Shown piece by piece: positions 1 through 64,000 of a stretch of DNA of 64,000 nucleotides. Below the pieces are notes generated by a model. That model made no database searches. It had not been told where the DNA came from and was given only the letters and a program-made list of their open reading frames with translations. Within the stretch, counting starts at the first letter, position 1, and each line of letters begins with the position of its first letter. Position numbers and translations under genes: made by a program. Origin of the DNA: Syntrophales bacterium (GTDB lineage Bacteria; Desulfobacterota; Syntrophia; Syntrophales; UBA4778); the NCBI GenBank assembly GCA_028712885.1, contig JAQTPK010000006.1:14273-78272 (forward strand), written 5' to 3'.

Positions 1-1
1 G

Positions 2-463
2 CGTCTCGTGACCGAATACGGCCTCAACCCCGAATGGCTGCTGAGGGGGCGGGGGGAGCCCTTCCCCGGCGCATCCGAGGCGGAAGCCGCAAGCCCTCCA
101 GCCTTCGCCAGGGAAGCGGGGGGAAAATATGAAGCACTCCTTCCGGGTGAAACGGAAGCGGGAATGACAGTGTCCGAAGCGCTCCGGATGTCGATAGAAA
201 TTCTCGATTCCGGTTCTCGTCATGCCATCGAGCTCCGGACTGATATAGGGAAAATATACCGCGACCTGCGGGAAGAAAAAAGCAGGAAGGGTATTCACGA
301 CGACGGTCAGCCGGCGCTGCGCGAATCCGTAGAAAGCCTGCACTGGGAGCTTGTCAAGTTCGAGGAACGGATCCGGAACGAGTTCCAGTCGGCGCTGGAG
401 GCCCTGCGCCAAAAAGAGACGGCCCGCAAGCCGGGCAAAAGACACTCCCGGTCCAAACCCTGA
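2..463 (+). CDS. C-terminal part of an XRE/CI-like helix-turn-helix regulator (5' end cut by window edge)
   Basis: The frame is open from nt 2. '..EYGLNPEWLLRGRGEPF' resembles the typical end of XRE/CI HTH domains ('..WLLTGEG'). The remainder is a charged, helical tail. Stop at 461-463. Confidence 0.45.
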   Translation, partial: RLVTEYGLNPEWLLRGRGEPFPGASEAEAASPPAFAREAGGKYEALLPGETEAGMTVSEALRMSIEILDSGSRHAIELRTDIGKIYRDLREEKSRKGIHDDGQPALRESVESLHWELVKFEERIRNEFQSALEALRQKETARKPGKRHSRSKP

Positions 464-532
464 TCTTCTCATTCATCCGGCTCATTGACCGGACAAATGG
501 ACGCATGGTACTGTATAACGTCTGTTGACTTT

Positions 533-652
533 GGGTTATGGGTCATGGGTAATAGGTAATGGGACGGATTTCTCTTCGCTTTTCAGAAACCAATAATCCA
601 TAACCTAATACCCAATACCCATTACCCAATACCCATTACCCATTACCTATTA
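533..652. repeat. Inverted pair of heptamer arrays: (GGGTNAT)x4 at 533-563 and (CCCAWTA)x6 at 598-652, ~35-nt spacer
   Basis: Read directly. Left: 'gggttatgggtcatgggtaataggtaatggg'. Right: 'ccataacctaatacccaatacccattacccaatacccattacccattacctattac'. The arms are reverse-complementary in several registers. Sits immediately upstream of the 669 start codon. Confidence 0.8.
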
Positions 653-668
653 CATATCGAGGCGCGCC

Positions 669-3371
669 ATGGTTATGGCGGTCTTTTATTTTCAGCTTCA
701 TCAGCCGTTCCGGCTTCACCCGGAGAGGGATAAATTCCTCTGGGATGACATGAACCGGGACGTGTTTCTCAAAGTGGCAGAGAAATGCTATCTCCCCGCC
801 ACCCGGATGTTCACGGAGCTGGTCACCAATCACCCGGATTTTAAAATCACCTTCAGTATGAGCGGCACGTTCCTCGAGCAGGCCGAACTTTATCGCCCGG
901 AAGTCATCAAAGCGCTCCAGGAGCTTGCCGATGCCGGCCGGGAGCGGGGACAGGTCGAGTTTCTCGACGAGACCTATTACCATTCGCTGGCCAGCCTCTT
1001 CGCCGACCCGAAAAAGCAGGAGTTCCGGGACCAGGTCTCTCTGCACCGGGACAAAATGAAGGAGCTGTTCGGGCTCAAGCCTTCTTCCTTCCGCAACACC
1101 GAACTCATGTACAACAACGAAATCGCCGCTGTCGTGGACGATATGGGGTACCTTTCAATGCTCTGCGAAAGAAGGGCCGACATGTTCCTGGGCAGAGGAG
1201 AGCATATCTCGCCTAACGCCGTGTTCAGGGCCGCCGGCACGAAGCTCATCGTCATTCCCCGGAACCGGGACCTCAGCGACGACGTTGCCTACCGTTTCCC
1301 GAAACAGCCCATCACCCCGCAGGAATACGCCAGACATATAGCAGTGATCGACGGAGAAGCGGTCCTCCTCGGATACGACTACGAGCACATCGGCGAGCAT
1401 ATCTGGGAAGACAAGGGGATATTCGCGTTCTGGAGGGAGCTGCCAAAGGCGCTCGCGGCGCACCCGAATATCCAGGTGGCCACGCCGACGGAAGTGGCAA
1501 ACCGCTTCCGGGAGGCGATGTGCCCCATCGTCGATATCCCCGGCCTTTCGACGTCGTCCTGGGCCGACGAGGAAAGGGACACCAAGGGCTGGCTCGGAAA
1601 CATGACCCAGTACGAGCTTTTCCGGGATATTGAAAAAATGGCCGCCGCGGCCCGCCAGGCGGGGGGCGACCTCCTGCGGAAATGGAGGCACCTGACCACA
1701 TCCGACCACGTCTATTTTCTGTACGAACGGCCGAGGGAGGATTTCGCCGTCCACAGCTATTTCAACCCTTACGGCGGATCGATCACCGCCGCCGCCCACA
1801 TTCTCACCCGCAAAATCGACAACCTTCAGGAAGCGGTTTACCGCTTCAGTATCCTGAAAAAAACCCGGAGAACGACCGTGCTCATAATCAGTCCCGAAAC
1901 GGGTAAGCTTCCCGAAGAGATGGGCGCCCTCGCCCAGTACATTTCCGGAAAAAGCGGGGGTCAGGGCGAGGTTGTATCCGCGCTCTGCAGCGGGCTGGTC
2001 GAAAGGGGAATAGACGTCCATATCGCCACGCTGAATCTCAAAAAAAGATTCCAGAAGGAATCCGGAATGGACGAGTCCGGGTGGCGGGCGATACGGTACA
2101 AGGTAGATCCGGCCAGAATACACCTGGTCAGCTCGGCCGTCTTCGCCGAAAACATGAGCGCATACTCGGGCGACCCGGTCCACACGGCCGCCGAATTCCA
2201 GAGGGAGATCGTAAACAATGTCATCAAGACGGTCCGCGCCAAGAGCCAGGGCAAACTGATTCTCCACACCCATGACTGGATGGCGGGAGGCGTTATTACG
2301 GCGTACGCGAAATCGACCGGGCTGCCGGTCCTCCATACGGTGCACAACGTCTTCACGGCCAACATACCCCTCGACCTGCTGAGGGGCGTGGACGTGAACA
2401 GCATGGCGTACGACCTTTATTTCCTGGACGAATACGGCAGGCGGTGCATAGAGAGCCAGGCCTCCGCGATAAAAAGCGCCGCCCTCATCAATTTTGTCGG
2501 GGAACGCTTTCTGGAGGAAATTGTCAATGATTATTTCCTCGACCGGTCGATCGTCCCCTGGAGCGTGCGAAGCGAGGTCAAGGCCAAGTACGGAGTCGGC
2601 GCGGCGCTGGCTATAATAAACGCCCCTCCCCCCTACATGTACCCGGATAAAAGCGACCATCTCGTCCGCCGGTACGGGCCGGACGACAACGTGATCGAAG
2701 CCAAACGGGTAAACCGTCTCGAATTCCAGAAACGCACCGGGCTGATCGAAAACCCCGATGCGATTCTATTTTACTGGCCGTCGCGTCTGGACCCGGTTCA
2801 GAAAGGAGTGGAGCTGATCGAGCACATCGCCCTCCCCTTCGTGATCGAACATGCCGATGTCCAGATTGCCTTTGTGGCCGACGGCGTAGGCGGGGACCGC
2901 ACGCACGAAGAAATCCTGGGGAGAATAGCCTGGTCTTCGGGCGGGAAGATCACCTACCAGCATTATCGGGAGGACCTCTCGATGCTGGGTTTCGCCGCCG
3001 CGAGCGACGTGTTCGGGGCATCGCTTTACGAGCCGTGCGGCCAGATCGACCAGGTGGGAAACCTTTTCGGGGCAACCGCCACGAACCGCGACACGGGAGG
3101 ATATCACGATAAGATACGCGAGCTCAGGCTGAAGGCCGCCGGATCTCCCCAGGACGTCGGCAACGGATTCCTCTTCCGCGACTACGACTCGGGCGGCCTG
3201 TGGTTCGCCATGGCCAACAGCGTCCGCTTCCACCGCCTGCCGGCCGGGGCCCGGGAGCTCCAGTTGAAGAGAATCATGCGGGAGGCCAGGGAGCGATACG
3301 ATCTGGGGAATATGATCGCGCAGTATATCAGGACGTATGAACGGCTGAACAGGGGCAAACCCCTCGTTTAG
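669..3371 (+). CDS. GH57 family glycoside hydrolase fused to GlgA-like (GT-B) alpha-glucan synthase
   Basis: 900-aa ORF. The N-terminus 'VFYFQLHQPFRL..' is GH57-like. From about aa 410, 'VLIISPE..YISGKSGGQGEVVSALC' matches the GlgA KxGGLxDV glycine loop. 'gagg' RBS about 8 nt upstream. Confidence 0.8.
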   Translation: MVMAVFYFQLHQPFRLHPERDKFLWDDMNRDVFLKVAEKCYLPATRMFTELVTNHPDFKITFSMSGTFLEQAELYRPEVIKALQELADAGRERGQVEFLDETYYHSLASLFADPKKQEFRDQVSLHRDKMKELFGLKPSSFRNTELMYNNEIAAVVDDMGYLSMLCERRADMFLGRGEHISPNAVFRAAGTKLIVIPRNRDLSDDVAYRFPKQPITPQEYARHIAVIDGEAVLLGYDYEHIGEHIWEDKGIFAFWRELPKALAAHPNIQVATPTEVANRFREAMCPIVDIPGLSTSSWADEERDTKGWLGNMTQYELFRDIEKMAAAARQAGGDLLRKWRHLTTSDHVYFLYERPREDFAVHSYFNPYGGSITAAAHILTRKIDNLQEAVYRFSILKKTRRTTVLIISPETGKLPEEMGALAQYISGKSGGQGEVVSALCSGLVERGIDVHIATLNLKKRFQKESGMDESGWRAIRYKVDPARIHLVSSAVFAENMSAYSGDPVHTAAEFQREIVNNVIKTVRAKSQGKLILHTHDWMAGGVITAYAKSTGLPVLHTVHNVFTANIPLDLLRGVDVNSMAYDLYFLDEYGRRCIESQASAIKSAALINFVGERFLEEIVNDYFLDRSIVPWSVRSEVKAKYGVGAALAIINAPPPYMYPDKSDHLVRRYGPDDNVIEAKRVNRLEFQKRTGLIENPDAILFYWPSRLDPVQKGVELIEHIALPFVIEHADVQIAFVADGVGGDRTHEEILGRIAWSSGGKITYQHYREDLSMLGFAAASDVFGASLYEPCGQIDQVGNLFGATATNRDTGGYHDKIRELRLKAAGSPQDVGNGFLFRDYDSGGLWFAMANSVRFHRLPAGARELQLKRIMREARERYDLGNMIAQYIRTYERLNRGKPLV

Positions 3372-3467
3372 GCGAATCCGGATATTTGATCAAACTCTGG
3401 AAAAGTTGTATAAGTGTACTGCTTTTTGTCAGGAAGTCTAAACCGGAAACCAGAAACTGGAAATCTT

Positions 3468-4148
3468 ATGGAAGAATATTTGAGGCCCGGGGAGTTTATC
3501 GACAGTGATGCGCCGGAAGTCGTTTCGCTCGCGGAAAACGCAGCAAAAGGTCTGAAGGAAAAGCTGCAAACCGGCGTTCGCCTTTACTACGCCGTCCGCG
3601 ACGGGATCCAGTATGACCCTTACAGGATAGACCTTTCCCGTGAAGGGCTGAAGGCAAGCTCAATAATCCGCAAGGGTTTCGGGTACTGCGTAGCCAAGGC
3701 GGCGGTCCTGGCGGCGGCCTGCAGGGCGTGCGGAATTCCGAGCCGGGTCGGCTTTGCCGACGTCCGGAACCACCTCTCGACGGAGCGCCTCCGGAAGCTG
3801 ATGAAGACCGATATTTTCATCTACCACGGCTACACGGAAATGTTTCTCGAGGGGAAGTGGGTAAAGGCCACACCAGCTTTCAATCTGTCCCTGTGCGACC
3901 GTTTCCGCGTAAATCCCCTGGAATTCGACGGGAAAAAGGATTCCCTTTTTCACGAATACAATCGCGACGGGGACCGTCACCTGGAATATGTCAGGGATCA
4001 CGGCGTATTTGCAGACCTGCCCTATGAGACGATCGTAGCCATGTTCCGGAAACATTACCCCGGCTATTTCAAGGCCGAAAACTCGGAAGCGGGCTCCTTT
4101 GAAAAAGAAGCCGACAGGGAGGAAGAAGCTGGGGGGCTGAGGGGCTGA
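3468..4148 (+). CDS. Transglutaminase-like (cysteine-protease fold) domain protein
   Basis: 'GFGYCVAKAAVLAAACRACGIPSRVGFADV' is a transglutaminase-like core with the nucleophile Cys and a GIPxR helix. A downstream His lies in 'YHGYTEMF'. Start moved to ATG 3468 (MEEYLRPGEF); the 18 upstream ORF-track codons look non-coding. Confidence 0.65.
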   Translation: MEEYLRPGEFIDSDAPEVVSLAENAAKGLKEKLQTGVRLYYAVRDGIQYDPYRIDLSREGLKASSIIRKGFGYCVAKAAVLAAACRACGIPSRVGFADVRNHLSTERLRKLMKTDIFIYHGYTEMFLEGKWVKATPAFNLSLCDRFRVNPLEFDGKKDSLFHEYNRDGDRHLEYVRDHGVFADLPYETIVAMFRKHYPGYFKAENSEAGSFEKEADREEEAGGLRG

Positions 4149-4298
4149 GAAAAACGAAGGTGCGAAGTTGGGAAGTTGCGAGGATAGGCGGCTTTATCTT
4201 TCCAGATAAGGCTTGCCGCCCAGACCAGGCTTTTTCACCCGCGCCGGGGGTGAGGAGTTGAAAGGATAGGACAAAGTGTCATCCCCGAAAGGGACACT

Positions 4299-4328
4299 AA
4301 AAAACAGGGGATTTCTTTTTTGCCCCTG
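4299..4328 (-). terminator. Rho-independent terminator downstream of the CorA-like gene (possibly bidirectional)
   Basis: Stem 'cagggg' (4305-4310) / 'cccctg' (4323-4328) with a 12-nt loop. On the minus strand it is followed by a U6 run (A-run 4299-4304 on plus). On the plus strand it is followed by 'atttcaacatttttt'. Confidence 0.55.
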
Positions 4329-4331
4329 ATT

Positions 4332-5432
4332 TCAACATTTTTTGGAGCTTGGAATTTTGCCGAAAAGGACAGGTCCGCTCTTCCGGCGCAGCAGAGACCC
4401 GAACGTCCTGGAAAACCAGGACCGCAGGTAAAAGCCCGATTTCGTATCCTCCGCCCGGGGCACAGACCGGACTCCCGCCGCCCCGTTTACGCGTCTGTTG
4501 GTCCCCTTATCGATATAGCGGATGAGGGCAACCCAGGTCAGCCATCCGATGAGGACCATGAACATGGAAAAGAGGAAATAGGAAATTGTCCAGTTCATGC
4601 CATGGGTCATCATACTGTACTCGGACATCCCCCCGATGCTCGCGATAAGGTTCAACGGAAGGAAAACGACATTGATGATCGTGAGGTTTTTCAGCAATAC
4701 GTTCATGTTGTTGTTTACGATGGTGCCCCTCGCGTCCATGAGGCCGGAAAGAACCGTGCTGAAGATGCGCGCCTGGCGTGTGCACTGATTGTTCTCCAGG
4801 ATCGTGTCATCCAGGAAATCGATCTGGTCTTCCGAGAGGCCGATCCGCTCCCCCCTCCCCCGCAGCTTGGAAAGGGCCGCGCCGTTTGCCTCGATCGCGT
4901 TAAGGTAATAGATCAGGCTTTCGCTCACGTCGAACATCTGCAGCAGATACCGGTTCTCCATGGATGCGCCTATTTTGGACTGGAGCTCTACCGTAATCTG
5001 CTTGATCGCTTTCAGGTGGCCCAGGTAGTGGCGGATCGTATGGAAGAGATATCTCAGGAGAACATCGTCCGGGGAGACGACACCCTGAAATTCCTTCGCC
5101 GAGAACGGAAGCACATTCTCCCCGATAATCATGGTCAGCATGCCGGGGGTGCGGTAAAAGCCGACGGAAGACACCTCGAAGCGGATCGCCTGCTGCTCCA
5201 TGGTTGCAGTCTTCGGCTGTTTCCAGATCATGAAGACGCGGTCCGGCGCGAATTCGACGCGCGAGATCTCATCCGGATCGAGAGCGGAATCGAGGTCGTA
5301 CGGATCGATATCGAGGCTTTCGATAATCTGCTGTTTTTCCCGATCGTCCGGAGCGGAAAAAACGCAGATATTCCCTTCCTCGGCGGTGCTGGGGACCATT
5401 GTTCCGTTTTTTATCTCAAAATAAGCTCTCAT
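4332..5432 (-). CDS. corA: CorA-family divalent cation channel (GMN motif reads GMS)
   Basis: 366 aa from ATG 5432 (MRAYFEIKNG..). Soluble N-domain, then two C-terminal TM helices: 'VVFLPLNLIASIGGMSEY' and 'TISYFLFSMFMVLIGWL'. The 49 upstream codons of the track ORF lie in a REP-like repeat and are rejected. Confidence 0.7.
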   Translation of the reverse strand: MRAYFEIKNGTMVPSTAEEGNICVFSAPDDREKQQIIESLDIDPYDLDSALDPDEISRVEFAPDRVFMIWKQPKTATMEQQAIRFEVSSVGFYRTPGMLTMIIGENVLPFSAKEFQGVVSPDDVLLRYLFHTIRHYLGHLKAIKQITVELQSKIGASMENRYLLQMFDVSESLIYYLNAIEANGAALSKLRGRGERIGLSEDQIDFLDDTILENNQCTRQARIFSTVLSGLMDARGTIVNNNMNVLLKNLTIINVVFLPLNLIASIGGMSEYSMMTHGMNWTISYFLFSMFMVLIGWLTWVALIRYIDKGTNRRVNGAAGVRSVPRAEDTKSGFYLRSWFSRTFGSLLRRKSGPVLFGKIPSSKKC

Positions 5433-5839
5433 CAGCGTTTCTCCACGGCAATTTCCTGAGTACACCGAAGGGCCGAACCAAGAGCAGCGGGTCCGCCTCC
5501 GGCGATGAGCATGCGAGAGCCTAAGCGTAACCCTTCGATTCCACTCAGGACAAGCTCCGCATGTGAGCCTTTTCAACAACCTGCTGACTAGGGGAAAGAA
5601 CGGATCATAGCGCTTTTTATCCGCGACCAGCCTGAAGGGCCGTCCCGGAAGCGCCGGATTGGAAGGCGGATTGCCGGGGGGACCTTATCGGAAGCTGGGT
5701 CTGCTTCCCTGTTGATGCGGAGAATCAGGTGATTCCATCTTACCTCTATATTTCGTTTATACCTTCGGACGATTAATGGGATTTTTTAACCCCAATGCAT
5801 GTCGAAGTCAAGGATTTTCGACGGGAAAAAAGCGATTTG

Positions 5840-6790
5840 TCAGTCGTCGCAGGGCCCCTCCAGTCTCTTACCCTCCTCGATCCATCTCTTCATAAACATT
5901 TCCGTCAACCCGGTCTCACTACCGGATTTGGCGGCCGCCTTTTTGAACATCTCCATCGTCCGGACAGATTCCTCCCGGCACCCGAGCAGGGCGTACGCCT
6001 GCAGGCTCCTCTTCCAATATTCAGCCGCCGCGCCGTAATCTCCCAAGCTCGCCCGGCACTGCCCGAGCCCGTACAGGTCATCCGCGATGCCGCGGTAAAA
6101 ACCGGATTCCCGGTCCGAATCGAGAGCGGATCTGAAATGGCCCGCCGCCTCCCCCGCCCGGTTTGTCGCCAGAAGGAGGTTCCCCAGGGCCTGGTGCGTC
6201 GAGGCCTGCTCCGGCAACCCCGCTTTTGCGGACTCGGCAAGCGCCTGCCGCAGAATCTCTTCGGCGGCAGGATAGTCTTTCTTTCTCATCAGCAGAATTC
6301 CCCTGTTCCTCAGAATCGGGACGAAGACCCCTGTATCGGACGGAATTATTATAGCGGAAGCTTCGGCCAGGGCTTCGCCGGCGGCTTTCAATTCCCCCTC
6401 GCCGATCAGAACCGCCGCCTTGTTGCTCAATACCTGCCTCAGGCCGGCCTTGTCCCCGATTTCTTTATATACGGCTGCCGCCTCTTTAAAAAATGCAGCT
6501 GCCGCCCGCGGATCTCCCATGGCCCGGTAAGCGTTCCCGATGTTGTTCAGGCTCATCGCCGTTCCGCGAGGCTGATCCGAGGAGCAGTAAAGTTCGTGCG
6601 CCCGCAGGTAATGCTCCAGCGCCCGTTCGTAACAGCCTTTGCCGTAATAGAGATTTCCTTTTGTTATCTGCTCCGCGCCCGCGCTTAAATGTGCCGGAAT
6701 AGTCTTCACCGGCTCGCCCGCACACGACAGGAGGAAAAAGGCCGCTGCCAGCATCATTCCCGCCATTGCCCTTGCAGAATGGGTCATCAT
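5840..6790 (-). CDS. TPR-repeat lipoprotein
   Basis: Signal peptide with lipobox 'FFLLSC'. Several 34-aa TPR units (e.g. 'NIGNAYRAMGDPRAAAAFFKEA', 'GLGQCRASLGDYGAAAEYWKRSL'). Begins 17 nt after the MlaD-like stop. Confidence 0.75.
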   Translation of the reverse strand: MMTHSARAMAGMMLAAAFFLLSCAGEPVKTIPAHLSAGAEQITKGNLYYGKGCYERALEHYLRAHELYCSSDQPRGTAMSLNNIGNAYRAMGDPRAAAAFFKEAAAVYKEIGDKAGLRQVLSNKAAVLIGEGELKAAGEALAEASAIIIPSDTGVFVPILRNRGILLMRKKDYPAAEEILRQALAESAKAGLPEQASTHQALGNLLLATNRAGEAAGHFRSALDSDRESGFYRGIADDLYGLGQCRASLGDYGAAAEYWKRSLQAYALLGCREESVRTMEMFKKAAAKSGSETGLTEMFMKRWIEEGKRLEGPCDD

Positions 6791-6806
6791 GTACTCCTCG
6801 CTTCCG

Positions 6807-7754
6807 TCACTTACGCAGCCCGGCGTCCATATTATCCCCCTCCGGCTCGGGCGGCAGGTTGGGCCGGATGAAAGGGCTATTCCGGATCGACTGGACGACG
6901 CCGCCGATGTTCTTCACCCCTTCCCTGGCCTCGCGTATGCCGCGCTTTGCCGATCGCGCAACCTCCGGCACATCACGGCTCCCTTTTTCTATATTGGAGA
7001 TTATCTTGCGCGCGTCCTGAAGACCGGCCCGTACGTTCTCAATCATCTCCGGGCTTGCCGCTTCTATGCGGCCCAGTATCCGGTCAACCCTTTCCATTTC
7101 CCGATACAGGTCGTCCAGGAGACGCTCGGAGCGAACGATTCCCCCCACCGACCCTTTTCCGTCCCGGATATCCCGGGTGACGTTCTCGATATGGGCGAGA
7201 ATCAGGTTGGTGTTGTTCAGCGCCGAAAAAAGCGGGCCGTTGGGGTCGCGCATGATCTCTGCGATTTCCGACAGGTCCTGAATCGCCTTGACTGCTTTTC
7301 TGGCTGTTTGCTCCACCTGAAATTCCGCCATGATCTCGTCAAGGGATTTTTTAGCCTTGGAAGGAATTTCCCCGTTCTCGGGGACAGGGGCCGCTCCGGC
7401 GGTCCCGGGCTTGATCGAAACGTATTCGGAACCGATCAGCGTAGGGCTTTCCACCACGGCAAGCGAATCCGTCCTGATGCGGGATGAGTATTCGCGCAGC
7501 ACGGAAATTTCCACTTTGACTCGTTCGCCATAGAGGCTGATCCGGCGGACCTTTCCGATATCGGCCTTGGACAGTTTTACCGCGGCATTTTCCTCCAGGT
7601 TATAGCTTTCATTGAATATGGTGTAATAATGAATATAACTTCTGAACCAGTCCTTTCCCCTTCCGATCATCAATATCGTGGCGAGCAGGAGCAGGAGCAT
7701 GAAAAACATGAAAAGGCCCACTTTCTTCTCTTTGCTGCTGAAGTTCAGCTCCAT
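6807..7754 (-). CDS. mlaD: MlaD/MCE-family substrate-binding protein with long helical tail
   Basis: N-terminal TM 'VGLFMFFMLLLLLATILMI' followed by an MCE-like region '..VKLSKADIGKVRRISLYGERVKVEISVL..'. Occupies the third position of the permease/ATPase/MCE operon. Confidence 0.7.
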   Translation of the reverse strand: MELNFSSKEKKVGLFMFFMLLLLLATILMIGRGKDWFRSYIHYYTIFNESYNLEENAAVKLSKADIGKVRRISLYGERVKVEISVLREYSSRIRTDSLAVVESPTLIGSEYVSIKPGTAGAAPVPENGEIPSKAKKSLDEIMAEFQVEQTARKAVKAIQDLSEIAEIMRDPNGPLFSALNNTNLILAHIENVTRDIRDGKGSVGGIVRSERLLDDLYREMERVDRILGRIEAASPEMIENVRAGLQDARKIISNIEKGSRDVPEVARSAKRGIREAREGVKNIGGVVQSIRNSPFIRPNLPPEPEGDNMDAGLRK

Positions 7755-7764
7755 AAACTCCTCC

Positions 7765-8460
7765 TCAGGATGTCCTCAGCTTGCCTTTTTCGATCAAAGC
7801 CTCGCGGTTCGAGAATTCACGGTTAAATCCCTCGTCCGACGAAAGGAAAACGAGGGGGAGTCCCGTTCCGACCTTCTCCTTCAAGACGGATGAAAAAAGC
7901 CCGAATCTCTTCAGGCCGAGAAAATCCCTCGGCCGCTCGATCAGAAGCACTTCGGGATTTTTCACAAGCTCCCGGACGACCAAGGCCATGCGCAGGTCCT
8001 CCCGGTCGAGTCCCGACGGGCGCAGTTCCAGCTTGTCTTCTATATGGAACACCCGGCACAGCCGCTCCATTTCCGGGAAGGGATCGCCGGGCGAGGCGTT
8101 CTCAAAATAGGATCTGATCAGGTAAAGGTTATCTCTGATCGTCCTGTTGCTGATCAGGACGGTTTCCGGACTGATGTATCCGATCCGCTTCTTGAAAGGA
8201 AGCAGGCGCCTGTAATCCGCAAAGTCGAGCCGCACGCCTCCATAGAAATAATCCCCTCCGGCCGGTGCGCATAAAGTGGCCAGAGCCCGCATGAACAGAT
8301 GCGCATCGGCCGGCTGGTCGCTTGCGACCGACCAGGCCTCGCCGGGATAAACGGAAAAATCCGCCGCCGCAATTCCATTTCCCTTCCCCGCCGGAAGCAG
8401 CTTGTATTTTTCCAATCTGATAATCGGATCGCTCGACAGCTTATCTTTCCCGGCTTCCAA
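7765..8460 (-). CDS. ABC-ATPase-like protein in the MlaF position with degenerate Walker A/B, signature and H-loop (pseudo-ATPase)
   Basis: Length and order of blocks fit an ABC NBD ('IRLEKYKL..', 'KKRIGYISPETVLISNRTIRDNL', 'LRPSGLDREDLRMALVVRELVKNPEVLLIERP', 'LVFLSSDE'). However GxxGxGK[ST] is 'VASDQPADAHL', LSGGQ is 'PSGLD', hhhhDE is 'LLIER', and the H-loop His is Ser. Confidence 0.6.
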   Translation of the reverse strand: MEAGKDKLSSDPIIRLEKYKLLPAGKGNGIAAADFSVYPGEAWSVASDQPADAHLFMRALATLCAPAGGDYFYGGVRLDFADYRRLLPFKKRIGYISPETVLISNRTIRDNLYLIRSYFENASPGDPFPEMERLCRVFHIEDKLELRPSGLDREDLRMALVVRELVKNPEVLLIERPRDFLGLKRFGLFSSVLKEKVGTGLPLVFLSSDEGFNREFSNREALIEKGKLRTS

Positions 8461-8565
8461 TTCAGCTTCTTTCCTTTAACTCTTTCTGCTCTGCTTTTCT
8501 CTCCCCTGAGTCAGCAACCACAGGGATCCGGCGCTTTTTCCCCGATGCCCGAAGCCAGATGCCTT

Positions 8566-9363
8566 TTATGAATAGAACGCCACCGACACCATCACATGCA
8601 GAACAAGGCAGTAAAAAAGGCATTCCACGGCCGCTTTCGAAGTGGATACCGGAATAGCCGTTATCTGCCGGCTTGTCGTGAAGCCCCGGTAAAGGCTCGT
8701 GATCGCGATGGCGGTTCCGAAGAGAAATCCCTTGATTATGCCCACAACGATATCCATGCCGCTGACGGCCTTTGCTATCTGTCCCAGAAAGTTCGCCATC
8801 GGGTACTGAGTCGTAGTCCACACGACAAACCCCCCGCCGAGGACGGCCGTCAGATCGAAAACAAGAAAAAGGCAGAGTACGGCGGTCGTGATCCCGAGCA
8901 GGCGGGGAATGGAGTAAATATGAATGGGATCGATGCCCGCCATTTCCATGGACTCCATCTCGTGCAGGACGGTCATATATCCCGTCTCGATGGTCACCGC
9001 CGTGGCGGAACGGAGGATTACGACCAGCGCCGTGATCAGGGGTCCGAATTCCCTGACAATCAGGAGCACGGTTATTTTTCCCAGATCGTAATGGGGGGAA
9101 ATTTTCGCAAACTGGATCAGAAGCATGCTTCCGAGGAGGAGTGCGATGGGAATAATTATCGGAAGCGCCTGGACGGCGGTAAAGTATATCTGTTCCAGTA
9201 TGACCGTGTTGAGGAGCCTGCGCCCCTCTTCAGGCCGGTGCAGAAGAACGGAGAGCATCCGGTAAGCGAAGGCAAAAAGATCCAGAAAATGTTTTCCGCG
9301 CCCGATCGTATAGCGGCCGAGATGACCCGAAACCTGAACCGCAGCCTTGAATAGCGGCCTCAT
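8566..9363 (-). CDS. mlaE: MlaE-family ABC transporter permease
   Basis: 265-aa polytopic protein. 'REFGPLITALVVILRSATAVTIETGYM' matches the conserved MlaE core. First gene of the Mla-like operon. Confidence 0.8.
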   Translation of the reverse strand: MRPLFKAAVQVSGHLGRYTIGRGKHFLDLFAFAYRMLSVLLHRPEEGRRLLNTVILEQIYFTAVQALPIIIPIALLLGSMLLIQFAKISPHYDLGKITVLLIVREFGPLITALVVILRSATAVTIETGYMTVLHEMESMEMAGIDPIHIYSIPRLLGITTAVLCLFLVFDLTAVLGGGFVVWTTTQYPMANFLGQIAKAVSGMDIVVGIIKGFLFGTAIAITSLYRGFTTSRQITAIPVSTSKAAVECLFYCLVLHVMVSVAFYS

Positions 9364-9440
9364 AAACCCCCGCCGTTACTTGACTTCGGAGTGCCTGTTC
9401 CACCTGCCTGAATAGAATAATTTTCATTAATTGTCAATGT

Positions 9441-9490
9441 ATGTAACAGGTAATGGATAACAGGTGATGGGTTATGGGTTATGGGATGGG
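9441..9490. repeat. GGGTTAT-type heptamer array containing a canonical G-quadruplex motif (9469-9490)
   Basis: 'caggtaatggataacaggtgatgggttatgggttatgggatggg' gives GGG-TTAT-GGG-TTAT-GGG-AT-GGG. Same unit family as 533-652 and (reverse complement) 55861-55890. Confidence 0.75.
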
Positions 9491-9504
9491 AGTAACAGGC
9501 GGGA

Positions 9505-9625
9505 GATGCGGAAACGCGCGAAATGCGGGAAAAGACGCGTCATCCTGAGCTTGTCGAAGGATGACACGTCTGCAATGCGCGAACTCGGGAAAGGCTCTGT
9601 TGCTTCCGTTGCGTCCATTGCGTTG
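9505..9625 (+). repeat. Left copy of a ~120-bp inverted repeat (contains REP-like hairpin 9534-9570)
   Basis: '..gacgcgtcatcctgagcttgtcgaaggatgacacgtctgcaatgcgcgaactcgggaaaggctctgttgc..gttgcgtccattgcg'. Its reverse complement recurs at 11385-11530 with only a few mismatches in the ~70-nt core. Confidence 0.85.
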
Positions 9626-9745
9626 AAAAAAGGCTTTGTGCTTCAGGAATTGGGCGTTGACACCCTGAAAGCGTCATTCCCGAGAAGCCTGCCCCCGAAA
9701 TTTTAAATCGGGGCGGGAATCCAGTTTTTTGTCCAGCTTCACCGG

Positions 9746-9805
9746 TTTTGGATTTCGGATTTTGGATTTGTTTGAGATTTGGGATTTAGTGCTTGGGATT
9801 TTTCC
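9746..9805. repeat. GATTTGG/GGGATTT low-complexity array
   Basis: 'ttttggatttcggattttggatttgtttgagatttgggatttagtgcttgggattttt'. Shares 'gattttggatttg' with 55717-55782 in the same orientation. Confidence 0.75.
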
Positions 9806-9912
9806 AATTCCTGCCGCCCAACGCCCAAAGTCTAACGCCCAATATAAGTTGGAGTGGAAAAAGGAGGTACAATCCTGTATGCTCCGGAAAAACCGAGTTC
9901 CCGGAGGTTATC

Positions 9913-10377
9913 ATGAAAAAGACTGCAATTCTCGTGGGCGCTTGCGTTATCGTTCTCATTGCATCCTGGACATACGCCGCCCAGACCGACCCCCTTCTCG
10001 GTCGATGGTGGAACGAGGAGAAAGACGCGCAGATAGAGATTTACACCTGCGACGGAAAGTATTGCGGAAGGATCGCCTGGCTGAAGGAGCCCTATTATCC
10101 CGCAAACGACCCGAAAGGGATGGCGGGGAAACCCAAGGTGGACCGGGAGAACCCCAATCCTGCGCTGCGGACGAGACCCACGCTCGGCCTTAATCTTCTG
10201 AGCGGGTTCACCCGCACGGGCAATAACCTGTGGGAAAACGGCACCATCTACAATCCCCGCGAAGGCAAGACATACAAGTGCAAAATAACCATGGAAAACT
10301 GGGACAAGATCAAGGTCAGGGGCTTCATAGGGATTTCGCTGATCGGAAAAACGCAATACTGGACGCGCGTCAAATAG
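9913..10377 (+). CDS. DUF2147-family secreted protein
   Basis: Signal peptide 'MKKTAILVGACVIVLIASWTYA'. 'GRWWNEEKDAQIEIYTCDGKYCGRIAWL' and 'GTIYNPREGKTYKCKI' fit the DUF2147 pattern. Start at ATG 9913, preceded by 'ggagg'. Confidence 0.75.
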   Translation: MKKTAILVGACVIVLIASWTYAAQTDPLLGRWWNEEKDAQIEIYTCDGKYCGRIAWLKEPYYPANDPKGMAGKPKVDRENPNPALRTRPTLGLNLLSGFTRTGNNLWENGTIYNPREGKTYKCKITMENWDKIKVRGFIGISLIGKTQYWTRVK

Positions 10378-10389
10378 AAGGCCGGCTTC

Positions 10390-11262
10390 GTGAAGAAGAA
10401 TTTGTCGGCCCGGAAAATCCTGCTGTTTTCCGGGCTTGCCATTATCTGTGTTCTGGTTCTCAGTATTGCTTACTACCTTGTTTTTCCGGATGTCGCCAAG
10501 CTCCGCAAAACCAACCCGCGTAAAACATCCTTCATGGAATACCGGGAAGACGAATGGAGGAAGGCCGGCAAGAAGAAAAAGATCCGTTACGCCTGGGCAC
10601 CCCTCGCGCGCATCTCGCCGTTTGTCGCCAAAGCCGTGATCATCGCCGAGGACGACAAGTTCTGGTCGCATGACGGGTTCGATTTCAATGCGATGCAGAA
10701 GGCAATGGAAAAAAACTTCCAGAAGGGCCGCATCCGGTACGGGGGCAGCACGATCAGCCAGCAGCTGGCCAAGAACCTTTATCTGACACCCTCAAAAAAT
10801 CCTGTACGCAAGATCAAGGAGGCCATTCTCACCTGGCGGATAGAGCAGAACCTCTCCAAGCGAAGAATCCTCGAACTCTATCTCAACGTGGCGGAGTGGG
10901 GGGAAGGGATCTTCGGCATAGAGGCCGCGGCGCGCCATTACTACGGGAAAACCGCGGCTGATCTCGGTCCGGCCGAAGCAGCAAAACTGGTTACTGTTCT
11001 ACCGAACCCGAGGAGATTCAAGCCGACGGGCTCTTCGCGTTACGTGGAAAACCGATCCGAGCGGATTTATCAGATTATGGTCAGGAGGGGCATAGTCATC
11101 GAGGAATTCGAGGAGATCATGCAGGAGCCGGTTGAGGAGTCGCGGATGGAATCCTCGGGGGACGGCGAACCGGAAAAGGAATCGGAAAAGAAGACGGATC
11201 CGCTGCCCCCTGAAAAAAAGAACGGGAAAGAGAAAGAAGCTGAGAAGCTGAGAGGATCGTAA
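10390..11262 (+). CDS. mtgA: Monofunctional peptidoglycan glycosyltransferase (GT51)
   Basis: N-terminal TM, then GT51 motifs 'AVIIAEDDKFWSHDGFD', 'RYGGSTISQQLAKNLYL' and 'RKIKEAILTWRIEQNLSKRRILELYLN'. No transpeptidase domain. Lys/Glu-rich tail. GTG start. Confidence 0.9.
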   Translation: MKKNLSARKILLFSGLAIICVLVLSIAYYLVFPDVAKLRKTNPRKTSFMEYREDEWRKAGKKKKIRYAWAPLARISPFVAKAVIIAEDDKFWSHDGFDFNAMQKAMEKNFQKGRIRYGGSTISQQLAKNLYLTPSKNPVRKIKEAILTWRIEQNLSKRRILELYLNVAEWGEGIFGIEAAARHYYGKTAADLGPAEAAKLVTVLPNPRRFKPTGSSRYVENRSERIYQIMVRRGIVIEEFEEIMQEPVEESRMESSGDGEPEKESEKKTDPLPPEKKNGKEKEAEKLRGS

Positions 11263-11300
11263 GGCGTAAACTGAAAGAGTAAAGTGATGGTGTTTTCGCC

Positions 11301-11333
11301 TCATGCATCCTGAGCCTGTCGAAGGATCCATGA
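11301..11333. repeat. REP-like hairpin, same core as 9534-9570
   Basis: 'tcatgcatcctgagcctgtcgaaggatccatga', with core 'tcctgagcYtgtcgaagga'. A diverged copy lies near 5537-5560. Confidence 0.7.
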
Positions 11334-11384
11334 TAAGCACATGCATGTTCCCGCCCTGAGCACCCTTTCCGGTTTTTTTTGAAC

Positions 11385-11530
11385 CAATGGACGCAACGGA
11401 CGCAATGGACCCAAGGACGCAACAGATCCTTTCCCGAGTTCGCGCATTGCAGACGCGTCATCCTTCGACAAGCTCAGGATGACGCGTCTTTTCCCGCTTT
11501 CCCGCTTTTCGCGCTTTCCCGCTTTTCGCG
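11385..11530 (-). repeat. Right copy (inverted) of the ~120-bp repeat, with hairpin 11452-11488
   Basis: The reverse complement reads '..gggaaaagacgcgtcatcctgagcttgtcgaaggatgacgcgtctgcaatgcgcgaactcgggaaaggatctgttgcgtcc..'. Extended by 'ttcccgcttttcgcg' tandem units. Confidence 0.85.
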
Positions 11531-11705
11531 CCTTTCCCGCTTTTCCCGCCTTTCGTGAGCCCAGCACCCCTGTCTGATTGCGTAAAACCCGTTGTGACCT
11601 CAATCACAGCACTCATCCCGGTTTATGCGGTATTTCCGATGCACAAAAGGGAACGACCGCAACTGCACCGCAGGATCGCTTCGTAACAGATCTGGGGAGG
11701 TGGGT

Positions 11706-12488
11706 ATGATCCGAAAAGTCATAAGGCTCTGGTTTCCGCTGTCCGTTCAGGTTGGTTTTATTCTGGCCGCTGTTCTATGCCTGCCGACCGGATCGGCGCA
11801 CGCGGCGAACGTATCGCTCGCGTGGGACGCGAATTCCGAAACCGGACTTGCCGGCTACAAGGTCTATTACGGAACGGCTTCACGCAATTATTCGCAAACG
11901 ATGAATGTGGGGAATTGGACGACCTGCACCCTTTCCGGACTTTCTGAGGGGACTACTTATTACTTCGCCGTGACTGCCTACGATATATCCGGGATGGAAA
12001 GCCCTTATTCCGTCGAAGTGTCGTACACGATTCCCGCGGGGACGGCCGGCGCAACTTTCTTCGCCGTCAACGCCGGCGGCTCGCAGTACAGGGATTCCCG
12101 GAAGGACCTTTACCAGTCGGACAGGATGTACAGCGGAGGCGCCTCATACCGTACGTATTACGGGATTTCCGGGACGAGCGACGATGCGCTCTATCGGTGC
12201 GAACGATACGGCAATTCTTCCTACAGCATTCCCCTGGCAAACGGCTCTTATCAGGTCACCCTGAAATTCGCGGAGCTCGACGGGAGAGTCAGGAGGGGGA
12301 GCCGCGTGTTCGATGTCCTGATAGAGGGGAAAGAAGTAATCAGCGGCCTGGATATCTATTCCCGGGCGGGGAGGAACAGGGCTCTCGATATAACCGTGCC
12401 GGTCACCGTCTCGGACGGCAATCTTAACATCCAGTTCCGGTCACAAAGAGGAAATGCCCAGGTTAATGCAATTCTGATCAAACGCTAG
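11706..12488 (+). CDS. Secreted fibronectin-III + malectin-like carbohydrate-binding protein
   Basis: Signal peptide '..AAVLCLPTGSAHA'. FN3 segment: 'VSLAWDANSETGLAGYKVYYGT..GTTYYFAVTAYDISGMESPYS'. Malectin-like segment: 'FFAVNAGGSQY..YRCERYGNSSYSIPLANGSYQVTLKFAEL..RVFDVLIEGKEV'. ATG 11706 follows 'ggggagg'. Confidence 0.75.
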   Translation: MIRKVIRLWFPLSVQVGFILAAVLCLPTGSAHAANVSLAWDANSETGLAGYKVYYGTASRNYSQTMNVGNWTTCTLSGLSEGTTYYFAVTAYDISGMESPYSVEVSYTIPAGTAGATFFAVNAGGSQYRDSRKDLYQSDRMYSGGASYRTYYGISGTSDDALYRCERYGNSSYSIPLANGSYQVTLKFAELDGRVRRGSRVFDVLIEGKEVISGLDIYSRAGRNRALDITVPVTVSDGNLNIQFRSQRGNAQVNAILIKR

Positions 12489-12500
12489 CACAAATGAATA

Positions 12501-12543
12501 CGGCGCGGGGCTCCGTCCCTGATTTCCGGAGCCCCCGCCGTTT
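12501..12543 (+). terminator. Rho-independent terminator after the FN3-malectin gene
   Basis: GC-rich stem 'cggcgcggggctccg' / 'cggagcccccgccg' followed by 'ttt'. Confidence 0.55.
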
Positions 12544-12778
12544 AATCCATACTTCTTCTGCTCGCTTTCTTCCTGCTCCGGCACAATCACAAAGATTATC
12601 GATCAGCCAAGCTTGTTTTGCGAGTTCTTGCTTGTGGCCCCGCGAGGCGCTCGTCTAAGATTAGTCTGTTGAGTCAAGAAAGGACTGATAAAACTTCGGG
12701 AATTGAATTCCGAAGGATAAAAGGCCGGTCCTTCGGATATGTCGTCAGGTCCGGAAGGCCGGAGAAAGGGGAATGTAA

Positions 12779-14248
12779 ATGAAAAAAACAATGGGGGCAG
12801 TGGCATTCCAGGTATTCCTGGCGATCATGCTGGTTTCGGTCTGCTCTGCAAGAGATTGGTATGTGCGGCCTGCGGGAAGCGGCTACGGCTCGGGGGATGG
12901 AACTTCGTACGCCAACGCCTGGAGCGGTTTCAGCAGGATCGTCTGGGGAGCCAACGGCGTAACGGCCGGTGATGTCCTTTACGTCTGCGGTACGCATGGA
13001 GAGAAGCTTACAGTCGGCGCTTCCGGGGCTTCCGGCGCCAAAATAGCGATTCGCGGCAACTACTCGGGGGATCCGGGCGTCATCAACCCGAATTACGGCG
13101 CCAATCACTGCATAGATATCTCCAACAGGCGCTATGTCGCCGTCGAGGGATTGATTCTTCGCAGATCGAGCGCCAGCGGGATCAATGCTCAGAACTCCTA
13201 TAAGGCGGATATCAGGAATTGCCAATTCAGATCCATCTCTTCCGGCGGCACAAGTTTCGGCATTGACGGACGGTATGCCAGCGCCATGTTCATTTACGGC
13301 AACAGCATGAACAGCTCGGAGGGCAGCTTCAACGCCAGCGGAATCGTGGTCAACCTCGGCACGGCCTCTTCGGAGACAAGCGTGGTCGAAAGGAATACTA
13401 TCATTGGAATCCAGGTTGACGGCATCGTGACCGGGAATAATGTGGTCGTGACGGGCAACACGGTCGGCGAACTCCTCAACACGTCCTCCCATTCGGACGG
13501 CATCGTCGTCCAGGGGTCGAACGTCGTCGTCAGGCAGAATACCGTGTACGACTGCACGCAATGCATTTACGTCGACTCGTTCGACTACGGCTCCGGCGCC
13601 CAGACCCCCTGCAACAACGTTTCGATCTGGGGAAATCTTGTCTACGGTACATCGAGAGGCCACAGCGTAGGCATCAATGGGATTTCGATTCATATTGAGA
13701 CTCAGGGGGCCGCCGTGATTGACAACTTGAAGATTTACAATAACACCGTCGCCGACTGCAATTACAACGGTATAACGTTCGGCGGTGCTTCGGGAGGGAA
13801 CTTCGGGAGCGTGACCGTCGTAAACAATATCGTGGTGAACAGCGGCGGCAACAACATGTGCGTAAACTTCAATTCGCAGCCTCCGAGAAGCGTGACCATG
13901 GATTACAACCTGGTCTACTCAAATTACGATTCTTCCGGAAGGGCCTGGAGGTGGTACGGAAGCTCCAAGACGCTTGCGGAAATGAGGGCCCTGGGTCATG
14001 AAGCCCACGGCAAATCGCAGGCTCCCGCGTTCACGAAGTATACACAGAATGCGGACGGCAATGTCTTCACCCTGACAAGCGGCTCGCAGGCGATCGACTC
14101 CGGGACAGGTCTCGCATCGGAATACGCCCGGGATAGAAATAACTACTCGCGGCCGCAAGGCTCCGCCTGGGACATGGGTTGCTACGAATACGGCAGTTCG
14201 GGAGGTAACGTAAGCCCTCCCCGCAACCTTCGCATCAGGTTCCGATGA
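12779..14248 (+). CDS. Secreted right-handed parallel beta-helix protein (polysaccharide lyase/epimerase-like), paralogue 1
   Basis: Signal peptide. Repetitive 'N..I.GN.V' beta-helix coils. Conserved ends 'WYVRPAGSGYGSGDGTSYANAW' and 'SAWDMGCYEY'. Clear paralogue of 16802..18232. Confidence 0.75.
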   Translation: MKKTMGAVAFQVFLAIMLVSVCSARDWYVRPAGSGYGSGDGTSYANAWSGFSRIVWGANGVTAGDVLYVCGTHGEKLTVGASGASGAKIAIRGNYSGDPGVINPNYGANHCIDISNRRYVAVEGLILRRSSASGINAQNSYKADIRNCQFRSISSGGTSFGIDGRYASAMFIYGNSMNSSEGSFNASGIVVNLGTASSETSVVERNTIIGIQVDGIVTGNNVVVTGNTVGELLNTSSHSDGIVVQGSNVVVRQNTVYDCTQCIYVDSFDYGSGAQTPCNNVSIWGNLVYGTSRGHSVGINGISIHIETQGAAVIDNLKIYNNTVADCNYNGITFGGASGGNFGSVTVVNNIVVNSGGNNMCVNFNSQPPRSVTMDYNLVYSNYDSSGRAWRWYGSSKTLAEMRALGHEAHGKSQAPAFTKYTQNADGNVFTLTSGSQAIDSGTGLASEYARDRNNYSRPQGSAWDMGCYEYGSSGGNVSPPRNLRIRFR

Positions 14249-14255
14249 ATCATGC

Positions 14256-14291
14256 GGAAAGGGCGTTCCGTAAGGAACGCCCTTTCCTTTT
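14256..14291 (+). terminator. Rho-independent terminator between convergent genes
   Basis: Perfect 14-bp stem 'ggaaagggcgttcc'-gtaa-'ggaacgccctttcc' followed by 'tttt'. Confidence 0.8.
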
Positions 14292-14311
14292 CAGCCTTAT
14301 ATTGATCACTC

Positions 14312-15865
14312 TTATTTGTCCTCCAGCCAGGCTCTCAGCTTTGCACCCCCCAGTCCTGACATCGCCTGTATCCCGGGTATCCTGCCGCAGATGAAACGGC
14401 GCTCCCCCTGATCCAGCAGCACAAGCCAGGAGACGGCGGCAAACAGGGGGATCATAATCGCCGCTCCGGCGATTTTCAGGCCCATGTCCGCATCGGCGTA
14501 TGAAAGACCCAGCATGGCCAGGGAAGGGATTATAATCATCATGGGATTGCGTTCCGCGCCGGCAAAACCGGGCATCAACAGGCGCCGGCTCAGGAGGAAT
14601 AGAACCAAAGTGTCAACCGCGACTCGACCCAGCCAGGCGATTGCCGCGCCCTCTATCCCGTAATGGCTGGTCAATATCCAGATTGCAGCCAGATAAAAGG
14701 GAAGCTCGATAAAATGCAGGACCGCTGTCCACGCCGGCCTCCCCGCGGCCTGGATTAGCGCGAAAGGAACCAGGGCGAAGCTGTTCAGGAAAACGCCGAG
14801 GGCCATGTACTGCATGACCCGCCCGCTGTTCCGGGCAAAATCGCTCCCCAGCCAGAATTCGATTCCCTCATATGAAAATGCCGTAATCAGAAGAACGAAC
14901 GGGAACAGGGCGATGAAGATATACTTCACCCCTTTCAGGAAGAGAAGCCTGGCCCTTTCATGATCGCTCTTGAAGCAGGTACTGAATGCCGGAAACAGCA
15001 CTCCCACAAGCGCCCCCGGGAAAATCCACAGTTTGGAGGCGATCTCGTAGGGCGTTGTATAATATGCGACGGCTGTCACCGAGATGAGGGATCCTATCAG
15101 GAACCGGTCCAGATAGGCCAGGAGCGGGCTTATGAGATTGCTGACGGTAATGTATCCTCCTAATCGGAAAAGGGGGCCCGCATTGCGCAGCTTCAGCCGC
15201 GGCTTGCGCTTGAGCGACGGGAAGACCCGGAAGCAGAATACAAGATGCACTGACCACGCCAGAATCCGGCCGAAAACGAGCACCGCCACGACATGAAAGA
15301 GGCTGACGGAAAAAGGAAGGACGAGGATCGGACCTATATACATGAAGACCGCCAGGGGCACGCGCAGCGCGTTTATGAGCCCGAACCGCTGCTTCGCTTC
15401 CAGCATTCCTCTCAATGCCGCGGTGCTGATGACTATAGGGAGAGAAAGCGAGAGAAGAATGAAGGCGGAGAGCGACTCTTCCCGCAACTCGGGGGGAATT
15501 TTCAGGACATCGTAGATGAGCCAATTCGACATGAGTCCCAGGACAACGGCGCCGAAGACGCCCAGGACCGCCATCAGGGCCAGGCATACCCATACAAGCG
15601 AGGGAATGCCGTCCTGGTCTCCCGCGCCGAGCCTCTCCGCAACCATCTGGGTCAGCGCTCTCCCGAGCCCGAGATCGAACAGACTGAAATATCCGATAAT
15701 GACCCAGACAAGCGCCAGCACCCCGAATCTGTCAATGCCGAAACTGCTGATAAGAAAGGGAAGAAAAAAAACGGTTACCAGCAGAGGCGCCGTAGTCCCC
15801 AGAATGTTAAACACGGTGTTGCGGGCCAGAAGTTTCCCGCTTGTAAGGGGCAAGGTCATGCTCAA
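14312..15865 (-). CDS. Wzx-type polysaccharide flippase (MOP superfamily)
   Basis: 517-aa protein with about 12-14 hydrophobic helices. N-terminus 'ARNTVFNILGTTAPLLVTVFFLPFLISSFGIDRFGVLALVW' is typical of polysaccharide biosynthesis/flippase proteins. Confidence 0.8.
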   Translation of the reverse strand: MSMTLPLTSGKLLARNTVFNILGTTAPLLVTVFFLPFLISSFGIDRFGVLALVWVIIGYFSLFDLGLGRALTQMVAERLGAGDQDGIPSLVWVCLALMAVLGVFGAVVLGLMSNWLIYDVLKIPPELREESLSAFILLSLSLPIVISTAALRGMLEAKQRFGLINALRVPLAVFMYIGPILVLPFSVSLFHVVAVLVFGRILAWSVHLVFCFRVFPSLKRKPRLKLRNAGPLFRLGGYITVSNLISPLLAYLDRFLIGSLISVTAVAYYTTPYEIASKLWIFPGALVGVLFPAFSTCFKSDHERARLLFLKGVKYIFIALFPFVLLITAFSYEGIEFWLGSDFARNSGRVMQYMALGVFLNSFALVPFALIQAAGRPAWTAVLHFIELPFYLAAIWILTSHYGIEGAAIAWLGRVAVDTLVLFLLSRRLLMPGFAGAERNPMMIIIPSLAMLGLSYADADMGLKIAGAAIMIPLFAAVSWLVLLDQGERRFICGRIPGIQAMSGLGGAKLRAWLEDK

Positions 15866-15879
15866 CCGGCTTTCCGGGG

Positions 15880-16779
15880 TTAACTGGAGAACGATTCCGG
15901 ATTCATGCGTATGGCGCGAAAAATATCGCGGGCCCTCATTCCGCCGTTCTGTTCCGACCCGGTATTCGGACCCCTGTCAACGGAATGAACCAGCTTGTAA
16001 CCCCTCTCCCATATTTCTCTTGCCGGGTAAGGCAGCCCCTTCCAATCGAGGCAGAGCGGTCCCGAGGGCGCAGCGAAATGCCCCAGACGGTATCCTGCCG
16101 CGATCGCCGCCATTGAGAAATAGACATCTTCCTGCAGCCTTGCCTTCCAGAATCGGGGCATGCTCAACCCGCCTATCCGGTCCATAGCGCGGAGGCACTC
16201 AATACTGATAAAATACGATCCGCCGAAAACATTCTCCCCCCGAATATATCCGTTCGCCTCGGCGGCCAGCAGCAGATGGCGCCAGGCCGGACGCAACCCG
16301 ATCAGGGCGCGCCACCACTTCATGGCGCGGTTGATAACGCGCGTATGAACGACATAGGTCCGGGGCCGGTTGAAGTCCACTTCGTAAACGCCGAACATGC
16401 CCGCCCGCGGATTTGCTTCTGCATACTGAAGGGCTTCGCTCAAAATTCCCGTCCTGATAATCAGGGCATCTGTGTCCAGCTTCAATACAACCGGACTGCC
16501 CAGATTTTCCAGAATGAAACGGTAACCGGCCTGGAGCGTGTGGGTCAGCCGCGATAATCCGTTCCGTTTCGCATTCCTGAGAATATGCCAGTTTTTTCCC
16601 TTTATCTTCTGCAGGGATTCGTATGTCCCGTCCCGGGTGAGATCGTCAACGATGACAATCGAATGCGCCTCGGGGCAATAATGGCGGACGCTTTCGAGAG
16701 TATCGAGAGTGGGCTCCAGCATGCCCTCCCCGCAGGCCATGACAACTGCTGCGATTCCTCCCCTTTTTTCACCCCCCAT
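15880..16779 (-). CDS. Glycosyltransferase, GT-A fold (GT2-like)
   Basis: 'IAAVVMACGEG..LESVRHYCPEAHSIVIVDDLTRDGT' is a GT-A N-terminal nucleotide-binding segment. 'LKLDTDA' is DxD-like. Confidence 0.65.
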   Translation of the reverse strand: MGGEKRGGIAAVVMACGEGMLEPTLDTLESVRHYCPEAHSIVIVDDLTRDGTYESLQKIKGKNWHILRNAKRNGLSRLTHTLQAGYRFILENLGSPVVLKLDTDALIIRTGILSEALQYAEANPRAGMFGVYEVDFNRPRTYVVHTRVINRAMKWWRALIGLRPAWRHLLLAAEANGYIRGENVFGGSYFISIECLRAMDRIGGLSMPRFWKARLQEDVYFSMAAIAAGYRLGHFAAPSGPLCLDWKGLPYPAREIWERGYKLVHSVDRGPNTGSEQNGGMRARDIFRAIRMNPESFSS

Positions 16780-16801
16780 GCCTCCTCCTTCATTTCAGGC
16801 T

Positions 16802-18232
16802 TCAAAGCGATTCGAAGCAGCCCGGATCCCATCGAGCCTCGGCCGGGCGCTTTCTTCCGGCGTGGTCGGTTGCAAAGGCCTGACCCAGGTTAATCCCGGC
16901 GCCGTTTGCCTCGGAGCGTGGATCAAGCATGAAGGAATTTCCCCGGGATAAATAGGTGTATCCGGACAACACGGGCTGAATCTGGGACAACCCGTGCACT
17001 TCGTATCCGAGCGCCCTCATCCCGGCAAGATCCTTGTGCGCGCCGTACCATAAATAAGTCAGGGAGGAACCTCCATCGTAAATCGTATTCAGAGTCAGGT
17101 TGTAATCGAGCGTGAGCCCGCGGGGAGGATGCCCGGTGAACCGGAATTGCCTGTTGTATCCCCCGTTGTTGATCAGAACATTATTACGTATGTCGAGGGA
17201 CGCCAGCTTGCCGCCTTCCGGGCTCCTGTCTCCAACGGTTATTCCGTTGAAAACGCAATCGGCTATTGTATTGTTGTAAATTTTCAAATTTGCGATTGAC
17301 GCACGCCCTCCCGTTTCCGCGTCAACTGCAATTCCGGTCACCCCGACCGGGGCGCCGGCGGAAGTTCCGTATACCAGGTTGGCCCAGATCTCCACATTGT
17401 TGCAGACCGACAGGCCGGCCCCGTAATCGAAAGCATCCACGTATATGTTCTGGGTGCAGTCATATACGGTATTGCGGGCAACCGACACGTATGACCCCTG
17501 TACGACAATTCCATCGGAGTGGACCAGAGTATTCAGCAGATTGGAAACCGTATTTTCCGATACGAGGACGGAGCTGCCCGCGGTAATGCCGTCCCCGCCG
17601 ATCCCGTCTATCCGGTTTTTCTCCACGATGCTTGCGGCAGGAGAGGGAAGGCCCGTGTTGACGATAATGCCGTTGGCGGGGAAAGCTCCTTCGGCCCCGG
17701 TAAGAATGTTGCCGCTTATTGCAGCCCCTTCTGCATATCTGCCGTCGATCGTATAGCTGGCCCCGACCTGGATTCCAATCCGGGAAAACGCGCAGCGTGA
17801 AACCTTGCAGTCCTTTGTCCCCTGCATAACGAGAGCGTGCGACGCGCTCTGCTTCATGGAGATATCTTCTATTTCCACGCCGGAAAGACCGGTCAGGACC
17901 AGGCAATTCTGCCGGGAATAGCCGGCGTCGATCGTCCCGGCGTCGCCGGGACAGGAGCCTCTGATTGTGATTTTCCCGCCCTCAGTCCCCGAAGTTCCCA
18001 CCTCGAGGGTTTCCCGATGCGTTCCGCATACGTATAGGACGTCTCCTTCTTTGACTCCCGCCGGTCCCCAGACGATCCTGCTGAAGCCGGCCCATGCATC
18101 GGCATGTGACCTGCCGGTCCCGGACCCGTAGATTGCCCCCTCAGGCCGCACATACCAGTTTGACGCAGCTGCGGGATATATCCAGGCAAGCAGCGCTGCA
18201 ACCGCCGCCGCGCACATGATTGTCATTTTCAT
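16802..18232 (-). CDS. Secreted right-handed parallel beta-helix protein, paralogue 2
   Basis: Start moved to ATG 18232 (MKMTIMCAAAVAALLAWIYPAAA, a signal peptide). 'WYVRPEGAIYGSGTGRSHADAW..VLYVCGTH', 'HSDGIVVQGS..NTVYDCTQNIYVD' and 'RWDPGCFES' parallel paralogue 1. Confidence 0.75.
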   Translation of the reverse strand: MKMTIMCAAAVAALLAWIYPAAASNWYVRPEGAIYGSGTGRSHADAWAGFSRIVWGPAGVKEGDVLYVCGTHRETLEVGTSGTEGGKITIRGSCPGDAGTIDAGYSRQNCLVLTGLSGVEIEDISMKQSASHALVMQGTKDCKVSRCAFSRIGIQVGASYTIDGRYAEGAAISGNILTGAEGAFPANGIIVNTGLPSPAASIVEKNRIDGIGGDGITAGSSVLVSENTVSNLLNTLVHSDGIVVQGSYVSVARNTVYDCTQNIYVDAFDYGAGLSVCNNVEIWANLVYGTSAGAPVGVTGIAVDAETGGRASIANLKIYNNTIADCVFNGITVGDRSPEGGKLASLDIRNNVLINNGGYNRQFRFTGHPPRGLTLDYNLTLNTIYDGGSSLTYLWYGAHKDLAGMRALGYEVHGLSQIQPVLSGYTYLSRGNSFMLDPRSEANGAGINLGQAFATDHAGRKRPAEARWDPGCFESL

Positions 18233-18338
18233 CGGCCTTCCATCCGTCTTCAAAATTTCCACTGTCGGCAGGAAACGCTTTGCTCCTCCCGTTTGGACCT
18301 GGAGCTTCGAGCGGCGTTCTTCTTCCCGGCAGCAGAGC

Positions 18339-19760
18339 CTATGGCAGAGTCCACAACCGCTCCCCCGACGCGCTTTCTGCACCATTCTCAAGAATTTGAT
18401 ACTCTCTTACGGCCTCAATAGTCGGGCTGAGTTCGTACGCTTCAAGCCCGCTTATCATGGATATCATGGCGATAAGGAAATACCAGGGGAGGATCATCTG
18501 ATCAAAATAGGCGATGCCGAAAAAGGAAACGGTATGGGCGACCAGCGCCGAACCTGTCGCCCACAGCACCATCTGGGCGGGCCTGTTGTCCTGCACCTCG
18601 TCCATTTTGGAGCCGATGGCGCGAAAACACAGCGTGAGCATTACGATAAACAGAATAAACGTCAGCAGACCGCCGCGGATGCCTTCCCCGACGAACTGAT
18701 TCACCGTATCCCACATCATCCAGCCCCAGTGATTGGTGGATTTGGTTCCAAGCAGCCACCACTCGTCGAATCTCCGTATAAACTGGTCTACGAGGGTGAA
18801 GCGGTGGTACGAGCTCGATCCGGCGAAAACGCCTACCCTGTCGATAAGGGCCCATACCGGAGCCTTCATAATAAGATGAAGGATTACCAGAGTCGAAAGC
18901 ACGCCCCACTTCAGCCATTTCAGCCGGTGGCGCCAGGGCGAGAGAAAGAGGGCCGCAATACCCGCCAGCATCGCGAGAAACGGGCCGCTGGAAAAGGACA
19001 GAAGCGTGACGAGGGCGGAAGCGATGATCCCCGCCATGATCAATGTCCGGTTCGCAGCGGGCTTCCACCACATGGAAGCGAGCAGCGGGATCAGAACGGC
19101 GCCGAAAGTGCCGGCGGTGATCGGATGGGCGAACGGCCCCTGGCTCCTGAGGACTCCTTCGCGCTCAGTTGTAATTTCTTCCATTCCGCCGAGAAAGGCA
19201 ACCGGATTGCGCCCGGTGACCTGCTCGGCGCCCATGATCAGTACAAGTATAACGCTGATGACGGCGAGGGCCGATACCGCCCTGTCCATTTGCTCCTGAT
19301 CGGAAATCATCTGGCGGCACAGAAAATAAATGCCCGCCGCATCGAGCAGGAATCCGAGGCGATTGACCAAAGCCCCCCAGGTCTGCCAAAGCAGAACAAA
19401 GGCAATAACGTTCGAGAGAGCCCAGAAAATAAAGACTTTATCGATCGCCGTCATACGGATGGTGTGGATTTCCATGCGGAAGAATAACCTGGCCCAGGCG
19501 GCGATAATAAGGATCCTTAAAGCCGTGAAATTCAATCCCAGGAAAACGGCCTTCTGGCTCATCGGTATCAGCAGCCCCGCAATTGCGAATACGGCAAAGG
19601 CCTTGTCGCGTTCGAGAACCAGTATCAATATTCCGCATACGGCAAGAAACAGAATCGCGGCCGGATGAATGAGCGTTTCACCGGTTCCCCCACCCCAGAT
19701 GTGCCTTATTATCGCGTCATCCATTTCCATTTCCCTCCGTGCAGGGCATCCGTCCGGCAA
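18339..19760 (-). CDS. Wzy-like polymerase / O-antigen-ligase-family membrane protein
   Basis: About 10-12 TM helices with a large loop, within the Wzx/GT context. Start ambiguous (19760, 19730 or 19724). Confidence 0.65.
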   Translation of the reverse strand: MPDGCPARREMEMDDAIIRHIWGGGTGETLIHPAAILFLAVCGILILVLERDKAFAVFAIAGLLIPMSQKAVFLGLNFTALRILIIAAWARLFFRMEIHTIRMTAIDKVFIFWALSNVIAFVLLWQTWGALVNRLGFLLDAAGIYFLCRQMISDQEQMDRAVSALAVISVILVLIMGAEQVTGRNPVAFLGGMEEITTEREGVLRSQGPFAHPITAGTFGAVLIPLLASMWWKPAANRTLIMAGIIASALVTLLSFSSGPFLAMLAGIAALFLSPWRHRLKWLKWGVLSTLVILHLIMKAPVWALIDRVGVFAGSSSYHRFTLVDQFIRRFDEWWLLGTKSTNHWGWMMWDTVNQFVGEGIRGGLLTFILFIVMLTLCFRAIGSKMDEVQDNRPAQMVLWATGSALVAHTVSFFGIAYFDQMILPWYFLIAMISMISGLEAYELSPTIEAVREYQILENGAESASGERLWTLP

Positions 19761-19887
19761 ACCCTGGACCGATTAACTGTAAACATCCGTCCCGGCGGCC
19801 GCCGCTGCCGCTTTGGACCGCAGATCGCCGCTCCGGATGCATATCACGCCTGTCTTGCACTCTGTGTCGCAATCGGGGCAAACTACA

Positions 19888-20796
19888 TTAATCCGCTTTC
19901 TTTTTTCCCCTGAATTCAAGTGAGCGCAATCTGCGCATCTGTTCCCGCCGGATAAAACGGACGAACTCCGCAGTAACCTGCCTTTCCTCGCGGATCAGGC
20001 TGAGCCATAAAAAGCCTGCCATCCGGAGCAGGGAACCTATAATAAAAGGAGGCTCGCGATAGCGGATAATGCATTTGAACAATTCGAAAACAGGATGGCT
20101 GCCGAGAGAGTAATCCATCCGGCCGAGACGCAAATAGGCCCTCGCGGCGCCCTCCACGGACCCGGTCGGCCGCTGGTGATAAACCGGGATTTCCGGGAAA
20201 CACCTGGCCTCCCATCCCTTCATTCTGACGGTCACTTCCGCGTGCCAGTCCGGCCCACCATATTTCAATGGAATGTATCCCCCGAAAGTTTCGTAGCATT
20301 CTCTCCGGAAAAGCTGCACCGCATGCGGCACGGAGTGAACCCGGTTGAAATTGCGGCTGCGGTACGCGTTTTTCCGCCATTCGTAAACGAATCCGCCTGC
20401 AAGCCCGAGCCTGGGGTTCATTCTGAACCTCTTCAGGATCCGCTCGTAGTAATCGGGCTCCAGAATTATGTCCGCGTCAAGATTGCCGATAAATGAAAAG
20501 GGCGTTTCCTGAAGTTTTCTGACGCCCTCCAGGATCGCATAAACCTGCGACCGGAAATTGCGCGAAGCGTCCCTTTGCAGTGAAACAAGATCGATGAAGC
20601 CAAGGCTTTCCATGTATTTCCCTATAATATCTTCCGTGCCGTCGCTGGATGCGTCGCTGACGATCACCCACCGGCGCGGGGGCACCGTCTGGGCGGCTAT
20701 GGATTCGACGGCGGAGGCTATGTACGCCTCTTCGTTATGCGCCGCCGTGACCAGCACGTAATCTCCTTCGGGTGGTGTATTGCTTCCCGGTCTCAT
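19888..20796 (-). CDS. Glycosyltransferase family 2
   Basis: 'YVLVTAAHNEEAYIASAVESIAAQTVPPRRWVIVSDASSDGTEDII' is a classic GT2 start. 'GNLDADI' is the DxD. 4-nt overlap with the upstream gene. Confidence 0.85.
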   Translation of the reverse strand: MRPGSNTPPEGDYVLVTAAHNEEAYIASAVESIAAQTVPPRRWVIVSDASSDGTEDIIGKYMESLGFIDLVSLQRDASRNFRSQVYAILEGVRKLQETPFSFIGNLDADIILEPDYYERILKRFRMNPRLGLAGGFVYEWRKNAYRSRNFNRVHSVPHAVQLFRRECYETFGGYIPLKYGGPDWHAEVTVRMKGWEARCFPEIPVYHQRPTGSVEGAARAYLRLGRMDYSLGSHPVFELFKCIIRYREPPFIIGSLLRMAGFLWLSLIREERQVTAEFVRFIRREQMRRLRSLEFRGKKKAD

Positions 20797-21764
20797 AATC
20801 CATCCAATCCGCTTAAAAGCATTCTAAGGCCTGCCGCGCTCCTCCGCACTTTGCTCATGCTGATCGAGTTCACCCGGTCCTCATCCCCGGCCGAAAGCAG
20901 CGCAAAGGCGGCGAGACGGACGGCGTCGTGCAGCATAAGCGTCAGGCGGTACAGGTTCTGCGCGCGGCGCCCGTGATGTTTTTTCCAGTATTGAAGGTTG
21001 GCGCGGTGCATTTCGAGATAGAACCGGACCGGCATGCGGGCCGAACTTGCCCCTCCCAGATGGACGGCCTGAGCTTCGGAGTAGAAAGCTACTTTCCAAT
21101 TTTTGCTCCTGAACCGGCGGCACCAGTCTATATCCTCCGCGTAAATGAAAAAATTCTCGTCGAGCGGCCCTACCGTTTCGAGCGCCGCCCTGCGAACCAT
21201 CCAGAAACAGCCGTTGACCACATCGACCTCGCGGCTGGTATCGTGAGGCCAATATGTAAGCAGCTGGCCTCCAAAACGCTTTGACCTCGGGAAAAAAGAA
21301 TCAAGGGCGAGGGCTCGGCAAAAGCTGTTCCAGACGGTTGGAAAGCCCATGCACGACCTCTGTACTTCGCCGCTTCCGTTGATAATCTGCGGGCCCAGCA
21401 AGCCGACCTTCGGCTTGCTCTCCATATAATCGAACATGGCCGGAATGCAACTTTCCGCAACCACCACATCCGAGTTGATCAGGCAGAGATACTTCCCCGA
21501 GCTTATCCCGATTCCCGCGTTGTTGGCGCGGGCGAAACCGTGGTTTGACTCGTTGCGGATGAGCCTGACCCGGGGGAATAACTTCTCTACACTTTCCGGT
21601 GAGCCGTCCACGGAGCCGTTATCCACGACGATGATCTCAATATCGAGACGTCCGCTTCCCCGCACTATCGACCGGAGACAGTTCAGGAGCAGATCCCTGG
21701 TATTCCAGTTCAGCACAATAGCCGACGCATCAGGTCTGTTGCTATTCTCGATTGCCATTGGCAT
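20793..21764 (-). CDS. Glycosyltransferase family 2
   Basis: Start at ATG 21764 (MPMAIENS..). 'ASAIVLNWNTRDLLLNCLRSI..IIVVDNGSVDGS..NHGFARANNAGI..CLINSDV'. Confidence 0.85.
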   Translation of the reverse strand: MPMAIENSNRPDASAIVLNWNTRDLLLNCLRSIVRGSGRLDIEIIVVDNGSVDGSPESVEKLFPRVRLIRNESNHGFARANNAGIGISSGKYLCLINSDVVVAESCIPAMFDYMESKPKVGLLGPQIINGSGEVQRSCMGFPTVWNSFCRALALDSFFPRSKRFGGQLLTYWPHDTSREVDVVNGCFWMVRRAALETVGPLDENFFIYAEDIDWCRRFRSKNWKVAFYSEAQAVHLGGASSARMPVRFYLEMHRANLQYWKKHHGRRAQNLYRLTLMLHDAVRLAAFALLSAGDEDRVNSISMSKVRRSAAGLRMLLSGLDGL

Positions 21765-21841
21765 CTCCGGGTCGGTTTCACTTTTTCCCCGGGGGCGCTC
21801 TCCGCCGTATCGGCGCAAGGCGTCACCCGGGCCTGAATACC

Positions 21842-22936
21842 TCATGCAAACGCATACAGAATCCATCCCAGGTGGTAAGGCCTGCATTCTTCCTGGAGGC
21901 GGAAAGAGGATGGGAAAACCCTTCCCGCCCCTGGCAGCCTGGCAAGAGAAAGGGCCGCCTCCAGCATCCGCATTTTTTTCCTTTTATAAATGCTCCTCCA
22001 GACGAGATTAAGCCGGGCGTCGATCATTTCCCGGTCAAGCTCGTTTTCGCCCGTGATCCATATCAGCCCGCGCTCGATTTCCGATTCGAAATTTTCGCCG
22101 GACGCCTTGCCGGCCGCGCACAGAGCCATGGGCGCCATTGCGTCCTGATGAACGGAAAACACCGGATACCTGGAGACGACCCTTCCCGTTCTCATATCGT
22201 AATGCCACCACCATTGGCCTCTCGGCCCCTGGTGGGCGCAGATAGTCCTGGCGCACTTAACCGCGATTTCGACCGCCTCCGCATTGCCCGCTTCCTTTCC
22301 GTACTGCGCGAAGGCGTAAATCGGATAAACCTGATCCGCGAAATTGCCGATCGCGCCCCGGAGCCGGTTCATCAGGCTTCCACCCGTCTGGTGCCCGAAT
22401 ATTCCTTCATTCCCGTAATAGTCCCTCACTTTTCTGAATACCTCATCCATGAGCCCGGTATTGCGGCAGCGGCCGCCCGCGCGGGATGCATATGCGAGTC
22501 CCGTCAGGAACCAGGACATCTCCATCGTAAAAAACTCCCCCGATAAATGGCAGGTCCTCCACACTGTTTCCGGATGAAGGCGCCTGTAGACTTCTCCAAG
22601 CATATCGGGACAGGATTTGGCGCACAGCCAGAGGAGAAGGCCGGCTTCCCCCGTTTCCTCCTTCCTGATCATGGCAGCAAGCCGTGAGACGAAATCGGCC
22701 GGATTCAGGACGGTCTCCATTCCCCTGTCCCGGGCGGCCTGGATACCCAGCAGCGAAATGAGCGTGTATCGCACCGATGCGCCCTCCCTGAACAGTCCCT
22801 CCCTCCCCCGGGCGGCGCGGAAGCAGAACAGGCCCCTTTCCTTATCGTACAGGTCAGTCAATCCATTCAGCGCCAATGTGACGAGATCGCGCTTAAGCTT
22901 TTCAATTTTGAACTCAGCCGCCGGGTTCAGTGCCAT
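21842..22936 (-). CDS. Uncharacterised protein, probable (alpha/alpha)6-toroid fold
   Basis: All-helical repeats with aromatic-rich connecting motifs ('GPRGQWWWHYD..YPVFSVHQDAM'). No catalytic family recognised by eye. Confidence 0.35.
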   Translation of the reverse strand: MALNPAAEFKIEKLKRDLVTLALNGLTDLYDKERGLFCFRAARGREGLFREGASVRYTLISLLGIQAARDRGMETVLNPADFVSRLAAMIRKEETGEAGLLLWLCAKSCPDMLGEVYRRLHPETVWRTCHLSGEFFTMEMSWFLTGLAYASRAGGRCRNTGLMDEVFRKVRDYYGNEGIFGHQTGGSLMNRLRGAIGNFADQVYPIYAFAQYGKEAGNAEAVEIAVKCARTICAHQGPRGQWWWHYDMRTGRVVSRYPVFSVHQDAMAPMALCAAGKASGENFESEIERGLIWITGENELDREMIDARLNLVWRSIYKRKKMRMLEAALSLARLPGAGRVFPSSFRLQEECRPYHLGWILYAFA

Positions 22937-23984
22937 GCTCGCCCTCCATTATTTTTTCTATGGATGTCACGATCTTGCGGAGCGCATCCGTTCTCCGACC
23001 GGGCCGGCCGCCGTCCTTTTTCCGGCGCTGCAGGACTATGCTTGTCTTGACATCCTCCGGATATGCAATAATGTGGAGCCTTCCCTCACGGGAAAGATAA
23101 TCGTCTATTGCTCCCAGGCGGCCCCGGAAAATGCTGTACACCGGAACGCCCAGAGCGGCTGCCTCCCTGTTAATCGTTCCCCCGCCGCTGATTACCAGAT
23201 CGGAATGCCAGATCAGGTTGAGCCCGTTCACTACTTTTTCAGGAATTACGATCCTTCCGTTTTCAATCAGCCGCGTCCACTGCTTCCGGACCGTCTCGTT
23301 CTGTCTCTCGTTTCTGGGAAGGATGATCATCCGGACCTCTTCCGCGCCAAGCCTGCTGATGACTTCCGAAAACAGGATCTCGCTTTCGGGATTGTGATAG
23401 TGCGCTTCCGTAGCCGGCGGGCGGATTGTTGCGACCAGCTCGGCGGCTGATATCCCGAGGTCGCCGAGAATGCCGGAGTCTGATTCGAATTCCGGAACAT
23501 AGACGTCCTCCTTGATCCCCGGGTAGCGGATGATCCGGCTGTTCCTGAAAGGAAGGCTGGAATCCGGAATTACTTCCGGCATGATAATCCAGGAAGGATC
23601 GGCTATTTTCTGAGAGAATTCATAGTCCATGATGAGAACGGACTTTATCCCCTGCAGTCTGGACAGCAGCAGCTGGGATCGCGAGCCGTGCGACACGGCC
23701 AGAACCGGTTTTTCCCGCAGCATCACCGGCGTCAGCTGGACCGCCCGGAAGACCGTTCCCAGGACTTTCATCGCCTTGTTCTTTCCGTAATGGATCCCTA
23801 TCCGCTGGTAGCTCATACCGTAGAGATCCGCCAGCCCGCAGACCTGAAAGCAGTCCCTTGCCGTAATCAGGACGGGGTACCCTTTCTTCCGGAGCTCACG
23901 TATGATGGGGTGGAAAAAAGGGACGTGCGGCGTATTGTCCAGATCAATCCAGATCTTTTTTTTATTCATTTCGTCAAAACGCAT
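22914..23984 (-). CDS. DUF354-family protein (GT-B / UDP-GlcNAc 2-epimerase-like fold)
   Basis: Start at ATG 23984 (MRFDEMNKKKIWIDLDNTPHVPFFHPIIRELRKKGYPVLITARD..), which matches the DUF354 N-terminal signature. Confidence 0.65.
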   Translation of the reverse strand: MRFDEMNKKKIWIDLDNTPHVPFFHPIIRELRKKGYPVLITARDCFQVCGLADLYGMSYQRIGIHYGKNKAMKVLGTVFRAVQLTPVMLREKPVLAVSHGSRSQLLLSRLQGIKSVLIMDYEFSQKIADPSWIIMPEVIPDSSLPFRNSRIIRYPGIKEDVYVPEFESDSGILGDLGISAAELVATIRPPATEAHYHNPESEILFSEVISRLGAEEVRMIILPRNERQNETVRKQWTRLIENGRIVIPEKVVNGLNLIWHSDLVISGGGTINREAAALGVPVYSIFRGRLGAIDDYLSREGRLHIIAYPEDVKTSIVLQRRKKDGGRPGRRTDALRKIVTSIEKIMEGEHGTEPGG

Positions 23985-24015
23985 TCTCTTCACCTTCCGC
24001 GGATCATTGTGACCT

Positions 24016-25071
24016 TCACCCCATATGCCGGTAGAAAGTCCTACCGATCCAGTGCAGAACGGGGACAGGCAGGCAGCGGAGTATCCGGACATAATTTCTT
24101 CGCACCATGTCGGACGATGCGAGGAATTTTCCTCTCCGGAAATCGTATTTAAAATAACGGATCTTCTGCTCCTCCGCGCCCCAGCCGGACTTGAATTGGA
24201 TCAGCCCCGAATTGTCCGGCTCCGTCCTGCCGAAGTGGAACTCTTCATAATCCCTGCCGCTGTACAGCCTGATAGCTTCCCAGATGACCAGGTTATTGGC
24301 CCGAAGGTGCTGATATTTCCGATCCGAGGCGCCGTACTTAAATACGGCGCTTTTTCCAAAGTGGAGAAATACCGCAGCAGCCAACGGTCTGCGTCCACTG
24401 AAAGCCACGATCGTCCGCCCCGAGTTTCCGGCAATAATATGCTCATGCAGTTTCCGGAAAAAAATGAACGGCTGGGGAGGAAGCCCGTGCAGTTTGCGGG
24501 TGAGCGCGTTCAGCCGGCCGAATATCCTGAGTCCCTCCTCAGAATCCGTAATTTTTATCCTGACCCCCTCTTTAATGCTCTTTCGGATATTCCGTTTGAC
24601 CGAGCTGTCGAACCCGGAAAACAGGCCTTCCTCCCCTTTCCGCAGGTCGAGGCTGTGTCCGATGAACTCCGACGAACACGTCTCCGGCAGATATCCGGCT
24701 TCGCCGCGGAATTCCACCGAATTCCAACGGCGGACCCGCCCATGCTCCAGGATTCTGTCCAGCAGATCCCGCCGGCACCCCGCGGAGATGGTCCCGCAGA
24801 AGTCCGAGAACGGCAGCGATACCCCTCTCCTTCCCGTTATCAGGCTCCGGACCTCCATCAAGGGGATCATGACGGAAAAGCCCGCGCCTCCTTCTGCCTG
24901 CACGAAATACTGGGGATCGTAACCGTAAGCCTCGTTCAGCACTCTCGCCCACGACTCGGTGTGAAAAACCGATGAGGACCCGGATTCCAGCAGTCTCCTG
25001 TCCCAATCGGGATAATCCCAGGGGCGGACAACCTGCAGCTCTTCAGGGCTTATGAGCCTCATTCTCGTCAC
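24016..25071 (-). CDS. FemAB-family / Acetyltransf_6-type acyl(aminoacyl)transferase of the type found in PEP-CTERM EPS loci
   Basis: 'SVFHTESWARVLNEAYGY', 'SVKRNIRKSIKEGV', 'KYGASDRKYQHLRANNLVIWEAI' and 'GLIQFKSGWGAEE' are hallmarks of the FemAB-related GNAT pair. Confidence 0.7.
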   Translation of the reverse strand: MTRMRLISPEELQVVRPWDYPDWDRRLLESGSSSVFHTESWARVLNEAYGYDPQYFVQAEGGAGFSVMIPLMEVRSLITGRRGVSLPFSDFCGTISAGCRRDLLDRILEHGRVRRWNSVEFRGEAGYLPETCSSEFIGHSLDLRKGEEGLFSGFDSSVKRNIRKSIKEGVRIKITDSEEGLRIFGRLNALTRKLHGLPPQPFIFFRKLHEHIIAGNSGRTIVAFSGRRPLAAAVFLHFGKSAVFKYGASDRKYQHLRANNLVIWEAIRLYSGRDYEEFHFGRTEPDNSGLIQFKSGWGAEEQKIRYFKYDFRRGKFLASSDMVRRNYVRILRCLPVPVLHWIGRTFYRHMG

Positions 25072-25095
25072 CCGTTCAGGGCCGGTCTTTATTTT

Positions 25096-25908
25096 TTAAA
25101 CTCCCCGCAGCCTCCTTGCGTAATCCGGCCTCAAAATTCTGATCAGAAGGAGAGTGATCGGGTTCATGCGATAATAGGCCGGCTCGCTCGACCGCCTGCA
25201 TCCCCGGCGCAATTTGAAATCATCCAGGCTGCCTTTACTGCCGGCGATTCCCATAAAGACCAGCTGCGCTCCCCTGCACTCGGCCGCGAATTCCCTGATG
25301 AGATGAAGCGAGTATTCAGGGGCATTGAACCTGAGCCCGGTCGAATTGCTGAATGAAGAAGAGTAATAGATGACATCCTCAACTGAATAGGCGACGTTAA
25401 TGCAGCACAGGATGCCTTCATGGTAAAGACCGAAGACGAGGACTTTGGGGCTTTGCACAAGTACTCCCGCCCATGCCGCAAAGGACTCCTTTTTCTCCCG
25501 CTCGCGCTTCCACCTGTATTGCGTTCTGGCGAAGAACTCCAGGTAGACCGGATGTCCCGCATCGATGAATTCCGCAGGGTCGCTGATCCTCCTTATCTCC
25601 AGGTGTTTTGCCGATTTCCTTATCGCTCTCCTGTACTTGGATGCGATGCTGGATATCGAGTATTCCCCGGTGTTGTCGGTTACGATGAAATTCATTTTCG
25701 AGTTCGCACCCTTTTCTCCGGTTACAAGATGCTGATACCCCGCCAGCACGGATCCGGCAGGGGGGCCGGCCTTCTCCGGCTCCGCTCTGAGAAACAGATG
25801 TACAGGCCGGTAAAAGAAGGGGCGAACCTGCCGCCACCAGATTCCGCCGGAATGCCTGACCCGTGCCCCTGCCTGCTCCTCCAGGGCGGCATGCTCTGCA
25901 ATCGTCAT
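25096..25908 (-). CDS. Hypothetical protein, distant FemAB/GNAT-like acyltransferase fold
   Basis: Start set at ATG 25908 (ATGA overlap with the DegT stop). 'KYRRAIRKSAKHLEI', 'VFGLYHEGILCCINVAY' and 'SLDDFKLRRGC' loosely parallel the neighbouring FemAB-like protein. Confidence 0.35.
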   Translation of the reverse strand: MTIAEHAALEEQAGARVRHSGGIWWRQVRPFFYRPVHLFLRAEPEKAGPPAGSVLAGYQHLVTGEKGANSKMNFIVTDNTGEYSISSIASKYRRAIRKSAKHLEIRRISDPAEFIDAGHPVYLEFFARTQYRWKREREKKESFAAWAGVLVQSPKVLVFGLYHEGILCCINVAYSVEDVIYYSSSFSNSTGLRFNAPEYSLHLIREFAAECRGAQLVFMGIAGSKGSLDDFKLRRGCRRSSEPAYYRMNPITLLLIRILRPDYARRLRGV

Positions 25909-27074
25909 GGCGGGTATGTTCTTGAGCAATTGCCGCTCCCTTCAGTCCCGCTCTCCCGGCCGGACTGCGCCATAGTATGGAACTTGCGAATCTCTTCCGA
26001 CGTGAAGCGGATCTGTTCCGGTTTCAGCTCCGGGTACATCGGCAGCGAAAGCGCTTCCCGCGCGATTTTCTCAGCAACGGGGTAACTGCCCGGACCGAAT
26101 CCGAGGTGCCGGTATGCACTCTGAAGATGAATGGGGACGGGATAGTGGATCCCGCACTGGATCCCCCGGCCGGACAGATATTCCAGAAGTCGGTCGCGGT
26201 TCCCTGACCGGATGCCGAAGATATGAAAAACGTGCTTTCCATATCCGGCTTCTTCCGGCAATGCTACTCCTTCCATCCCTTCGAGGCACTTTCTGTAAAA
26301 CCCCGCTGCCCCTCTGCGCGACTCGTTCCACGCTGCAAGGTGGCCAAGCTTGACGCTGAGAACGGCTCCCTGAATGCCGTCCATGCGGTCGTTCCATCCG
26401 ATGAAGTCGTGGTGATATTTCCGGGGCTGGCCGTGATCCCGCATCATTCGTATTCGCGAGGCCAGTTCCGGATCATCCGTGACGACCGCTCCGGCGTCGC
26501 CAAATGCGCCCAGGTTCTTGCCTGGATAAAAGCTGAAGCATCCGGCGTCCCCGATGGAGCCGGCCTGTCTTCCACGGTATTGAGCGCCGTGCGACTGGCA
26601 CGCGTCCTCCACGACGCGCAAATTCCGGGAGGCGGCGATTTCCATTATCGGGTCCATGTCCGCACACTGACCGTAGAGATGCACCGGGACGACTGCTCTT
26701 GTCCGCGGCGTCAAGGCGCGCTCGATAAGAGCGGCATTCATAGTGAACGTCGTCTCCTCGACGTCGACGAAGACCGGCTGCGCGCCGCACCGGCTGATCG
26801 CCTCCGCGGTGGCGATGAATGTGTTCGGGACGGTTATGACCTCGTCGCCCGGGCCGATGCCCATGGAACACAGCGCCAGCCACAGCGCCGATGTTCCGCT
26901 GCTCACGGCAACGGCATGCCGGCGGCCGCAAAAAAGGGCGAATTCCTCCTCGAAACGCGCCACGTAGGGGCCGCTGATGAAAGCGCATTCCTCGAGAACG
27001 GCGTGGACCGCGGCGTCGATCTCCTCTTTTATGGATCTGTATTGCGCATTCAAGTCCAGGAACGGCACGATCAT
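25905..27074 (-). CDS. DegT/DnrJ/EryC1-family PLP-dependent sugar aminotransferase (WbpE/GnnB-like)
   Basis: 'MIVPFLDLNAQYRSIKEEIDAAV..FISGPYVARFEEEFA..AVAVSSGTSALWLAL..FYPGKNLGAFGDAGAV'. Confidence 0.9.
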   Translation of the reverse strand: MIVPFLDLNAQYRSIKEEIDAAVHAVLEECAFISGPYVARFEEEFALFCGRRHAVAVSSGTSALWLALCSMGIGPGDEVITVPNTFIATAEAISRCGAQPVFVDVEETTFTMNAALIERALTPRTRAVVPVHLYGQCADMDPIMEIAASRNLRVVEDACQSHGAQYRGRQAGSIGDAGCFSFYPGKNLGAFGDAGAVVTDDPELASRIRMMRDHGQPRKYHHDFIGWNDRMDGIQGAVLSVKLGHLAAWNESRRGAAGFYRKCLEGMEGVALPEEAGYGKHVFHIFGIRSGNRDRLLEYLSGRGIQCGIHYPVPIHLQSAYRHLGFGPGSYPVAEKIAREALSLPMYPELKPEQIRFTSEEIRKFHTMAQSGRESGTEGSGNCSRTYPP

Positions 27075-27931
27075 GACCCGTGTAAAGTCTCCTTTTCGAG
27101 CTCTTTTACATCCATGGCGGTTTCCTCCTTTCCCGTGCGGATGCCGGCGATTACGGAAACGCCCGCGTGCACGCGCTGTCCGACCCTGACGCGGATTTCC
27201 GGCGCGAGCCCTCCCGGGATTACAATGTCAACCTGCGAACCGAAGCGGATTATCCCGACCTCCTGTCCGGCGCACAGGAAATCTCCGGGCGTGACATAAG
27301 ATTCAATCCGCCGCACCAGCCGCGAGGCGATATGGATAAGTCCGACCTTTCTTTCGCCGTCCTCGATAATTCCTATCAGGCGCTCGTTCCGCCAGGCGGC
27401 TTCCCTTTTCTTCAGAGAAAGGAATACTCCCGGAATACGCTGAAGATGAACGACCCTTCCGCTGATCGGCGCCCTCGTGACATGCTCGTCAAGAAGGCTC
27501 ATGCCGATGCCGACAAGGTATCCGCCCCTGTCGCCGGCCATGCCCGAAAGAGGGGGAGATAACGGCACGCTCTCCGCGCCTTTGGAGGAAAAAGGGGCTG
27601 TTTCCGGACTGATCGGCTTCAGATATTTGATTGTGCCGTCCGCCGGGGAAACGATCAGATCCCGTCCCGGAGGGGGCCGCCGCTCGGTCCGTCTGTAAAA
27701 ACGCATCAGCAGAGCCGCCGCGGAAACCGCCAGGATCAGAGCCGCATCCAGCAATAGAAAGACCGCCCTGCCGAGGGGATGAACGGCGTCAACAGCATGG
27801 AGCAGTCCGCCGATCACGATTCCCGCAGCGACGGCCCATGCCAGCACCAGCCGCAGATCGAGTTCCCATTTCCAGGCGAGCGGACCCAGCATCGACAACG
27901 AGATAATGCAGCTAATCGCCAAATCCGTCAT
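27071..27931 (-). CDS. Membrane-anchored phosphatidylserine-decarboxylase-family (pyruvoyl) protein
   Basis: Two to three N-terminal TM helices, then 'VSPADG', 'DEHVTRAPISGRV' and the self-cleavage-type 'RFGSQVD'. Start at ATG 27931 (MTDLAISCII). Confidence 0.7.
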   Translation of the reverse strand: MTDLAISCIISLSMLGPLAWKWELDLRLVLAWAVAAGIVIGGLLHAVDAVHPLGRAVFLLLDAALILAVSAAALLMRFYRRTERRPPPGRDLIVSPADGTIKYLKPISPETAPFSSKGAESVPLSPPLSGMAGDRGGYLVGIGMSLLDEHVTRAPISGRVVHLQRIPGVFLSLKKREAAWRNERLIGIIEDGERKVGLIHIASRLVRRIESYVTPGDFLCAGQEVGIIRFGSQVDIVIPGGLAPEIRVRVGQRVHAGVSVIAGIRTGKEETAMDVKELEKETLHGS

Positions 27932-29120
27932 TGCGGGCCCTCGTTTTCTTGTAGAGAAAATACGGAGCGAACAGGAGCTCAATGAGGAAGGGGACCGGGT
28001 CGCCCGGGCGGTAGACCGCCAGTTCCTTTTTCCCCCTCATGGTTTTCAGGTATTCCAGAGGATGCAGGCGACCTTTCCACATCTCGCTCGCCACGATGAG
28101 GGAATCCGTCAATTCCCTGATCCATTTGACGCCGTTTTCGGAGCAGTGCGGCGCCACGGACGCCCCGTTCATGTCGAGGTAGAGCAGGTAAGAAAAATTG
28201 ACGCCCGCCCGCGAACCCAGGGTATGCCATCCCCAGGTGCGGGGATTTATCTCCAGAAGCTTGAATTTTTCTTCCTTCTGATCCCGCATGAACTCGACTT
28301 CACACAGACCGTAATACCCGACCCTCTTCAATACTCGCGTCGCCGGTTCCTCCAGTTCCGGAACTTCGCATGTGTAGGCATATGTAGTGGCGGTGCCGAA
28401 TTCCATGGGATGCTGCCTCGGCCGTTTGGCGACGAGCTTGGCTTTGACCCTTCCCTCGCTGAAAAGGCAGCAGAAGGAAAACAGGTTGTCCGGACACCCC
28501 CTGATGAACTCCTGGATCATGATCTCCGAAGGATCTATGATGGCGGACATCTGCCGGTAACGGCGGATAAGCTCCTGTTTGTTGTCCGCACGAACGGCCT
28601 TGCGCAGCGTATACGGAAAGAAATGGTCCTTGATGGAAGGCTTCAGGACGACGGGGTATTCAAGCTCGAACGCGGCAAGCTCCCGTTCATCTCTGGGGAA
28701 AAGAGTCCGCGGAACGGGTACTCCCGTCAACTCGGCTATTTCGTACGTCAGCCTCTTGTCATACAAGTACTTCGTGATCTCCCATTCCGGTGTTGGAATC
28801 CGGTAATGCTCTCCAAGCTCCTTTCGGCCGCGGGATATTACATGGACCGCCATGTCCAGCGTGGGGAAAAGCACCCAGTCGCGGAGTTTCTCGACTTCAG
28901 CGAGTTGAATCAGAAAGCGATGAAATTCGCCGTTTCCGTTTATGGCGGGACAGCGAAAATATTTCCTGACGAATTTTGAATATCGCGCGATGCAGAAATC
29001 CGGATCTACGATATAAACGGGGATCCCCAGGGACGCAAGGTTTCTTGCTATGCCGAGCCCCTGATAATCTCCGCCGATAATCACAGCTCCGCTGCTCGAG
29101 AACGAAGATGCCGGTTGCAT
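27912..29120 (-). CDS. ATP-grasp superfamily ligase (COG3919-like carboxylate-amine ligase)
   Basis: 'GAVIIGGDYQGLGIARNLASLGIPVYIV' is the pre-ATP-grasp Rossmann segment. 'YPVVLKPS..', 'IMIQEFI.G' and 'GLCEVEFMRD..FKLLEINPR' are ATP-grasp core motifs. Confidence 0.75.
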   Translation of the reverse strand: MQPASSFSSSGAVIIGGDYQGLGIARNLASLGIPVYIVDPDFCIARYSKFVRKYFRCPAINGNGEFHRFLIQLAEVEKLRDWVLFPTLDMAVHVISRGRKELGEHYRIPTPEWEITKYLYDKRLTYEIAELTGVPVPRTLFPRDERELAAFELEYPVVLKPSIKDHFFPYTLRKAVRADNKQELIRRYRQMSAIIDPSEIMIQEFIRGCPDNLFSFCCLFSEGRVKAKLVAKRPRQHPMEFGTATTYAYTCEVPELEEPATRVLKRVGYYGLCEVEFMRDQKEEKFKLLEINPRTWGWHTLGSRAGVNFSYLLYLDMNGASVAPHCSENGVKWIRELTDSLIVASEMWKGRLHPLEYLKTMRGKKELAVYRPGDPVPFLIELLFAPYFLYKKTRARNDGFGD

Positions 29121-30556
29121 GGTCGGGCCTTGATCAGGATTTTGTAGCGGATCTTTTCAAACAGGTTCCGGAAGAACAGATTATTGAAGAACAGTCTTTC
29201 AAACAGACCGACAACAAACAAATTCCTCATGAGGAAACGAATAAGGACGTTTCGTCCGAGCTGTCGTGACACGGACTTTTTTATAGTGTCTTTTTCTATC
29301 TGCTGGCACTTTTTCAGTATCTTCACCCGTTCCGCCGCGGCGATTTCGGGAGTTTCAAAGACCGGAACGGAGCGGTTTTCAGCAACGCTGTTGAGGTAAA
29401 CATCCGGCGGGATAAGGAATAGTTTATGCTCTTCTATGTAATCGTACATCTCCGTTCCCGGATACGGGATGGGATTATTCAGATTCAGCTTCGTCACGGG
29501 GTATTTCTGCGCCAGTCTCAGGCTGTCCTCCACGTCTTCCAGCGTCTCCCGGGGGGTGCCGATCATGAAAAATAGCCGTACATCCATTCCGATTTCACAG
29601 GCGTTGCGGACGGCGTTTTCAATTGTCTCCAGGGTTTCCCCCTTTTTCAGCAGCTTGAGGACACGGTCGTTCCCTCCATCCACCCCGAAGCCGATTTCCT
29701 TCACTCCTGCATCGTACATTCTCTGCAGCAGCTCTCTGTCCACGCGGTCCGCCCTTACGCCGTTGGAACAGCGGAGGAATAGGTCCTTCATCTCCCTGCG
29801 TTCTATTTCATCGCAGAATTCGACCACGCGCGCCCGCTGGAAAGTAAAGTTATCGTCGTCAATCGCGAATTGCCGGATCCCGCGGGAATACCAGTATTCG
29901 ATCTCGTCGACGAAGTTGCCGATGCTGCGTACGCGGTAAATCCTGGCGATCATTCTGTTGGGGCAGAACGTGCAGGCATACATGCACCCCCTGCTGGAGT
30001 GGATCGGGATCTGGCTGGAGTAGTTCGTCAGCTTGAATTTATGGTAACGCGGAAACGCCAGCTCATCGAGATTCATCAGCACAGGCCTGTCGCCGCTGAA
30101 AACGACGTTTCCGTTTTCACGGTAGAGCAGTCCCTGGACGGACCTGACCGGAATATCGCCGCGGCACAGATCAATCACGGTTCTTTCCCCGTCCGCCACG
30201 ACGCCGACGTCGATCTCCGGACATTCTTCGAGGACCCTGTCCTTTAACACCGTGACGTGGTGGCCCCCGGCCACGATGGCTGCGGATGGAAGCAGCTTCC
30301 TTACTCCGGAAATTATCCGGTATGCCTCTTTGTACCCGAGCGAGCTCAAGCTGAAGCCGATCATGTCGGGACGAAAGTCCAGGATCCTCTTCCTCAGGTA
30401 ACGAAACGAATACCCGATCCTCATGTCAACGTACTCGTAATCGACTCCTCCGTCGAAGAGCGCCTGGGCGATGTAGCCGACTCCTGCCGGAATTCTCAAT
30501 CCGCCATAGCGGCTCACAACCGGGGGACTGACGAGAAGAACTCTGTTAAATCGCAT
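29081..30556 (-). CDS. B12-binding-domain radical SAM enzyme (class B)
   Basis: N-terminal cobalamin-binding-like domain ('VLLVSPP..GVGYIAQAL..PDMIGFSL..AIVAGGHHVT'). The CxxxCxxC cluster is 'SSRGCMYACTFCPN'. Confidence 0.8.
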   Translation of the reverse strand: MRFNRVLLVSPPVVSRYGGLRIPAGVGYIAQALFDGGVDYEYVDMRIGYSFRYLRKRILDFRPDMIGFSLSSLGYKEAYRIISGVRKLLPSAAIVAGGHHVTVLKDRVLEECPEIDVGVVADGERTVIDLCRGDIPVRSVQGLLYRENGNVVFSGDRPVLMNLDELAFPRYHKFKLTNYSSQIPIHSSRGCMYACTFCPNRMIARIYRVRSIGNFVDEIEYWYSRGIRQFAIDDDNFTFQRARVVEFCDEIERREMKDLFLRCSNGVRADRVDRELLQRMYDAGVKEIGFGVDGGNDRVLKLLKKGETLETIENAVRNACEIGMDVRLFFMIGTPRETLEDVEDSLRLAQKYPVTKLNLNNPIPYPGTEMYDYIEEHKLFLIPPDVYLNSVAENRSVPVFETPEIAAAERVKILKKCQQIEKDTIKKSVSRQLGRNVLIRFLMRNLFVVGLFERLFFNNLFFRNLFEKIRYKILIKARPCNRHLRSRAAEL

Positions 30557-31025
30557 CTGAAGCTCCTTGTGACGCGGCCGGGGAAACGTCGATTCGCCGC
30601 ACCTGCCGCGCGGGGATTCCCGCCACGACTGTGAAGTCCGGCACGCTCATGGTTACCAGGGAGGCGGCCCCCACAACGGCGCCTCTGCCGATCCGGACGC
30701 CGGGCAGCACGATGCAGCCCGCGCCCAGCCATGCGTCCTCGCCTATTTCGATCGGCGCTCTTACCTCTCCCATCTGCAGTCTGTAGTGCGAAAAATTGGC
30801 TCGTGAAGAAGTGACGAGCATGACCCTGTCGGCAATGGCGACTCTGTCCCCGATCTTTACCATCCCGCGGTCCGCCGGCTCGTCTTTAATAATGAGATCT
30901 TCACCGATGAAAACACGGCTGCCTATCCGGTAGCCTGCCATGGCCAGCAGACCGGCCCGAATACGGTATCCGGGCGCGTGTTTGGCGGCCGTTTTGATGA
31001 TTTTCTTGAAGATTTCATAAAGCAT
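30546..31025 (-). CDS. Left-handed beta-helix (hexapeptide) acetyltransferase, WcaF/LacA-like
   Basis: Start at ATG 31025 (MLYEIFKK..). Hexapeptide turns 'IGSRVFIGEDLII', 'IGDRVAIADRVML', 'IGEDAWLGAGCIVLPGVRIGRGAVVGAASLV'. The 84 upstream track codons are Arg-rich overprint and are rejected. Confidence 0.75.
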   Translation of the reverse strand: MLYEIFKKIIKTAAKHAPGYRIRAGLLAMAGYRIGSRVFIGEDLIIKDEPADRGMVKIGDRVAIADRVMLVTSSRANFSHYRLQMGEVRAPIEIGEDAWLGAGCIVLPGVRIGRGAVVGAASLVTMSVPDFTVVAGIPARQVRRIDVSPAASQGASDAI

Positions 31026-31066
31026 CAGCAGCTGACCCGCACGTCCGTGAGGCGGGCATTTCGCCG

Positions 31067-31594
31067 TCACAAATCCGTCGCCGGCATTTCCTGCATGGAG
31101 GCGGCCGGACGAATCCCCCCCACCGCCGGCCGTAGAAGTCTCGCCGGGTTCCCGGCGAAGATCGACCATTGCGGCACATCTCCGGTGACAACGCTGCCCG
31201 CGCCCACAATGGCGCCTTCCCCGACTGTCACGCCGGCGAGAATGACCGCGCCGGAACCGATGGAAGCCTTCCTGCATATCCGCGTCGGATGAACGACCCA
31301 GTCTTCTTCCGTCTGCAGTATTCCGTCCTGCGTTGTTGCGGACGGATAAATATCGTTGATAAACGTAACGTTATGCCCGACAAAGACCTCGTCCTCTATG
31401 CTGACTCCCTCGCAGATGAATGTATGGCTGGATATCTTGCAGAAGCTGCCTACGGACGCGTTTTTCTGTATTTCGACGAATGCCCCGATTTTGGTGTTGT
31501 CTCCCACGGTACACCCGTAAAGATTGACGTAAGGGGCGATCTTTACGTTTCGGCCGAGCCTGACATCCTCCGCAATGCACCTCTGGTCGCTCAT
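31067..31594 (-). CDS. LbH N-acetyltransferase for an amino sugar (WbpD/QdtC/WxcM-C-like)
   Basis: 'VRLGRNVKIAPYVNLYGCTVGDNTKIGAFVEIQKNASVG..ICEGVSIEDEVFVGHNVTFIND..IGSGAVILAGVTVGEGAIVGAGSVV'. 4-nt overlap with the upstream oxidoreductase gene. Confidence 0.75.
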   Translation of the reverse strand: MSDQRCIAEDVRLGRNVKIAPYVNLYGCTVGDNTKIGAFVEIQKNASVGSFCKISSHTFICEGVSIEDEVFVGHNVTFINDIYPSATTQDGILQTEEDWVVHPTRICRKASIGSGAVILAGVTVGEGAIVGAGSVVTGDVPQWSIFAGNPARLLRPAVGGIRPAASMQEMPATDL

Positions 31595-32601
31595 AAGTAG
31601 ACCATCTCCCCGCGGTTTTTCAGGGATCGGTTTGCGGCCTCAAGCAATTTCACGACTCTCAACCCCGCCTGTCCGTCGTTGATCGGCACTCTGTCCTCCT
31701 TGATGCAATGAACGAAATATTCAGCCTCGATCTTCAGGGCTTCAATGTGGTCTATCTTCGGGACCCACATGTCACCGGACCGGTAACTCACAAGCAGGTC
31801 GTAGATGTTTTTCGTGCAGTTCGTAACTTCCACTCCCTTGTCGTAGATGATGACCTTCTGGTCGGCATCCAGATCGTTCCAGACCAGCATTTTCTTGTCC
31901 CCCCCTATCAGCGTGGTCCTCACCTTGACCGGAGAGAGCCAGTTTACGTTTATGTGCGCGATCAATTTTTCGGGGAAGTAGATCGTAATGTAAGCAACGT
32001 CTTCCAGATCATGATTGAAATGCGCCTGGCCCGTTGCAATCAGCGCGTCCGGATTCTTCATAAGCAGGTAATCCATGATGGAAAGGTCGTGGGGCGCAAG
32101 GTCCCAGACGACATTCACGTCGTGCTGGAACTGGCCGAGATTGACCCTGGTTGAATCAAAATAATAAAGTTCACCCAGAGTCCCGTTCTGGGTGATTATC
32201 TCTTTTATTTTCCTGACTGCGCCGGTGAACAGGAACGTATGGTCCACCATGATCTTCAATTGCCTTTTTTCCGCCGATTCGATGAGCTCCTCCGCCTGGC
32301 TCACCGTGCAGGTGAAGGGTTTTTCCACAAAGACGTGCTTGCCGTTTTCCAGAGCCGACTTCGCTATTTCGAAATGCGTGGCAACGGGCGTAATGACTGC
32401 GACCGCGTCAATATCCGGCGACCGCACTATATCCCGATAATCGGAACAGGTCCGGATGAAGGGATAAGCCCTCTGCGCGCGTTTCCTTGCGTCGGAATTG
32501 AGATCGCTTACGGCTGTCACCCTTGCGCCGTCCGTATCATTGATGTTCCTGACGACTTTCGGGCCCCAATATCCGTATCCGACCACGCCGATCCGGACCA
32601 T
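31591..32601 (-). CDS. Gfo/Idh/MocA-family NDP-sugar oxidoreductase (WbpB/GnnA-like)
   Basis: Start at ATG 32601 (MVRIGVVGYGYWGPKVV..). 'HVFVEKPF' and 'MVDHTFLF' are typical of the family. Confidence 0.8.
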   Translation of the reverse strand: MVRIGVVGYGYWGPKVVRNINDTDGARVTAVSDLNSDARKRAQRAYPFIRTCSDYRDIVRSPDIDAVAVITPVATHFEIAKSALENGKHVFVEKPFTCTVSQAEELIESAEKRQLKIMVDHTFLFTGAVRKIKEIITQNGTLGELYYFDSTRVNLGQFQHDVNVVWDLAPHDLSIMDYLLMKNPDALIATGQAHFNHDLEDVAYITIYFPEKLIAHINVNWLSPVKVRTTLIGGDKKMLVWNDLDADQKVIIYDKGVEVTNCTKNIYDLLVSYRSGDMWVPKIDHIEALKIEAEYFVHCIKEDRVPINDGQAGLRVVKLLEAANRSLKNRGEMVYL

Positions 32602-32940
32602 AACCGCCTCGTTCCTTTTCAGCACTGCAGATTTTTGAAATAAAACAGGTAAAAATGAATTCAGGGTGACATGTTTTGCGACAGGACGGAAGAGCTGCGC
32701 TTCCGTCAGATTGAACATTATCTGTTTATTACTTAAGGCGGAACATAGCTATCCCTTCCCTCCTGATTTTGAATATCGAAATTCCTTAATTCAGCCCGCA
32801 AGAACCCCTAAGTAGAACCTAAGTTTCCGGTTCACAGTTGGCAGCTCAAGCATCGTGAGGTTTAATGCGCAAGGCGTGATGCGTAAGGGGTTTTCGCTGA
32901 ACACCTGACGATTACACCGTACGCCTTGCGGGAACTGTGA

Positions 32941-34074
32941 CTAGTACGCTCCTTTTCCCGAAAGAACGGCTCCCGGCGTCGCCAGCACGATCCTGATATC
33001 CATCCAGAGGGACCAGTCTCTCGCGTAGCGGATATCCAGCCGGACCATGCTGTTAAAATCCGTGCGGCTTCTTCCCTTTACCTGCCACAGCCCTGTTATG
33101 CCCGGCTTCATTTCCAGGATTCTCTCCCGGTGCCACAAGTCATAATCAGCGCATTCGTAAGGTATCGGCGGCCTCGGCCCCACAAGCGACATATCTCCCG
33201 TGAGGACATTAATGAGCTGCGGGAGCTCATCCAGGCTGGTCCTGCGGAGAAGCCTCCCTACCGGGGTGACCCGGCTGTCTTCCGTCAGCTTGTATATGCG
33301 GGGCGCTGCGTCATCCTGAGATTCCAGAGTGCCGCGAATAAATTTGCGGATATAGGACCGGTGTGCTTCCGCATTTGAGCCTGCATACATCGATCGGAAT
33401 TTCAGAAATACGAAACGGCGCCCGAAGCGGCCGATTCTCTCCTGGCGGAAGAGCACCGGTCCCTTCGAGTCCGCCTTGATGGCTGCAGCAATGACCAGGA
33501 AAAGGGGAAAGGTCAGGGCCAATCCGGCAGCGCTGCCGATGATATCCAGCATGCGCTTGACAGCCAGGGGTATCGTCCTTGCGCGGTTTCTGATCAGCCC
33601 CGGATACAGTGCAGGGTCAATCTGTATTCCGTCCTTTTTTTTTTCTTCCGGATACACATGGAAAGTTATATCGAGGAGTCCTGAGTCTTCCGGGCCCAGG
33701 GTCATGCTGAAACGGCTTGATAACTTGCGCAGAATGCCGTTGCGCGCCGCTTCGCCGGTCTGTTCCATTTCCGTGAAAATCACCCCGATGGAAGAGCCGC
33801 TCCGGTACCAGCCTTTCAGATCGATTTCCCTGGTGCAGGTGAGCAGATCGTGCGCGACCGGGCGCAAAACATCCCTGCCGCGGGCTTTCAGAATGCGATC
33901 GAGGTTCAGGATCATCAGCAGAAAAGGCTTTCCGGAGCGTTCCGTCCTCCTTCTCTCCAGATAAAGCCTCTCCTGGAAGAAATCCTGCACATACAGGCCC
34001 GTATCGTAATCTATCAGGAAATGTGCGGAGAAATGCCCGGGCAAAGACTTCTTCGAGTCCGCTCTGATTCTCAT
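32941..34074 (-). CDS. Polyprenyl-phosphate sugar-phosphate transferase (bacterial sugar transferase) with N-terminal degenerate GGDEF-like domain
   Basis: C-terminal '[55 protein letters not shown]' is the PGT domain. It is preceded by one hydrophobic helix (aa ~175-200). N-terminal '[38 protein letters not shown]' is GGDEF-like. Confidence 0.85.
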
Positions 34075-34100
34075 GACGGCAGGTATTATTCCCCTGGATT

Positions 34101-34826
34101 TTAAATCCTCCGGTAAATGAATTCCGGAATATGATACTTCCTCTTGTTGAGGACCATTCCCAGCACTTTGCCCTGGGAGCGCAGTATCTTCTCCTTCGTG
34201 TTTTCCGCAACGGGCCAGCGGGTCCGGTCGGCTTCCACCACCAGCACCGTGCCGTCCATAAAGCGGGAGAGCATTACACTCCCAGGCGACCCGCCTGCGG
34301 GCGGTGAATCGACCAGCACATAATCGAACCGCTGCTTAAGTTCCATCCACAGTTTCTCATACAGCAGAAGATCAAGATTCCTGGCGGCTGCAGCCGGGTT
34401 CTTTGAAATCACCGCCAGGGACAGATTCTTTTCCGGGGTGGCGTAGATCGCGCTTTCGACGGGGACACCGTCGCGAAAACTCTCCTCCAGGCCATTCTCG
34501 GCGCCGATTTTGAAATAGCGATGCTGGCCGGGATTTTTCCTGTCCTCGTCCACAAGAAGTACGGATCTGGACATTCTGCCGGCCACGGTCACGGCAAAAA
34601 GACGGGCGAGAGTGGAGGTCCCCTCCCCCGCGCGGGATCCTATAAACTGCACCGTTTTGCCCGCCGTACCCGGCAGGATGGATTCCAGCGTCTGATAAAG
34701 GCAGTCCATCTCACCTTCGACGCCGGGCATCTCCCTTTTAGGCGCGACGCTCTCAGGCTGCTGATCCATGCTTTTCTGCTTTTGAGCCTGCTCCAGGGCT
34801 TCGTAAATCTTGCTCATAATTTTCAC
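34101..34826 (-). CDS. BY-kinase/MinD-like P-loop protein of the PCP module; Walker A Lys replaced by Thr
   Basis: 'VQFIGSRAGEGTSTLARLFA' (Walker A with T70), 'VLLVDEDRKNP' (A'), 'DYVLVDSPP' (B). No C-terminal Tyr cluster. 4-nt overlap with the upstream ATPase gene. Confidence 0.65.
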   Translation of the reverse strand: MKIMSKIYEALEQAQKQKSMDQQPESVAPKREMPGVEGEMDCLYQTLESILPGTAGKTVQFIGSRAGEGTSTLARLFAVTVAGRMSRSVLLVDEDRKNPGQHRYFKIGAENGLEESFRDGVPVESAIYATPEKNLSLAVISKNPAAAARNLDLLLYEKLWMELKQRFDYVLVDSPPAGGSPGSVMLSRFMDGTVLVVEADRTRWPVAENTKEKILRSQGKVLGMVLNKRKYHIPEFIYRRI

Positions 34827-36124
34827 CTCGGTCTGGTCGGTTTGCTGCCTTTGCTGCCGGAATCAAGTTCAGGAAATATTATCTCGTCTCCGACATAGAT
34901 CCTATGTATGTTCTTTATGGACGGGTTCTCTTTCTTGACGTTTTCCATGAGCCTGAAGTCGGTAAAGCCGTAGATTTTCCGGGTCAATGTCGACAGGTTG
35001 TCGCCTTTCTTCACGAGCCGGTTGACGGGATATTTCCCCGGTTTGACGTGCGTGGCCGCAGTCCCTGCGCCGGGGGCGGCGGCTCCCGAGGAGACGGAAG
35101 CGACGGGGGAGACGGCGGCGCCGGGGGGCGCGGTCGACTCTTCTTTTTCCTCTGCGCTTACCGGAGCCTGATGATGAGTTGCTTCAACCTGCGCCGTCTT
35201 GTTTTCTTCTCCGCGATTTCCGATTAAATGCAGATCGCCGGCGGCGAACCATAAGATCGGCACGGCGGCGGCAAGAGCCCCCGCGGCATAGCCCCATCTG
35301 AATGATGCTTCTCTCTTTTTTCCTTTCAGGTCGGAAATGACCTCGCTTGCTGTTTTCGCCGAGACGGTCTTCTTCTGCCGCCCGAATGCCGTAATGAGAG
35401 CGTTATCGCAGATGATGTTGATTTTCCTTGGAACTCCCTCCGCCTCTTTGATTATTTTTCGAACAGCCCATCCGGAAAATATTGCTGCCGATTCCGCGCC
35501 GGCCTTTTGCAGCCGGTGCCGGATATACGCGGCGCTTTCCGCCGTCGTCAGGGGAAGGATGACGGAGCGGATTGCAATCCTTTGATTGATCTGCCTCAGC
35601 GCGTGCTTGGAGAGCATTTCCTCGAACTCAGGCTGCCCGATCAGGACAATCTGGATAAGCTTTTCCTTGGCCGTTTCCAGATTGGACAGAAGCCTTAAAT
35701 TCTCCAGGGTAAGAACGGGTATGTTCTGCGCTTCATCTATGACCAGGACGATGTTGCGGTTTTTCTCGTACTGCCCGATCAGGACCTGGTGCAGCCTGCC
35801 CACCATCTCGAATACATCGTTTGTCTTCACGTCTGCATCGAGCTCCTGCAGAACGGTGTGGAGGAGGCTCCGGAAAGACAGGTTGGGGTTGAAGATATAG
35901 ACGGCGTGCGTGCTCCGGCGGTCAACCGTTTCCAGGTAAGAGCGCAGGACGGTGGTCTTCCCGACTCCTACGGCGCCCGTGACGGCCACAAAGCCTTTTT
36001 TTTTCTCTATCCCGTAAATAATGGAAGCGAGCGCCTCCTTGTGGCTGGGACTGAGAAAAAGAAATTCCGGATCGGGGGTGATATGGAAGGGCTCTTTTTT
36101 AAGCTGAAAGTATTCCAGGTACAT
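34823..36124 (-). CDS. ExeA/GspA-like AAA ATPase with TM segment and C-terminal LysM domain (secretion ATPase type of PEP-CTERM EPS loci)
   Basis: 'YLEYFQLKKEPFHITPDPEFLFLSPSHKEAL..GFVAVTGAVGVGKTTVLRSYL' and 'VLVIDEAQN'. TM helix 'GYAAGALAAAVPILWFAA'. LysM-like 'VKKGDNLSTLTRKIYG..IHRIYVGDEIIFP'. Confidence 0.75.
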   Translation of the reverse strand: MYLEYFQLKKEPFHITPDPEFLFLSPSHKEALASIIYGIEKKKGFVAVTGAVGVGKTTVLRSYLETVDRRSTHAVYIFNPNLSFRSLLHTVLQELDADVKTNDVFEMVGRLHQVLIGQYEKNRNIVLVIDEAQNIPVLTLENLRLLSNLETAKEKLIQIVLIGQPEFEEMLSKHALRQINQRIAIRSVILPLTTAESAAYIRHRLQKAGAESAAIFSGWAVRKIIKEAEGVPRKINIICDNALITAFGRQKKTVSAKTASEVISDLKGKKREASFRWGYAAGALAAAVPILWFAAGDLHLIGNRGEENKTAQVEATHHQAPVSAEEKEESTAPPGAAVSPVASVSSGAAAPGAGTAATHVKPGKYPVNRLVKKGDNLSTLTRKIYGFTDFRLMENVKKENPSIKNIHRIYVGDEIIFPELDSGSKGSKPTRPR

Positions 36125-36133
36125 GGCTCCGCA

Positions 36134-37513
36134 TCACTTTTTATAGGGAATCGCCGCCAGGACAGGAATGCCGAGTCTCTTGCCCGCCGAGTCGGGGGTG
36201 GAAAGGGACTGATCCGAGTATTCCGACAGGAACGCAAGCCCGAAGGCCGCCAGCAGCCCGAACAGCAGCCCCAGTCCCAGGTTATATTCCAGCTTGGGCC
36301 TGACCGGAGATGTCGGCGCCACGGCGGCCTGGACGACGCTGATGTTTGCCATCTTCTGGCTGTCCAGATCTTCGGATATCCGTGCTTCTTCGAGCTTCTT
36401 GAGATACGTCTGGTAATTTCCCTCCTGAATCGCCACTTCCCTTTTCAAGGCCAGGAACTCGCGGTCCCGCGAGTCGAGCAGCAGCAATTCCTCTTCGATC
36501 CGTTCTATCTGCCGCGCCAGGCCGCCGATGCGGGCCTTGCTTGCGCTCAGTTCCATCTCGATCTTTCCGGATTCCTGCCTTCCGATCTCTCCTTTCTGCT
36601 TTTTCAGAAAGGCGGAGACGGTCTTTATCTCGTCGCGAAGGTTCTGCACCACCTGGCTATTGTCCTTGTACTTTCTCAAGAGATCCTGTTCCTTCAGCTG
36701 CAGCGCCAGCAGCTGGGTCTTTATCGTTTCGATCGCCACCTGCCTTTCCGGCTCGAGGCTTCCGCGTGACCTGATCGAGGCAATCCTCTGTTCTCCCTCC
36801 CGGACCTCGTTCTGGGAATGCTTATATGCCGTATCCAGATCGGTCTTTTGCCTGAGCAGAAGGGCTTTCTGCTCCTCCAGCGCTATCACCCCATGCGTTT
36901 TTTTGAACTCCTCCAGATTTTTTTCCGCGTCCCCCAGCCTGTTCGCATAAAGGGCCACCTGATGCTGAAGATACTTCGAGGTAGGACCACTGAAGACCTG
37001 AAGGTGCTTTTCCTTGAATTGTTCCACGAGGAGATTGACCGCCTTGGCCGCAGTCTGGGGATCCCTGTGCCGAAACGCTATCTGGATGACGTCCGACCTC
37101 TGCTTGTTTTCCACCTTGATGTCTTTTTCGAACTGAAGAATGGCTGCTTCGAGAGGAGAAATTCCCGGAGTCAAGACCTGAAGCAGTCCGCCGTACATGT
37201 TGTCCGGACCGATGGACATGATGACATTCTGCAGCAGGTCCCGGCTGGTAAGAATCTGCATTTCCGTGTTGATGATGCCGTCCTGGCTCAGGATGATGGA
37301 AGGTCGGATTTCCCCCACTTCCGGGCGGTACATATGCTCTCTTCCGAATTTGATCATGACGCTTGATTTGGCTTCGTAAACAGGGGGGATCAGAAAGGTA
37401 GCGGCGGCCGCCGCAGCGATGATCACGGTAAAAGCCGCCAGTGCGCGTTTCTTGTACTTGAATATCACTCTTGCGAAATCTCTCATGTTGCCCGAAGGAT
37501 GTTTCTGTTTCAT
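36134..37513 (-). CDS. Polysaccharide co-polymerase / chain-length determinant (Wzz/GumC-like)
   Basis: Start at ATG 37513 (MKQKHPSGNMRDFARVIFKYKKR). N- and C-terminal TM helices flank a long coiled-coil periplasmic region. 'YEAKSSVMIKFG' is Wzz-like. Confidence 0.8.
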   Translation of the reverse strand: MKQKHPSGNMRDFARVIFKYKKRALAAFTVIIAAAAAATFLIPPVYEAKSSVMIKFGREHMYRPEVGEIRPSIILSQDGIINTEMQILTSRDLLQNVIMSIGPDNMYGGLLQVLTPGISPLEAAILQFEKDIKVENKQRSDVIQIAFRHRDPQTAAKAVNLLVEQFKEKHLQVFSGPTSKYLQHQVALYANRLGDAEKNLEEFKKTHGVIALEEQKALLLRQKTDLDTAYKHSQNEVREGEQRIASIRSRGSLEPERQVAIETIKTQLLALQLKEQDLLRKYKDNSQVVQNLRDEIKTVSAFLKKQKGEIGRQESGKIEMELSASKARIGGLARQIERIEEELLLLDSRDREFLALKREVAIQEGNYQTYLKKLEEARISEDLDSQKMANISVVQAAVAPTSPVRPKLEYNLGLGLLFGLLAAFGLAFLSEYSDQSLSTPDSAGKRLGIPVLAAIPYKK

Positions 37514-37526
37514 GTAATCACCTCTC

Positions 37527-38216
37527 TCAGTCCACCGTGTAGGCGAAGCCGAACGGCACCGGGATATTCCTGCGGATATACTGGTCAACCCAGACGTTGA
37601 CCTCCGATATCGGCGATCTCGGCACGTATACGATATCGAACGGCATCAGCAGAACGTCCTGCGACAGATCCGATCCGCTGAAAACTCTCTCGAGGTCCAC
37701 GGTAAAAATGAGCGGTTTCCTCTTCTCTCCCTTGCGGATAATGATCACTTCCTGAGTTCTGGCGCTCTCCATCAGCCCGCCCGCTTCCGCAACCGACTGC
37801 AGGACCGTCAGGGGTCCTGAGAGGCTGACGACCCCAGGACGGTGGACTTCGCCTCCGACATGAACGCGATGGGTTCCGAACGTGCGGACGATGACGGTAA
37901 TCCGCGGCTCTCTCAGTTCTTTTCCGTACTGCTGCTCCAGAACGCGGGAAAGCTCGGACGGAGTCGATTCCGAGGCCGTTATTTCAGGGGCAAGCTGGAG
38001 CGAGATCCGGCCGTCCGGACGCACTATGACCTGCTCATTGAGTTCCGGACTGTTGTAGAACTTTATATCGAGCGTATCGCCCGGCTGGATGCGGTATTCG
38101 GTCTGGGGAAAGGCGGGAGACCGGATATCCGAGACGTTTACCGGTGAAGGGTATTTAACGACGGGAGCGCACGAAACCAGGGCGAGAAGCGTCAGGATGA
38201 CTGCTGCTGTCTTCAT
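37527..38216 (-). CDS. Outer-membrane polysaccharide export protein (Wza/OPX family, short form), lipoprotein
   Basis: Lipobox 'LALVSCAP'. 'YRIQPGDTLDIKFYNSPELN..VRPDGRISLQL' is the Poly_export motif, followed by a SLBB-like 'HVGGEVHRPGVVSL'. 'gaggag' RBS. Confidence 0.85.
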   Translation of the reverse strand: MKTAAVILTLLALVSCAPVVKYPSPVNVSDIRSPAFPQTEYRIQPGDTLDIKFYNSPELNEQVIVRPDGRISLQLAPEITASESTPSELSRVLEQQYGKELREPRITVIVRTFGTHRVHVGGEVHRPGVVSLSGPLTVLQSVAEAGGLMESARTQEVIIIRKGEKRKPLIFTVDLERVFSGSDLSQDVLLMPFDIVYVPRSPISEVNVWVDQYIRRNIPVPFGFAYTVD

Positions 38217-38448
38217 TTGATCATCTCCTCACATAATTTGATGGGATGCGCCTTGGCGCCGGCGGAACAGGCCTGCGGCAACGGCCGCAGCCCTGACTGT
38301 CGGAAGGAGTCCTATTCTGGTCAGTCTTTTGCAACGGGCGCTGAAGAGGAACTTGCATCATTTATTAATACGTACAATCGCTGGAGCCTATCGTATGTAC
38401 CCTGATTTTAATATTCTAAATACCTGAATCCGGTTAATCCGAAAGATC

Positions 38449-38490
38449 GATCAAAGATTATCCGGAGCAAGCTCCGGATAATCTTTGATC
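38449..38490. promoter_or_regulatory. 42-bp perfect palindrome between the two large operons (terminator hairpin and/or operator)
   Basis: 'gatcaaagattatccggagc aa gctccggataatctttgatc': 20-nt perfect arms. About 100 nt downstream of the 38589 stop and about 235 nt upstream of the 38216 start. Confidence 0.7.
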
Positions 38491-38588
38491 CTTAGGTGTA
38501 CTATTCAACCCGTTGTTACGGAAACAGTAACTCGGATGATCCCTGATTTGAGGTCTCTTTTTCCCCGAAGGGGGAATGGAAATATTCG

Positions 38589-40361
38589 TCACCGGCAGGA
38601 GTAAAGCGACAGGAGCCTTTTGAGCACCGTCGAATAATACCGGGCCTGATCCCGGAACTTCCTGCCGTCGCCGGAATCTCCCAGTAAATCGGCGCAGAGG
38701 CATGCGTACCCCAGGCGGAAGGAAAGATAGGCCATTGTATAAAAGGGCAGTTTCGCGGTTATCGACTTGTCTCCCGAGATCTTTGTGTAGCGGCTGATCA
38801 GAAAATCCCTCTGCCGCCGGTCCAGGCCGAATTCGATGCACGCCCCTGCGATATCCCACGCGATGTCCTGGGAGCGGGGGAAAAACTGATCGAGGTGGTG
38901 ATCGAGCCCGTCCGTTTTCATGAAACCGGTCGCCGTGCGCAGCCATTCGTGGGGAAGCATTCTTCCGTCGACGGCAACGGCCTGTCCCGCCTCGAATGTC
39001 CTGTACAAACCTTCGATGCTTTCGAATTTCGAAAGCCACTCAGCTCCCATCGCTTCCTCAATATTGGTTCTCATCATCTCCATCATTTCTTCGGCGGAGG
39101 AGCTTTCCGCCGCCGGGAAATCCGATTTCAGACGGGCGAGATAGGCCGCCATGGTCCCCAACAGGTCCGTGGTGATGATGTCCCTCCGGGAGACCGGACG
39201 TCCGGAAACGAACGGCATGATCAGAAACCCGCTTTTCAGCCCGAGCGCGGGAGGAGCGAATCCCGAAGACGCAAGCGAATCCAGGCGCGCGAGCTTGGAC
39301 CTGCCGTATTTCCCGAGCCCGGCAAATTTCATCAAATACAAGCCGTCCGCCCGCTCTCCCCTCCCGGACCGGAAAAATCTTTTTTCCGAGCAGACGTACT
39401 TTCTCTGTTCATGCTGGGGATGAACGGCGGGATAGTCTTCGGCATTGCTGAAGAATACCCCTCGCCAGTTGCCTGCGGATACGTCTTTGGCGATCGGCGC
39501 CGGGAGGCACGCGTCCAGTCTGCCGGTCCTGATCCAGACGTCTTCGAACGACGCGGCGTATTTCCCGTGCCTGCTCCAGCGCGCCCGGGCCTGCTTATTC
39601 AGAAAATCCGCCCCGTCTGTGTCCCAGCACGGGAAGTAGACGATGCGGTCGTCGGGGATACCCATCTCCGAAATTTTCTGTGCGGCCGATCCAAGTGAAG
39701 AACCGCTCAACCCCGGCCCCTCGTCAATGAGAAGATAGGCCGCCGCGGCCGGCTCCATGAGCGCACGCTGCAGCTCCGGAGACACGAACATTTCTCTCTT
39801 GAACGGATGGCCCCGCGGCCGCAGCGTATAACTGCGGCAGTTGCAGCCCAGTTCTTTCAGCGCAGCGGCGACCACGGCGGACAGGCTGGTCCCGATGCTG
39901 CGGATCCCGATGCAGACGGCCGTTTCGGGCCGCATCTCCGCATGAAAACGGCGGGCGGACTCGAGATAAGTTTCGGGGAATATACCGTAATGCGCGTATC
40001 CTTCCGCAACCCGGGCGCATACGACGGAGGGCAGGCGAAGATTCATAATCCCGCCCAGGATGTCTTTCAACTGATCCAGAACTCCGGCCGTCCCCTCCCC
40101 TCCCCGGGTCCAGGACCTGTGAAATATCTCTCCCGCGCAGAGGGTGGCGGAACGCAGCGCCTGGATTACCGGGTTCAGTGTATCCCTGGCCGGGCTCAGC
40201 GCGTCCGCGAGAGCCGCTTCGAACTCCCCGACCTCGATCAGCAGCTCCACGGCAAGGTCGTGCCCGGTCCGGCCGGCCGGGAACGTCCGGATCAGCTCCA
40301 GCAGCCGCGACCCGATCTCCTGCGGTTCCGAAAACTTTTCCTGTTTTCTGAAAATTATCAT
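38589..40361 (-). CDS. Uncharacterised 590-aa protein: PRTase-like middle region + aminoglycoside/choline-kinase-like C-terminal region
   Basis: Start at ATG 40361 (ATGA overlap). 'AVCIGIRSIGTSLSAVVAAALKELG..AAYLLIDEGPGLSGSSL' resembles a type-I PRTase core. 'LMKFAGLGKYG..GFLIMPFVSGRP' and 'KTDGLDHH..SQDIAWDIAGA' resemble protein-kinase-like-fold lobes. Confidence 0.4.
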   Translation of the reverse strand: MIIFRKQEKFSEPQEIGSRLLELIRTFPAGRTGHDLAVELLIEVGEFEAALADALSPARDTLNPVIQALRSATLCAGEIFHRSWTRGGEGTAGVLDQLKDILGGIMNLRLPSVVCARVAEGYAHYGIFPETYLESARRFHAEMRPETAVCIGIRSIGTSLSAVVAAALKELGCNCRSYTLRPRGHPFKREMFVSPELQRALMEPAAAAYLLIDEGPGLSGSSLGSAAQKISEMGIPDDRIVYFPCWDTDGADFLNKQARARWSRHGKYAASFEDVWIRTGRLDACLPAPIAKDVSAGNWRGVFFSNAEDYPAVHPQHEQRKYVCSEKRFFRSGRGERADGLYLMKFAGLGKYGRSKLARLDSLASSGFAPPALGLKSGFLIMPFVSGRPVSRRDIITTDLLGTMAAYLARLKSDFPAAESSSAEEMMEMMRTNIEEAMGAEWLSKFESIEGLYRTFEAGQAVAVDGRMLPHEWLRTATGFMKTDGLDHHLDQFFPRSQDIAWDIAGACIEFGLDRRQRDFLISRYTKISGDKSITAKLPFYTMAYLSFRLGYACLCADLLGDSGDGRKFRDQARYYSTVLKRLLSLYSCR

Positions 40362-41128
40362 GTCCTCTCCGCCAGGAGTTTCCCACCGTAAACCGAGCGC
40401 ACGAAAATCCGGCCTTTTCCAAGATCTTCGCCCATGCCGAATTCGCGGTCGGCCTTGTGCAGCGATACGCTGTGGAATCCATTCTTTTTCAGCGCTTTCA
40501 TTACCTCGTCCGGAGCATGGCACTTCTGGGATATTCTTACGTCGCTGCGATCCCACCCGGCGCCCCCCCGATGAAAAAGGGTTATATCCGTCCACGCCGT
40601 CTTCTCCCCCGGCGAGTACCCGCCGCGGACAATGCAGGCATCGTCATCTTCCACAATCGCGCATTCTTTCCCCCAGGACGTAAGGTACGCCTCCTCCGTG
40701 TTCAGATCGAACACGAAAACGGCGCCGGGAACGAGGGCAGCCCCCAGGCATTTCAGGACCAGGGTGAAACCGTCCATATCCGGAATGTGATTCAGACTCT
40801 CGAAAGCCGAAAAGGCGCCGTCGCAGCGGCGCGGCACGCTGAAGTTCCTCGCGTCCGCCTGAATGAACCGGGCTCCCGGAACCCTCCGGCGCGCGTAATT
40901 CAGCATATCTCCGGAAATGTCGACTCCGATAATGCCGAAACCCTTTTCCGCGACCGCGTATGCCAGATGCCCGGCGCCGCAGCAAAGATCGAGTACGGCG
41001 CTCCCCGGAAAGAGACCGGGGAAAAGGAGTTTTTCCAGCGCCCTCAGCGCCGGTCCGTGGAAAGCCCCGCCCCAGTATCGGTCATAAAACCGGGAGAATT
41101 TGTCGTAGGTTTCTTCTGCGCGGCTCAA
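40358..41128 (-). CDS. Class I SAM-dependent methyltransferase
   Basis: Motif I 'VLDLCCGAGHLAYAVAEKGFGIIGVDIS'. Post-I 'FIQADARNF'. TTG start. ATGA-type coupling on both sides. Confidence 0.85.
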   Translation of the reverse strand: MSRAEETYDKFSRFYDRYWGGAFHGPALRALEKLLFPGLFPGSAVLDLCCGAGHLAYAVAEKGFGIIGVDISGDMLNYARRRVPGARFIQADARNFSVPRRCDGAFSAFESLNHIPDMDGFTLVLKCLGAALVPGAVFVFDLNTEEAYLTSWGKECAIVEDDDACIVRGGYSPGEKTAWTDITLFHRGGAGWDRSDVRISQKCHAPDEVMKALKKNGFHSVSLHKADREFGMGEDLGKGRIFVRSVYGGKLLAERT

Positions 41129-41739
41129 TGCTCAAACCCCCAGTCGATTCGCCCGGTAGTGTTTATTCCGAGAATGCGCGGTCCGCCGTCTCCCAGCCGG
41201 ATCCCGCTGGCGGAGGCGGGCGCGATTTCGATCCTTTCGATAAAGTCGAGCGGAATTCCCGCGTAATACAGAATGGCGCTTTTGATCACGTCTCCGTGGC
41301 TCACAATTGCGAGAATCCGTCCGGGAAATTCCGCACGGATCCGGTCAAGCTCCGTTATGATCCGGTGCTGAACCCCGATCATCATCTCCCCCCCGGGAAT
41401 TCGCGTCGTGCTGCGGTGATCGTTGAATCCCCGCCATGCCGGGTTCCCGCTAAGGGAAGAGATGCCGCAGCCGGTCCAGTCGCCGAAATCGATTTCGTCC
41501 AGTTCCCTGGAGATCGTTATCCGCGCCCCCGTCCTTTCGGCAATGGATCGCGCGGTTTCGCACGCCCTTTCCAGCGGGCTGCAGAAAATGCCCCCGATCG
41601 GCAGATGGGCAAGGCGCTCCGCGAGCTCCCTTGCCTGCTCCCGCCCTGTCCGGTTCAGGGATACGCCCGTGCTCCGCCCCGCGATGGAAACGCCGACCTC
41701 GTCGCACATGGCGTGCCTTATGAGAATGAATATGGTCAT
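41125..41739 (-). CDS. Histidine phosphatase (phosphoglycerate-mutase-like) family protein
   Basis: Start at ATG 41739 (MTIFILIRHAMCD..). 'RHA' for RHG, 'GREQA', 'SPLERACETA', 'IVSHGDVI'. Confidence 0.8.
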   Translation of the reverse strand: MTIFILIRHAMCDEVGVSIAGRSTGVSLNRTGREQARELAERLAHLPIGGIFCSPLERACETARSIAERTGARITISRELDEIDFGDWTGCGISSLSGNPAWRGFNDHRSTTRIPGGEMMIGVQHRIITELDRIRAEFPGRILAIVSHGDVIKSAILYYAGIPLDFIERIEIAPASASGIRLGDGGPRILGINTTGRIDWGFEH

Positions 41740-42740
41740 GTCCCCGTCTTCCCGGGCTTCAGGAACACACGATAATTCCGTCGGGGCTCCGGGTTCCACT
41801 TCATCTTGTACTCCTCGTCTCCGCGCAGAAAATCGAATTCCCTCACACCTTCGCCGATCGCCTCTTCAATGGCATGCTCCAGCAGCACCATTCCCGGACT
41901 GCAGCGGCCCATTTCGGGATCAAAACCGCTCAAATAGCAGTAAACCCGCCCTCCCCGCTGAAATGAGTACAGGGCGGCTGCGGGCCGGTTCCCCAGGTTC
42001 ATTCTGTACAGACGCAAAAGGCCCCTCTTCAGCATTCTTGAGCAGACTTCGCCGTGAAAGGATCTCATCACTTCTCCCTGAAGCACTCCCGGCTGGCGGA
42101 TCTCCGCCCAGCGGCGGCCGTGCAGCGAAAAGAGCGCATCCAGAAATGAATCGAGAGTATCCGCATCGGGCGTTTCTATCTCCGCGGGGCCGGATTCCCG
42201 GAGCAGGCGTTTCGCCCGGCGGAGATTGTTGCGGTGTTTATTCGCCAGCACCCGGAGATACAGCTCCATGCTTTCCGGAAGCGCGACGACAAACCGGAGA
42301 TTGTGGGGCTCAATCTTCATTCTGCACGCCGCGGTCAAGTCCGCCCGCAGCAGCGGGGAGTCGGCGGAGACTTCCTGGAGATCGCATCCGTCGAGAGGTC
42401 CGAGCCCGCGCGCGATGCTCTCGCACAGGCAGGCCGCCGCCTGCAGGCTCGAATCCGGACGAATGAGAAAATCCAGACAGTCGGATACCCCGGTCCCGAT
42501 GAAAAATGCTTCGCTGCGCCCGTTTTTTTCGCTGATGTAAAGAGGCGCTATCCCTGCCGGTCCGGAATCATCCCGGACCAGGTGCGCCCAGACCTTTCCG
42601 GCGCCGAAATTCTTCCACCAGGGAATAAGCCAGTCGGGCGACTGAAACGGGCTCGCGCCGGGACACCTGGTCCACAATTCAAGCCATTCGGCCTCGAACC
42701 GTTCCAGGTCCTCTGACGATGAGAGAATACGCGCGTCCAT
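41736..42740 (-). CDS. GNAT-fold acyltransferase, CelD/BioF2-like (Acetyltransf_6)
   Basis: Start at ATG 42740 (MDARILSSSEDLERFEAEWLELW..SPFQSPDWLIPWW). C-terminal 'REFDFLRGDEEYKMKW'. The upstream half of the 698-aa track ORF is an Arg-rich overprint of the GT4 gene and is rejected. Confidence 0.75.
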   Translation of the reverse strand: MDARILSSSEDLERFEAEWLELWTRCPGASPFQSPDWLIPWWKNFGAGKVWAHLVRDDSGPAGIAPLYISEKNGRSEAFFIGTGVSDCLDFLIRPDSSLQAAACLCESIARGLGPLDGCDLQEVSADSPLLRADLTAACRMKIEPHNLRFVVALPESMELYLRVLANKHRNNLRRAKRLLRESGPAEIETPDADTLDSFLDALFSLHGRRWAEIRQPGVLQGEVMRSFHGEVCSRMLKRGLLRLYRMNLGNRPAAALYSFQRGGRVYCYLSGFDPEMGRCSPGMVLLEHAIEEAIGEGVREFDFLRGDEEYKMKWNPEPRRNYRVFLKPGKTGT

Positions 42741-43825
42741 TACCGTTCGCTCACGCCTTTCAGCCGTTCCGTCTCGAGCTCTCTCTCTGCGATACGGCGG
42801 TAGAGGGCAAAGTATTCTCCGGTCATCCGCTCCGAGGAAAACCTTCGCCGGGCTGTTTCCCTGCACAAATCCGAGTCCAGACTTCCGGCCGCCCGGATGG
42901 CTTCGGCCATTTCTTTTGTGTCCGCGACCAGAAACCCCGTCCTGCCCTCGTCGACTATTTCCGGCAGCGCTCCCGAAGGGAAGGCGACGACCGGGGTTCC
43001 GCTGGCAATGGCTTCCATCGCCGACAGCGAGCTCGTCTCCGGGGCGAGGCTGGGCGCCAGCAGGCATCCCGCTTCCCCGAGCAACCGGATTTTTCCCGCC
43101 CCGCCCACCGCACCGAGAAAGCGGCATCTTTTCCCATCCAGCCCCGGCCGCACAACATCCCGGAAATACGCGAGATGCTCGGGATAGGGAAAAACTGTTC
43201 CGGCGATCGCCAGCGGTATCCCGGCCGCCCGTGCGGCTGCCATCCCAAGGTGCACGCCTTTTTCCGGGCAGATCCTGCCCAGCATCAGGGCGAAATTCCT
43301 TTTCGCAAACTTTTTCATGTACTTCCCGACCGGAACGCCGTTCTTTATGACCCCTAAGTTCCCGGCGGGACAAGGACAGGAACGCCGCTGAGAATCCGAA
43401 ACGCAGACGAGGTAAGTGCCGCGCCTCTTCGGCGCCAGCGCATCCGGCCCGTACCACGCAGGCGGGAGATGAAGAGTGGCCAGCACGGGAACCCCCTCGG
43501 GTGGAAGATAACGGTCGAAGTCGATCCCATGCATATGGACGAGGTCGATCCGCCACTTTCCGAGCGCCTCGTTTATGGCGCGGTAAGCCGCGGCTTGCGA
43601 TTCCCTGCGGGCCCGCTCGTCGAAAATCGATGCGGGCGGGGAAATCCGGACCAGGGTCCCCGCAGTACTTGAGCCTTCCGGCGCGATGACGATCGACATC
43701 CCTCCCGCGTCCGCCAGGGCGGAATCGAGCATGGACAAAACCTGCTCCGCCCCCCCGGCCGTATCGGAACGGACCGGAGCGAGGGGATAGGCGACGCTCA
43801 ACACGGTTATCATGCCACGCCTCAC
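42740..43825 (-). CDS. Glycosyltransferase family 4 (GT-B)
   Basis: 'ITVLSVAYPLAPVRSDTAGGAEQVLSML' and C-terminal 'APSLAPETSSLSAMEAIASGTPVVAFPSGALPEIV' (EX7E-type region). Confidence 0.85.
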   Translation of the reverse strand: MRRGMITVLSVAYPLAPVRSDTAGGAEQVLSMLDSALADAGGMSIVIAPEGSSTAGTLVRISPPASIFDERARRESQAAAYRAINEALGKWRIDLVHMHGIDFDRYLPPEGVPVLATLHLPPAWYGPDALAPKRRGTYLVCVSDSQRRSCPCPAGNLGVIKNGVPVGKYMKKFAKRNFALMLGRICPEKGVHLGMAAARAAGIPLAIAGTVFPYPEHLAYFRDVVRPGLDGKRCRFLGAVGGAGKIRLLGEAGCLLAPSLAPETSSLSAMEAIASGTPVVAFPSGALPEIVDEGRTGFLVADTKEMAEAIRAAGSLDSDLCRETARRRFSSERMTGEYFALYRRIAERELETERLKGVSER

Positions 43826-44709
43826 GACACATACCGGCGGACCATTCTGGAGCAGAAATCCGCGTAGGACTCCACCTCCCGGGGCGGACTGGTGTGGTGC
43901 GGGCGAACCCCTTTCTCCTCCGGCGTGAAACAGAAGGTCAGCGTGGTATCAAACTTTTCCAGCGCCTTCATCTGCCTGTCGAACCAGGCGTCCGCATCGG
44001 GACGGAAGCTGTCCGCCCAACTCAGTCCCGTGCGCAAATGCCTTACCCCGAGTCTCTCGAGCCAGAGGACTGCATCCCGCAGCCGATGGTCCTCGAAATG
44101 AAACCACTGGCATATGCCCATTTCGGGCGTATAGAGATGAAAACGCGCCAGCGCCTTTTTAGGCGAGCCGTCCTCGCGCAGAAGTCCCATATAGAAATGG
44201 CGGTAATAGGACGATCCTTCCGCCTCCCTATGCCTCGTCGTAGCCGGCCACGTCTTCGGCAGATCGAAAAGGCTGTACCAGTGGATGCGGGGCGTCTTCC
44301 CGATAAGGAGCTCGGCGGTTCTGCGCAGTCCGAACTCCTGGATCTCTTCGGCCCCGAACGTGGAGACTCCTGCTTCCGATACCCACACGGGGAGGGATGT
44401 AACGGTCCGGATTTCGTCGATCCTGTCCGGCCATTCATGAATGGCCCAGTGGTTCCAATCCAGTGGAAACCCGTGCACGGCGACGGCGTCCACGAGATTG
44501 AGGACCCCTTTCCGCCGCATGTTTTCAATAAACCTCGCGTCGATCGGCGAAATCCCCCCCAGGATCCTCTTGACCCGGGGGCATTCCGCGATAACGGCTC
44601 CGGCGGCGGTTTTCACCATTCTGGCATAGATATCCCAGTCGGGGTCCATTCCGAAATCCCAGTGGGACAGGTTGTTCGGCTCGTTCCAGAACATGACCGC
44701 TTCAACCAT
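43822..44709 (-). CDS. Clan GH-A-like (beta/alpha)8 glycoside hydrolase, apparently circularly permuted
   Basis: 'FWNEPNN' (acid/base motif) lies at residues 7-13. 'VWVSEAGVS' (nucleophile motif) lies near residue 112. The C-terminal ~100 aa ('ICQWFHFED..GVRHLRTGLSWADSFRP..TLTFCFTP..YADFCSRMVRRY') resemble strands 1-3 of such barrels. Confidence 0.6.
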   Translation of the reverse strand: MVEAVMFWNEPNNLSHWDFGMDPDWDIYARMVKTAAGAVIAECPRVKRILGGISPIDARFIENMRRKGVLNLVDAVAVHGFPLDWNHWAIHEWPDRIDEIRTVTSLPVWVSEAGVSTFGAEEIQEFGLRRTAELLIGKTPRIHWYSLFDLPKTWPATTRHREAEGSSYYRHFYMGLLREDGSPKKALARFHLYTPEMGICQWFHFEDHRLRDAVLWLERLGVRHLRTGLSWADSFRPDADAWFDRQMKALEKFDTTLTFCFTPEEKGVRPHHTSPPREVESYADFCSRMVRRYVS

Positions 44710-45451
44710 GCCGCGCCTCCATTATTTTTCTGCAGATGAAAACTTCCTCCTCGGGCCTTTCGGTAATCGAGAATCCCGCGCTCCGGAGCATTGCCTCGGC
44801 GCAGGCTCGATTGGGGATCCACCAGTTGGTCGGGTCCCCGGCGTATTTTTCCTCGATAAAGTACATCTGCGGAAACCCCGGCTCCAGGAAGACGTCCTTT
44901 TCCCAGAACTCGTAATCCACTTCGACCGGTGTTCCGTTCCTTTCCCCCCTGAGCATCGTCTGGAAAACGAAAAAATCCTTTACGACGTGCTTATTGATCA
45001 GGTCCAGGGCAAGCAGGGGATGGCGCAGGTGATAGAGCACGCCCAGAAAGAGAACGAGGTCGAACTTTTCGCGCAGGTCCGCTATCTCGTAAACCGACAT
45101 TTCCCGGAATTCTATTTCGATCCCGCAGATTTCGGCCGCGAAGCGCGCCTGCGCAAGGTACCCCTCGTCGTTGTCTATACCGACCACGCGGCTCGCCCCC
45201 CGCCGCTTCATTTCTATGGAATAGAATCCGGCGTTGCACCCTATATCCAGAACGGTCCAGCCGCTGAGGTTTCGCGGGATGGAGCCGGAAAACTTTTTCC
45301 ATTTATTGGCCGGATAGTCGCCGAGAAAATGTCCGGGGGCGGTAATGACGCCGTTCAAATCGATGTTCTGGAACCATTCCCCGAGATCGCGTATCCGTCG
45401 GCTGATCTCCGCCTTGCTCAATTTTCCGCTCCCCGCCGAATCTCCCGCCAC
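44702..45451 (-). CDS. SAM-dependent methyltransferase, CmoB/DUF1698-like
   Basis: 'RIRDLGEWFQNIDL..G', 'VLDIGCNAGFYSIEMKRRGASRVVGIDND', 'FDLVLFLGVLYHLRHPLLAL', 'NWWIPN'. Confidence 0.8.
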   Translation of the reverse strand: MAGDSAGSGKLSKAEISRRIRDLGEWFQNIDLNGVITAPGHFLGDYPANKWKKFSGSIPRNLSGWTVLDIGCNAGFYSIEMKRRGASRVVGIDNDEGYLAQARFAAEICGIEIEFREMSVYEIADLREKFDLVLFLGVLYHLRHPLLALDLINKHVVKDFFVFQTMLRGERNGTPVEVDYEFWEKDVFLEPGFPQMYFIEEKYAGDPTNWWIPNRACAEAMLRSAGFSITERPEEEVFICRKIMEARHG

Positions 45452-45457
45452 GTCGCG

Positions 45458-46207
45458 TCACCTCTGCCCCGGTACGGCGCCCTCGTTCTCGAGGAGCACG
45501 GCTGCCTCCCGGAAACCGCTCAGGGTACCCACGTCGACATACGACTCCCCCGCGCAAACGCCGTGGGCAACGCCCCCTCGTTCGATAAATGCGTTGACCA
45601 GGCTGCCGAAATATTCATCCACCCCTCCCCGTTCGCGCCAGAGTTCGTGGAGCGCGTGCAGCACCGATCCCGGAAATTTGAATGCCCCCCAGATCCATCG
45701 CGACCCGGCGTCCCGCCGCTTGACCCGGACCTCCAGCACCCGATTCGCCCCGTCCATCAGGACGGCGTCGAACCGCTCGGGGTGATCCACGGGGAAAAGA
45801 AGAAAGGAAAACCTGTGGTCCTCGAGCCGGCAAAGCGCGTCCCCCGGAAACCAGACGGTATCAGGAAGTCCCACGATGGCTTGCTCCTCGGAATGCACAA
45901 GCGGCGCAGCCTGGAAGATCGCATCACACAGTCCTGCGGGCCTGGACTGAACGGCGTAGAAAATTCGGGCCGGCGGCGCCTCGCCTCCATAGTAGCTGAG
46001 AATGTCCGATTTCTCCGGTGAAATAACGAAGCAGATTTTCCTGACGCCTCCCCGCACCATGCGGTCCACCAGGTACTCGCTGACCGCCCGCGGCCTCTCC
46101 AGTTCTCCCTCCCGCCGGCTCCCTACCGGAAGGAGTTCCTTGGAAAAGGCAAGCGGCTGAATCCTGCTCCCCGCGCCTGCTGCCGGAATGATGCCCCACA
46201 TGCTCAA
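45458..46207 (-). CDS. Sugar-phosphate nucleotidyltransferase
   Basis: 'WGIIPAAGAGSRIQPLAFSKELLPV' is the G-x-G-t-R-l signature of NTP_transferase enzymes. Confidence 0.8.
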   Translation of the reverse strand: MSMWGIIPAAGAGSRIQPLAFSKELLPVGSRREGELERPRAVSEYLVDRMVRGGVRKICFVISPEKSDILSYYGGEAPPARIFYAVQSRPAGLCDAIFQAAPLVHSEEQAIVGLPDTVWFPGDALCRLEDHRFSFLLFPVDHPERFDAVLMDGANRVLEVRVKRRDAGSRWIWGAFKFPGSVLHALHELWRERGGVDEYFGSLVNAFIERGGVAHGVCAGESYVDVGTLSGFREAAVLLENEGAVPGQR

Positions 46208-47268
46208 GCTCCGGATGATTTAAGAATTTCCTCAAGGTCGCGGCTGCGCTTCTCGGCGGTATGCGAGGCCAGCGCCCTTTCCCTCGCGGCCCTGCCGATC
46301 GCCGCCACGTTTTCAACAGGAAGCTTCAGGATCGAAACGGCCTCTTCCGTGGAGCGGGCGATCAGTATTTCCCGTCCCGGTTCAAAGAATGCTTCCAGGC
46401 CGTCCCAGTAATCGCTCATGACAGGCACTCCGCAAGATGCAGCTTCGAACAGCCTCCCGGACGGGCAATAGCCCATTCTGGCCATTGCGGCCCTCGTGAC
46501 GTTCAGGGTCAGCCGTGAAGAGCAGTAGAATCGGGAGTGGTCGGGCGGCGCAACGTGCCTCTTGAAATGTATATTCGGCGTCCAGGGGAAATCAGGCGGA
46601 TACAGGGATCCCCCGATCATGAATCTGCGGCCGGGCAGTCGCCGGGCCGGGTTGACCAGAAGCATCTCCAGCGCGTCCTGGCGGTCACCCGAATACGTGC
46701 CCAGATAGGACATGTCGACTACCTCCTCCGCAGTCACGGCAACGGGGCGATGGACCTCCGGGTCGACGCTTCCGTACAGCGGCGCTACCCGACCGGCCCC
46801 GAGCCGGTCCCGCAGCGCCTGCATCGCCGCTCCCCCGGTGTAGCTGAGCACGAGATCAAACCCGGCCAGCCCTCGGCGCCCTATGTAGGCGACGTCCTCC
46901 CCCTTTTCCAGACTGTCGAGCGTTACAGGGGAATCGAGATCGTAAAAGACGCGGAGAGCGCCGGATGAAAGCACCAGTTCCGTGGCGGGCAGGGCGTCCG
47001 GGCAGTAGGATGTCACTATACCCGCATCCGCTCCGGCGAGGCGGCGCTCGGCGACAGGAAGCGCTTCCTTCCAATCCTGGTAGAGGACCAGTTCGCCGCC
47101 GCTGAGTTCCTTCAAGTCCCGATGCAGGGAATAGTAGGGGACGTCGCGTTCAAAAAATACGATGTCGTGGCCGCGCCGGATCAGGTTCCGGCAAAGGCCC
47201 CGCCAGAGCGTGGCATGCCCGTTGCCCCAGGACGAGCTTATCGTCAACCCGAAAATCACGATTTTCAT
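46204..47268 (-). CDS. CgeB-like glycosyltransferase, paralogue A
   Basis: 'MKIVIFGLTISSSWGNGHATLWRGL..RGHDIVFFERDVPYY' and 'FEAASCGVPVMSDYWDGLEAFFEPGREILIA'. Confidence 0.7.
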   Translation of the reverse strand: MKIVIFGLTISSSWGNGHATLWRGLCRNLIRRGHDIVFFERDVPYYSLHRDLKELSGGELVLYQDWKEALPVAERRLAGADAGIVTSYCPDALPATELVLSSGALRVFYDLDSPVTLDSLEKGEDVAYIGRRGLAGFDLVLSYTGGAAMQALRDRLGAGRVAPLYGSVDPEVHRPVAVTAEEVVDMSYLGTYSGDRQDALEMLLVNPARRLPGRRFMIGGSLYPPDFPWTPNIHFKRHVAPPDHSRFYCSSRLTLNVTRAAMARMGYCPSGRLFEAASCGVPVMSDYWDGLEAFFEPGREILIARSTEEAVSILKLPVENVAAIGRAARERALASHTAEKRSRDLEEILKSSGA

Positions 47269-47315
47269 TAAGCGTTCTCTCAGTCGCGTCGGAAAAGCGG
47301 GGATTACGGACGGGA

Positions 47316-48386
47316 TCAGCCGCCCGACAGCTCGGAAACGTATTCTTCAAGCTGGGCCGCCCTGTGCGCGGCCGTATGCTCCGAAAGCACCCGCAGCCGC
47401 GCCCGCTCGCCGATCAGGTATCTTTCTGTCTCGGGCATATCGCGTATCATCTCGAGCGTCTCATCGGCGGTGCGCGAAATCAGAATTTCCCTGTCCGGTT
47501 CGAAAATGGTTTCTATTCCGTCCCAGTAATCGCTGATAATGGGAATCCCGCAGCCCGCGGCTTCGAAGAGCCTGACGCTGGGAGAGTATCCCGCCGCAAC
47601 CATTGCGCTCCTGGTTATATTGAGGGTAAACCGCTGCGCGCCATAGAAGAGCTTGTGCTCGGCGGGATGAAGGTGGTGGACCCTGGCGACGTTCGCCGGC
47701 CAGACGGTCTCTTTCGGGTACATCGGCCCGGCGGCGATGAACCGGCCTTTTTGCCAGCGGCGGGCCGGCTGGAGCATCAGCTCTTCAAGGGCAACCTGGC
47801 GATCCTTGCTGTAGGTGCCCATGTAACCGAGATCCCAGACCTGCTCGCAGCAAACGGGATAATATTCAGCCGGGTCGAATGAGCAGAAAAAAGCCCTGGG
47901 CATTTTCGCCCTGAACTTCAGCGCCAGGACCTCCAGCGTCGGGCCTCCCGTAAAAGAAAGGTACAGATCGTAGGCAGGGATCAGCTTCCTGGTTATATAG
48001 CCGGGGCTGCCGTTTTCCAGCATTGCGAGCGTCACGGGAGTGTCGATATCGTAAAATGCCTTTATGCCGCCTGCGGTCCGGATGACCCACTCGCCGATTT
48101 CGGACCCGTCCGGAACGTACGAGCCGACTATTACCAATTCCGCTTCCCGTATTTCGGACACAAACCTGTCCTTCAGGTCCTTAAAGTCCCGGTACAGCCG
48201 AATCCGCCCGCAATCCCGCGGGCTGTCCCTGTTTGCGGCGTACCATGGGACGTCGCGCTCGAGAAACGTGACTTTATGCCCCCTTTCCGTGAGCTCCCGC
48301 GAGAGGCCGCGATAAGTCGTAGCATGCCCGTTCCCCCATGATGACGTGATTGACAGCCCCAGAATGACAATCTTCAGAGGATGCAT
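47316..48386 (-). CDS. CgeB-like glycosyltransferase, paralogue B
   Basis: Start at ATG 48386 (MHPLKIVILGLSITSSWGNGHATTYRGL..). 'FEAAGCGIPIISDYWDGIETIFEPDREILIS'. The 90 upstream track codons overprint paralogue C and are rejected. Confidence 0.7.
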   Translation of the reverse strand: MHPLKIVILGLSITSSWGNGHATTYRGLSRELTERGHKVTFLERDVPWYAANRDSPRDCGRIRLYRDFKDLKDRFVSEIREAELVIVGSYVPDGSEIGEWVIRTAGGIKAFYDIDTPVTLAMLENGSPGYITRKLIPAYDLYLSFTGGPTLEVLALKFRAKMPRAFFCSFDPAEYYPVCCEQVWDLGYMGTYSKDRQVALEELMLQPARRWQKGRFIAAGPMYPKETVWPANVARVHHLHPAEHKLFYGAQRFTLNITRSAMVAAGYSPSVRLFEAAGCGIPIISDYWDGIETIFEPDREILISRTADETLEMIRDMPETERYLIGERARLRVLSEHTAAHRAAQLEEYVSELSGG

Positions 48387-48388
48387 TT

Positions 48389-49453
48389 TCAACGGATTCC
48401 TCCATTGAACAGCATCTCGAGCTGCTCGGCCCGGTGCCGGTAGGTGTGTTGCGCCAACACTCTCCGCCTTGCGGCTTCGCCGATCCGCTTTGCGCCTCCG
48501 GGAGTCAGTCTCTCCAGCGCTTCGGCGACTTCGTCGCCGCCGCGGACCGTGATAACCTCCCGGCCGGGATCCAGAAATATTTCCATGCCCTCCCACCAGT
48601 CGGAGATTATGCAAGATCCCGCTCCGGCCGCCTCGAACACGCGCGTAGCCGGACAATAGCCGTAACAGGCCATGCTTTCGCGGCTGATGTTCAGAACGGC
48701 GCCGACACTCGAGTTGAATTCGTTGTGCTCGTCCGTATATACGTGCCCCAGCAGGCGCACATTAGCCGGCAGGCTGCGTTCTTCCCAGCCGCTCCCGCCG
48801 AGGAGAAACGATCTGCCGGGGCATCGTTCGGCTGCCCGGAAGAGAAACTCCTCCACCCTCTTTTCCCGGTCAGGCAAACGGTTTCCCAGAAATCCCAAAT
48901 CCGCCGCGAAGCGGGATGACGCGGGCACGGGATAATGGGTTGTAGAATCCAGCGCGTTGTATACCGGTACGCAATCCCGCGCGCCGTATTGCCGGTAGGC
49001 CCGGGCCACCGGTTCTCCTCCTCCATAGGTGAGGATCAGATCGTAACGGGGTATGAGAAGCCGGAAGGGATCGTTCCGGTTGCGGCCGATGCGGTCCAGC
49101 GTGGCGGGCGCGTCCACATCCCAGAATATTACCGAAGCAGGGGCTTTCTCCAGCACTGCAGATTCCAGGTATTCGTCAAAAACCCCGACCCCGCTCGCTT
49201 TAACAATCAGGTCGGCCTGCCCGGCTTCTTCGAGAGCCGAATCCACACCCGGCCGGGATGCCTCATAAACCACCACCCTGGCCCAGGCCGGGTCCGGGAT
49301 GTCCCGGTGCTGCTGGCGTCCATACGCGTCAGGCTCGTAAAAAGTGACACGGTGGCCCCGCAGATCGAGCTCCCGGATTATGCCGCGATAGTAGGTGGCT
49401 GCGCCGTTCCAGTACGCCGAAACCAGGCTTGAACCGAAAAAGGCTATTTTCAT
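48389..49453 (-). CDS. CgeB-like glycosyltransferase, paralogue C
   Basis: Start at ATG 49453 (MKIAFFGSSLVSAYWNGAATYYRGI..; ATGA overlap). 'FEAAGAGSCIISDWWEGMEIFLDPGREVITV'. Confidence 0.7.
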   Translation of the reverse strand: MKIAFFGSSLVSAYWNGAATYYRGIIRELDLRGHRVTFYEPDAYGRQQHRDIPDPAWARVVVYEASRPGVDSALEEAGQADLIVKASGVGVFDEYLESAVLEKAPASVIFWDVDAPATLDRIGRNRNDPFRLLIPRYDLILTYGGGEPVARAYRQYGARDCVPVYNALDSTTHYPVPASSRFAADLGFLGNRLPDREKRVEEFLFRAAERCPGRSFLLGGSGWEERSLPANVRLLGHVYTDEHNEFNSSVGAVLNISRESMACYGYCPATRVFEAAGAGSCIISDWWEGMEIFLDPGREVITVRGGDEVAEALERLTPGGAKRIGEAARRRVLAQHTYRHRAEQLEMLFNGGIR

Positions 49454-50583
49454 GCATTCAGAACGCATCTTTTCTCCCCGTGTCCCGACGAATCCCTGCA
49501 GCCGATCTCGCGGCAGATATGCATAAGCTGATCAACCCTGTGAGCGCATGTATGCCGGCTGAGGACTGTCTCCAGCCCGGAAACCGAAAGCGAACGCGCC
49601 GTGTCAGGGTCGTTCAGAACCTGAAAAATCATTGCGGCGGTTTCGCTGCCGTTTTGAGCAATGAGAAAATCACGTCCGGGGCGAAACAGCCCCTCCGTAT
49701 CCTCCCAGGGGGAGCATATCAGCGGTATCCCGCACGCCAGGGCTTCAAAAACCCGGATCGTGGGTATTCCCCTGAGGTGCGTCACGTAAGGCCGGCGCGG
49801 AACGTGCAGCGCGGCCCGGAAGCAGGAAAAGATTTCCGGGACGCGGTAATTCGGGATCCACCCCTCGTAATCCAGTCCGGCCTCCTTGAGTCTGGTGCGG
49901 GCTTTATCGGGATACCTGACGCCGAAGGCGGCCGCCTTCAAATTAAGCATCCGGACCGGCCCAACGAGAAACTCCTCCAGCTCGCGGCTCCTTTCCCCGT
50001 CCCCCCAGTTCCCTATCCAGACCAGGTCCCGGAAACGTTCTCCCGCGTGCGGCCGAAAAAGACGGGTGTCCGCAGCTTCGTGCCAGACGAATACCCGCCC
50101 CGCCCAGTCCCTGGCTAGATAAAGTTGACGGACGGATTCGCCGAATGCCAGGACGCCGTCGTAACCGGACAAATCGCAAGCGGCGATTGCGTCCGGCTCG
50201 GTGATGGATCGGTGATGAGTGTCATGAAACAGAACACGCAAGGACGCATTCCCGGCCCGGTGCATGCCGATACGGGTCACAAGCTCCCGCGGGTTCCATT
50301 CGTGCACAATCGCCAGATCCTGCCGGTCCAGCTCCGCTTCAAGATCAATATGATCCAGCCGGTACCGCCTCACGCGCAGCTCCGGAAACATGAGGGCTGC
50401 CTCGCTCAATGCGGAAGCGCCGTGCTCCTGTACCAGGTTCCGGACGCTCCAGGCATTTTCTTCCTCGTACACCGATACATCGTGGCCCCGACCCGATAAC
50501 TCCCGTGCAACCCCGCGCAGAAAGTGGGCGTTGCCGTGATTCCAGTCGGAGAGAATCGAATGGCAGAAAATGGCTATTCTCAT
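49450..50583 (-). CDS. CgeB-like glycosyltransferase, paralogue D
   Basis: 'MRIAIFCHSILSDWNHGNAHFLRGV..RGHDVSVYE' and 'FEALACGIPLICSPWEDTEGLFRPGRDFLIA'. Confidence 0.7.
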   Translation of the reverse strand: MRIAIFCHSILSDWNHGNAHFLRGVARELSGRGHDVSVYEEENAWSVRNLVQEHGASALSEAALMFPELRVRRYRLDHIDLEAELDRQDLAIVHEWNPRELVTRIGMHRAGNASLRVLFHDTHHRSITEPDAIAACDLSGYDGVLAFGESVRQLYLARDWAGRVFVWHEAADTRLFRPHAGERFRDLVWIGNWGDGERSRELEEFLVGPVRMLNLKAAAFGVRYPDKARTRLKEAGLDYEGWIPNYRVPEIFSCFRAALHVPRRPYVTHLRGIPTIRVFEALACGIPLICSPWEDTEGLFRPGRDFLIAQNGSETAAMIFQVLNDPDTARSLSVSGLETVLSRHTCAHRVDQLMHICREIGCRDSSGHGEKRCVLNA

Positions 50584-50589
50584 ATCCGC

Positions 50590-51744
50590 TCACTGGAGAC
50601 TGCGGGGCTTCGGTTGAAAAATCCCGTTTTGCCGGGGCCGGAAATAACCTTCGTTGAGATGCCACCCTTCCAGCAACTCGCGGTAAATCGCAAGATATCC
50701 CGCAGCCATCTGCGATGGGGTGAACTCAAGCGCCCTGCTTCGGGCCCGGGCCGCCATTTCCCTCCTCAGGCCGGGTTTCGAGATCAGAATCTCCACTGCT
50801 CCCCGGAAATCTTCCTCGTCACGGGGCTCCACAAACATCGCAGCGCCGTCCCAGATCTCCCTCAGGCTCGGAATATTCCCGAGAACCAGCGCGCAGCCGC
50901 AGAGGGCCGCCTCGAGCGGCGTATACCCGAAAGGCTCGTAGAGCGCCGGCAGGACGTAGATGGAGGCCCGCGCAAACCAGGCCGAGAGTGAAGAAGCGGA
51001 AAGCTGTCCGAGGGAACGGATCGGGGATCCGGACGGCATTTCGCCGCGGTCTTCGCCGGCGGCATATACAGGCCAGGACAGTTTCGGGGCCGCCCTTATG
51101 ACGGTCCGCAGGTTCTTGGCCTCATCCCATAGTCTTCCGGCCATAAGGATTATTTCTTCCTTTCGGCCGGGGCAGAACACCCTCGGATTCCTTCCGTTAT
51201 ACACGACCCGGCCGGAAGGAATTTCCCCGTAATGCTTGTAGAGCATCCACATCATGGCCTTAGACGGGCTCACGACGATGTCCGACGAGAACAGGCCTCC
51301 GGCTACGATCCGCCGGTAGGCATCCCAGTACGCAGGAGCGGGCCCGCCGTAAACGGCGTCCCACCAGGAAAGCACGCAGGAGTGCCCCACAACTATTTTC
51401 GGACTTTTCCAGGGGAGCGAGGCATGGGCAAAGCCGTTCAGATGGATTATTTCAGGGCGAAGTTTTTCCTCCAGGTCAAGCAGCCAGGCTCCCGCTCTTT
51501 CCACATCCGCCCAGGAATCCTCCATCCATTCCAGCTTGTATTCCCCTTCATGAAGCTGAATATCCGGAATGCGCCCGGCTTCTTCGCGCCGGCCGGCCGT
51601 GAGCGGGGCGCCCATTACGGCCAGCGAGGTTTGTATCCCGTAATCGGAGAGGGCCCTGGCCAGTTCGAGAGAATACGTCCAGACTCCGCCGACGGCATCG
51701 GCCGTCATTAAAACGCGTCCCGGCTTCGGATCATATCGGTACAT
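50590..51744 (-). CDS. Glycosyltransferase family 4 (GT-B)
   Basis: 'VLMTADAVGGVWTYSLELARAL' and 'PALYEPFGYTPLEAALCGCALVLGNIPSLREIW' (E-x7-E region). Confidence 0.8.
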   Translation of the reverse strand: MYRYDPKPGRVLMTADAVGGVWTYSLELARALSDYGIQTSLAVMGAPLTAGRREEAGRIPDIQLHEGEYKLEWMEDSWADVERAGAWLLDLEEKLRPEIIHLNGFAHASLPWKSPKIVVGHSCVLSWWDAVYGGPAPAYWDAYRRIVAGGLFSSDIVVSPSKAMMWMLYKHYGEIPSGRVVYNGRNPRVFCPGRKEEIILMAGRLWDEAKNLRTVIRAAPKLSWPVYAAGEDRGEMPSGSPIRSLGQLSASSLSAWFARASIYVLPALYEPFGYTPLEAALCGCALVLGNIPSLREIWDGAAMFVEPRDEEDFRGAVEILISKPGLRREMAARARSRALEFTPSQMAAGYLAIYRELLEGWHLNEGYFRPRQNGIFQPKPRSLQ

Positions 51745-51750
51745 AATGTT

Positions 51751-53031
51751 TTATCTCCTTTCCAAAATTGAAAGCGGCAGAGGTTTCCTGGTTTGAAGAT
51801 CGCTGAGTATCGGATTGGTTTCGAGATAATAACCGAGCGCTTTTTCCCATGCCTCCTCATCGGGCTCTCCCCACCGGAGGCTGTATTCGCGGCTGCCCGG
51901 GTAAGGAAAGAGGGGCACGGGGTCATTGATCCATACCCCCCGGTCCCGCAGGGTGCTTGACCACTGCGCGATTTCCGAGGGATCATCTCCTGTTTCCATC
52001 AAGGTAGCCTGGACAAAAGGAATTTTCTTCCTTGCATATGCGAGGCGTTCGATCAGGCGGCCTCCGTCGAGCCGCGAAGTCTTTTGCAGCCTGCTCCGGC
52101 CCCGGGAGGTTATGCTCTCCACCCCGGCTTCGATGGAAACGCATCCCGCCCCGCCCAGTCTGTCCAGGCCCGCTTCGCTCCAGAAATCTATCCGCGTCTG
52201 GACTCCGAAACGAATGTTCCTCCGCTCCAACTCGCGCAGAAATTTCCGGTCCGGAAGAAAGATCTCGTCAATAAAATAGATGTAGCGGACCCCCCTTTCG
52301 ATCAGGCAGTCAAGCTCCGCCAGCACCTTCTCCGCGGGCCTCCTCCTGTATTCGCCCCGGAAATTATTTCTTGCGCAGAAAGTGCACCCGAAAGGGCAGC
52401 CGCGGGATGACTCGATTTCGGCTCCGAGCCCCGCCCCGGCGCCCGCATCGAACCGGTGGTGGTGATGAATATGCCTGTCGAGCAGACGCTGCGGCCAGGT
52501 GATTGCCGGAAGCGCGGAAAGGTCGGCAACCGCAGTGCCGGGATTCAGCCGAACCCCGCTCTTTCCGGCAAAGGCGAGGCCGGGGACTCTTTCCCATTCC
52601 GCCCTCCCGTCGAGAAGGTGCAGAACCGATTCGAATTCACCGACAACGGCAATGTCCGCCTCCATTTTTTTCAGCACGGCCGCGGGAGTCACGGACGCGT
52701 GCGGCCCGACGGCGATGAGCGTCGCCCCGATTGGGCTCAGCAATCTCGCGGTCTGCATGGGAACGCGCAGCTCCGGCTGAGGACAGCGCCAGAAGAGATA
52801 TGTCGGAGCGGTCGCAATGATTATGAAATGCGGCGAAAAGTATTCTGCTTTCTCCACCAGCTCAAACGGAGAAATACTCTCAAGGTGCGCGTCAAGGATA
52901 AGTACGGCATGCCCCTCCCTCTCGAGTACGGCGCCGGCATATCCGAATTCCAGCGGAAGATGGGGCTCCCGGCAGCCGAAATAAACGCTGCCTTCGAAAT
53001 CCCAATCCGGATTGACCAGGGCGTATCTCAT
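51751..53031 (-). CDS. B12-binding-domain radical SAM enzyme (second one in window)
   Basis: 'HAVLILDAHL..PHFIIIATAP..LIAVGPHASV' is the cobalamin-binding-like domain. 'SSRGCPFGCTFCARNNF' is the CxxxCxxC cluster. Confidence 0.8.
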   Translation of the reverse strand: MRYALVNPDWDFEGSVYFGCREPHLPLEFGYAGAVLEREGHAVLILDAHLESISPFELVEKAEYFSPHFIIIATAPTYLFWRCPQPELRVPMQTARLLSPIGATLIAVGPHASVTPAAVLKKMEADIAVVGEFESVLHLLDGRAEWERVPGLAFAGKSGVRLNPGTAVADLSALPAITWPQRLLDRHIHHHHRFDAGAGAGLGAEIESSRGCPFGCTFCARNNFRGEYRRRPAEKVLAELDCLIERGVRYIYFIDEIFLPDRKFLRELERRNIRFGVQTRIDFWSEAGLDRLGGAGCVSIEAGVESITSRGRSRLQKTSRLDGGRLIERLAYARKKIPFVQATLMETGDDPSEIAQWSSTLRDRGVWINDPVPLFPYPGSREYSLRWGEPDEEAWEKALGYYLETNPILSDLQTRKPLPLSILERR

Positions 53032-54119
53032 CGGACCCCCGTCTCCCGAACCAGCGAAGTCCCGATCCTCGGATAATTGCTCGCAAGCCAGTCATAAAGA
53101 GCCCGGACTCCCGGACCTATGCCGGTCTTCGGCTGCCAACCGGTGGCTTTCCTGAATTTTCTGAAATCCGAAGAATAGTAACCCTGGTCGCCCGGCCTGG
53201 AGTCCTCCCGGCGTGTCTCGGGAATCCGTCCGTGAATCTCGCTGATCAAATCCATCATTTCGAGGAGGCTGATCGTGTTCGCCGCCCCTCCTCCGATATT
53301 GAAGGCCTGCCCCGAAAGGCGCTCCATGGAGGCCCGCGCCAGCAGGAAAGCCTCGACCAGATCATTGACGAAAAGAATGTCCCGGACCTGAAGCCCGTTA
53401 CCATATATGGAAACCGGCTTCCCCGTGAGGGCGCATATGAGGAAGTGGGCAACCCAGCCCTGATCCTCGGTCCCATACTGATGCGGGCCGTAAATACAGC
53501 TCATGCGGAATACCGCGGCCTGAAGTCCGTAGATCCGGGCATACCCAAGCACGTACTGGTCGGCCGAACCTTTCGAGCATCCGTAAGGACTGTGGAAATC
53601 CAGAGGACTGTTTTCATTTATTCCATGGATGAGCACCTGCAGATCCTGCGGCTCATAGCGGGTCCCGTTCCCTTGCAGGGCCAGATTGTCCAGGGGGCCG
53701 TAAACCTTGTTGGTCGAAGTGAATATGAGAGGAGGCGGATTCCCGATGGCGCGGACTGCTTCGAGCAGATTGAGGGTGCCAAGGAGGTTCTGCTGGAAAT
53801 CAAAAAGCGGTTCGTGGACGCTTGTCGTCACCGCCACCTGGGCGGCGAAGTGGAAGACGAAATCCGCCCGCTGCACGGCATTGCGAAGTTTTTCCGCGTC
53901 CCGGACGTCGGCTATCTCCACGTCAAGACCGGCTCCGAACCGCTTGGCGAGCCATTCAAGATTTCTCCTCGCACCTTTTCTGACCAGGCTGTCGTAGACT
54001 ATTACCTTTTCCCCAAGCGCCAGGAGGCGCGCCGAAAGGTTTGTGCCTATGAAGCCTGCGCCGCCTGTGATCAGGACGGCTGGAGATTCCGACATCTCCC
54101 CGCGTGCGCTCCCGCTCAT
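53028..54119 (-). CDS. Extended-SDR NDP-sugar epimerase (CDP-paratose 2-epimerase-like)
   Basis: 'VLITGGAGFIGTNLS', 'TSTNKVYG', 'YGCSKGSADQY' (YxxxK), 'MSCIYGPHQYGTEDQGWVAHF'. Confidence 0.8.
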   Translation of the reverse strand: MSGSARGEMSESPAVLITGGAGFIGTNLSARLLALGEKVIVYDSLVRKGARRNLEWLAKRFGAGLDVEIADVRDAEKLRNAVQRADFVFHFAAQVAVTTSVHEPLFDFQQNLLGTLNLLEAVRAIGNPPPLIFTSTNKVYGPLDNLALQGNGTRYEPQDLQVLIHGINENSPLDFHSPYGCSKGSADQYVLGYARIYGLQAAVFRMSCIYGPHQYGTEDQGWVAHFLICALTGKPVSIYGNGLQVRDILFVNDLVEAFLLARASMERLSGQAFNIGGGAANTISLLEMMDLISEIHGRIPETRREDSRPGDQGYYSSDFRKFRKATGWQPKTGIGPGVRALYDWLASNYPRIGTSLVRETGVR

Positions 54120-55231
54120 ACTGTCAACCTCCTGTCCGCCAGCTCGGCGGCCGCCCTGAGAACGCCGTCATGAGGCTTTTGTTTTTCGAGCCAGGATGCG
54201 AGATCGGCCAGACCCCTGTTGAAATCCACTTCGGGCTGGTAACCCAGCAGCTTGCCTGCCAGGGCGATATCGGCAAAACAATGCCTTATATCCCCGACCC
54301 GATACTTGAAGGTGATCTTGGGCCGGGTCTTTTCCCGACCCAGCACGACGGCCATCTGCTCGGCTACCGACAGGATCGTGCGGGAATCGCCGCTTCCTAT
54401 ATTGAATACATTTCCCGCCGCCTCGGGTACCTCAAGGGCAAGACGGCAGGCGCGAGCCACATCGTGAACGCTTACCAGGTCCCTCTTCTGGTTTCCGTCT
54501 TCGAAGATCAGAGGCGGATTGCCGTTCAGCAGTCTTGAGGCGAAGATAGCCAGTACGCCCGTATACGGATTCGACAGGGACTGCCGGCTTCCGAACACGT
54601 TGAACAGCCGGAGGGCGACTGTGGGGATTCCATATGCCTTTCCGATAATAAGGCACATCCGCTCCTGATGGTATTTCGACAGGGCATAGATCGACGCCAG
54701 GGAAGGCGGCTTATCTTCGGGCGTGGGAATCGGCTTCAGGAGAAAACCGTTTCTGCGTATCTCCCACTCCCCCTCCCTCAGCTGTTCCAGCGGCCGCTCC
54801 GCGATATGGCAGATCTCGCCCTTTTCGTTTTCGTACAAACCCTCGCCGTAAACGCTCATGCTGGAAGCCAGCACCAGACGCTCTACGGGCTGCTCGATCA
54901 GAGCTTCGAGGAGAACGGCTGTCCCCTGGTTGTTTACGCTCGTATACTTTTCTATCTGGTACATGCTCTGCCCCACCCCGACCGCTGCGGCGAAATGAAA
55001 AACCGCATCCACCCCGGTAAGGGCTTTGCGGACGAGGATCGGGTCGCGTACGTCCCCCACTACCAGTTCCACTTCCGGATTCAGGTAATCCGGCCTGCGG
55101 GCGGCGGAGCCGTGAACCTGGCTCATCAGATTGTCCAAGGCCCGGACGCTGTAGCCGTGGTCGATCAGTTCGTCTGCGAGATGGGAACCGATGAAGCCGG
55201 CCCCGCCAACAATCAGGACTTTTTTCTTCAT
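54116..55231 (-). CDS. Extended-SDR NAD-dependent epimerase/dehydratase
   Basis: 'KVLIVGGAGFIGSHLADEL', 'ASSMSVYG', 'YALSKYHQE' (YxxxK). First gene of the 16-gene operon. Confidence 0.85.
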   Translation of the reverse strand: MKKKVLIVGGAGFIGSHLADELIDHGYSVRALDNLMSQVHGSAARRPDYLNPEVELVVGDVRDPILVRKALTGVDAVFHFAAAVGVGQSMYQIEKYTSVNNQGTAVLLEALIEQPVERLVLASSMSVYGEGLYENEKGEICHIAERPLEQLREGEWEIRRNGFLLKPIPTPEDKPPSLASIYALSKYHQERMCLIIGKAYGIPTVALRLFNVFGSRQSLSNPYTGVLAIFASRLLNGNPPLIFEDGNQKRDLVSVHDVARACRLALEVPEAAGNVFNIGSGDSRTILSVAEQMAVVLGREKTRPKITFKYRVGDIRHCFADIALAGKLLGYQPEVDFNRGLADLASWLEKQKPHDGVLRAAAELADRRLTV

Positions 55232-55320
55232 TTAGGAACCCCCGTACAACGTGGATCCCGGTAAGGACGGATTCAATCGCTGCCGCCTGAACGGGTTCCT
55301 GCAAAATACCGCGCAGGATT

Positions 55321-55337
55321 TTGCATTTAGCATGCCC
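55321..55337 (-). promoter_or_regulatory. Candidate sigma-54 (-24/-12) promoter for the 16-gene operon
   Basis: The minus strand reads 'gGGCAtGctaaaTGCAa' against the consensus TGGCACG-N4-TTGCW. GG and GC are at the correct 10-nt spacing, about 90 nt upstream of ATG 55231. No enhancer-binding protein is in the window. Confidence 0.3.
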
Positions 55338-55465
55338 GACATGCCGGCCCCTTGGGGATAAAACCTGACCGGGCATTTATTCATCTGGAATTCTGATCTC
55401 TTATTTTTCCGAACAGATATCCTTTGATGCGGCGCAAAGGACGGAAGACAAAAAAGTGTAGATCA

Positions 55466-55484
55466 AACTACAATAGTTGTAGTT
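55466..55484. promoter_or_regulatory. AT-rich 8-3-8 palindrome upstream of the 16-gene operon (possible operator/UAS)
   Basis: 'aactacaa tag ttgtagtt', about 235 nt upstream of the start codon and about 130 nt upstream of the sigma-54-like element. Confidence 0.3.
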
Positions 55485-55716
55485 GCGGCCGAGTGTTTCC
55501 AGGCTTTCGCCGGGACTAAAAAGTTATAGATATTCGAAATTTCCGGCACCCGAGAGAAACCCGGCCAAAAACTCGAAAAGGAATTAACAAGTTTATAGTA
55601 CAGCGGTCCGGAACCATCCATTGCACAATACCTGATTTTATAATGCGGAAAGACTTAGACTTATGGAGAATAGGATGGGGTAAGAGGTTATGGATTATTC
55701 GATTAATGAACAAACT

Positions 55717-55782
55717 GATTTTGGATTTTGTTTTTTGAATTTTGAAAATTGTTTGGGATTTGGAGTTTGGGATTTGGAGTTT
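55717..55782. repeat. GATTTGG/GGGATTT low-complexity array (second locus)
   Basis: 'gattttggattttgttttttgaattttgaaaattgtttgggatttggagtttgggatttggagttt'. Related to 9746-9805. Confidence 0.75.
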
Positions 55783-55889
55783 AACTGGGAGAAAAAGTCG
55801 GGAAAAGAAAAGGGTGAAATTCAAGTTACACTGGAAAAGGCGGTATTGAGCCGATCCCGTTACCTATGACCTGTTACCCATCACCTGAT

Positions 55890-57317
55890 TCATATGCGGC
55901 CATAATCATCCTCATACCGGATTATATCATCTTCGCCGAGATAGCTTCCGGTCTGAACCTCGATAATGCGGATCCGGCCCGAGGTCCGGTTCTCAACCCG
56001 GTGCCTGCCTCCGATCGGGATGAAAACATCGCCCCCCGCCGCAATCTCCAGGATCTTATCGTCCACGGTGACCGTGGCCGTTCCCGCAACGACGGTCCAG
56101 TGCTCCGCCCTTTCATTGTGGCTCTGGTAACTGAGGCGGCTGCCGGGTTCGATGTCCAGCCATTTAACCTGGTATCCCTCGCCCTCGTCCAGCACCTCGT
56201 ATGCGCCCCAGGGCTTCTCGACTCTTGTCCTTTCCCGCGCTTCTTTCCGGCCCGCTTCCGCAAGGAGACGCGCTACCTCGCGGACGTCCTGGCTGCGCGC
56301 CTCGCGGCAGACAAGAACCGCATCTTCCGTTTCTATCACGATCAGATCCTCGACGCCTATGGCCGCCACCAGGCGATGCTCCGACCGGATCAGGCTGCGT
56401 TCGGCATCGATGGCGATCACATCACCGCGGAGGACGTTATCATTCCCGTCTTTGTCGAGGATTTCATACAGCGCGGTCCAGCTTCCGACATCGCTCCATC
56501 CCACGTCCGCGGGAATAACGGCCACACGGCCGGAACGTTCAAGAATTCCGTAATCGACGGAGATGGATTGAAGGGATGGATAAATATCCCCGATCCGGCG
56601 GGGTTCCCTCCCGATCTCGGCGAGACCCCGATAATGGCCGGGGAGGAATTTTTTCATTTCGTCGAGAAAGTCGGCGGCCTTCCAGATAAATATCCCTCCA
56701 TTCCACAGGAAGCCGCCGGAGCGCAGATAGGCCTGCGCCTTATCCCGGTCCGGTTTTTCGGTAAAGCGTTCCGCACGGAATATCAGGGCGCAATCGCCCC
56801 CGTCCTCGATCCCGCTGATTGAAATCCGCTCTCCTTTGCCGATGTACCCGTAGCCGGTTTCCGGGCGGTGGGGCTGAATTCCAAGCGTGGTAAGCCAGCC
56901 GGCGGCTGCAACCCGGATCCCGAACCGCATGAGATCGATGAAGCGCGATTCGTCCCGGATATGATGATCCGCCGGCAAGACGGCCAGAATGCCTTCGGGA
57001 TCCTTCTTCCCCACCATAACCGCAGCCAATCCGATCGCCGCGGCGGTATTTCGACCCAGAGGTTCTTCAATGATGTTGACATGCTTGAGCGAGAGTTCCC
57101 GGACATTTCGGAGGACCTGATCGGTTTGACCTCGCACCGTTACGATCCAGATTCGATCCTCCGGCGCGAGAAGGAGCGCCCTTCTCAAAGTGAGGACAAA
57201 CATGCTGGCATCGGCAACGATATGGAGAAATTGCTTGGGGGTTCCTTCGCGGCTGAGGGGCCAGAATCTGGTTCCGCTTCCGCCCGCGAGTATCACAACG
57301 TGAAGATGCTCCGTCAT
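55890..57317 (-). CDS. manC: Mannose-1-phosphate guanylyltransferase / mannose-6-phosphate isomerase (type II PMI, cupin C-terminus)
   Basis: Start at ATG 57317 (MTEHLHVVILAGGSGTRFWPLSR..PKQF). C-terminal cupin 'KPWGAYEVL..YQVKWLDIEPGSRLSYQSHNERAEHWTVV'. Confidence 0.9.
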   Translation of the reverse strand: MTEHLHVVILAGGSGTRFWPLSREGTPKQFLHIVADASMFVLTLRRALLLAPEDRIWIVTVRGQTDQVLRNVRELSLKHVNIIEEPLGRNTAAAIGLAAVMVGKKDPEGILAVLPADHHIRDESRFIDLMRFGIRVAAAGWLTTLGIQPHRPETGYGYIGKGERISISGIEDGGDCALIFRAERFTEKPDRDKAQAYLRSGGFLWNGGIFIWKAADFLDEMKKFLPGHYRGLAEIGREPRRIGDIYPSLQSISVDYGILERSGRVAVIPADVGWSDVGSWTALYEILDKDGNDNVLRGDVIAIDAERSLIRSEHRLVAAIGVEDLIVIETEDAVLVCREARSQDVREVARLLAEAGRKEARERTRVEKPWGAYEVLDEGEGYQVKWLDIEPGSRLSYQSHNERAEHWTVVAGTATVTVDDKILEIAAGGDVFIPIGGRHRVENRTSGRIRIIEVQTGSYLGEDDIIRYEDDYGRI

Positions 57318-57385
57318 GAAACCATCCCGGATTGGAATAATGATCATTGAATATAAATATTAATAAGGAATTAGTAAATGAAAAT

Positions 57386-58564
57386 TCAGGGCTCGGAACT
57401 GTTTAATTCCCGGAAGCGACGATAAAGCCGCCGGATGTGCATTTCCGGTTCGCCCCGGTATTCCCGCGGCTCCACATCGATCCAATCCAGATCCGGCCTG
57501 CCGGCAATACGCGTCCTTTCCGCGCGCCGGATGACATCGAGGATCTCTTTTGGAGATCCGTCGGACCGGAACAGCCCGAAGCAGCACTCGTGCGGAAGAT
57601 CCCTGAACGGGACGGCTCCGCAGACATCCGGGGAGTAATCTCCGTAGCACCACCACAGCGCGCCGGGGATGCCGGCCCGCCGCAGAATATCCAGGGAGTC
57701 CCCGGCATAAACGGCGGCTTCCTCCTCTGATACGGATTTGGCGTCGGAGCCCGTCGATACGCCCATTTCGGCCATCCAGACTTCGCTCCTGCCGGAGAGC
57801 CAACGGGCCATTTCCGCCATGAACAGGGGAAAAAGGGGATCAGTTTTCCCTCCGGACCAGGAGGAGTACGCGGGATAGGCGTGCATGGTAATCAGGTCGC
57901 AGAATTGCGCTGCGTCCTCCGGACCCATGCCGCGGTTCTGCTCAATGTCTTCCTGATGGAGCCCGATCGTAACCGGCGCCGGGTTCAGCCGGAGCAATTC
58001 CTCCGTCATTTCCCCGATCCAGGTTCGGCCCTGTCCGCGCTCAGTCGGACGGTATACGTTGGAAGGCTCGTTTCCGAGGTCCCAGCCCCAGAGGCCGGCA
58101 TATCCCCGGAGTGCGGCGCACGTTTCCCGTATCAGAATCTTCTGCGCATCCCGGACCTCCCGCTCCAGGTAGGGATTCCTCACATTGAAAGGCCCGGACC
58201 GGCCGCGGGTGATTACCGGAAACCTGCTTTCGCTCTCCCCGGGCAGAACCATCCAGCCGGGGAGCCAATTCGCCCCGCTCATGTGTCCCGTGAAGAGGGT
58301 CACACAGATCGGTATCCTCGCATCGGACGCGATGCCGGCGAGCTGCACGAGCCGGTTCAGGGCCGGCATGCCGACCCGTTCCGGCTCCGGCTGAAAATCT
58401 TCCCACAAAAGAAAAATTCGGGCCGGCGATATATCCCAATCGCGCATGCGGGCAAAATCTTCCCTGACTTCGCCGGGGTCAAAACTTCTCCACAGCGCCA
58501 TGCCCTTCCGTATGGGCCAGTAATTCACGCCGATTTCGAATTTCCCGCCGTCCCTCTCCATCAT
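57386..58564 (-). CDS. Clan GH-A (GH5-like) glycoside hydrolase, no signal peptide
   Basis: 'FEIGVNYWP' (beta-1), 'ARIFLLWEDFQP', 'WGWDLGNEPS' (acid/base NEP), 'VWMAEMGVS' (nucleophile). Confidence 0.7.
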   Translation of the reverse strand: MMERDGGKFEIGVNYWPIRKGMALWRSFDPGEVREDFARMRDWDISPARIFLLWEDFQPEPERVGMPALNRLVQLAGIASDARIPICVTLFTGHMSGANWLPGWMVLPGESESRFPVITRGRSGPFNVRNPYLEREVRDAQKILIRETCAALRGYAGLWGWDLGNEPSNVYRPTERGQGRTWIGEMTEELLRLNPAPVTIGLHQEDIEQNRGMGPEDAAQFCDLITMHAYPAYSSWSGGKTDPLFPLFMAEMARWLSGRSEVWMAEMGVSTGSDAKSVSEEEAAVYAGDSLDILRRAGIPGALWWCYGDYSPDVCGAVPFRDLPHECCFGLFRSDGSPKEILDVIRRAERTRIAGRPDLDWIDVEPREYRGEPEMHIRRLYRRFRELNSSEP

Positions 58565-59579
58565 TCAAAGCTCCCGAAAGGATTTTCGCGTAAACGTCGA
58601 TGTAGTCCCTGACCATACGATCGCGATGAAATCTCTGCTCTACCGTCCGGCGGCACAGCGAGCGGTCGAGACTGCCGACCCGGTCAAGCGCCTGGAGCGT
58701 GTCCTTCATCCCCGTGACATGAAAACCGGTCACGCCGTGGTCAACCAATTCGGGGATGGAGCCCCGGGGATGCGCCACGACAGGCGTTCCGCACGCCATA
58801 GCTTCGATAAGGCTGAGTCCGAAAGGTTCGTTGAAGCCTATCAGATGCAGCAGGGCATAGGCTCCCGAAAGAAGCGCACCACGCCGCTCAGGCCCCACTG
58901 AGCCGATATATATCACATTCCTTCCGTCAAGTTCCGGCTCTATCTTCTCGTGAAAATACTTCCGGTCCTGAACGATTCCGGCAATGAGGAGCGGCATGCC
59001 GAAAATGCGCGCCGCCTCGATGGCCTCCCTGACGCCCTTATCCGCATGGATCCTGCCGAAAAAGAGCAGGTAATCGCCGGGTCGATCTGCATACGGGAAT
59101 TCCTCGACGGCGATTCCATGATACACATTTGCTATATAGTCAAGATCGGACGCCCTGTCCGCAATGGAGATGGACACGTAACCGACGTGGCCGTTATACC
59201 GTCGATAGGCCGGCAGGATGGCCGGAGAGGAGAAGCCGTGAATGGTCGTGAGCATAGGCGTGGGTATCAACCTGCTGTATGTCAGCGGAAGAAAATCGTA
59301 ATGGTTGTGGATCAGGTCGAACTGCGAAGCCATTTCCATCAGGTGTGAAATATGGAGGCATTCCCAGACTTTGGGATCGAGACGCTTGTCTTCCTCGCAG
59401 GGCGCGGCGCAGATTCCCTCCAGATGCGCCGTTGTGACGGAATCTGAGGTTGCAAAAAGAGTGACGTCGATGCCCCGGGCTGCAAGCCCTTCTGTAAGGA
59501 GCGACACTATCAGCTCCCAGGGTCCGTAATGGCGGGGCGGCGTGCGCCATGAAACAGGACTCAGCATTGCTATTCTCAT
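58479..59579 (-). CDS. Glycosyltransferase family 4 (GT-B)
   Basis: 'MRIAMLSPVSWRTPPRHYGPWELIVSLLTEGLAARG' and 'EPFGLSLIEAMACGTPVVAHPRGSIPELV'. The last ~29 codons overlap the next gene. Confidence 0.85.
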   Translation of the reverse strand: MRIAMLSPVSWRTPPRHYGPWELIVSLLTEGLAARGIDVTLFATSDSVTTAHLEGICAAPCEEDKRLDPKVWECLHISHLMEMASQFDLIHNHYDFLPLTYSRLIPTPMLTTIHGFSSPAILPAYRRYNGHVGYVSISIADRASDLDYIANVYHGIAVEEFPYADRPGDYLLFFGRIHADKGVREAIEAARIFGMPLLIAGIVQDRKYFHEKIEPELDGRNVIYIGSVGPERRGALLSGAYALLHLIGFNEPFGLSLIEAMACGTPVVAHPRGSIPELVDHGVTGFHVTGMKDTLQALDRVGSLDRSLCRRTVEQRFHRDRMVRDYIDVYAKILSGALNDGEGRREIRNRRELLAHTEGHGAVEKF

Positions 59580-59604
59580 GGAAAACCCCTTGAACCCTCT
59601 TAAT

Positions 59605-60603
59605 TCAGCGCCCCCTCACTTCAAGCTCCTTCAATTTCTCCGGCGGGGGCTCAGGACAGCAGTTCAGGACAAAATCAAGCATCTCGTCCAGATCGGCGAC
59701 TGCCACACCGATAGAAGTGTCTGCGGCGCCGTAATACATCAGAATCCTGTTCGACGGGGAATCCATCACCCAGCCGCACGGGAAGACCACGTCGCTCACG
59801 TCCCCTATCCTCTCGTATGACTCCGTGGGCGCAAAAACCCATTCGTCGCTACGGCGCAGCACCCTCCTCGGGTCGTCAATGTCGAGCAGCGCGAGACCGA
59901 GCCGGTAAATGCTGCCGGACGGCGTCTGGCGGACGCCGTGATACAGGACAAGCCAGCCTTTCCGGGTTTCGAGCGGCGGCGGGCTCAGGCCTATTTTATT
60001 GGCATCCCACCAGCCGCCTTCCCTCGACCGGATCAGGATACTGTGGTCTCCCCAGTGCCTGAGGTCGGGAGAGAAGGAGAGCCAGATGTGAACGCGGCCG
60101 TGGAAAAAAGCCGTGCTCGGCCTGTGTATCATGGCCCAGCGGCCCTTGAACTTGCGGGTGAAGAGGGCTGCATCCTTATCTTCGGGTGGCATGATCGACC
60201 CGATCCTCCGGAAATTTTTGAAATCCTTTGTGCAGGCAAGCGCGATAAGCGGACCGCCGTGGGAATACGCCGTATACGTCACAGCCCATTCCTTCGCCTC
60301 TTCCAGCCAGACGATCCGCGGATCTTCGATCCCGTAAAGTTCTTCCGGATAATGAATCGGGTCAGGGGCCAGGGTCGGGGAGGGGTCAACGGCCCAATCA
60401 TGGATGCCGTCCCTGCTCCGCGCCGCCGTCAGATGTGAAATTCCGCGATGATCCTCAACCCTGACCAGGAGGAGTACTTCGCCGTTTACCCTGGTAGCGC
60501 CGGCATTGAATACTGTATTGGCCGGATAAGGCCAGTTCCGCGCAGTCAGAATGGGATTTTCCTCGCAGCGGCGGAAAATAGATTCAGGCGTTTTTCTTGC
60601 CAT
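59605..60603 (-). CDS. GH130-family beta-mannoside phosphorylase/hydrolase
   Basis: 'NPILTARNWPYPANTVFNAGATRVNGEVLLLVRVED', 'YGIEDPRIVWLEE', 'DKDAALF', 'YHGV..YRLGLALLDIDDP', 'VVFPCG..YYGAADTSIGVA'. Confidence 0.85.
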   Translation of the reverse strand: MARKTPESIFRRCEENPILTARNWPYPANTVFNAGATRVNGEVLLLVRVEDHRGISHLTAARSRDGIHDWAVDPSPTLAPDPIHYPEELYGIEDPRIVWLEEAKEWAVTYTAYSHGGPLIALACTKDFKNFRRIGSIMPPEDKDAALFTRKFKGRWAMIHRPSTAFFHGRVHIWLSFSPDLRHWGDHSILIRSREGGWWDANKIGLSPPPLETRKGWLVLYHGVRQTPSGSIYRLGLALLDIDDPRRVLRRSDEWVFAPTESYERIGDVSDVVFPCGWVMDSPSNRILMYYGAADTSIGVAVADLDEMLDFVLNCCPEPPPEKLKELEVRGR

Positions 60604-60704
60604 GACTCCTCCGGGTAAATTTATTTTCTGCTTTCATCGGCAGCAGCCTTTTCGCCGGTGCGGCGGAAACTTGCCCGGGATCTCTTCTCGCGCTCCGGAT
60701 TCGG

Positions 60705-61565
60705 TCAAGTCACCCTGCGGTAATATGCAAGCTTTTCCGCATGGGGACGGAAAAGTTCCAGGATTTTCTCCTGCTCCGCGGGCGGCATCGGGCTTTTTTC
60801 GCGGGCGGAGGCGGCCATGAGCCGGACGTCCGCCGGTTTCGAGCAGCCGACGATAATGAGCGTAACCGGCTGGGAAAGTGCAAATCTGATCAGGGCCTCG
60901 GACGTGATGCCCACGGCCTCCGAGATGAAATGCGATCCGCCGAGGATTTTCATGCCGATCACGGCTATTCCTTTTTCATTCGCGGCGGCGAGTGTCGCGT
61001 CCAGAAACCCTCCTATCACTCTCTCCACCGGGCTTACCGGCATCATTACGGCATCAATGGGCCACTCCTTGACGGCCGCGGCGAGTACCGCGGGATCGTA
61101 GTGGCCGGTTACTCCGATGTGGCGGACTTTGCCCCGGTCCCGGGCCTCCAGGAAGGCTTCCAGCGCCCCTCCGGGGCCGCCGATCTTTTCCAGATCCTCA
61201 AAAGTCCTTACGTCGTGTATCTGCCACAGATCGATATAATCCATGCCCAGGCATTCGAGGGAAAAGTCGAGATCGGCAAGCGCCTCCTTCCTGGTCCGGC
61301 GCGTCGACTTGCTCGCCTGAAAGATTGTTCCCCGCAGCTGCTTCCGGTCCCGCCAGAATCGGCCGTAATAAATTTCGCTCCCCGCGTAAGCTCTCGCCGA
61401 ATCGAAATAGGATATTCCCTCCATGACGGCGGCCCGGATTATTACCTCAGCTTCTTTTTCATAACCGAAGCTCCTGAGGACGCCCTCTCCCCCCAACCCC
61501 ACACGCGTAACTTCAAAATCCGAGCAGCCGAAGCGGCGCCTGGCAATCTCCTTCCGGTTCTCCAT
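60705..61565 (-). CDS. Aldo/keto reductase family oxidoreductase
   Basis: 'VTRVGLGGEGV', 'GISYFDSARAYAGSE', 'IDLWQIHDV', 'VRHIGVTGH'. Confidence 0.8.
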   Translation of the reverse strand: MENRKEIARRRFGCSDFEVTRVGLGGEGVLRSFGYEKEAEVIIRAAVMEGISYFDSARAYAGSEIYYGRFWRDRKQLRGTIFQASKSTRRTRKEALADLDFSLECLGMDYIDLWQIHDVRTFEDLEKIGGPGGALEAFLEARDRGKVRHIGVTGHYDPAVLAAAVKEWPIDAVMMPVSPVERVIGGFLDATLAAANEKGIAVIGMKILGGSHFISEAVGITSEALIRFALSQPVTLIIVGCSKPADVRLMAASAREKSPMPPAEQEKILELFRPHAEKLAYYRRVT

Positions 61566-61727
61566 AACACGCTCTCCTCTGGGGTAGAATAACGGAAGGT
61601 CCGGCCGGAGTGGATCGGGCGCTTCCTTATAATCACCCCTTCGTTATCCTGAAAGGCTCCGGGCGGGCCCGCGATATCGGCTTTCGGGGGGTTTACAGAT
61701 TGCTTTTGATTCCGGCATGCGGCTAAT

Positions 61728-63443
61728 ATGATGCTGATGAGATATCTTGCACTGGCATGCGATTATGACGGCACCCTCTCGGGCCCGACCGGAGTCGACG
61801 CGGCGGTCATCGACGCCCTGGAGCGCTTCCGCAATGCGGGCAAAAGCCTGATCCTGGTGACGGGCAGGGAACTGGAAGGCCTCCTCCGCGTTTTTCCGCA
61901 CATCAGGCTGTTCGATTGCGTCGTGGCCGAAAACGGTGCGCTCGTTTACAGGCCTGAAGGCAGGGAAATACGGATTCTGGGGAAAGCCCCTCCGGAAGAT
62001 TTTCTCTCGGACCTGAGGGCACGCGGGGTCCGGCCGCTCTCCGCCGGCCGCGTAATCGTCTCCACCCGCGAACCCCATGAGAAGGAAATTATTCAATCCA
62101 TTCGTGAGCTTGGTCTTGAGCTCCAGATCATCTTCAACAAAGGCGCGGTGATGGTCCTGCCCGCCGGCCTGAACAAGGCCGTCGGACTCCGCGCCGCCGT
62201 AAGAGAACTCGGCCTCTCGGTGCACAATACGGCGGGAATAGGGGATGCGGAAAACGATTTTTCTTTTCTGGATGACTGCGAGCTGTCCGTCGCCGTTTCA
62301 AGCGCTCTTCCCATGCTGAAGAGCAGGGTGGATTTCGTTACCCGGGGGGAAGCCGGAGAGGGTGTGATCGAAACAATAGATGCCCTGCTTTCAGCCGTTC
62401 CGGAAGACAAACTTCGTCCCGCTCCGGGCCGGCATGAAATCTCGATCGGGGTGAAAGCCGACGGCGCCAGGGTCTGCTTCGACCCATATGCGGCGAATAT
62501 CATGCTGGCCGGCACCTCGGGAAGCGGCAAATCGACGCTGGCCCTGAGCCTCATGGAACGTCTGATCGCCCGCGATTACCAGGTATGCGTGATCGATCCT
62601 GAAGGCGATTACGGCGAAGTTGCGGGAATGGTCCAGGCGGGCAGCGCCGCGGCGCCTCCCGACCTGAAACAGACTTTCACTCTCCTTGAGGAGCCCGATT
62701 ACAACGTTGTGATCAATCTCATGGCGCTGGAGCGGGAAGCGCGACCCGCATTCTTCGACGACCTTTTCTTCCGCCTGCTGGAACTGCGCAACAGAACCGG
62801 TCGTCCTCATTGGATCATAGCCGACGAGGCGCATCACCTGTTCCCCTCCGGCCGTCCGGGGTCCGGCTCGGGATTCCTCCGCAAGGCGTTCGGCGTCATG
62901 TGGATAACGGTTCACCCGGAGCACGTTTCGAAGCAGGTGCTTGCTTTGAACAACATGATAATCGCCGTCGGGGAAACCAGGGAAGGAACAATCCGGGCCT
63001 TCAGCAGGGCAGCCGGCGCGAAGGCTCCCGGAGAATTTCCGCTTCAGTCTGCGGAGGAAGCCCTGGTCTGGCGTCCCGGGGAAATCCATGCCTACTCATT
63101 CTGCCCGTACTCTCCGCGGGCGGAGCGCAGGAGGCACAGTAAAAAATATGCCGAGGGCGAGCTTCCCCCCGACAGGAGTTTTTATTTTACCGGCCCCGGA
63201 GGCAAGCTTAAGCTCAGGGCTCAAAACCTGTTTCTCTTTATTCAGACAGCGGAAGGGGTCGATAACGAAACCTGGGTTCACCATCTGCGCTCGGGAGACG
63301 TTTCCCGGTGGTTCCGGGAAAGCATCAAGGACGACGAACTCGCGGACGAGGCGCGCGAAATCGAGCAATCCGATCTCAATGCGCTTGTTTCCCGGGACCG
63401 GATAAGAAGGGCGATAGAAAGGAGGTATACGCTGCCGGCATAA
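61728..63443 (+). CDS. Fusion protein: HAD-IIB phosphatase (aa 1-~222) + HerA/DUF87-like P-loop ATPase (aa ~235-470) + C-terminal tail
   Basis: HAD motifs 'ACDYDGTL', 'LVTGR', 'GIGDAENDFSFL'. ATPase Walker A 'LAGTSGSGKST' (about nt 62508-62534) and Walker B 'HWIIADEAHHLF'. Confidence 0.75.
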   Translation: MMLMRYLALACDYDGTLSGPTGVDAAVIDALERFRNAGKSLILVTGRELEGLLRVFPHIRLFDCVVAENGALVYRPEGREIRILGKAPPEDFLSDLRARGVRPLSAGRVIVSTREPHEKEIIQSIRELGLELQIIFNKGAVMVLPAGLNKAVGLRAAVRELGLSVHNTAGIGDAENDFSFLDDCELSVAVSSALPMLKSRVDFVTRGEAGEGVIETIDALLSAVPEDKLRPAPGRHEISIGVKADGARVCFDPYAANIMLAGTSGSGKSTLALSLMERLIARDYQVCVIDPEGDYGEVAGMVQAGSAAAPPDLKQTFTLLEEPDYNVVINLMALEREARPAFFDDLFFRLLELRNRTGRPHWIIADEAHHLFPSGRPGSGSGFLRKAFGVMWITVHPEHVSKQVLALNNMIIAVGETREGTIRAFSRAAGAKAPGEFPLQSAEEALVWRPGEIHAYSFCPYSPRAERRRHSKKYAEGELPPDRSFYFTGPGGKLKLRAQNLFLFIQTAEGVDNETWVHHLRSGDVSRWFRESIKDDELADEAREIEQSDLNALVSRDRIRRAIERRYTLPA

Positions 63444-63452
63444 AATAATTCG

Positions 63453-63517
63453 CAGTTCACAGTTCGGGTTCCCCTTTCATCAACTTACCGATCAAGATCA
63501 GCTTAAACTGTGAACTG
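63453..63517. repeat. 12-bp inverted repeat ('cagttcacagtt'/'aactgtgaactg') with 41-nt spacer between convergent genes
   Basis: Read directly. Related 'gttcacagtt'/'gaactgtgac' words occur at about 32842 and 32932. May act as a terminator or a REP. Confidence 0.5.
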
Positions 63518-63541
63518 TTAACCGGGACCCGGGAGCTACGC

Positions 63542-64000
63542 TTACTTGCCGAGATATGCCTCCTTGACCCGCGGATCCGCATCGAGTTCACGGCCGGTCC
63601 CGGTAAGTACGATGCGCCCCGTCTCCAAAACGTAACCCCGCGATGCGGTCTGCAGCGCCATATGGGCGTTCTGCTCCACCAGAAGGATCGTCGTCCCTTC
63701 GCCGTTCAGCTCTCGCAATACCCTGAAAATATCCCGGACCAGCACCGGCGCAAGGCCCATGGACGGTTCGTCCAGAAGCAGGAGATTCCCCCGGCTCATC
63801 ATCGCACGTCCGAGCGCCAGCATCTGCTGTTCTCCGCCGGAAAGAGTCCCGCCGGGCTGTTCTTTTCTCTCGTTCAGCCGCGGGAACAGGGCCAGCACAC
63901 GATCGAGGTCCCGCCGGACGCCGTCGCCGTCCTTGCGCTGCCACGTCGCCAGCCGCAGGTTTTCGAGCACCGACAGGTTCCCGAATATGCCCCTCCCTTC
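63542..64000 (-). CDS. livF: Branched-chain amino acid ABC transporter ATP-binding protein (LivF-like), N-terminus beyond window
   Basis: 'TLSGGEQQMLALGRAMMSRGNLLLLDEPSMGLAP..TILLVEQNAHMAL..GRIVLTGTGRELDADPRVKEAYLG'. The frame stays open to nt 64000. Confidence 0.85.
   Translation of the reverse strand, partial: EGRGIFGNLSVLENLRLATWQRKDGDGVRRDLDRVLALFPRLNERKEQPGGTLSGGEQQMLALGRAMMSRGNLLLLDEPSMGLAPVLVRDIFRVLRELNGEGTTILLVEQNAHMALQTASRGYVLETGRIVLTGTGRELDADPRVKEAYLGK

Follow-up and report, generated by a model that had tools for sequence, protein, structure and literature searches.

The best solved relative of the protein described here, by sequence as well as fold, is PslG of Pseudomonas aeruginosa (GH39, clan GH-A; PDB 5bx9, 4zn2), and the match is reached through canonical-order relatives of the protein or through a re-ordered version of its sequence. 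PslG is a hydrolase encoded within a glycan-biosynthesis operon, and its key hydrolytic residues are E165 and E276 (PMC9075953). Its strands follow the normal order, it carries a membrane anchor and one additional C-terminal domain, and its site of action is outside the cytoplasm. Among glycoside hydrolases, a (beta/alpha)8 barrel permuted by nature is known from the GH70 glucansucrases relative to GH13 (clan GH-H; PMC4919382, PMC9732880), where non-permuted relatives are extant. The GH70 enzymes differ from the hydrolase considered here in belonging to another clan, in their Asp/Glu/Asp machinery and in their cut point, and they are large, multidomain and secreted. Our literature search found no paper on a permuted GH-A or GH39 barrel.

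Within the window, a 64,000-nucleotide stretch of the genome of a Syntrophales bacterium, a gene on the minus strand encodes a 295-aa hydrolase that sequence comparisons identify as a true circular permutant of a (beta/alpha)8 barrel of the PslG-like type (GH39-related, clan GH-A). Like PslG, it is encoded among glycan-biosynthesis genes and has an NEP acid/base and a b7 nucleophile (strands and helices are numbered b1 to b8 and a1 to a8); unlike PslG, it is permuted, has a single domain and lacks a signal peptide. Its canonical relatives, which run from b1 to b8 and often have an NAD-dependent epimerase/dehydratase domain attached at the C-terminus, include a 318-aa protein (P0184), a GH-SDR fusion from Rhizobium etli (WP_011427519.1) and P0245, and are 34-41% identical to it over both segments. 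The canonical profile used below is an HMM built from 16 such relatives. We consider it highly probable that a single-domain, PslG/GH39-like clan GH-A glycosidase barrel, circularly permuted by nature, is the best explanation of the gene, whose features are as follows.

43822..44709, minus strand: whole gene, a circularly permuted PslG-like clan GH-A barrel, with its stop codon at 43822..43824 (open reading frame, order of homologues, canonical profile).
44146..44709, minus strand: segment A, residues 1-188, b4 to b8 with their helices (canonical-profile positions 116-298, 169 bits; E 4e-37 to P0184; secondary structure of the model).
44677..44685, minus strand: N9-E10-P11, at the end of b4 (invariant; alignment with PslG).
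44680..44682, minus strand: E10, the predicted acid/base (aligned to PslG E165).
44374..44376, minus strand: E112 in VWVSEAG, at the end of b7, the predicted nucleophile (invariant; aligned to PslG E276).
44131..44145, minus strand: new linker, about residues 189-193, from a shortened a8 to b1 (unaligned to the canonical profile).
43831..44130, minus strand: segment B, residues 194-293, b1-a1-b2-a2-b3-a3 (canonical-profile positions 11-112, 99.6 bits; E 9e-21 to P0184).
44702..44709, minus strand: the 8-nt overlap ATGGTTGA between methyltransferase stop and hydrolase start (coordinates of the open reading frames).

The original prediction had been that NEP and VWVSEAG lie unusually early in this protein, and both were found where it placed them: FWNEPNN begins at residue 7 (NEP codons 44685..44677), VWVSEAG spans residues 108-114 (E112 codon 44376..44374), and the two glutamates are residues 10 and 112. 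Further along, GLLREDGSPKKAL occupies residues 175-187, and the last 100 aa contain ICQWFHFED, GVRHLRTGLSWADSFRP, TLTFCFTP and YADFCSRMVRRY. An order of this kind could in principle come from a frameshift in the gene or from an assembly artefact, for instance a tandem duplication that had collapsed. Because an in-frame TAA lies five codons 5' of the ATG, there is no room for an N-terminal extension; the upstream methyltransferase is intact and full-length and overlaps the gene by 8 nt, so the earlier claim that no N-terminal part is missing holds. An independent contig of 23,319 nt from another metagenome covers 43536..45300 with zero differences and neither joint nor indel, metatranscriptome contigs cover 43310..44571, and hundreds of species, some with complete genomes, share the architecture. 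We found no point in favour of an artefact, and these observations refute it; its probability is negligible.

The swapped strand order emerged directly from comparison with canonical relatives. In BLASTP against P0184, hydrolase residues 1-184 aligned to positions 111-292 (37% identity, E 4e-37) and residues 197-293 to positions 10-108 (41% identity, E 9e-21). The native sequence likewise matched the canonical HMM in two pieces, residues 2-188 on positions 116-298 and residues 194-293 on positions 11-112, and a doubled sequence gave one colinear domain over positions 11-299 (285.6 bits) that runs across the C-to-N joint. Segments colinear in swapped order, together with a doubled sequence that aligns as one, are what define a natural circular permutant. 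Nothing is lost where the former chain ends meet, residue 293 corresponding to P0184 position 108 and residue 1 to position 111, which agrees with the proposal that the termini join seamlessly. Thus, the reading of the gene as a permuted barrel with strands 4-8 first is upheld, as is the suggestion that its last ~100 residues parallel beta-1 to alpha-3, since it is to the first ~100 residues of canonical relatives that residues 197-293 align. The protein that had served as a GH5-like comparator (57386..58564) is GH5_18-like, its matches to chains of GH5 mannanases and mannosidases reaching E 2e-17. Among homologues, the permuted order is conserved, and canonical-order relatives exist at about 40% identity. 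Clan GH-A chains usually run from b1 to b8; the hydrolase runs b4-b8 and then b1-b3, keeping homology to the clan but not its topology.

Could the gene instead encode a truncated GH-A barrel (strands 4-8) followed by an unrelated C-terminal domain? PF11790 (Glyco_hydro_cc), the sole Pfam model that touches the hydrolase, sees residues 3-126 only (profile positions 67-188, strands 4-7), with a score of 18.2 bits that falls below the gathering threshold of 21 and leaves the protein outside the family. Such a partial match would fit a truncated barrel, but residues 197-293 are 41% identical to P0184 (E 9e-21) and score 99.6 bits against the canonical profile, which refutes this explanation and leaves it with next to no probability. 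The doubled sequence scored 34 bits against Pfam, summed over two stretches, and the match stopped short of the joint; the Pfam model is too distant for a test of permutation, and the family-specific HMM settled it.

The AlphaFold2 model of the hydrolase (pTM 0.82) contains eight beta-alpha units, with b4-b8 coming first and b1-b3 last. Its low-confidence parts (residues 11-14, 82-86, 153-172 and 263-271) comprise several invariant active-site loops. In these predicted models the clan GH-A (beta/alpha)8 fold is present, and the C-terminal part is not an unrelated domain, the outcome on which a structure prediction had been expected to bear. Helix a8 is 8 residues long in the hydrolase model versus 19 in that of a canonical relative, and the stretch from a8 to b1 that fails to align to canonical sequences measures five residues by profile and about 12 by BLAST. 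A linker of only about 5 unaligned residues might point to a barrel closed between subunits, in which b1-b3 (residues 194-295) of one chain packs on b4-b8 of another to form a domain-swapped oligomer. However, the AlphaFold2 monomer, at the pTM given above, is compact, with eight alternating strand-helix units. The end of a8 borders on the start of b1 in every TIM barrel, and therefore a short loop suffices to join them. We regard a domain swap as very improbable.

In the permuted single-chain barrel that we favour, the chain begins with b4, carrying the acid/base Glu10 in WNEPN, proceeds to b7 with the nucleophile Glu112 in SEAG, and continues through a short a8 to b1 and on to a3, where it ends. 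The new ends of the chain would lie in the a3-b4 loop. The new a8-b1 linker, which would replace the old C- and N-terminal tails, is predicted to be a normal loop from helix to strand, on the face of the barrel that also bears the new ends; with the linker and the ends so placed, the catalytic face would be unchanged.

Order-dependent profile and fold searches catch half of the hydrolase or miss it. A Foldseek search with the permuted model yielded no more than weak generic TIM barrels and partial matches to GH128, a result that we do not count against the fold because Foldseek is an order-dependent aligner. When the model of a canonical relative was compared with solved structures, PslG came first (E 5.7e-16, TM 0.72), followed by GH39, GH2, GH30, GH53, GH5 and GH10. 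By sequence, the profile of canonical relatives matched PslG over its full length (E 5.3e-14) and GH39 beta-xylosidases only at about E 3e-5. The hydrolase is itself distant from PslG, which its sequence found only after re-ordering, residues 9-286 then aligning to 28-320 of 5bx9 (E 6.6e-5) across the artificial joint. In native order, a PDB search gave only chance matches to phage gateway proteins and an NCBIfam profile search gave no match. With a partial, sub-threshold match in Pfam and none in NCBIfam or the PDB, the labels 'beta-xylosidase' or 'hypothetical' that thousands of copies bear are thinly supported. The NEP and SEAG glutamates align with chain positions 139 and 250 of 5bx9, and a common offset of 26 makes these E165 and E276. 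Both E10 and E112 are invariant in an alignment of 20 sequences from several phyla. The invariant N9-E10-P11, aligned to WNEPN of PslG, supplies the strand-4 acid/base expected of clan GH-A, and E112 its strand-7 nucleophile.

The hydrolase gene is a core member of a cluster marked by TIGR04290 and TIGR04295, of which the following genes lie in the window.

44702..45451, minus strand: TIGR04290 methyltransferase, the upstream partner (375 bits against a cut-off of 300; profile positions 2-226 of 226).
42740..43825, minus strand: GT4 glycosyltransferase, downstream, its start overlapping the hydrolase stop by 4 nt (open reading frame and profile search).
51751..53031, minus strand: TIGR04295 B12-binding radical SAM protein, the second cluster marker (578 bits against a cut-off of 400).

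Both markers, above their curated cut-offs, are in the same operon, and the cluster recurs in other phyla; at 53 of the 77 loci from other genomes, a TIGR04290 gene is directly upstream of the hydrolase. The 8-nt overlap between methyltransferase and hydrolase suggests translational coupling. Permuted and canonical topologies both occur in homologous clusters with TIGR04290. Rhizobium etli has the canonical-order form, with an SDR domain fused to it, inside a homologous cluster, and clusters with such GH-SDR fusions hold a GT4, three CgeB-like glycosyltransferases, SDRs and a TIGR04290 methyltransferase. Outside the cluster we found one stand-alone canonical relative in an unrelated neighbourhood (P0229) and a further canonical relative on a phage-like contig; the 1.9-kb contig of P0184 is uninformative for gene context. 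A literature search returned nothing on TIGR04290, on 'rhizo-twelve' or on six sampled gene names from S. meliloti pSymB.

We infer that the hydrolase works in the cytoplasm as a retaining glycosidase or transglycosidase. It lacks a signal peptide because the chain already starts with strand b4. Judging from its context, it probably trims or recycles the glycan of the TIGR04290/TIGR04295 cluster, a role that would resemble that of PslG in the Psl operon; we found no biochemical data in the literature for its glycosidase activity. A different possibility is that the fold has been kept in a protein that is not a hydrolase, either a transglycosylase engaged in building or remodelling the glycan, or a subunit that binds glycan within the biosynthetic complex. 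The gene belongs to a biosynthetic operon that lacks an exporter, it seems translationally coupled to a methyltransferase, and its identity of 68-76% across phyla is unusual for a degradative glycosidase. Moreover, retaining GH-A enzymes can transglycosylate, and GH17 glucanosyltransferases were among the fold matches of the canonical model. Yet both catalytic glutamates and the NEP motif are invariant, which speaks for catalysis but fits hydrolysis and transglycosylation alike. On balance we consider a non-hydrolytic role unlikely.

The permuted form of ~295 aa, with the same ends, accounts for more than 8000 protein clusters, and the architecture is present in the genomes of at least 595 species from many phyla, complete genomes among them. 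Its carriers include Sorangium cellulosum So ce56, Archangium, Variovorax, Ramlibacter and Pontibacter, and the gene is also found on pSymB of Sinorhizobium meliloti and on a plasmid of Azospirillum brasilense. In an unrooted tree, a single branch with support of 100/100 divides permuted from canonical forms, a pattern consistent with a single permutation event as far as unrooted sequence relationships can indicate. Canonical relatives diverge from one another much more strongly: their terminal branches measure 0.39-2.1, against about 0.02-0.3 within the core permuted clade. The classical route would start from a tandem duplication, fuse the copies in frame and then discard both outer parts; none of the 150 best representatives is a tandem-duplicate or split intermediate, and this route of origin is therefore unsupported.

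Taken in full, the case may comprise the first natural circular permutation recognised in clan GH-A, a new and very widespread GH family (the species and clusters counted above, from Acidobacteriota to rhizobia and myxobacteria), dedicated intracellular processing of a methylated TIGR04290/TIGR04295 glycan, and permuted and canonical forms that are interchangeable in one pathway. We put forward this combined proposal tentatively, with slightly less than even confidence. The permuted form is a very widespread, uncurated enzyme family, and two topologies at about 40% identity in homologous operons offer a clean natural test case for how a TIM barrel tolerates and fixes a permutation. For barrel engineering, the a3/b4 cut and the a8-b1 loop are directly usable. 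The gene also serves as a precise marker of a glycan pathway, widespread and uncharacterised, in soil, rhizosphere and wastewater bacteria, and its tractable carriers include Sinorhizobium meliloti, Azospirillum brasilense, Sorangium cellulosum and Variovorax.

The ORF at 43822..44709 (-) is present as originally predicted, encoding a 295-aa candidate clan GH-A barrel with strands b4-b8 ahead of b1-b3, and its motifs lie where they had been placed: FWNEPNN begins at residue 7 (NEP at 44685..44677), VWVSEAG occupies residues 108-114, and GLLREDGSPKKAL (residues 175-187) is followed by about 100 more residues. The upstream gene (44702..45451) is complete, as claimed, matching the TIGR04290 methyltransferase model over profile positions 2-226 of 226 (375 bits, cut-off 300), and its stop overlaps the hydrolase ATG by 8 nt. 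Five codons 5' of this ATG there is an in-frame TAA, so a longer N-terminus is impossible; the hydrolase stop overlaps the downstream GT4 gene by 4 nt. Several metagenome database 'proteins' of 468-505 aa (P0122, P0133 and P0140) are frameshifted methyltransferase-into-hydrolase read-throughs, gene-calling artefacts that probably arise because the two genes overlap slightly. The assembly itself was borne out by a 23,319-nt contig from an unrelated landfill metagenome, which spans 43536..45300 without differences, joints or indels, and soil and wastewater assemblies are concordant with it. Metatranscriptome contigs span 43310..44571, with possible carry-over of DNA into the RNA library.

Searched exhaustively with HMMER, a set of 1.84 billion representatives yielded 1239 relatives of the hydrolase, among them proteins of ~320-345 aa whose C-terminal two thirds match the N-terminal half of the query. 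Against P0184 (318 aa), one of these relatives with the usual b1-to-b8 order, BLASTP gave two matches in swapped order: window residues 1-184 with P0184 111-292 (37% identity, E 4e-37) and 197-293 with 10-108 (41%, E 9e-21). The two ends were expected to join seamlessly, and '...MVRRYVS' + 'MVEAVMFWNEPNN' is indeed colinear with P0184 '...MLSRFGH' + 'LFDVVELWNEPNN', nothing being lost between the old ends. When a family HMM of 16 canonical-order relatives (316 positions) was compared with the native sequence, it matched in two pieces, residues 2-188 at HMM positions 116-298 (169 bits) and residues 194-293 at positions 11-112 (99.6 bits); the doubled sequence gave a single domain, residues 194-295 then 1-189, at positions 11-299 (285.6 bits). 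The 22 further members with a full-length colinear match behaved in the same way.

The AlphaFold2 model of the hydrolase (pTM 0.82, mean pLDDT 77.9) has eight predicted strands (residues 2-7, 47-51, 75-79, 108-113, 142-145, ~199-200, 224-230 and 254-260), each trailed by a helix, in the order proposed: b4-a4 to b8-a8, then b1-a1 to b3-a3. These elements map one-to-one onto the P0184 model (pTM 0.86). Since Foldseek search is order-dependent, circular permutation predicts a strong result for the canonical model and a weak one for the permuted model. The canonical model retrieved PslG (E 5.7e-16, TM 0.72), followed by Bacteroides GH39 and then GH2, GH30, GH53, GH5, GH10, GH17 and GH26, whereas the permuted model retrieved only weak generic barrels among the 50 matches listed (E at least 4e-4, TM 0.24-0.39). 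Helix a8 has 8 residues in the permuted model versus 19 in the canonical one, and ~12 residues (185-196) stand in for the canonical 26-residue C-tail and 9-residue N-tail. The helix-to-strand loops of a TIM barrel face away from the active site. Both the site of the cut (a3/b4) and the newly formed loop (a8/b1) belong to this class, so the permutation would leave the catalytic face intact. Residues 153-172, 82-86 and 263-271, loops invariant across phyla (e.g. WPATTRHREAEGSSYYRHF), are precisely the parts of the model with pLDDT <50, and probably bind substrate on the catalytic face.

In native order, the hydrolase had no meaningful match in a sequence search of the PDB. Re-ordered (195-295 then 1-194), its residues 9-286 aligned with 28-320 of PslG (5bx9, 4zn2; E 6.6e-5), unbroken across the artificial joint. 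The NEP and SEAG glutamates fall opposite PslG chain positions 139 and 250, which a common offset of 26 turns into E165 and E276, the residues that are key to hydrolysis by PslG (PMC9075953). A profile built from nine canonical relatives matched PslG over its full length (E 5.3e-14), with GH1 and GH39 enzymes next.

Canonical-order relatives exist (P0184, 37-41% identity), and the permuted order is itself conserved across phyla: scanning one genome per species turned up no fewer than 595 loci, in Acidobacteriota, Gemmatimonadota, Verrucomicrobiota, Myxococcota, Nitrospirota, Thermodesulfobacteriota, Bacteroidota, Armatimonadota and several Pseudomonadota classes. Carriers include Sorangium cellulosum So ce56, Archangium, Myxococcus, Pontibacter, Variovorax and Ramlibacter and, on plasmid records, Sinorhizobium meliloti pSymB, Azospirillum brasilense, Roseomonas mucosa, Bradyrhizobium and Sphingobium. 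Most annotated copies are labelled 'beta-xylosidase'. A word-indexed search gave at least 8000 matches, one for every candidate scored (8000 of 8000), and nearly all listed matches are 294-296 aa long with 72-98% identity. Twenty aligned members from several phyla (78% mean column identity) share the N-terminus M-[IVT]-E-A-x-x-x-WNEPNN, the C-terminus ...RRY-x, and invariant E10 and E112.

For a maximum-likelihood tree, permuted sequences were re-ordered and then aligned with canonical ones. One branch (100/100 support) parts 23 permuted from 16 canonical sequences, with branch lengths of ~0.02-0.3 in the core permuted clade versus 0.39-2.1 for canonical terminal branches; the tree, being unrooted, is compatible with a single permutation event but does not prove it. 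The top 150 representatives included no tandem-duplicate or split intermediate. Natural permutation of a glycoside-hydrolase barrel is already known as a phenomenon, from GH70 relative to GH13. Pfam and NCBIfam both lack a model for the permuted family, and text searches found no literature on a permuted GH-A or GH39 barrel, TIGR04290, 'rhizo-twelve' or six sampled pSymB gene names.

In the window, the hydrolase operon runs from ~55231 down to 38589.

Genes of the hydrolase operon, in order
Two SDR sugar-nucleotide enzymes
TIGR04295 B12/radical-SAM protein (578 bits, cut-off 400)
GT4 glycosyltransferase
46204-50583 (-), four consecutive CgeB-like (PF13524) glycosyltransferase paralogues
Nucleotidyltransferase
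44702..45451, TIGR04290 methyltransferase
43822..44709 (-), permuted hydrolase
Second GT4
Acetyltransf_6 protein
Histidine phosphatase
Second methyltransferase
38589-40595 (-), 668-aa protein without Pfam or NCBIfam match

The familyless 668-aa protein is a conserved cluster member across phyla, and ~582-aa 'hypothetical protein' homologues adjoin the hydrolase in S. meliloti and A. brasilense. Within the CgeB-like region, the mechanical ORF 47316..48656 and its neighbour share ~270 nt, so the true start of this ORF is probably further downstream. Upstream of the operon lies a mannose-themed cassette (55890-60603, -) of a ManC-type GDP-mannose pyrophosphorylase/isomerase, a GH5_18-like hydrolase (57386..58564), a GT4 and a GH130 beta-1,4-mannooligosaccharide phosphorylase, a grouping that may point to a mannoside as substrate. 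The 'exporter-less' operon is followed directly, on its downstream side, by Poly_export (Wza-like), Wzz/GNVR chain-length and AAA_22 ATPase genes (34823-38216, -); such genes are missing from this place in other genomes, and one locus (L001) has type II secretion/pilus genes there instead.

The same gene set occurs in a Deltaproteobacteria genome and in 80 loci fetched from other species, and in 53 of the 77 with sufficient flank the TIGR04290 gene is the immediate upstream neighbour of the hydrolase. In the alphaproteobacterial versions, on S. meliloti pSymB (L089) and the A. brasilense plasmid (L091), inositol-3-phosphate synthase and histidine phosphatase genes lie immediately upstream of the hydrolase; the window operon has a phosphatase and, among the genes scanned, no inositol-phosphate synthase. 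Homologous clusters on two metagenome contigs and a Rhizobium etli plasmid carry the canonical-order form as a fusion with an SDR domain, together with a GT4, three CgeB-like glycosyltransferases and a TIGR04290 methyltransferase (337 bits). Since both topologies occur in homologous clusters, they seem to be equivalent components of a single pathway.

With strand b4 as its N-terminus, the hydrolase has no signal peptide. PslG is likewise a hydrolase embedded in a glycan-synthesis operon (PMC9075953), and by analogy with hydrolases in this kind of setting we infer that the permuted hydrolase acts in the cytoplasm as a retaining glycosidase or transglycosidase and would trim or recycle the product of the cluster. 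Another canonical relative, P0233 (326 aa; L007:10001-10981, and L008), is encoded on a phage-like contig, a short way upstream of the small and large terminase genes; it may represent a glycan hydrolase of the same subfamily that is carried by a phage.
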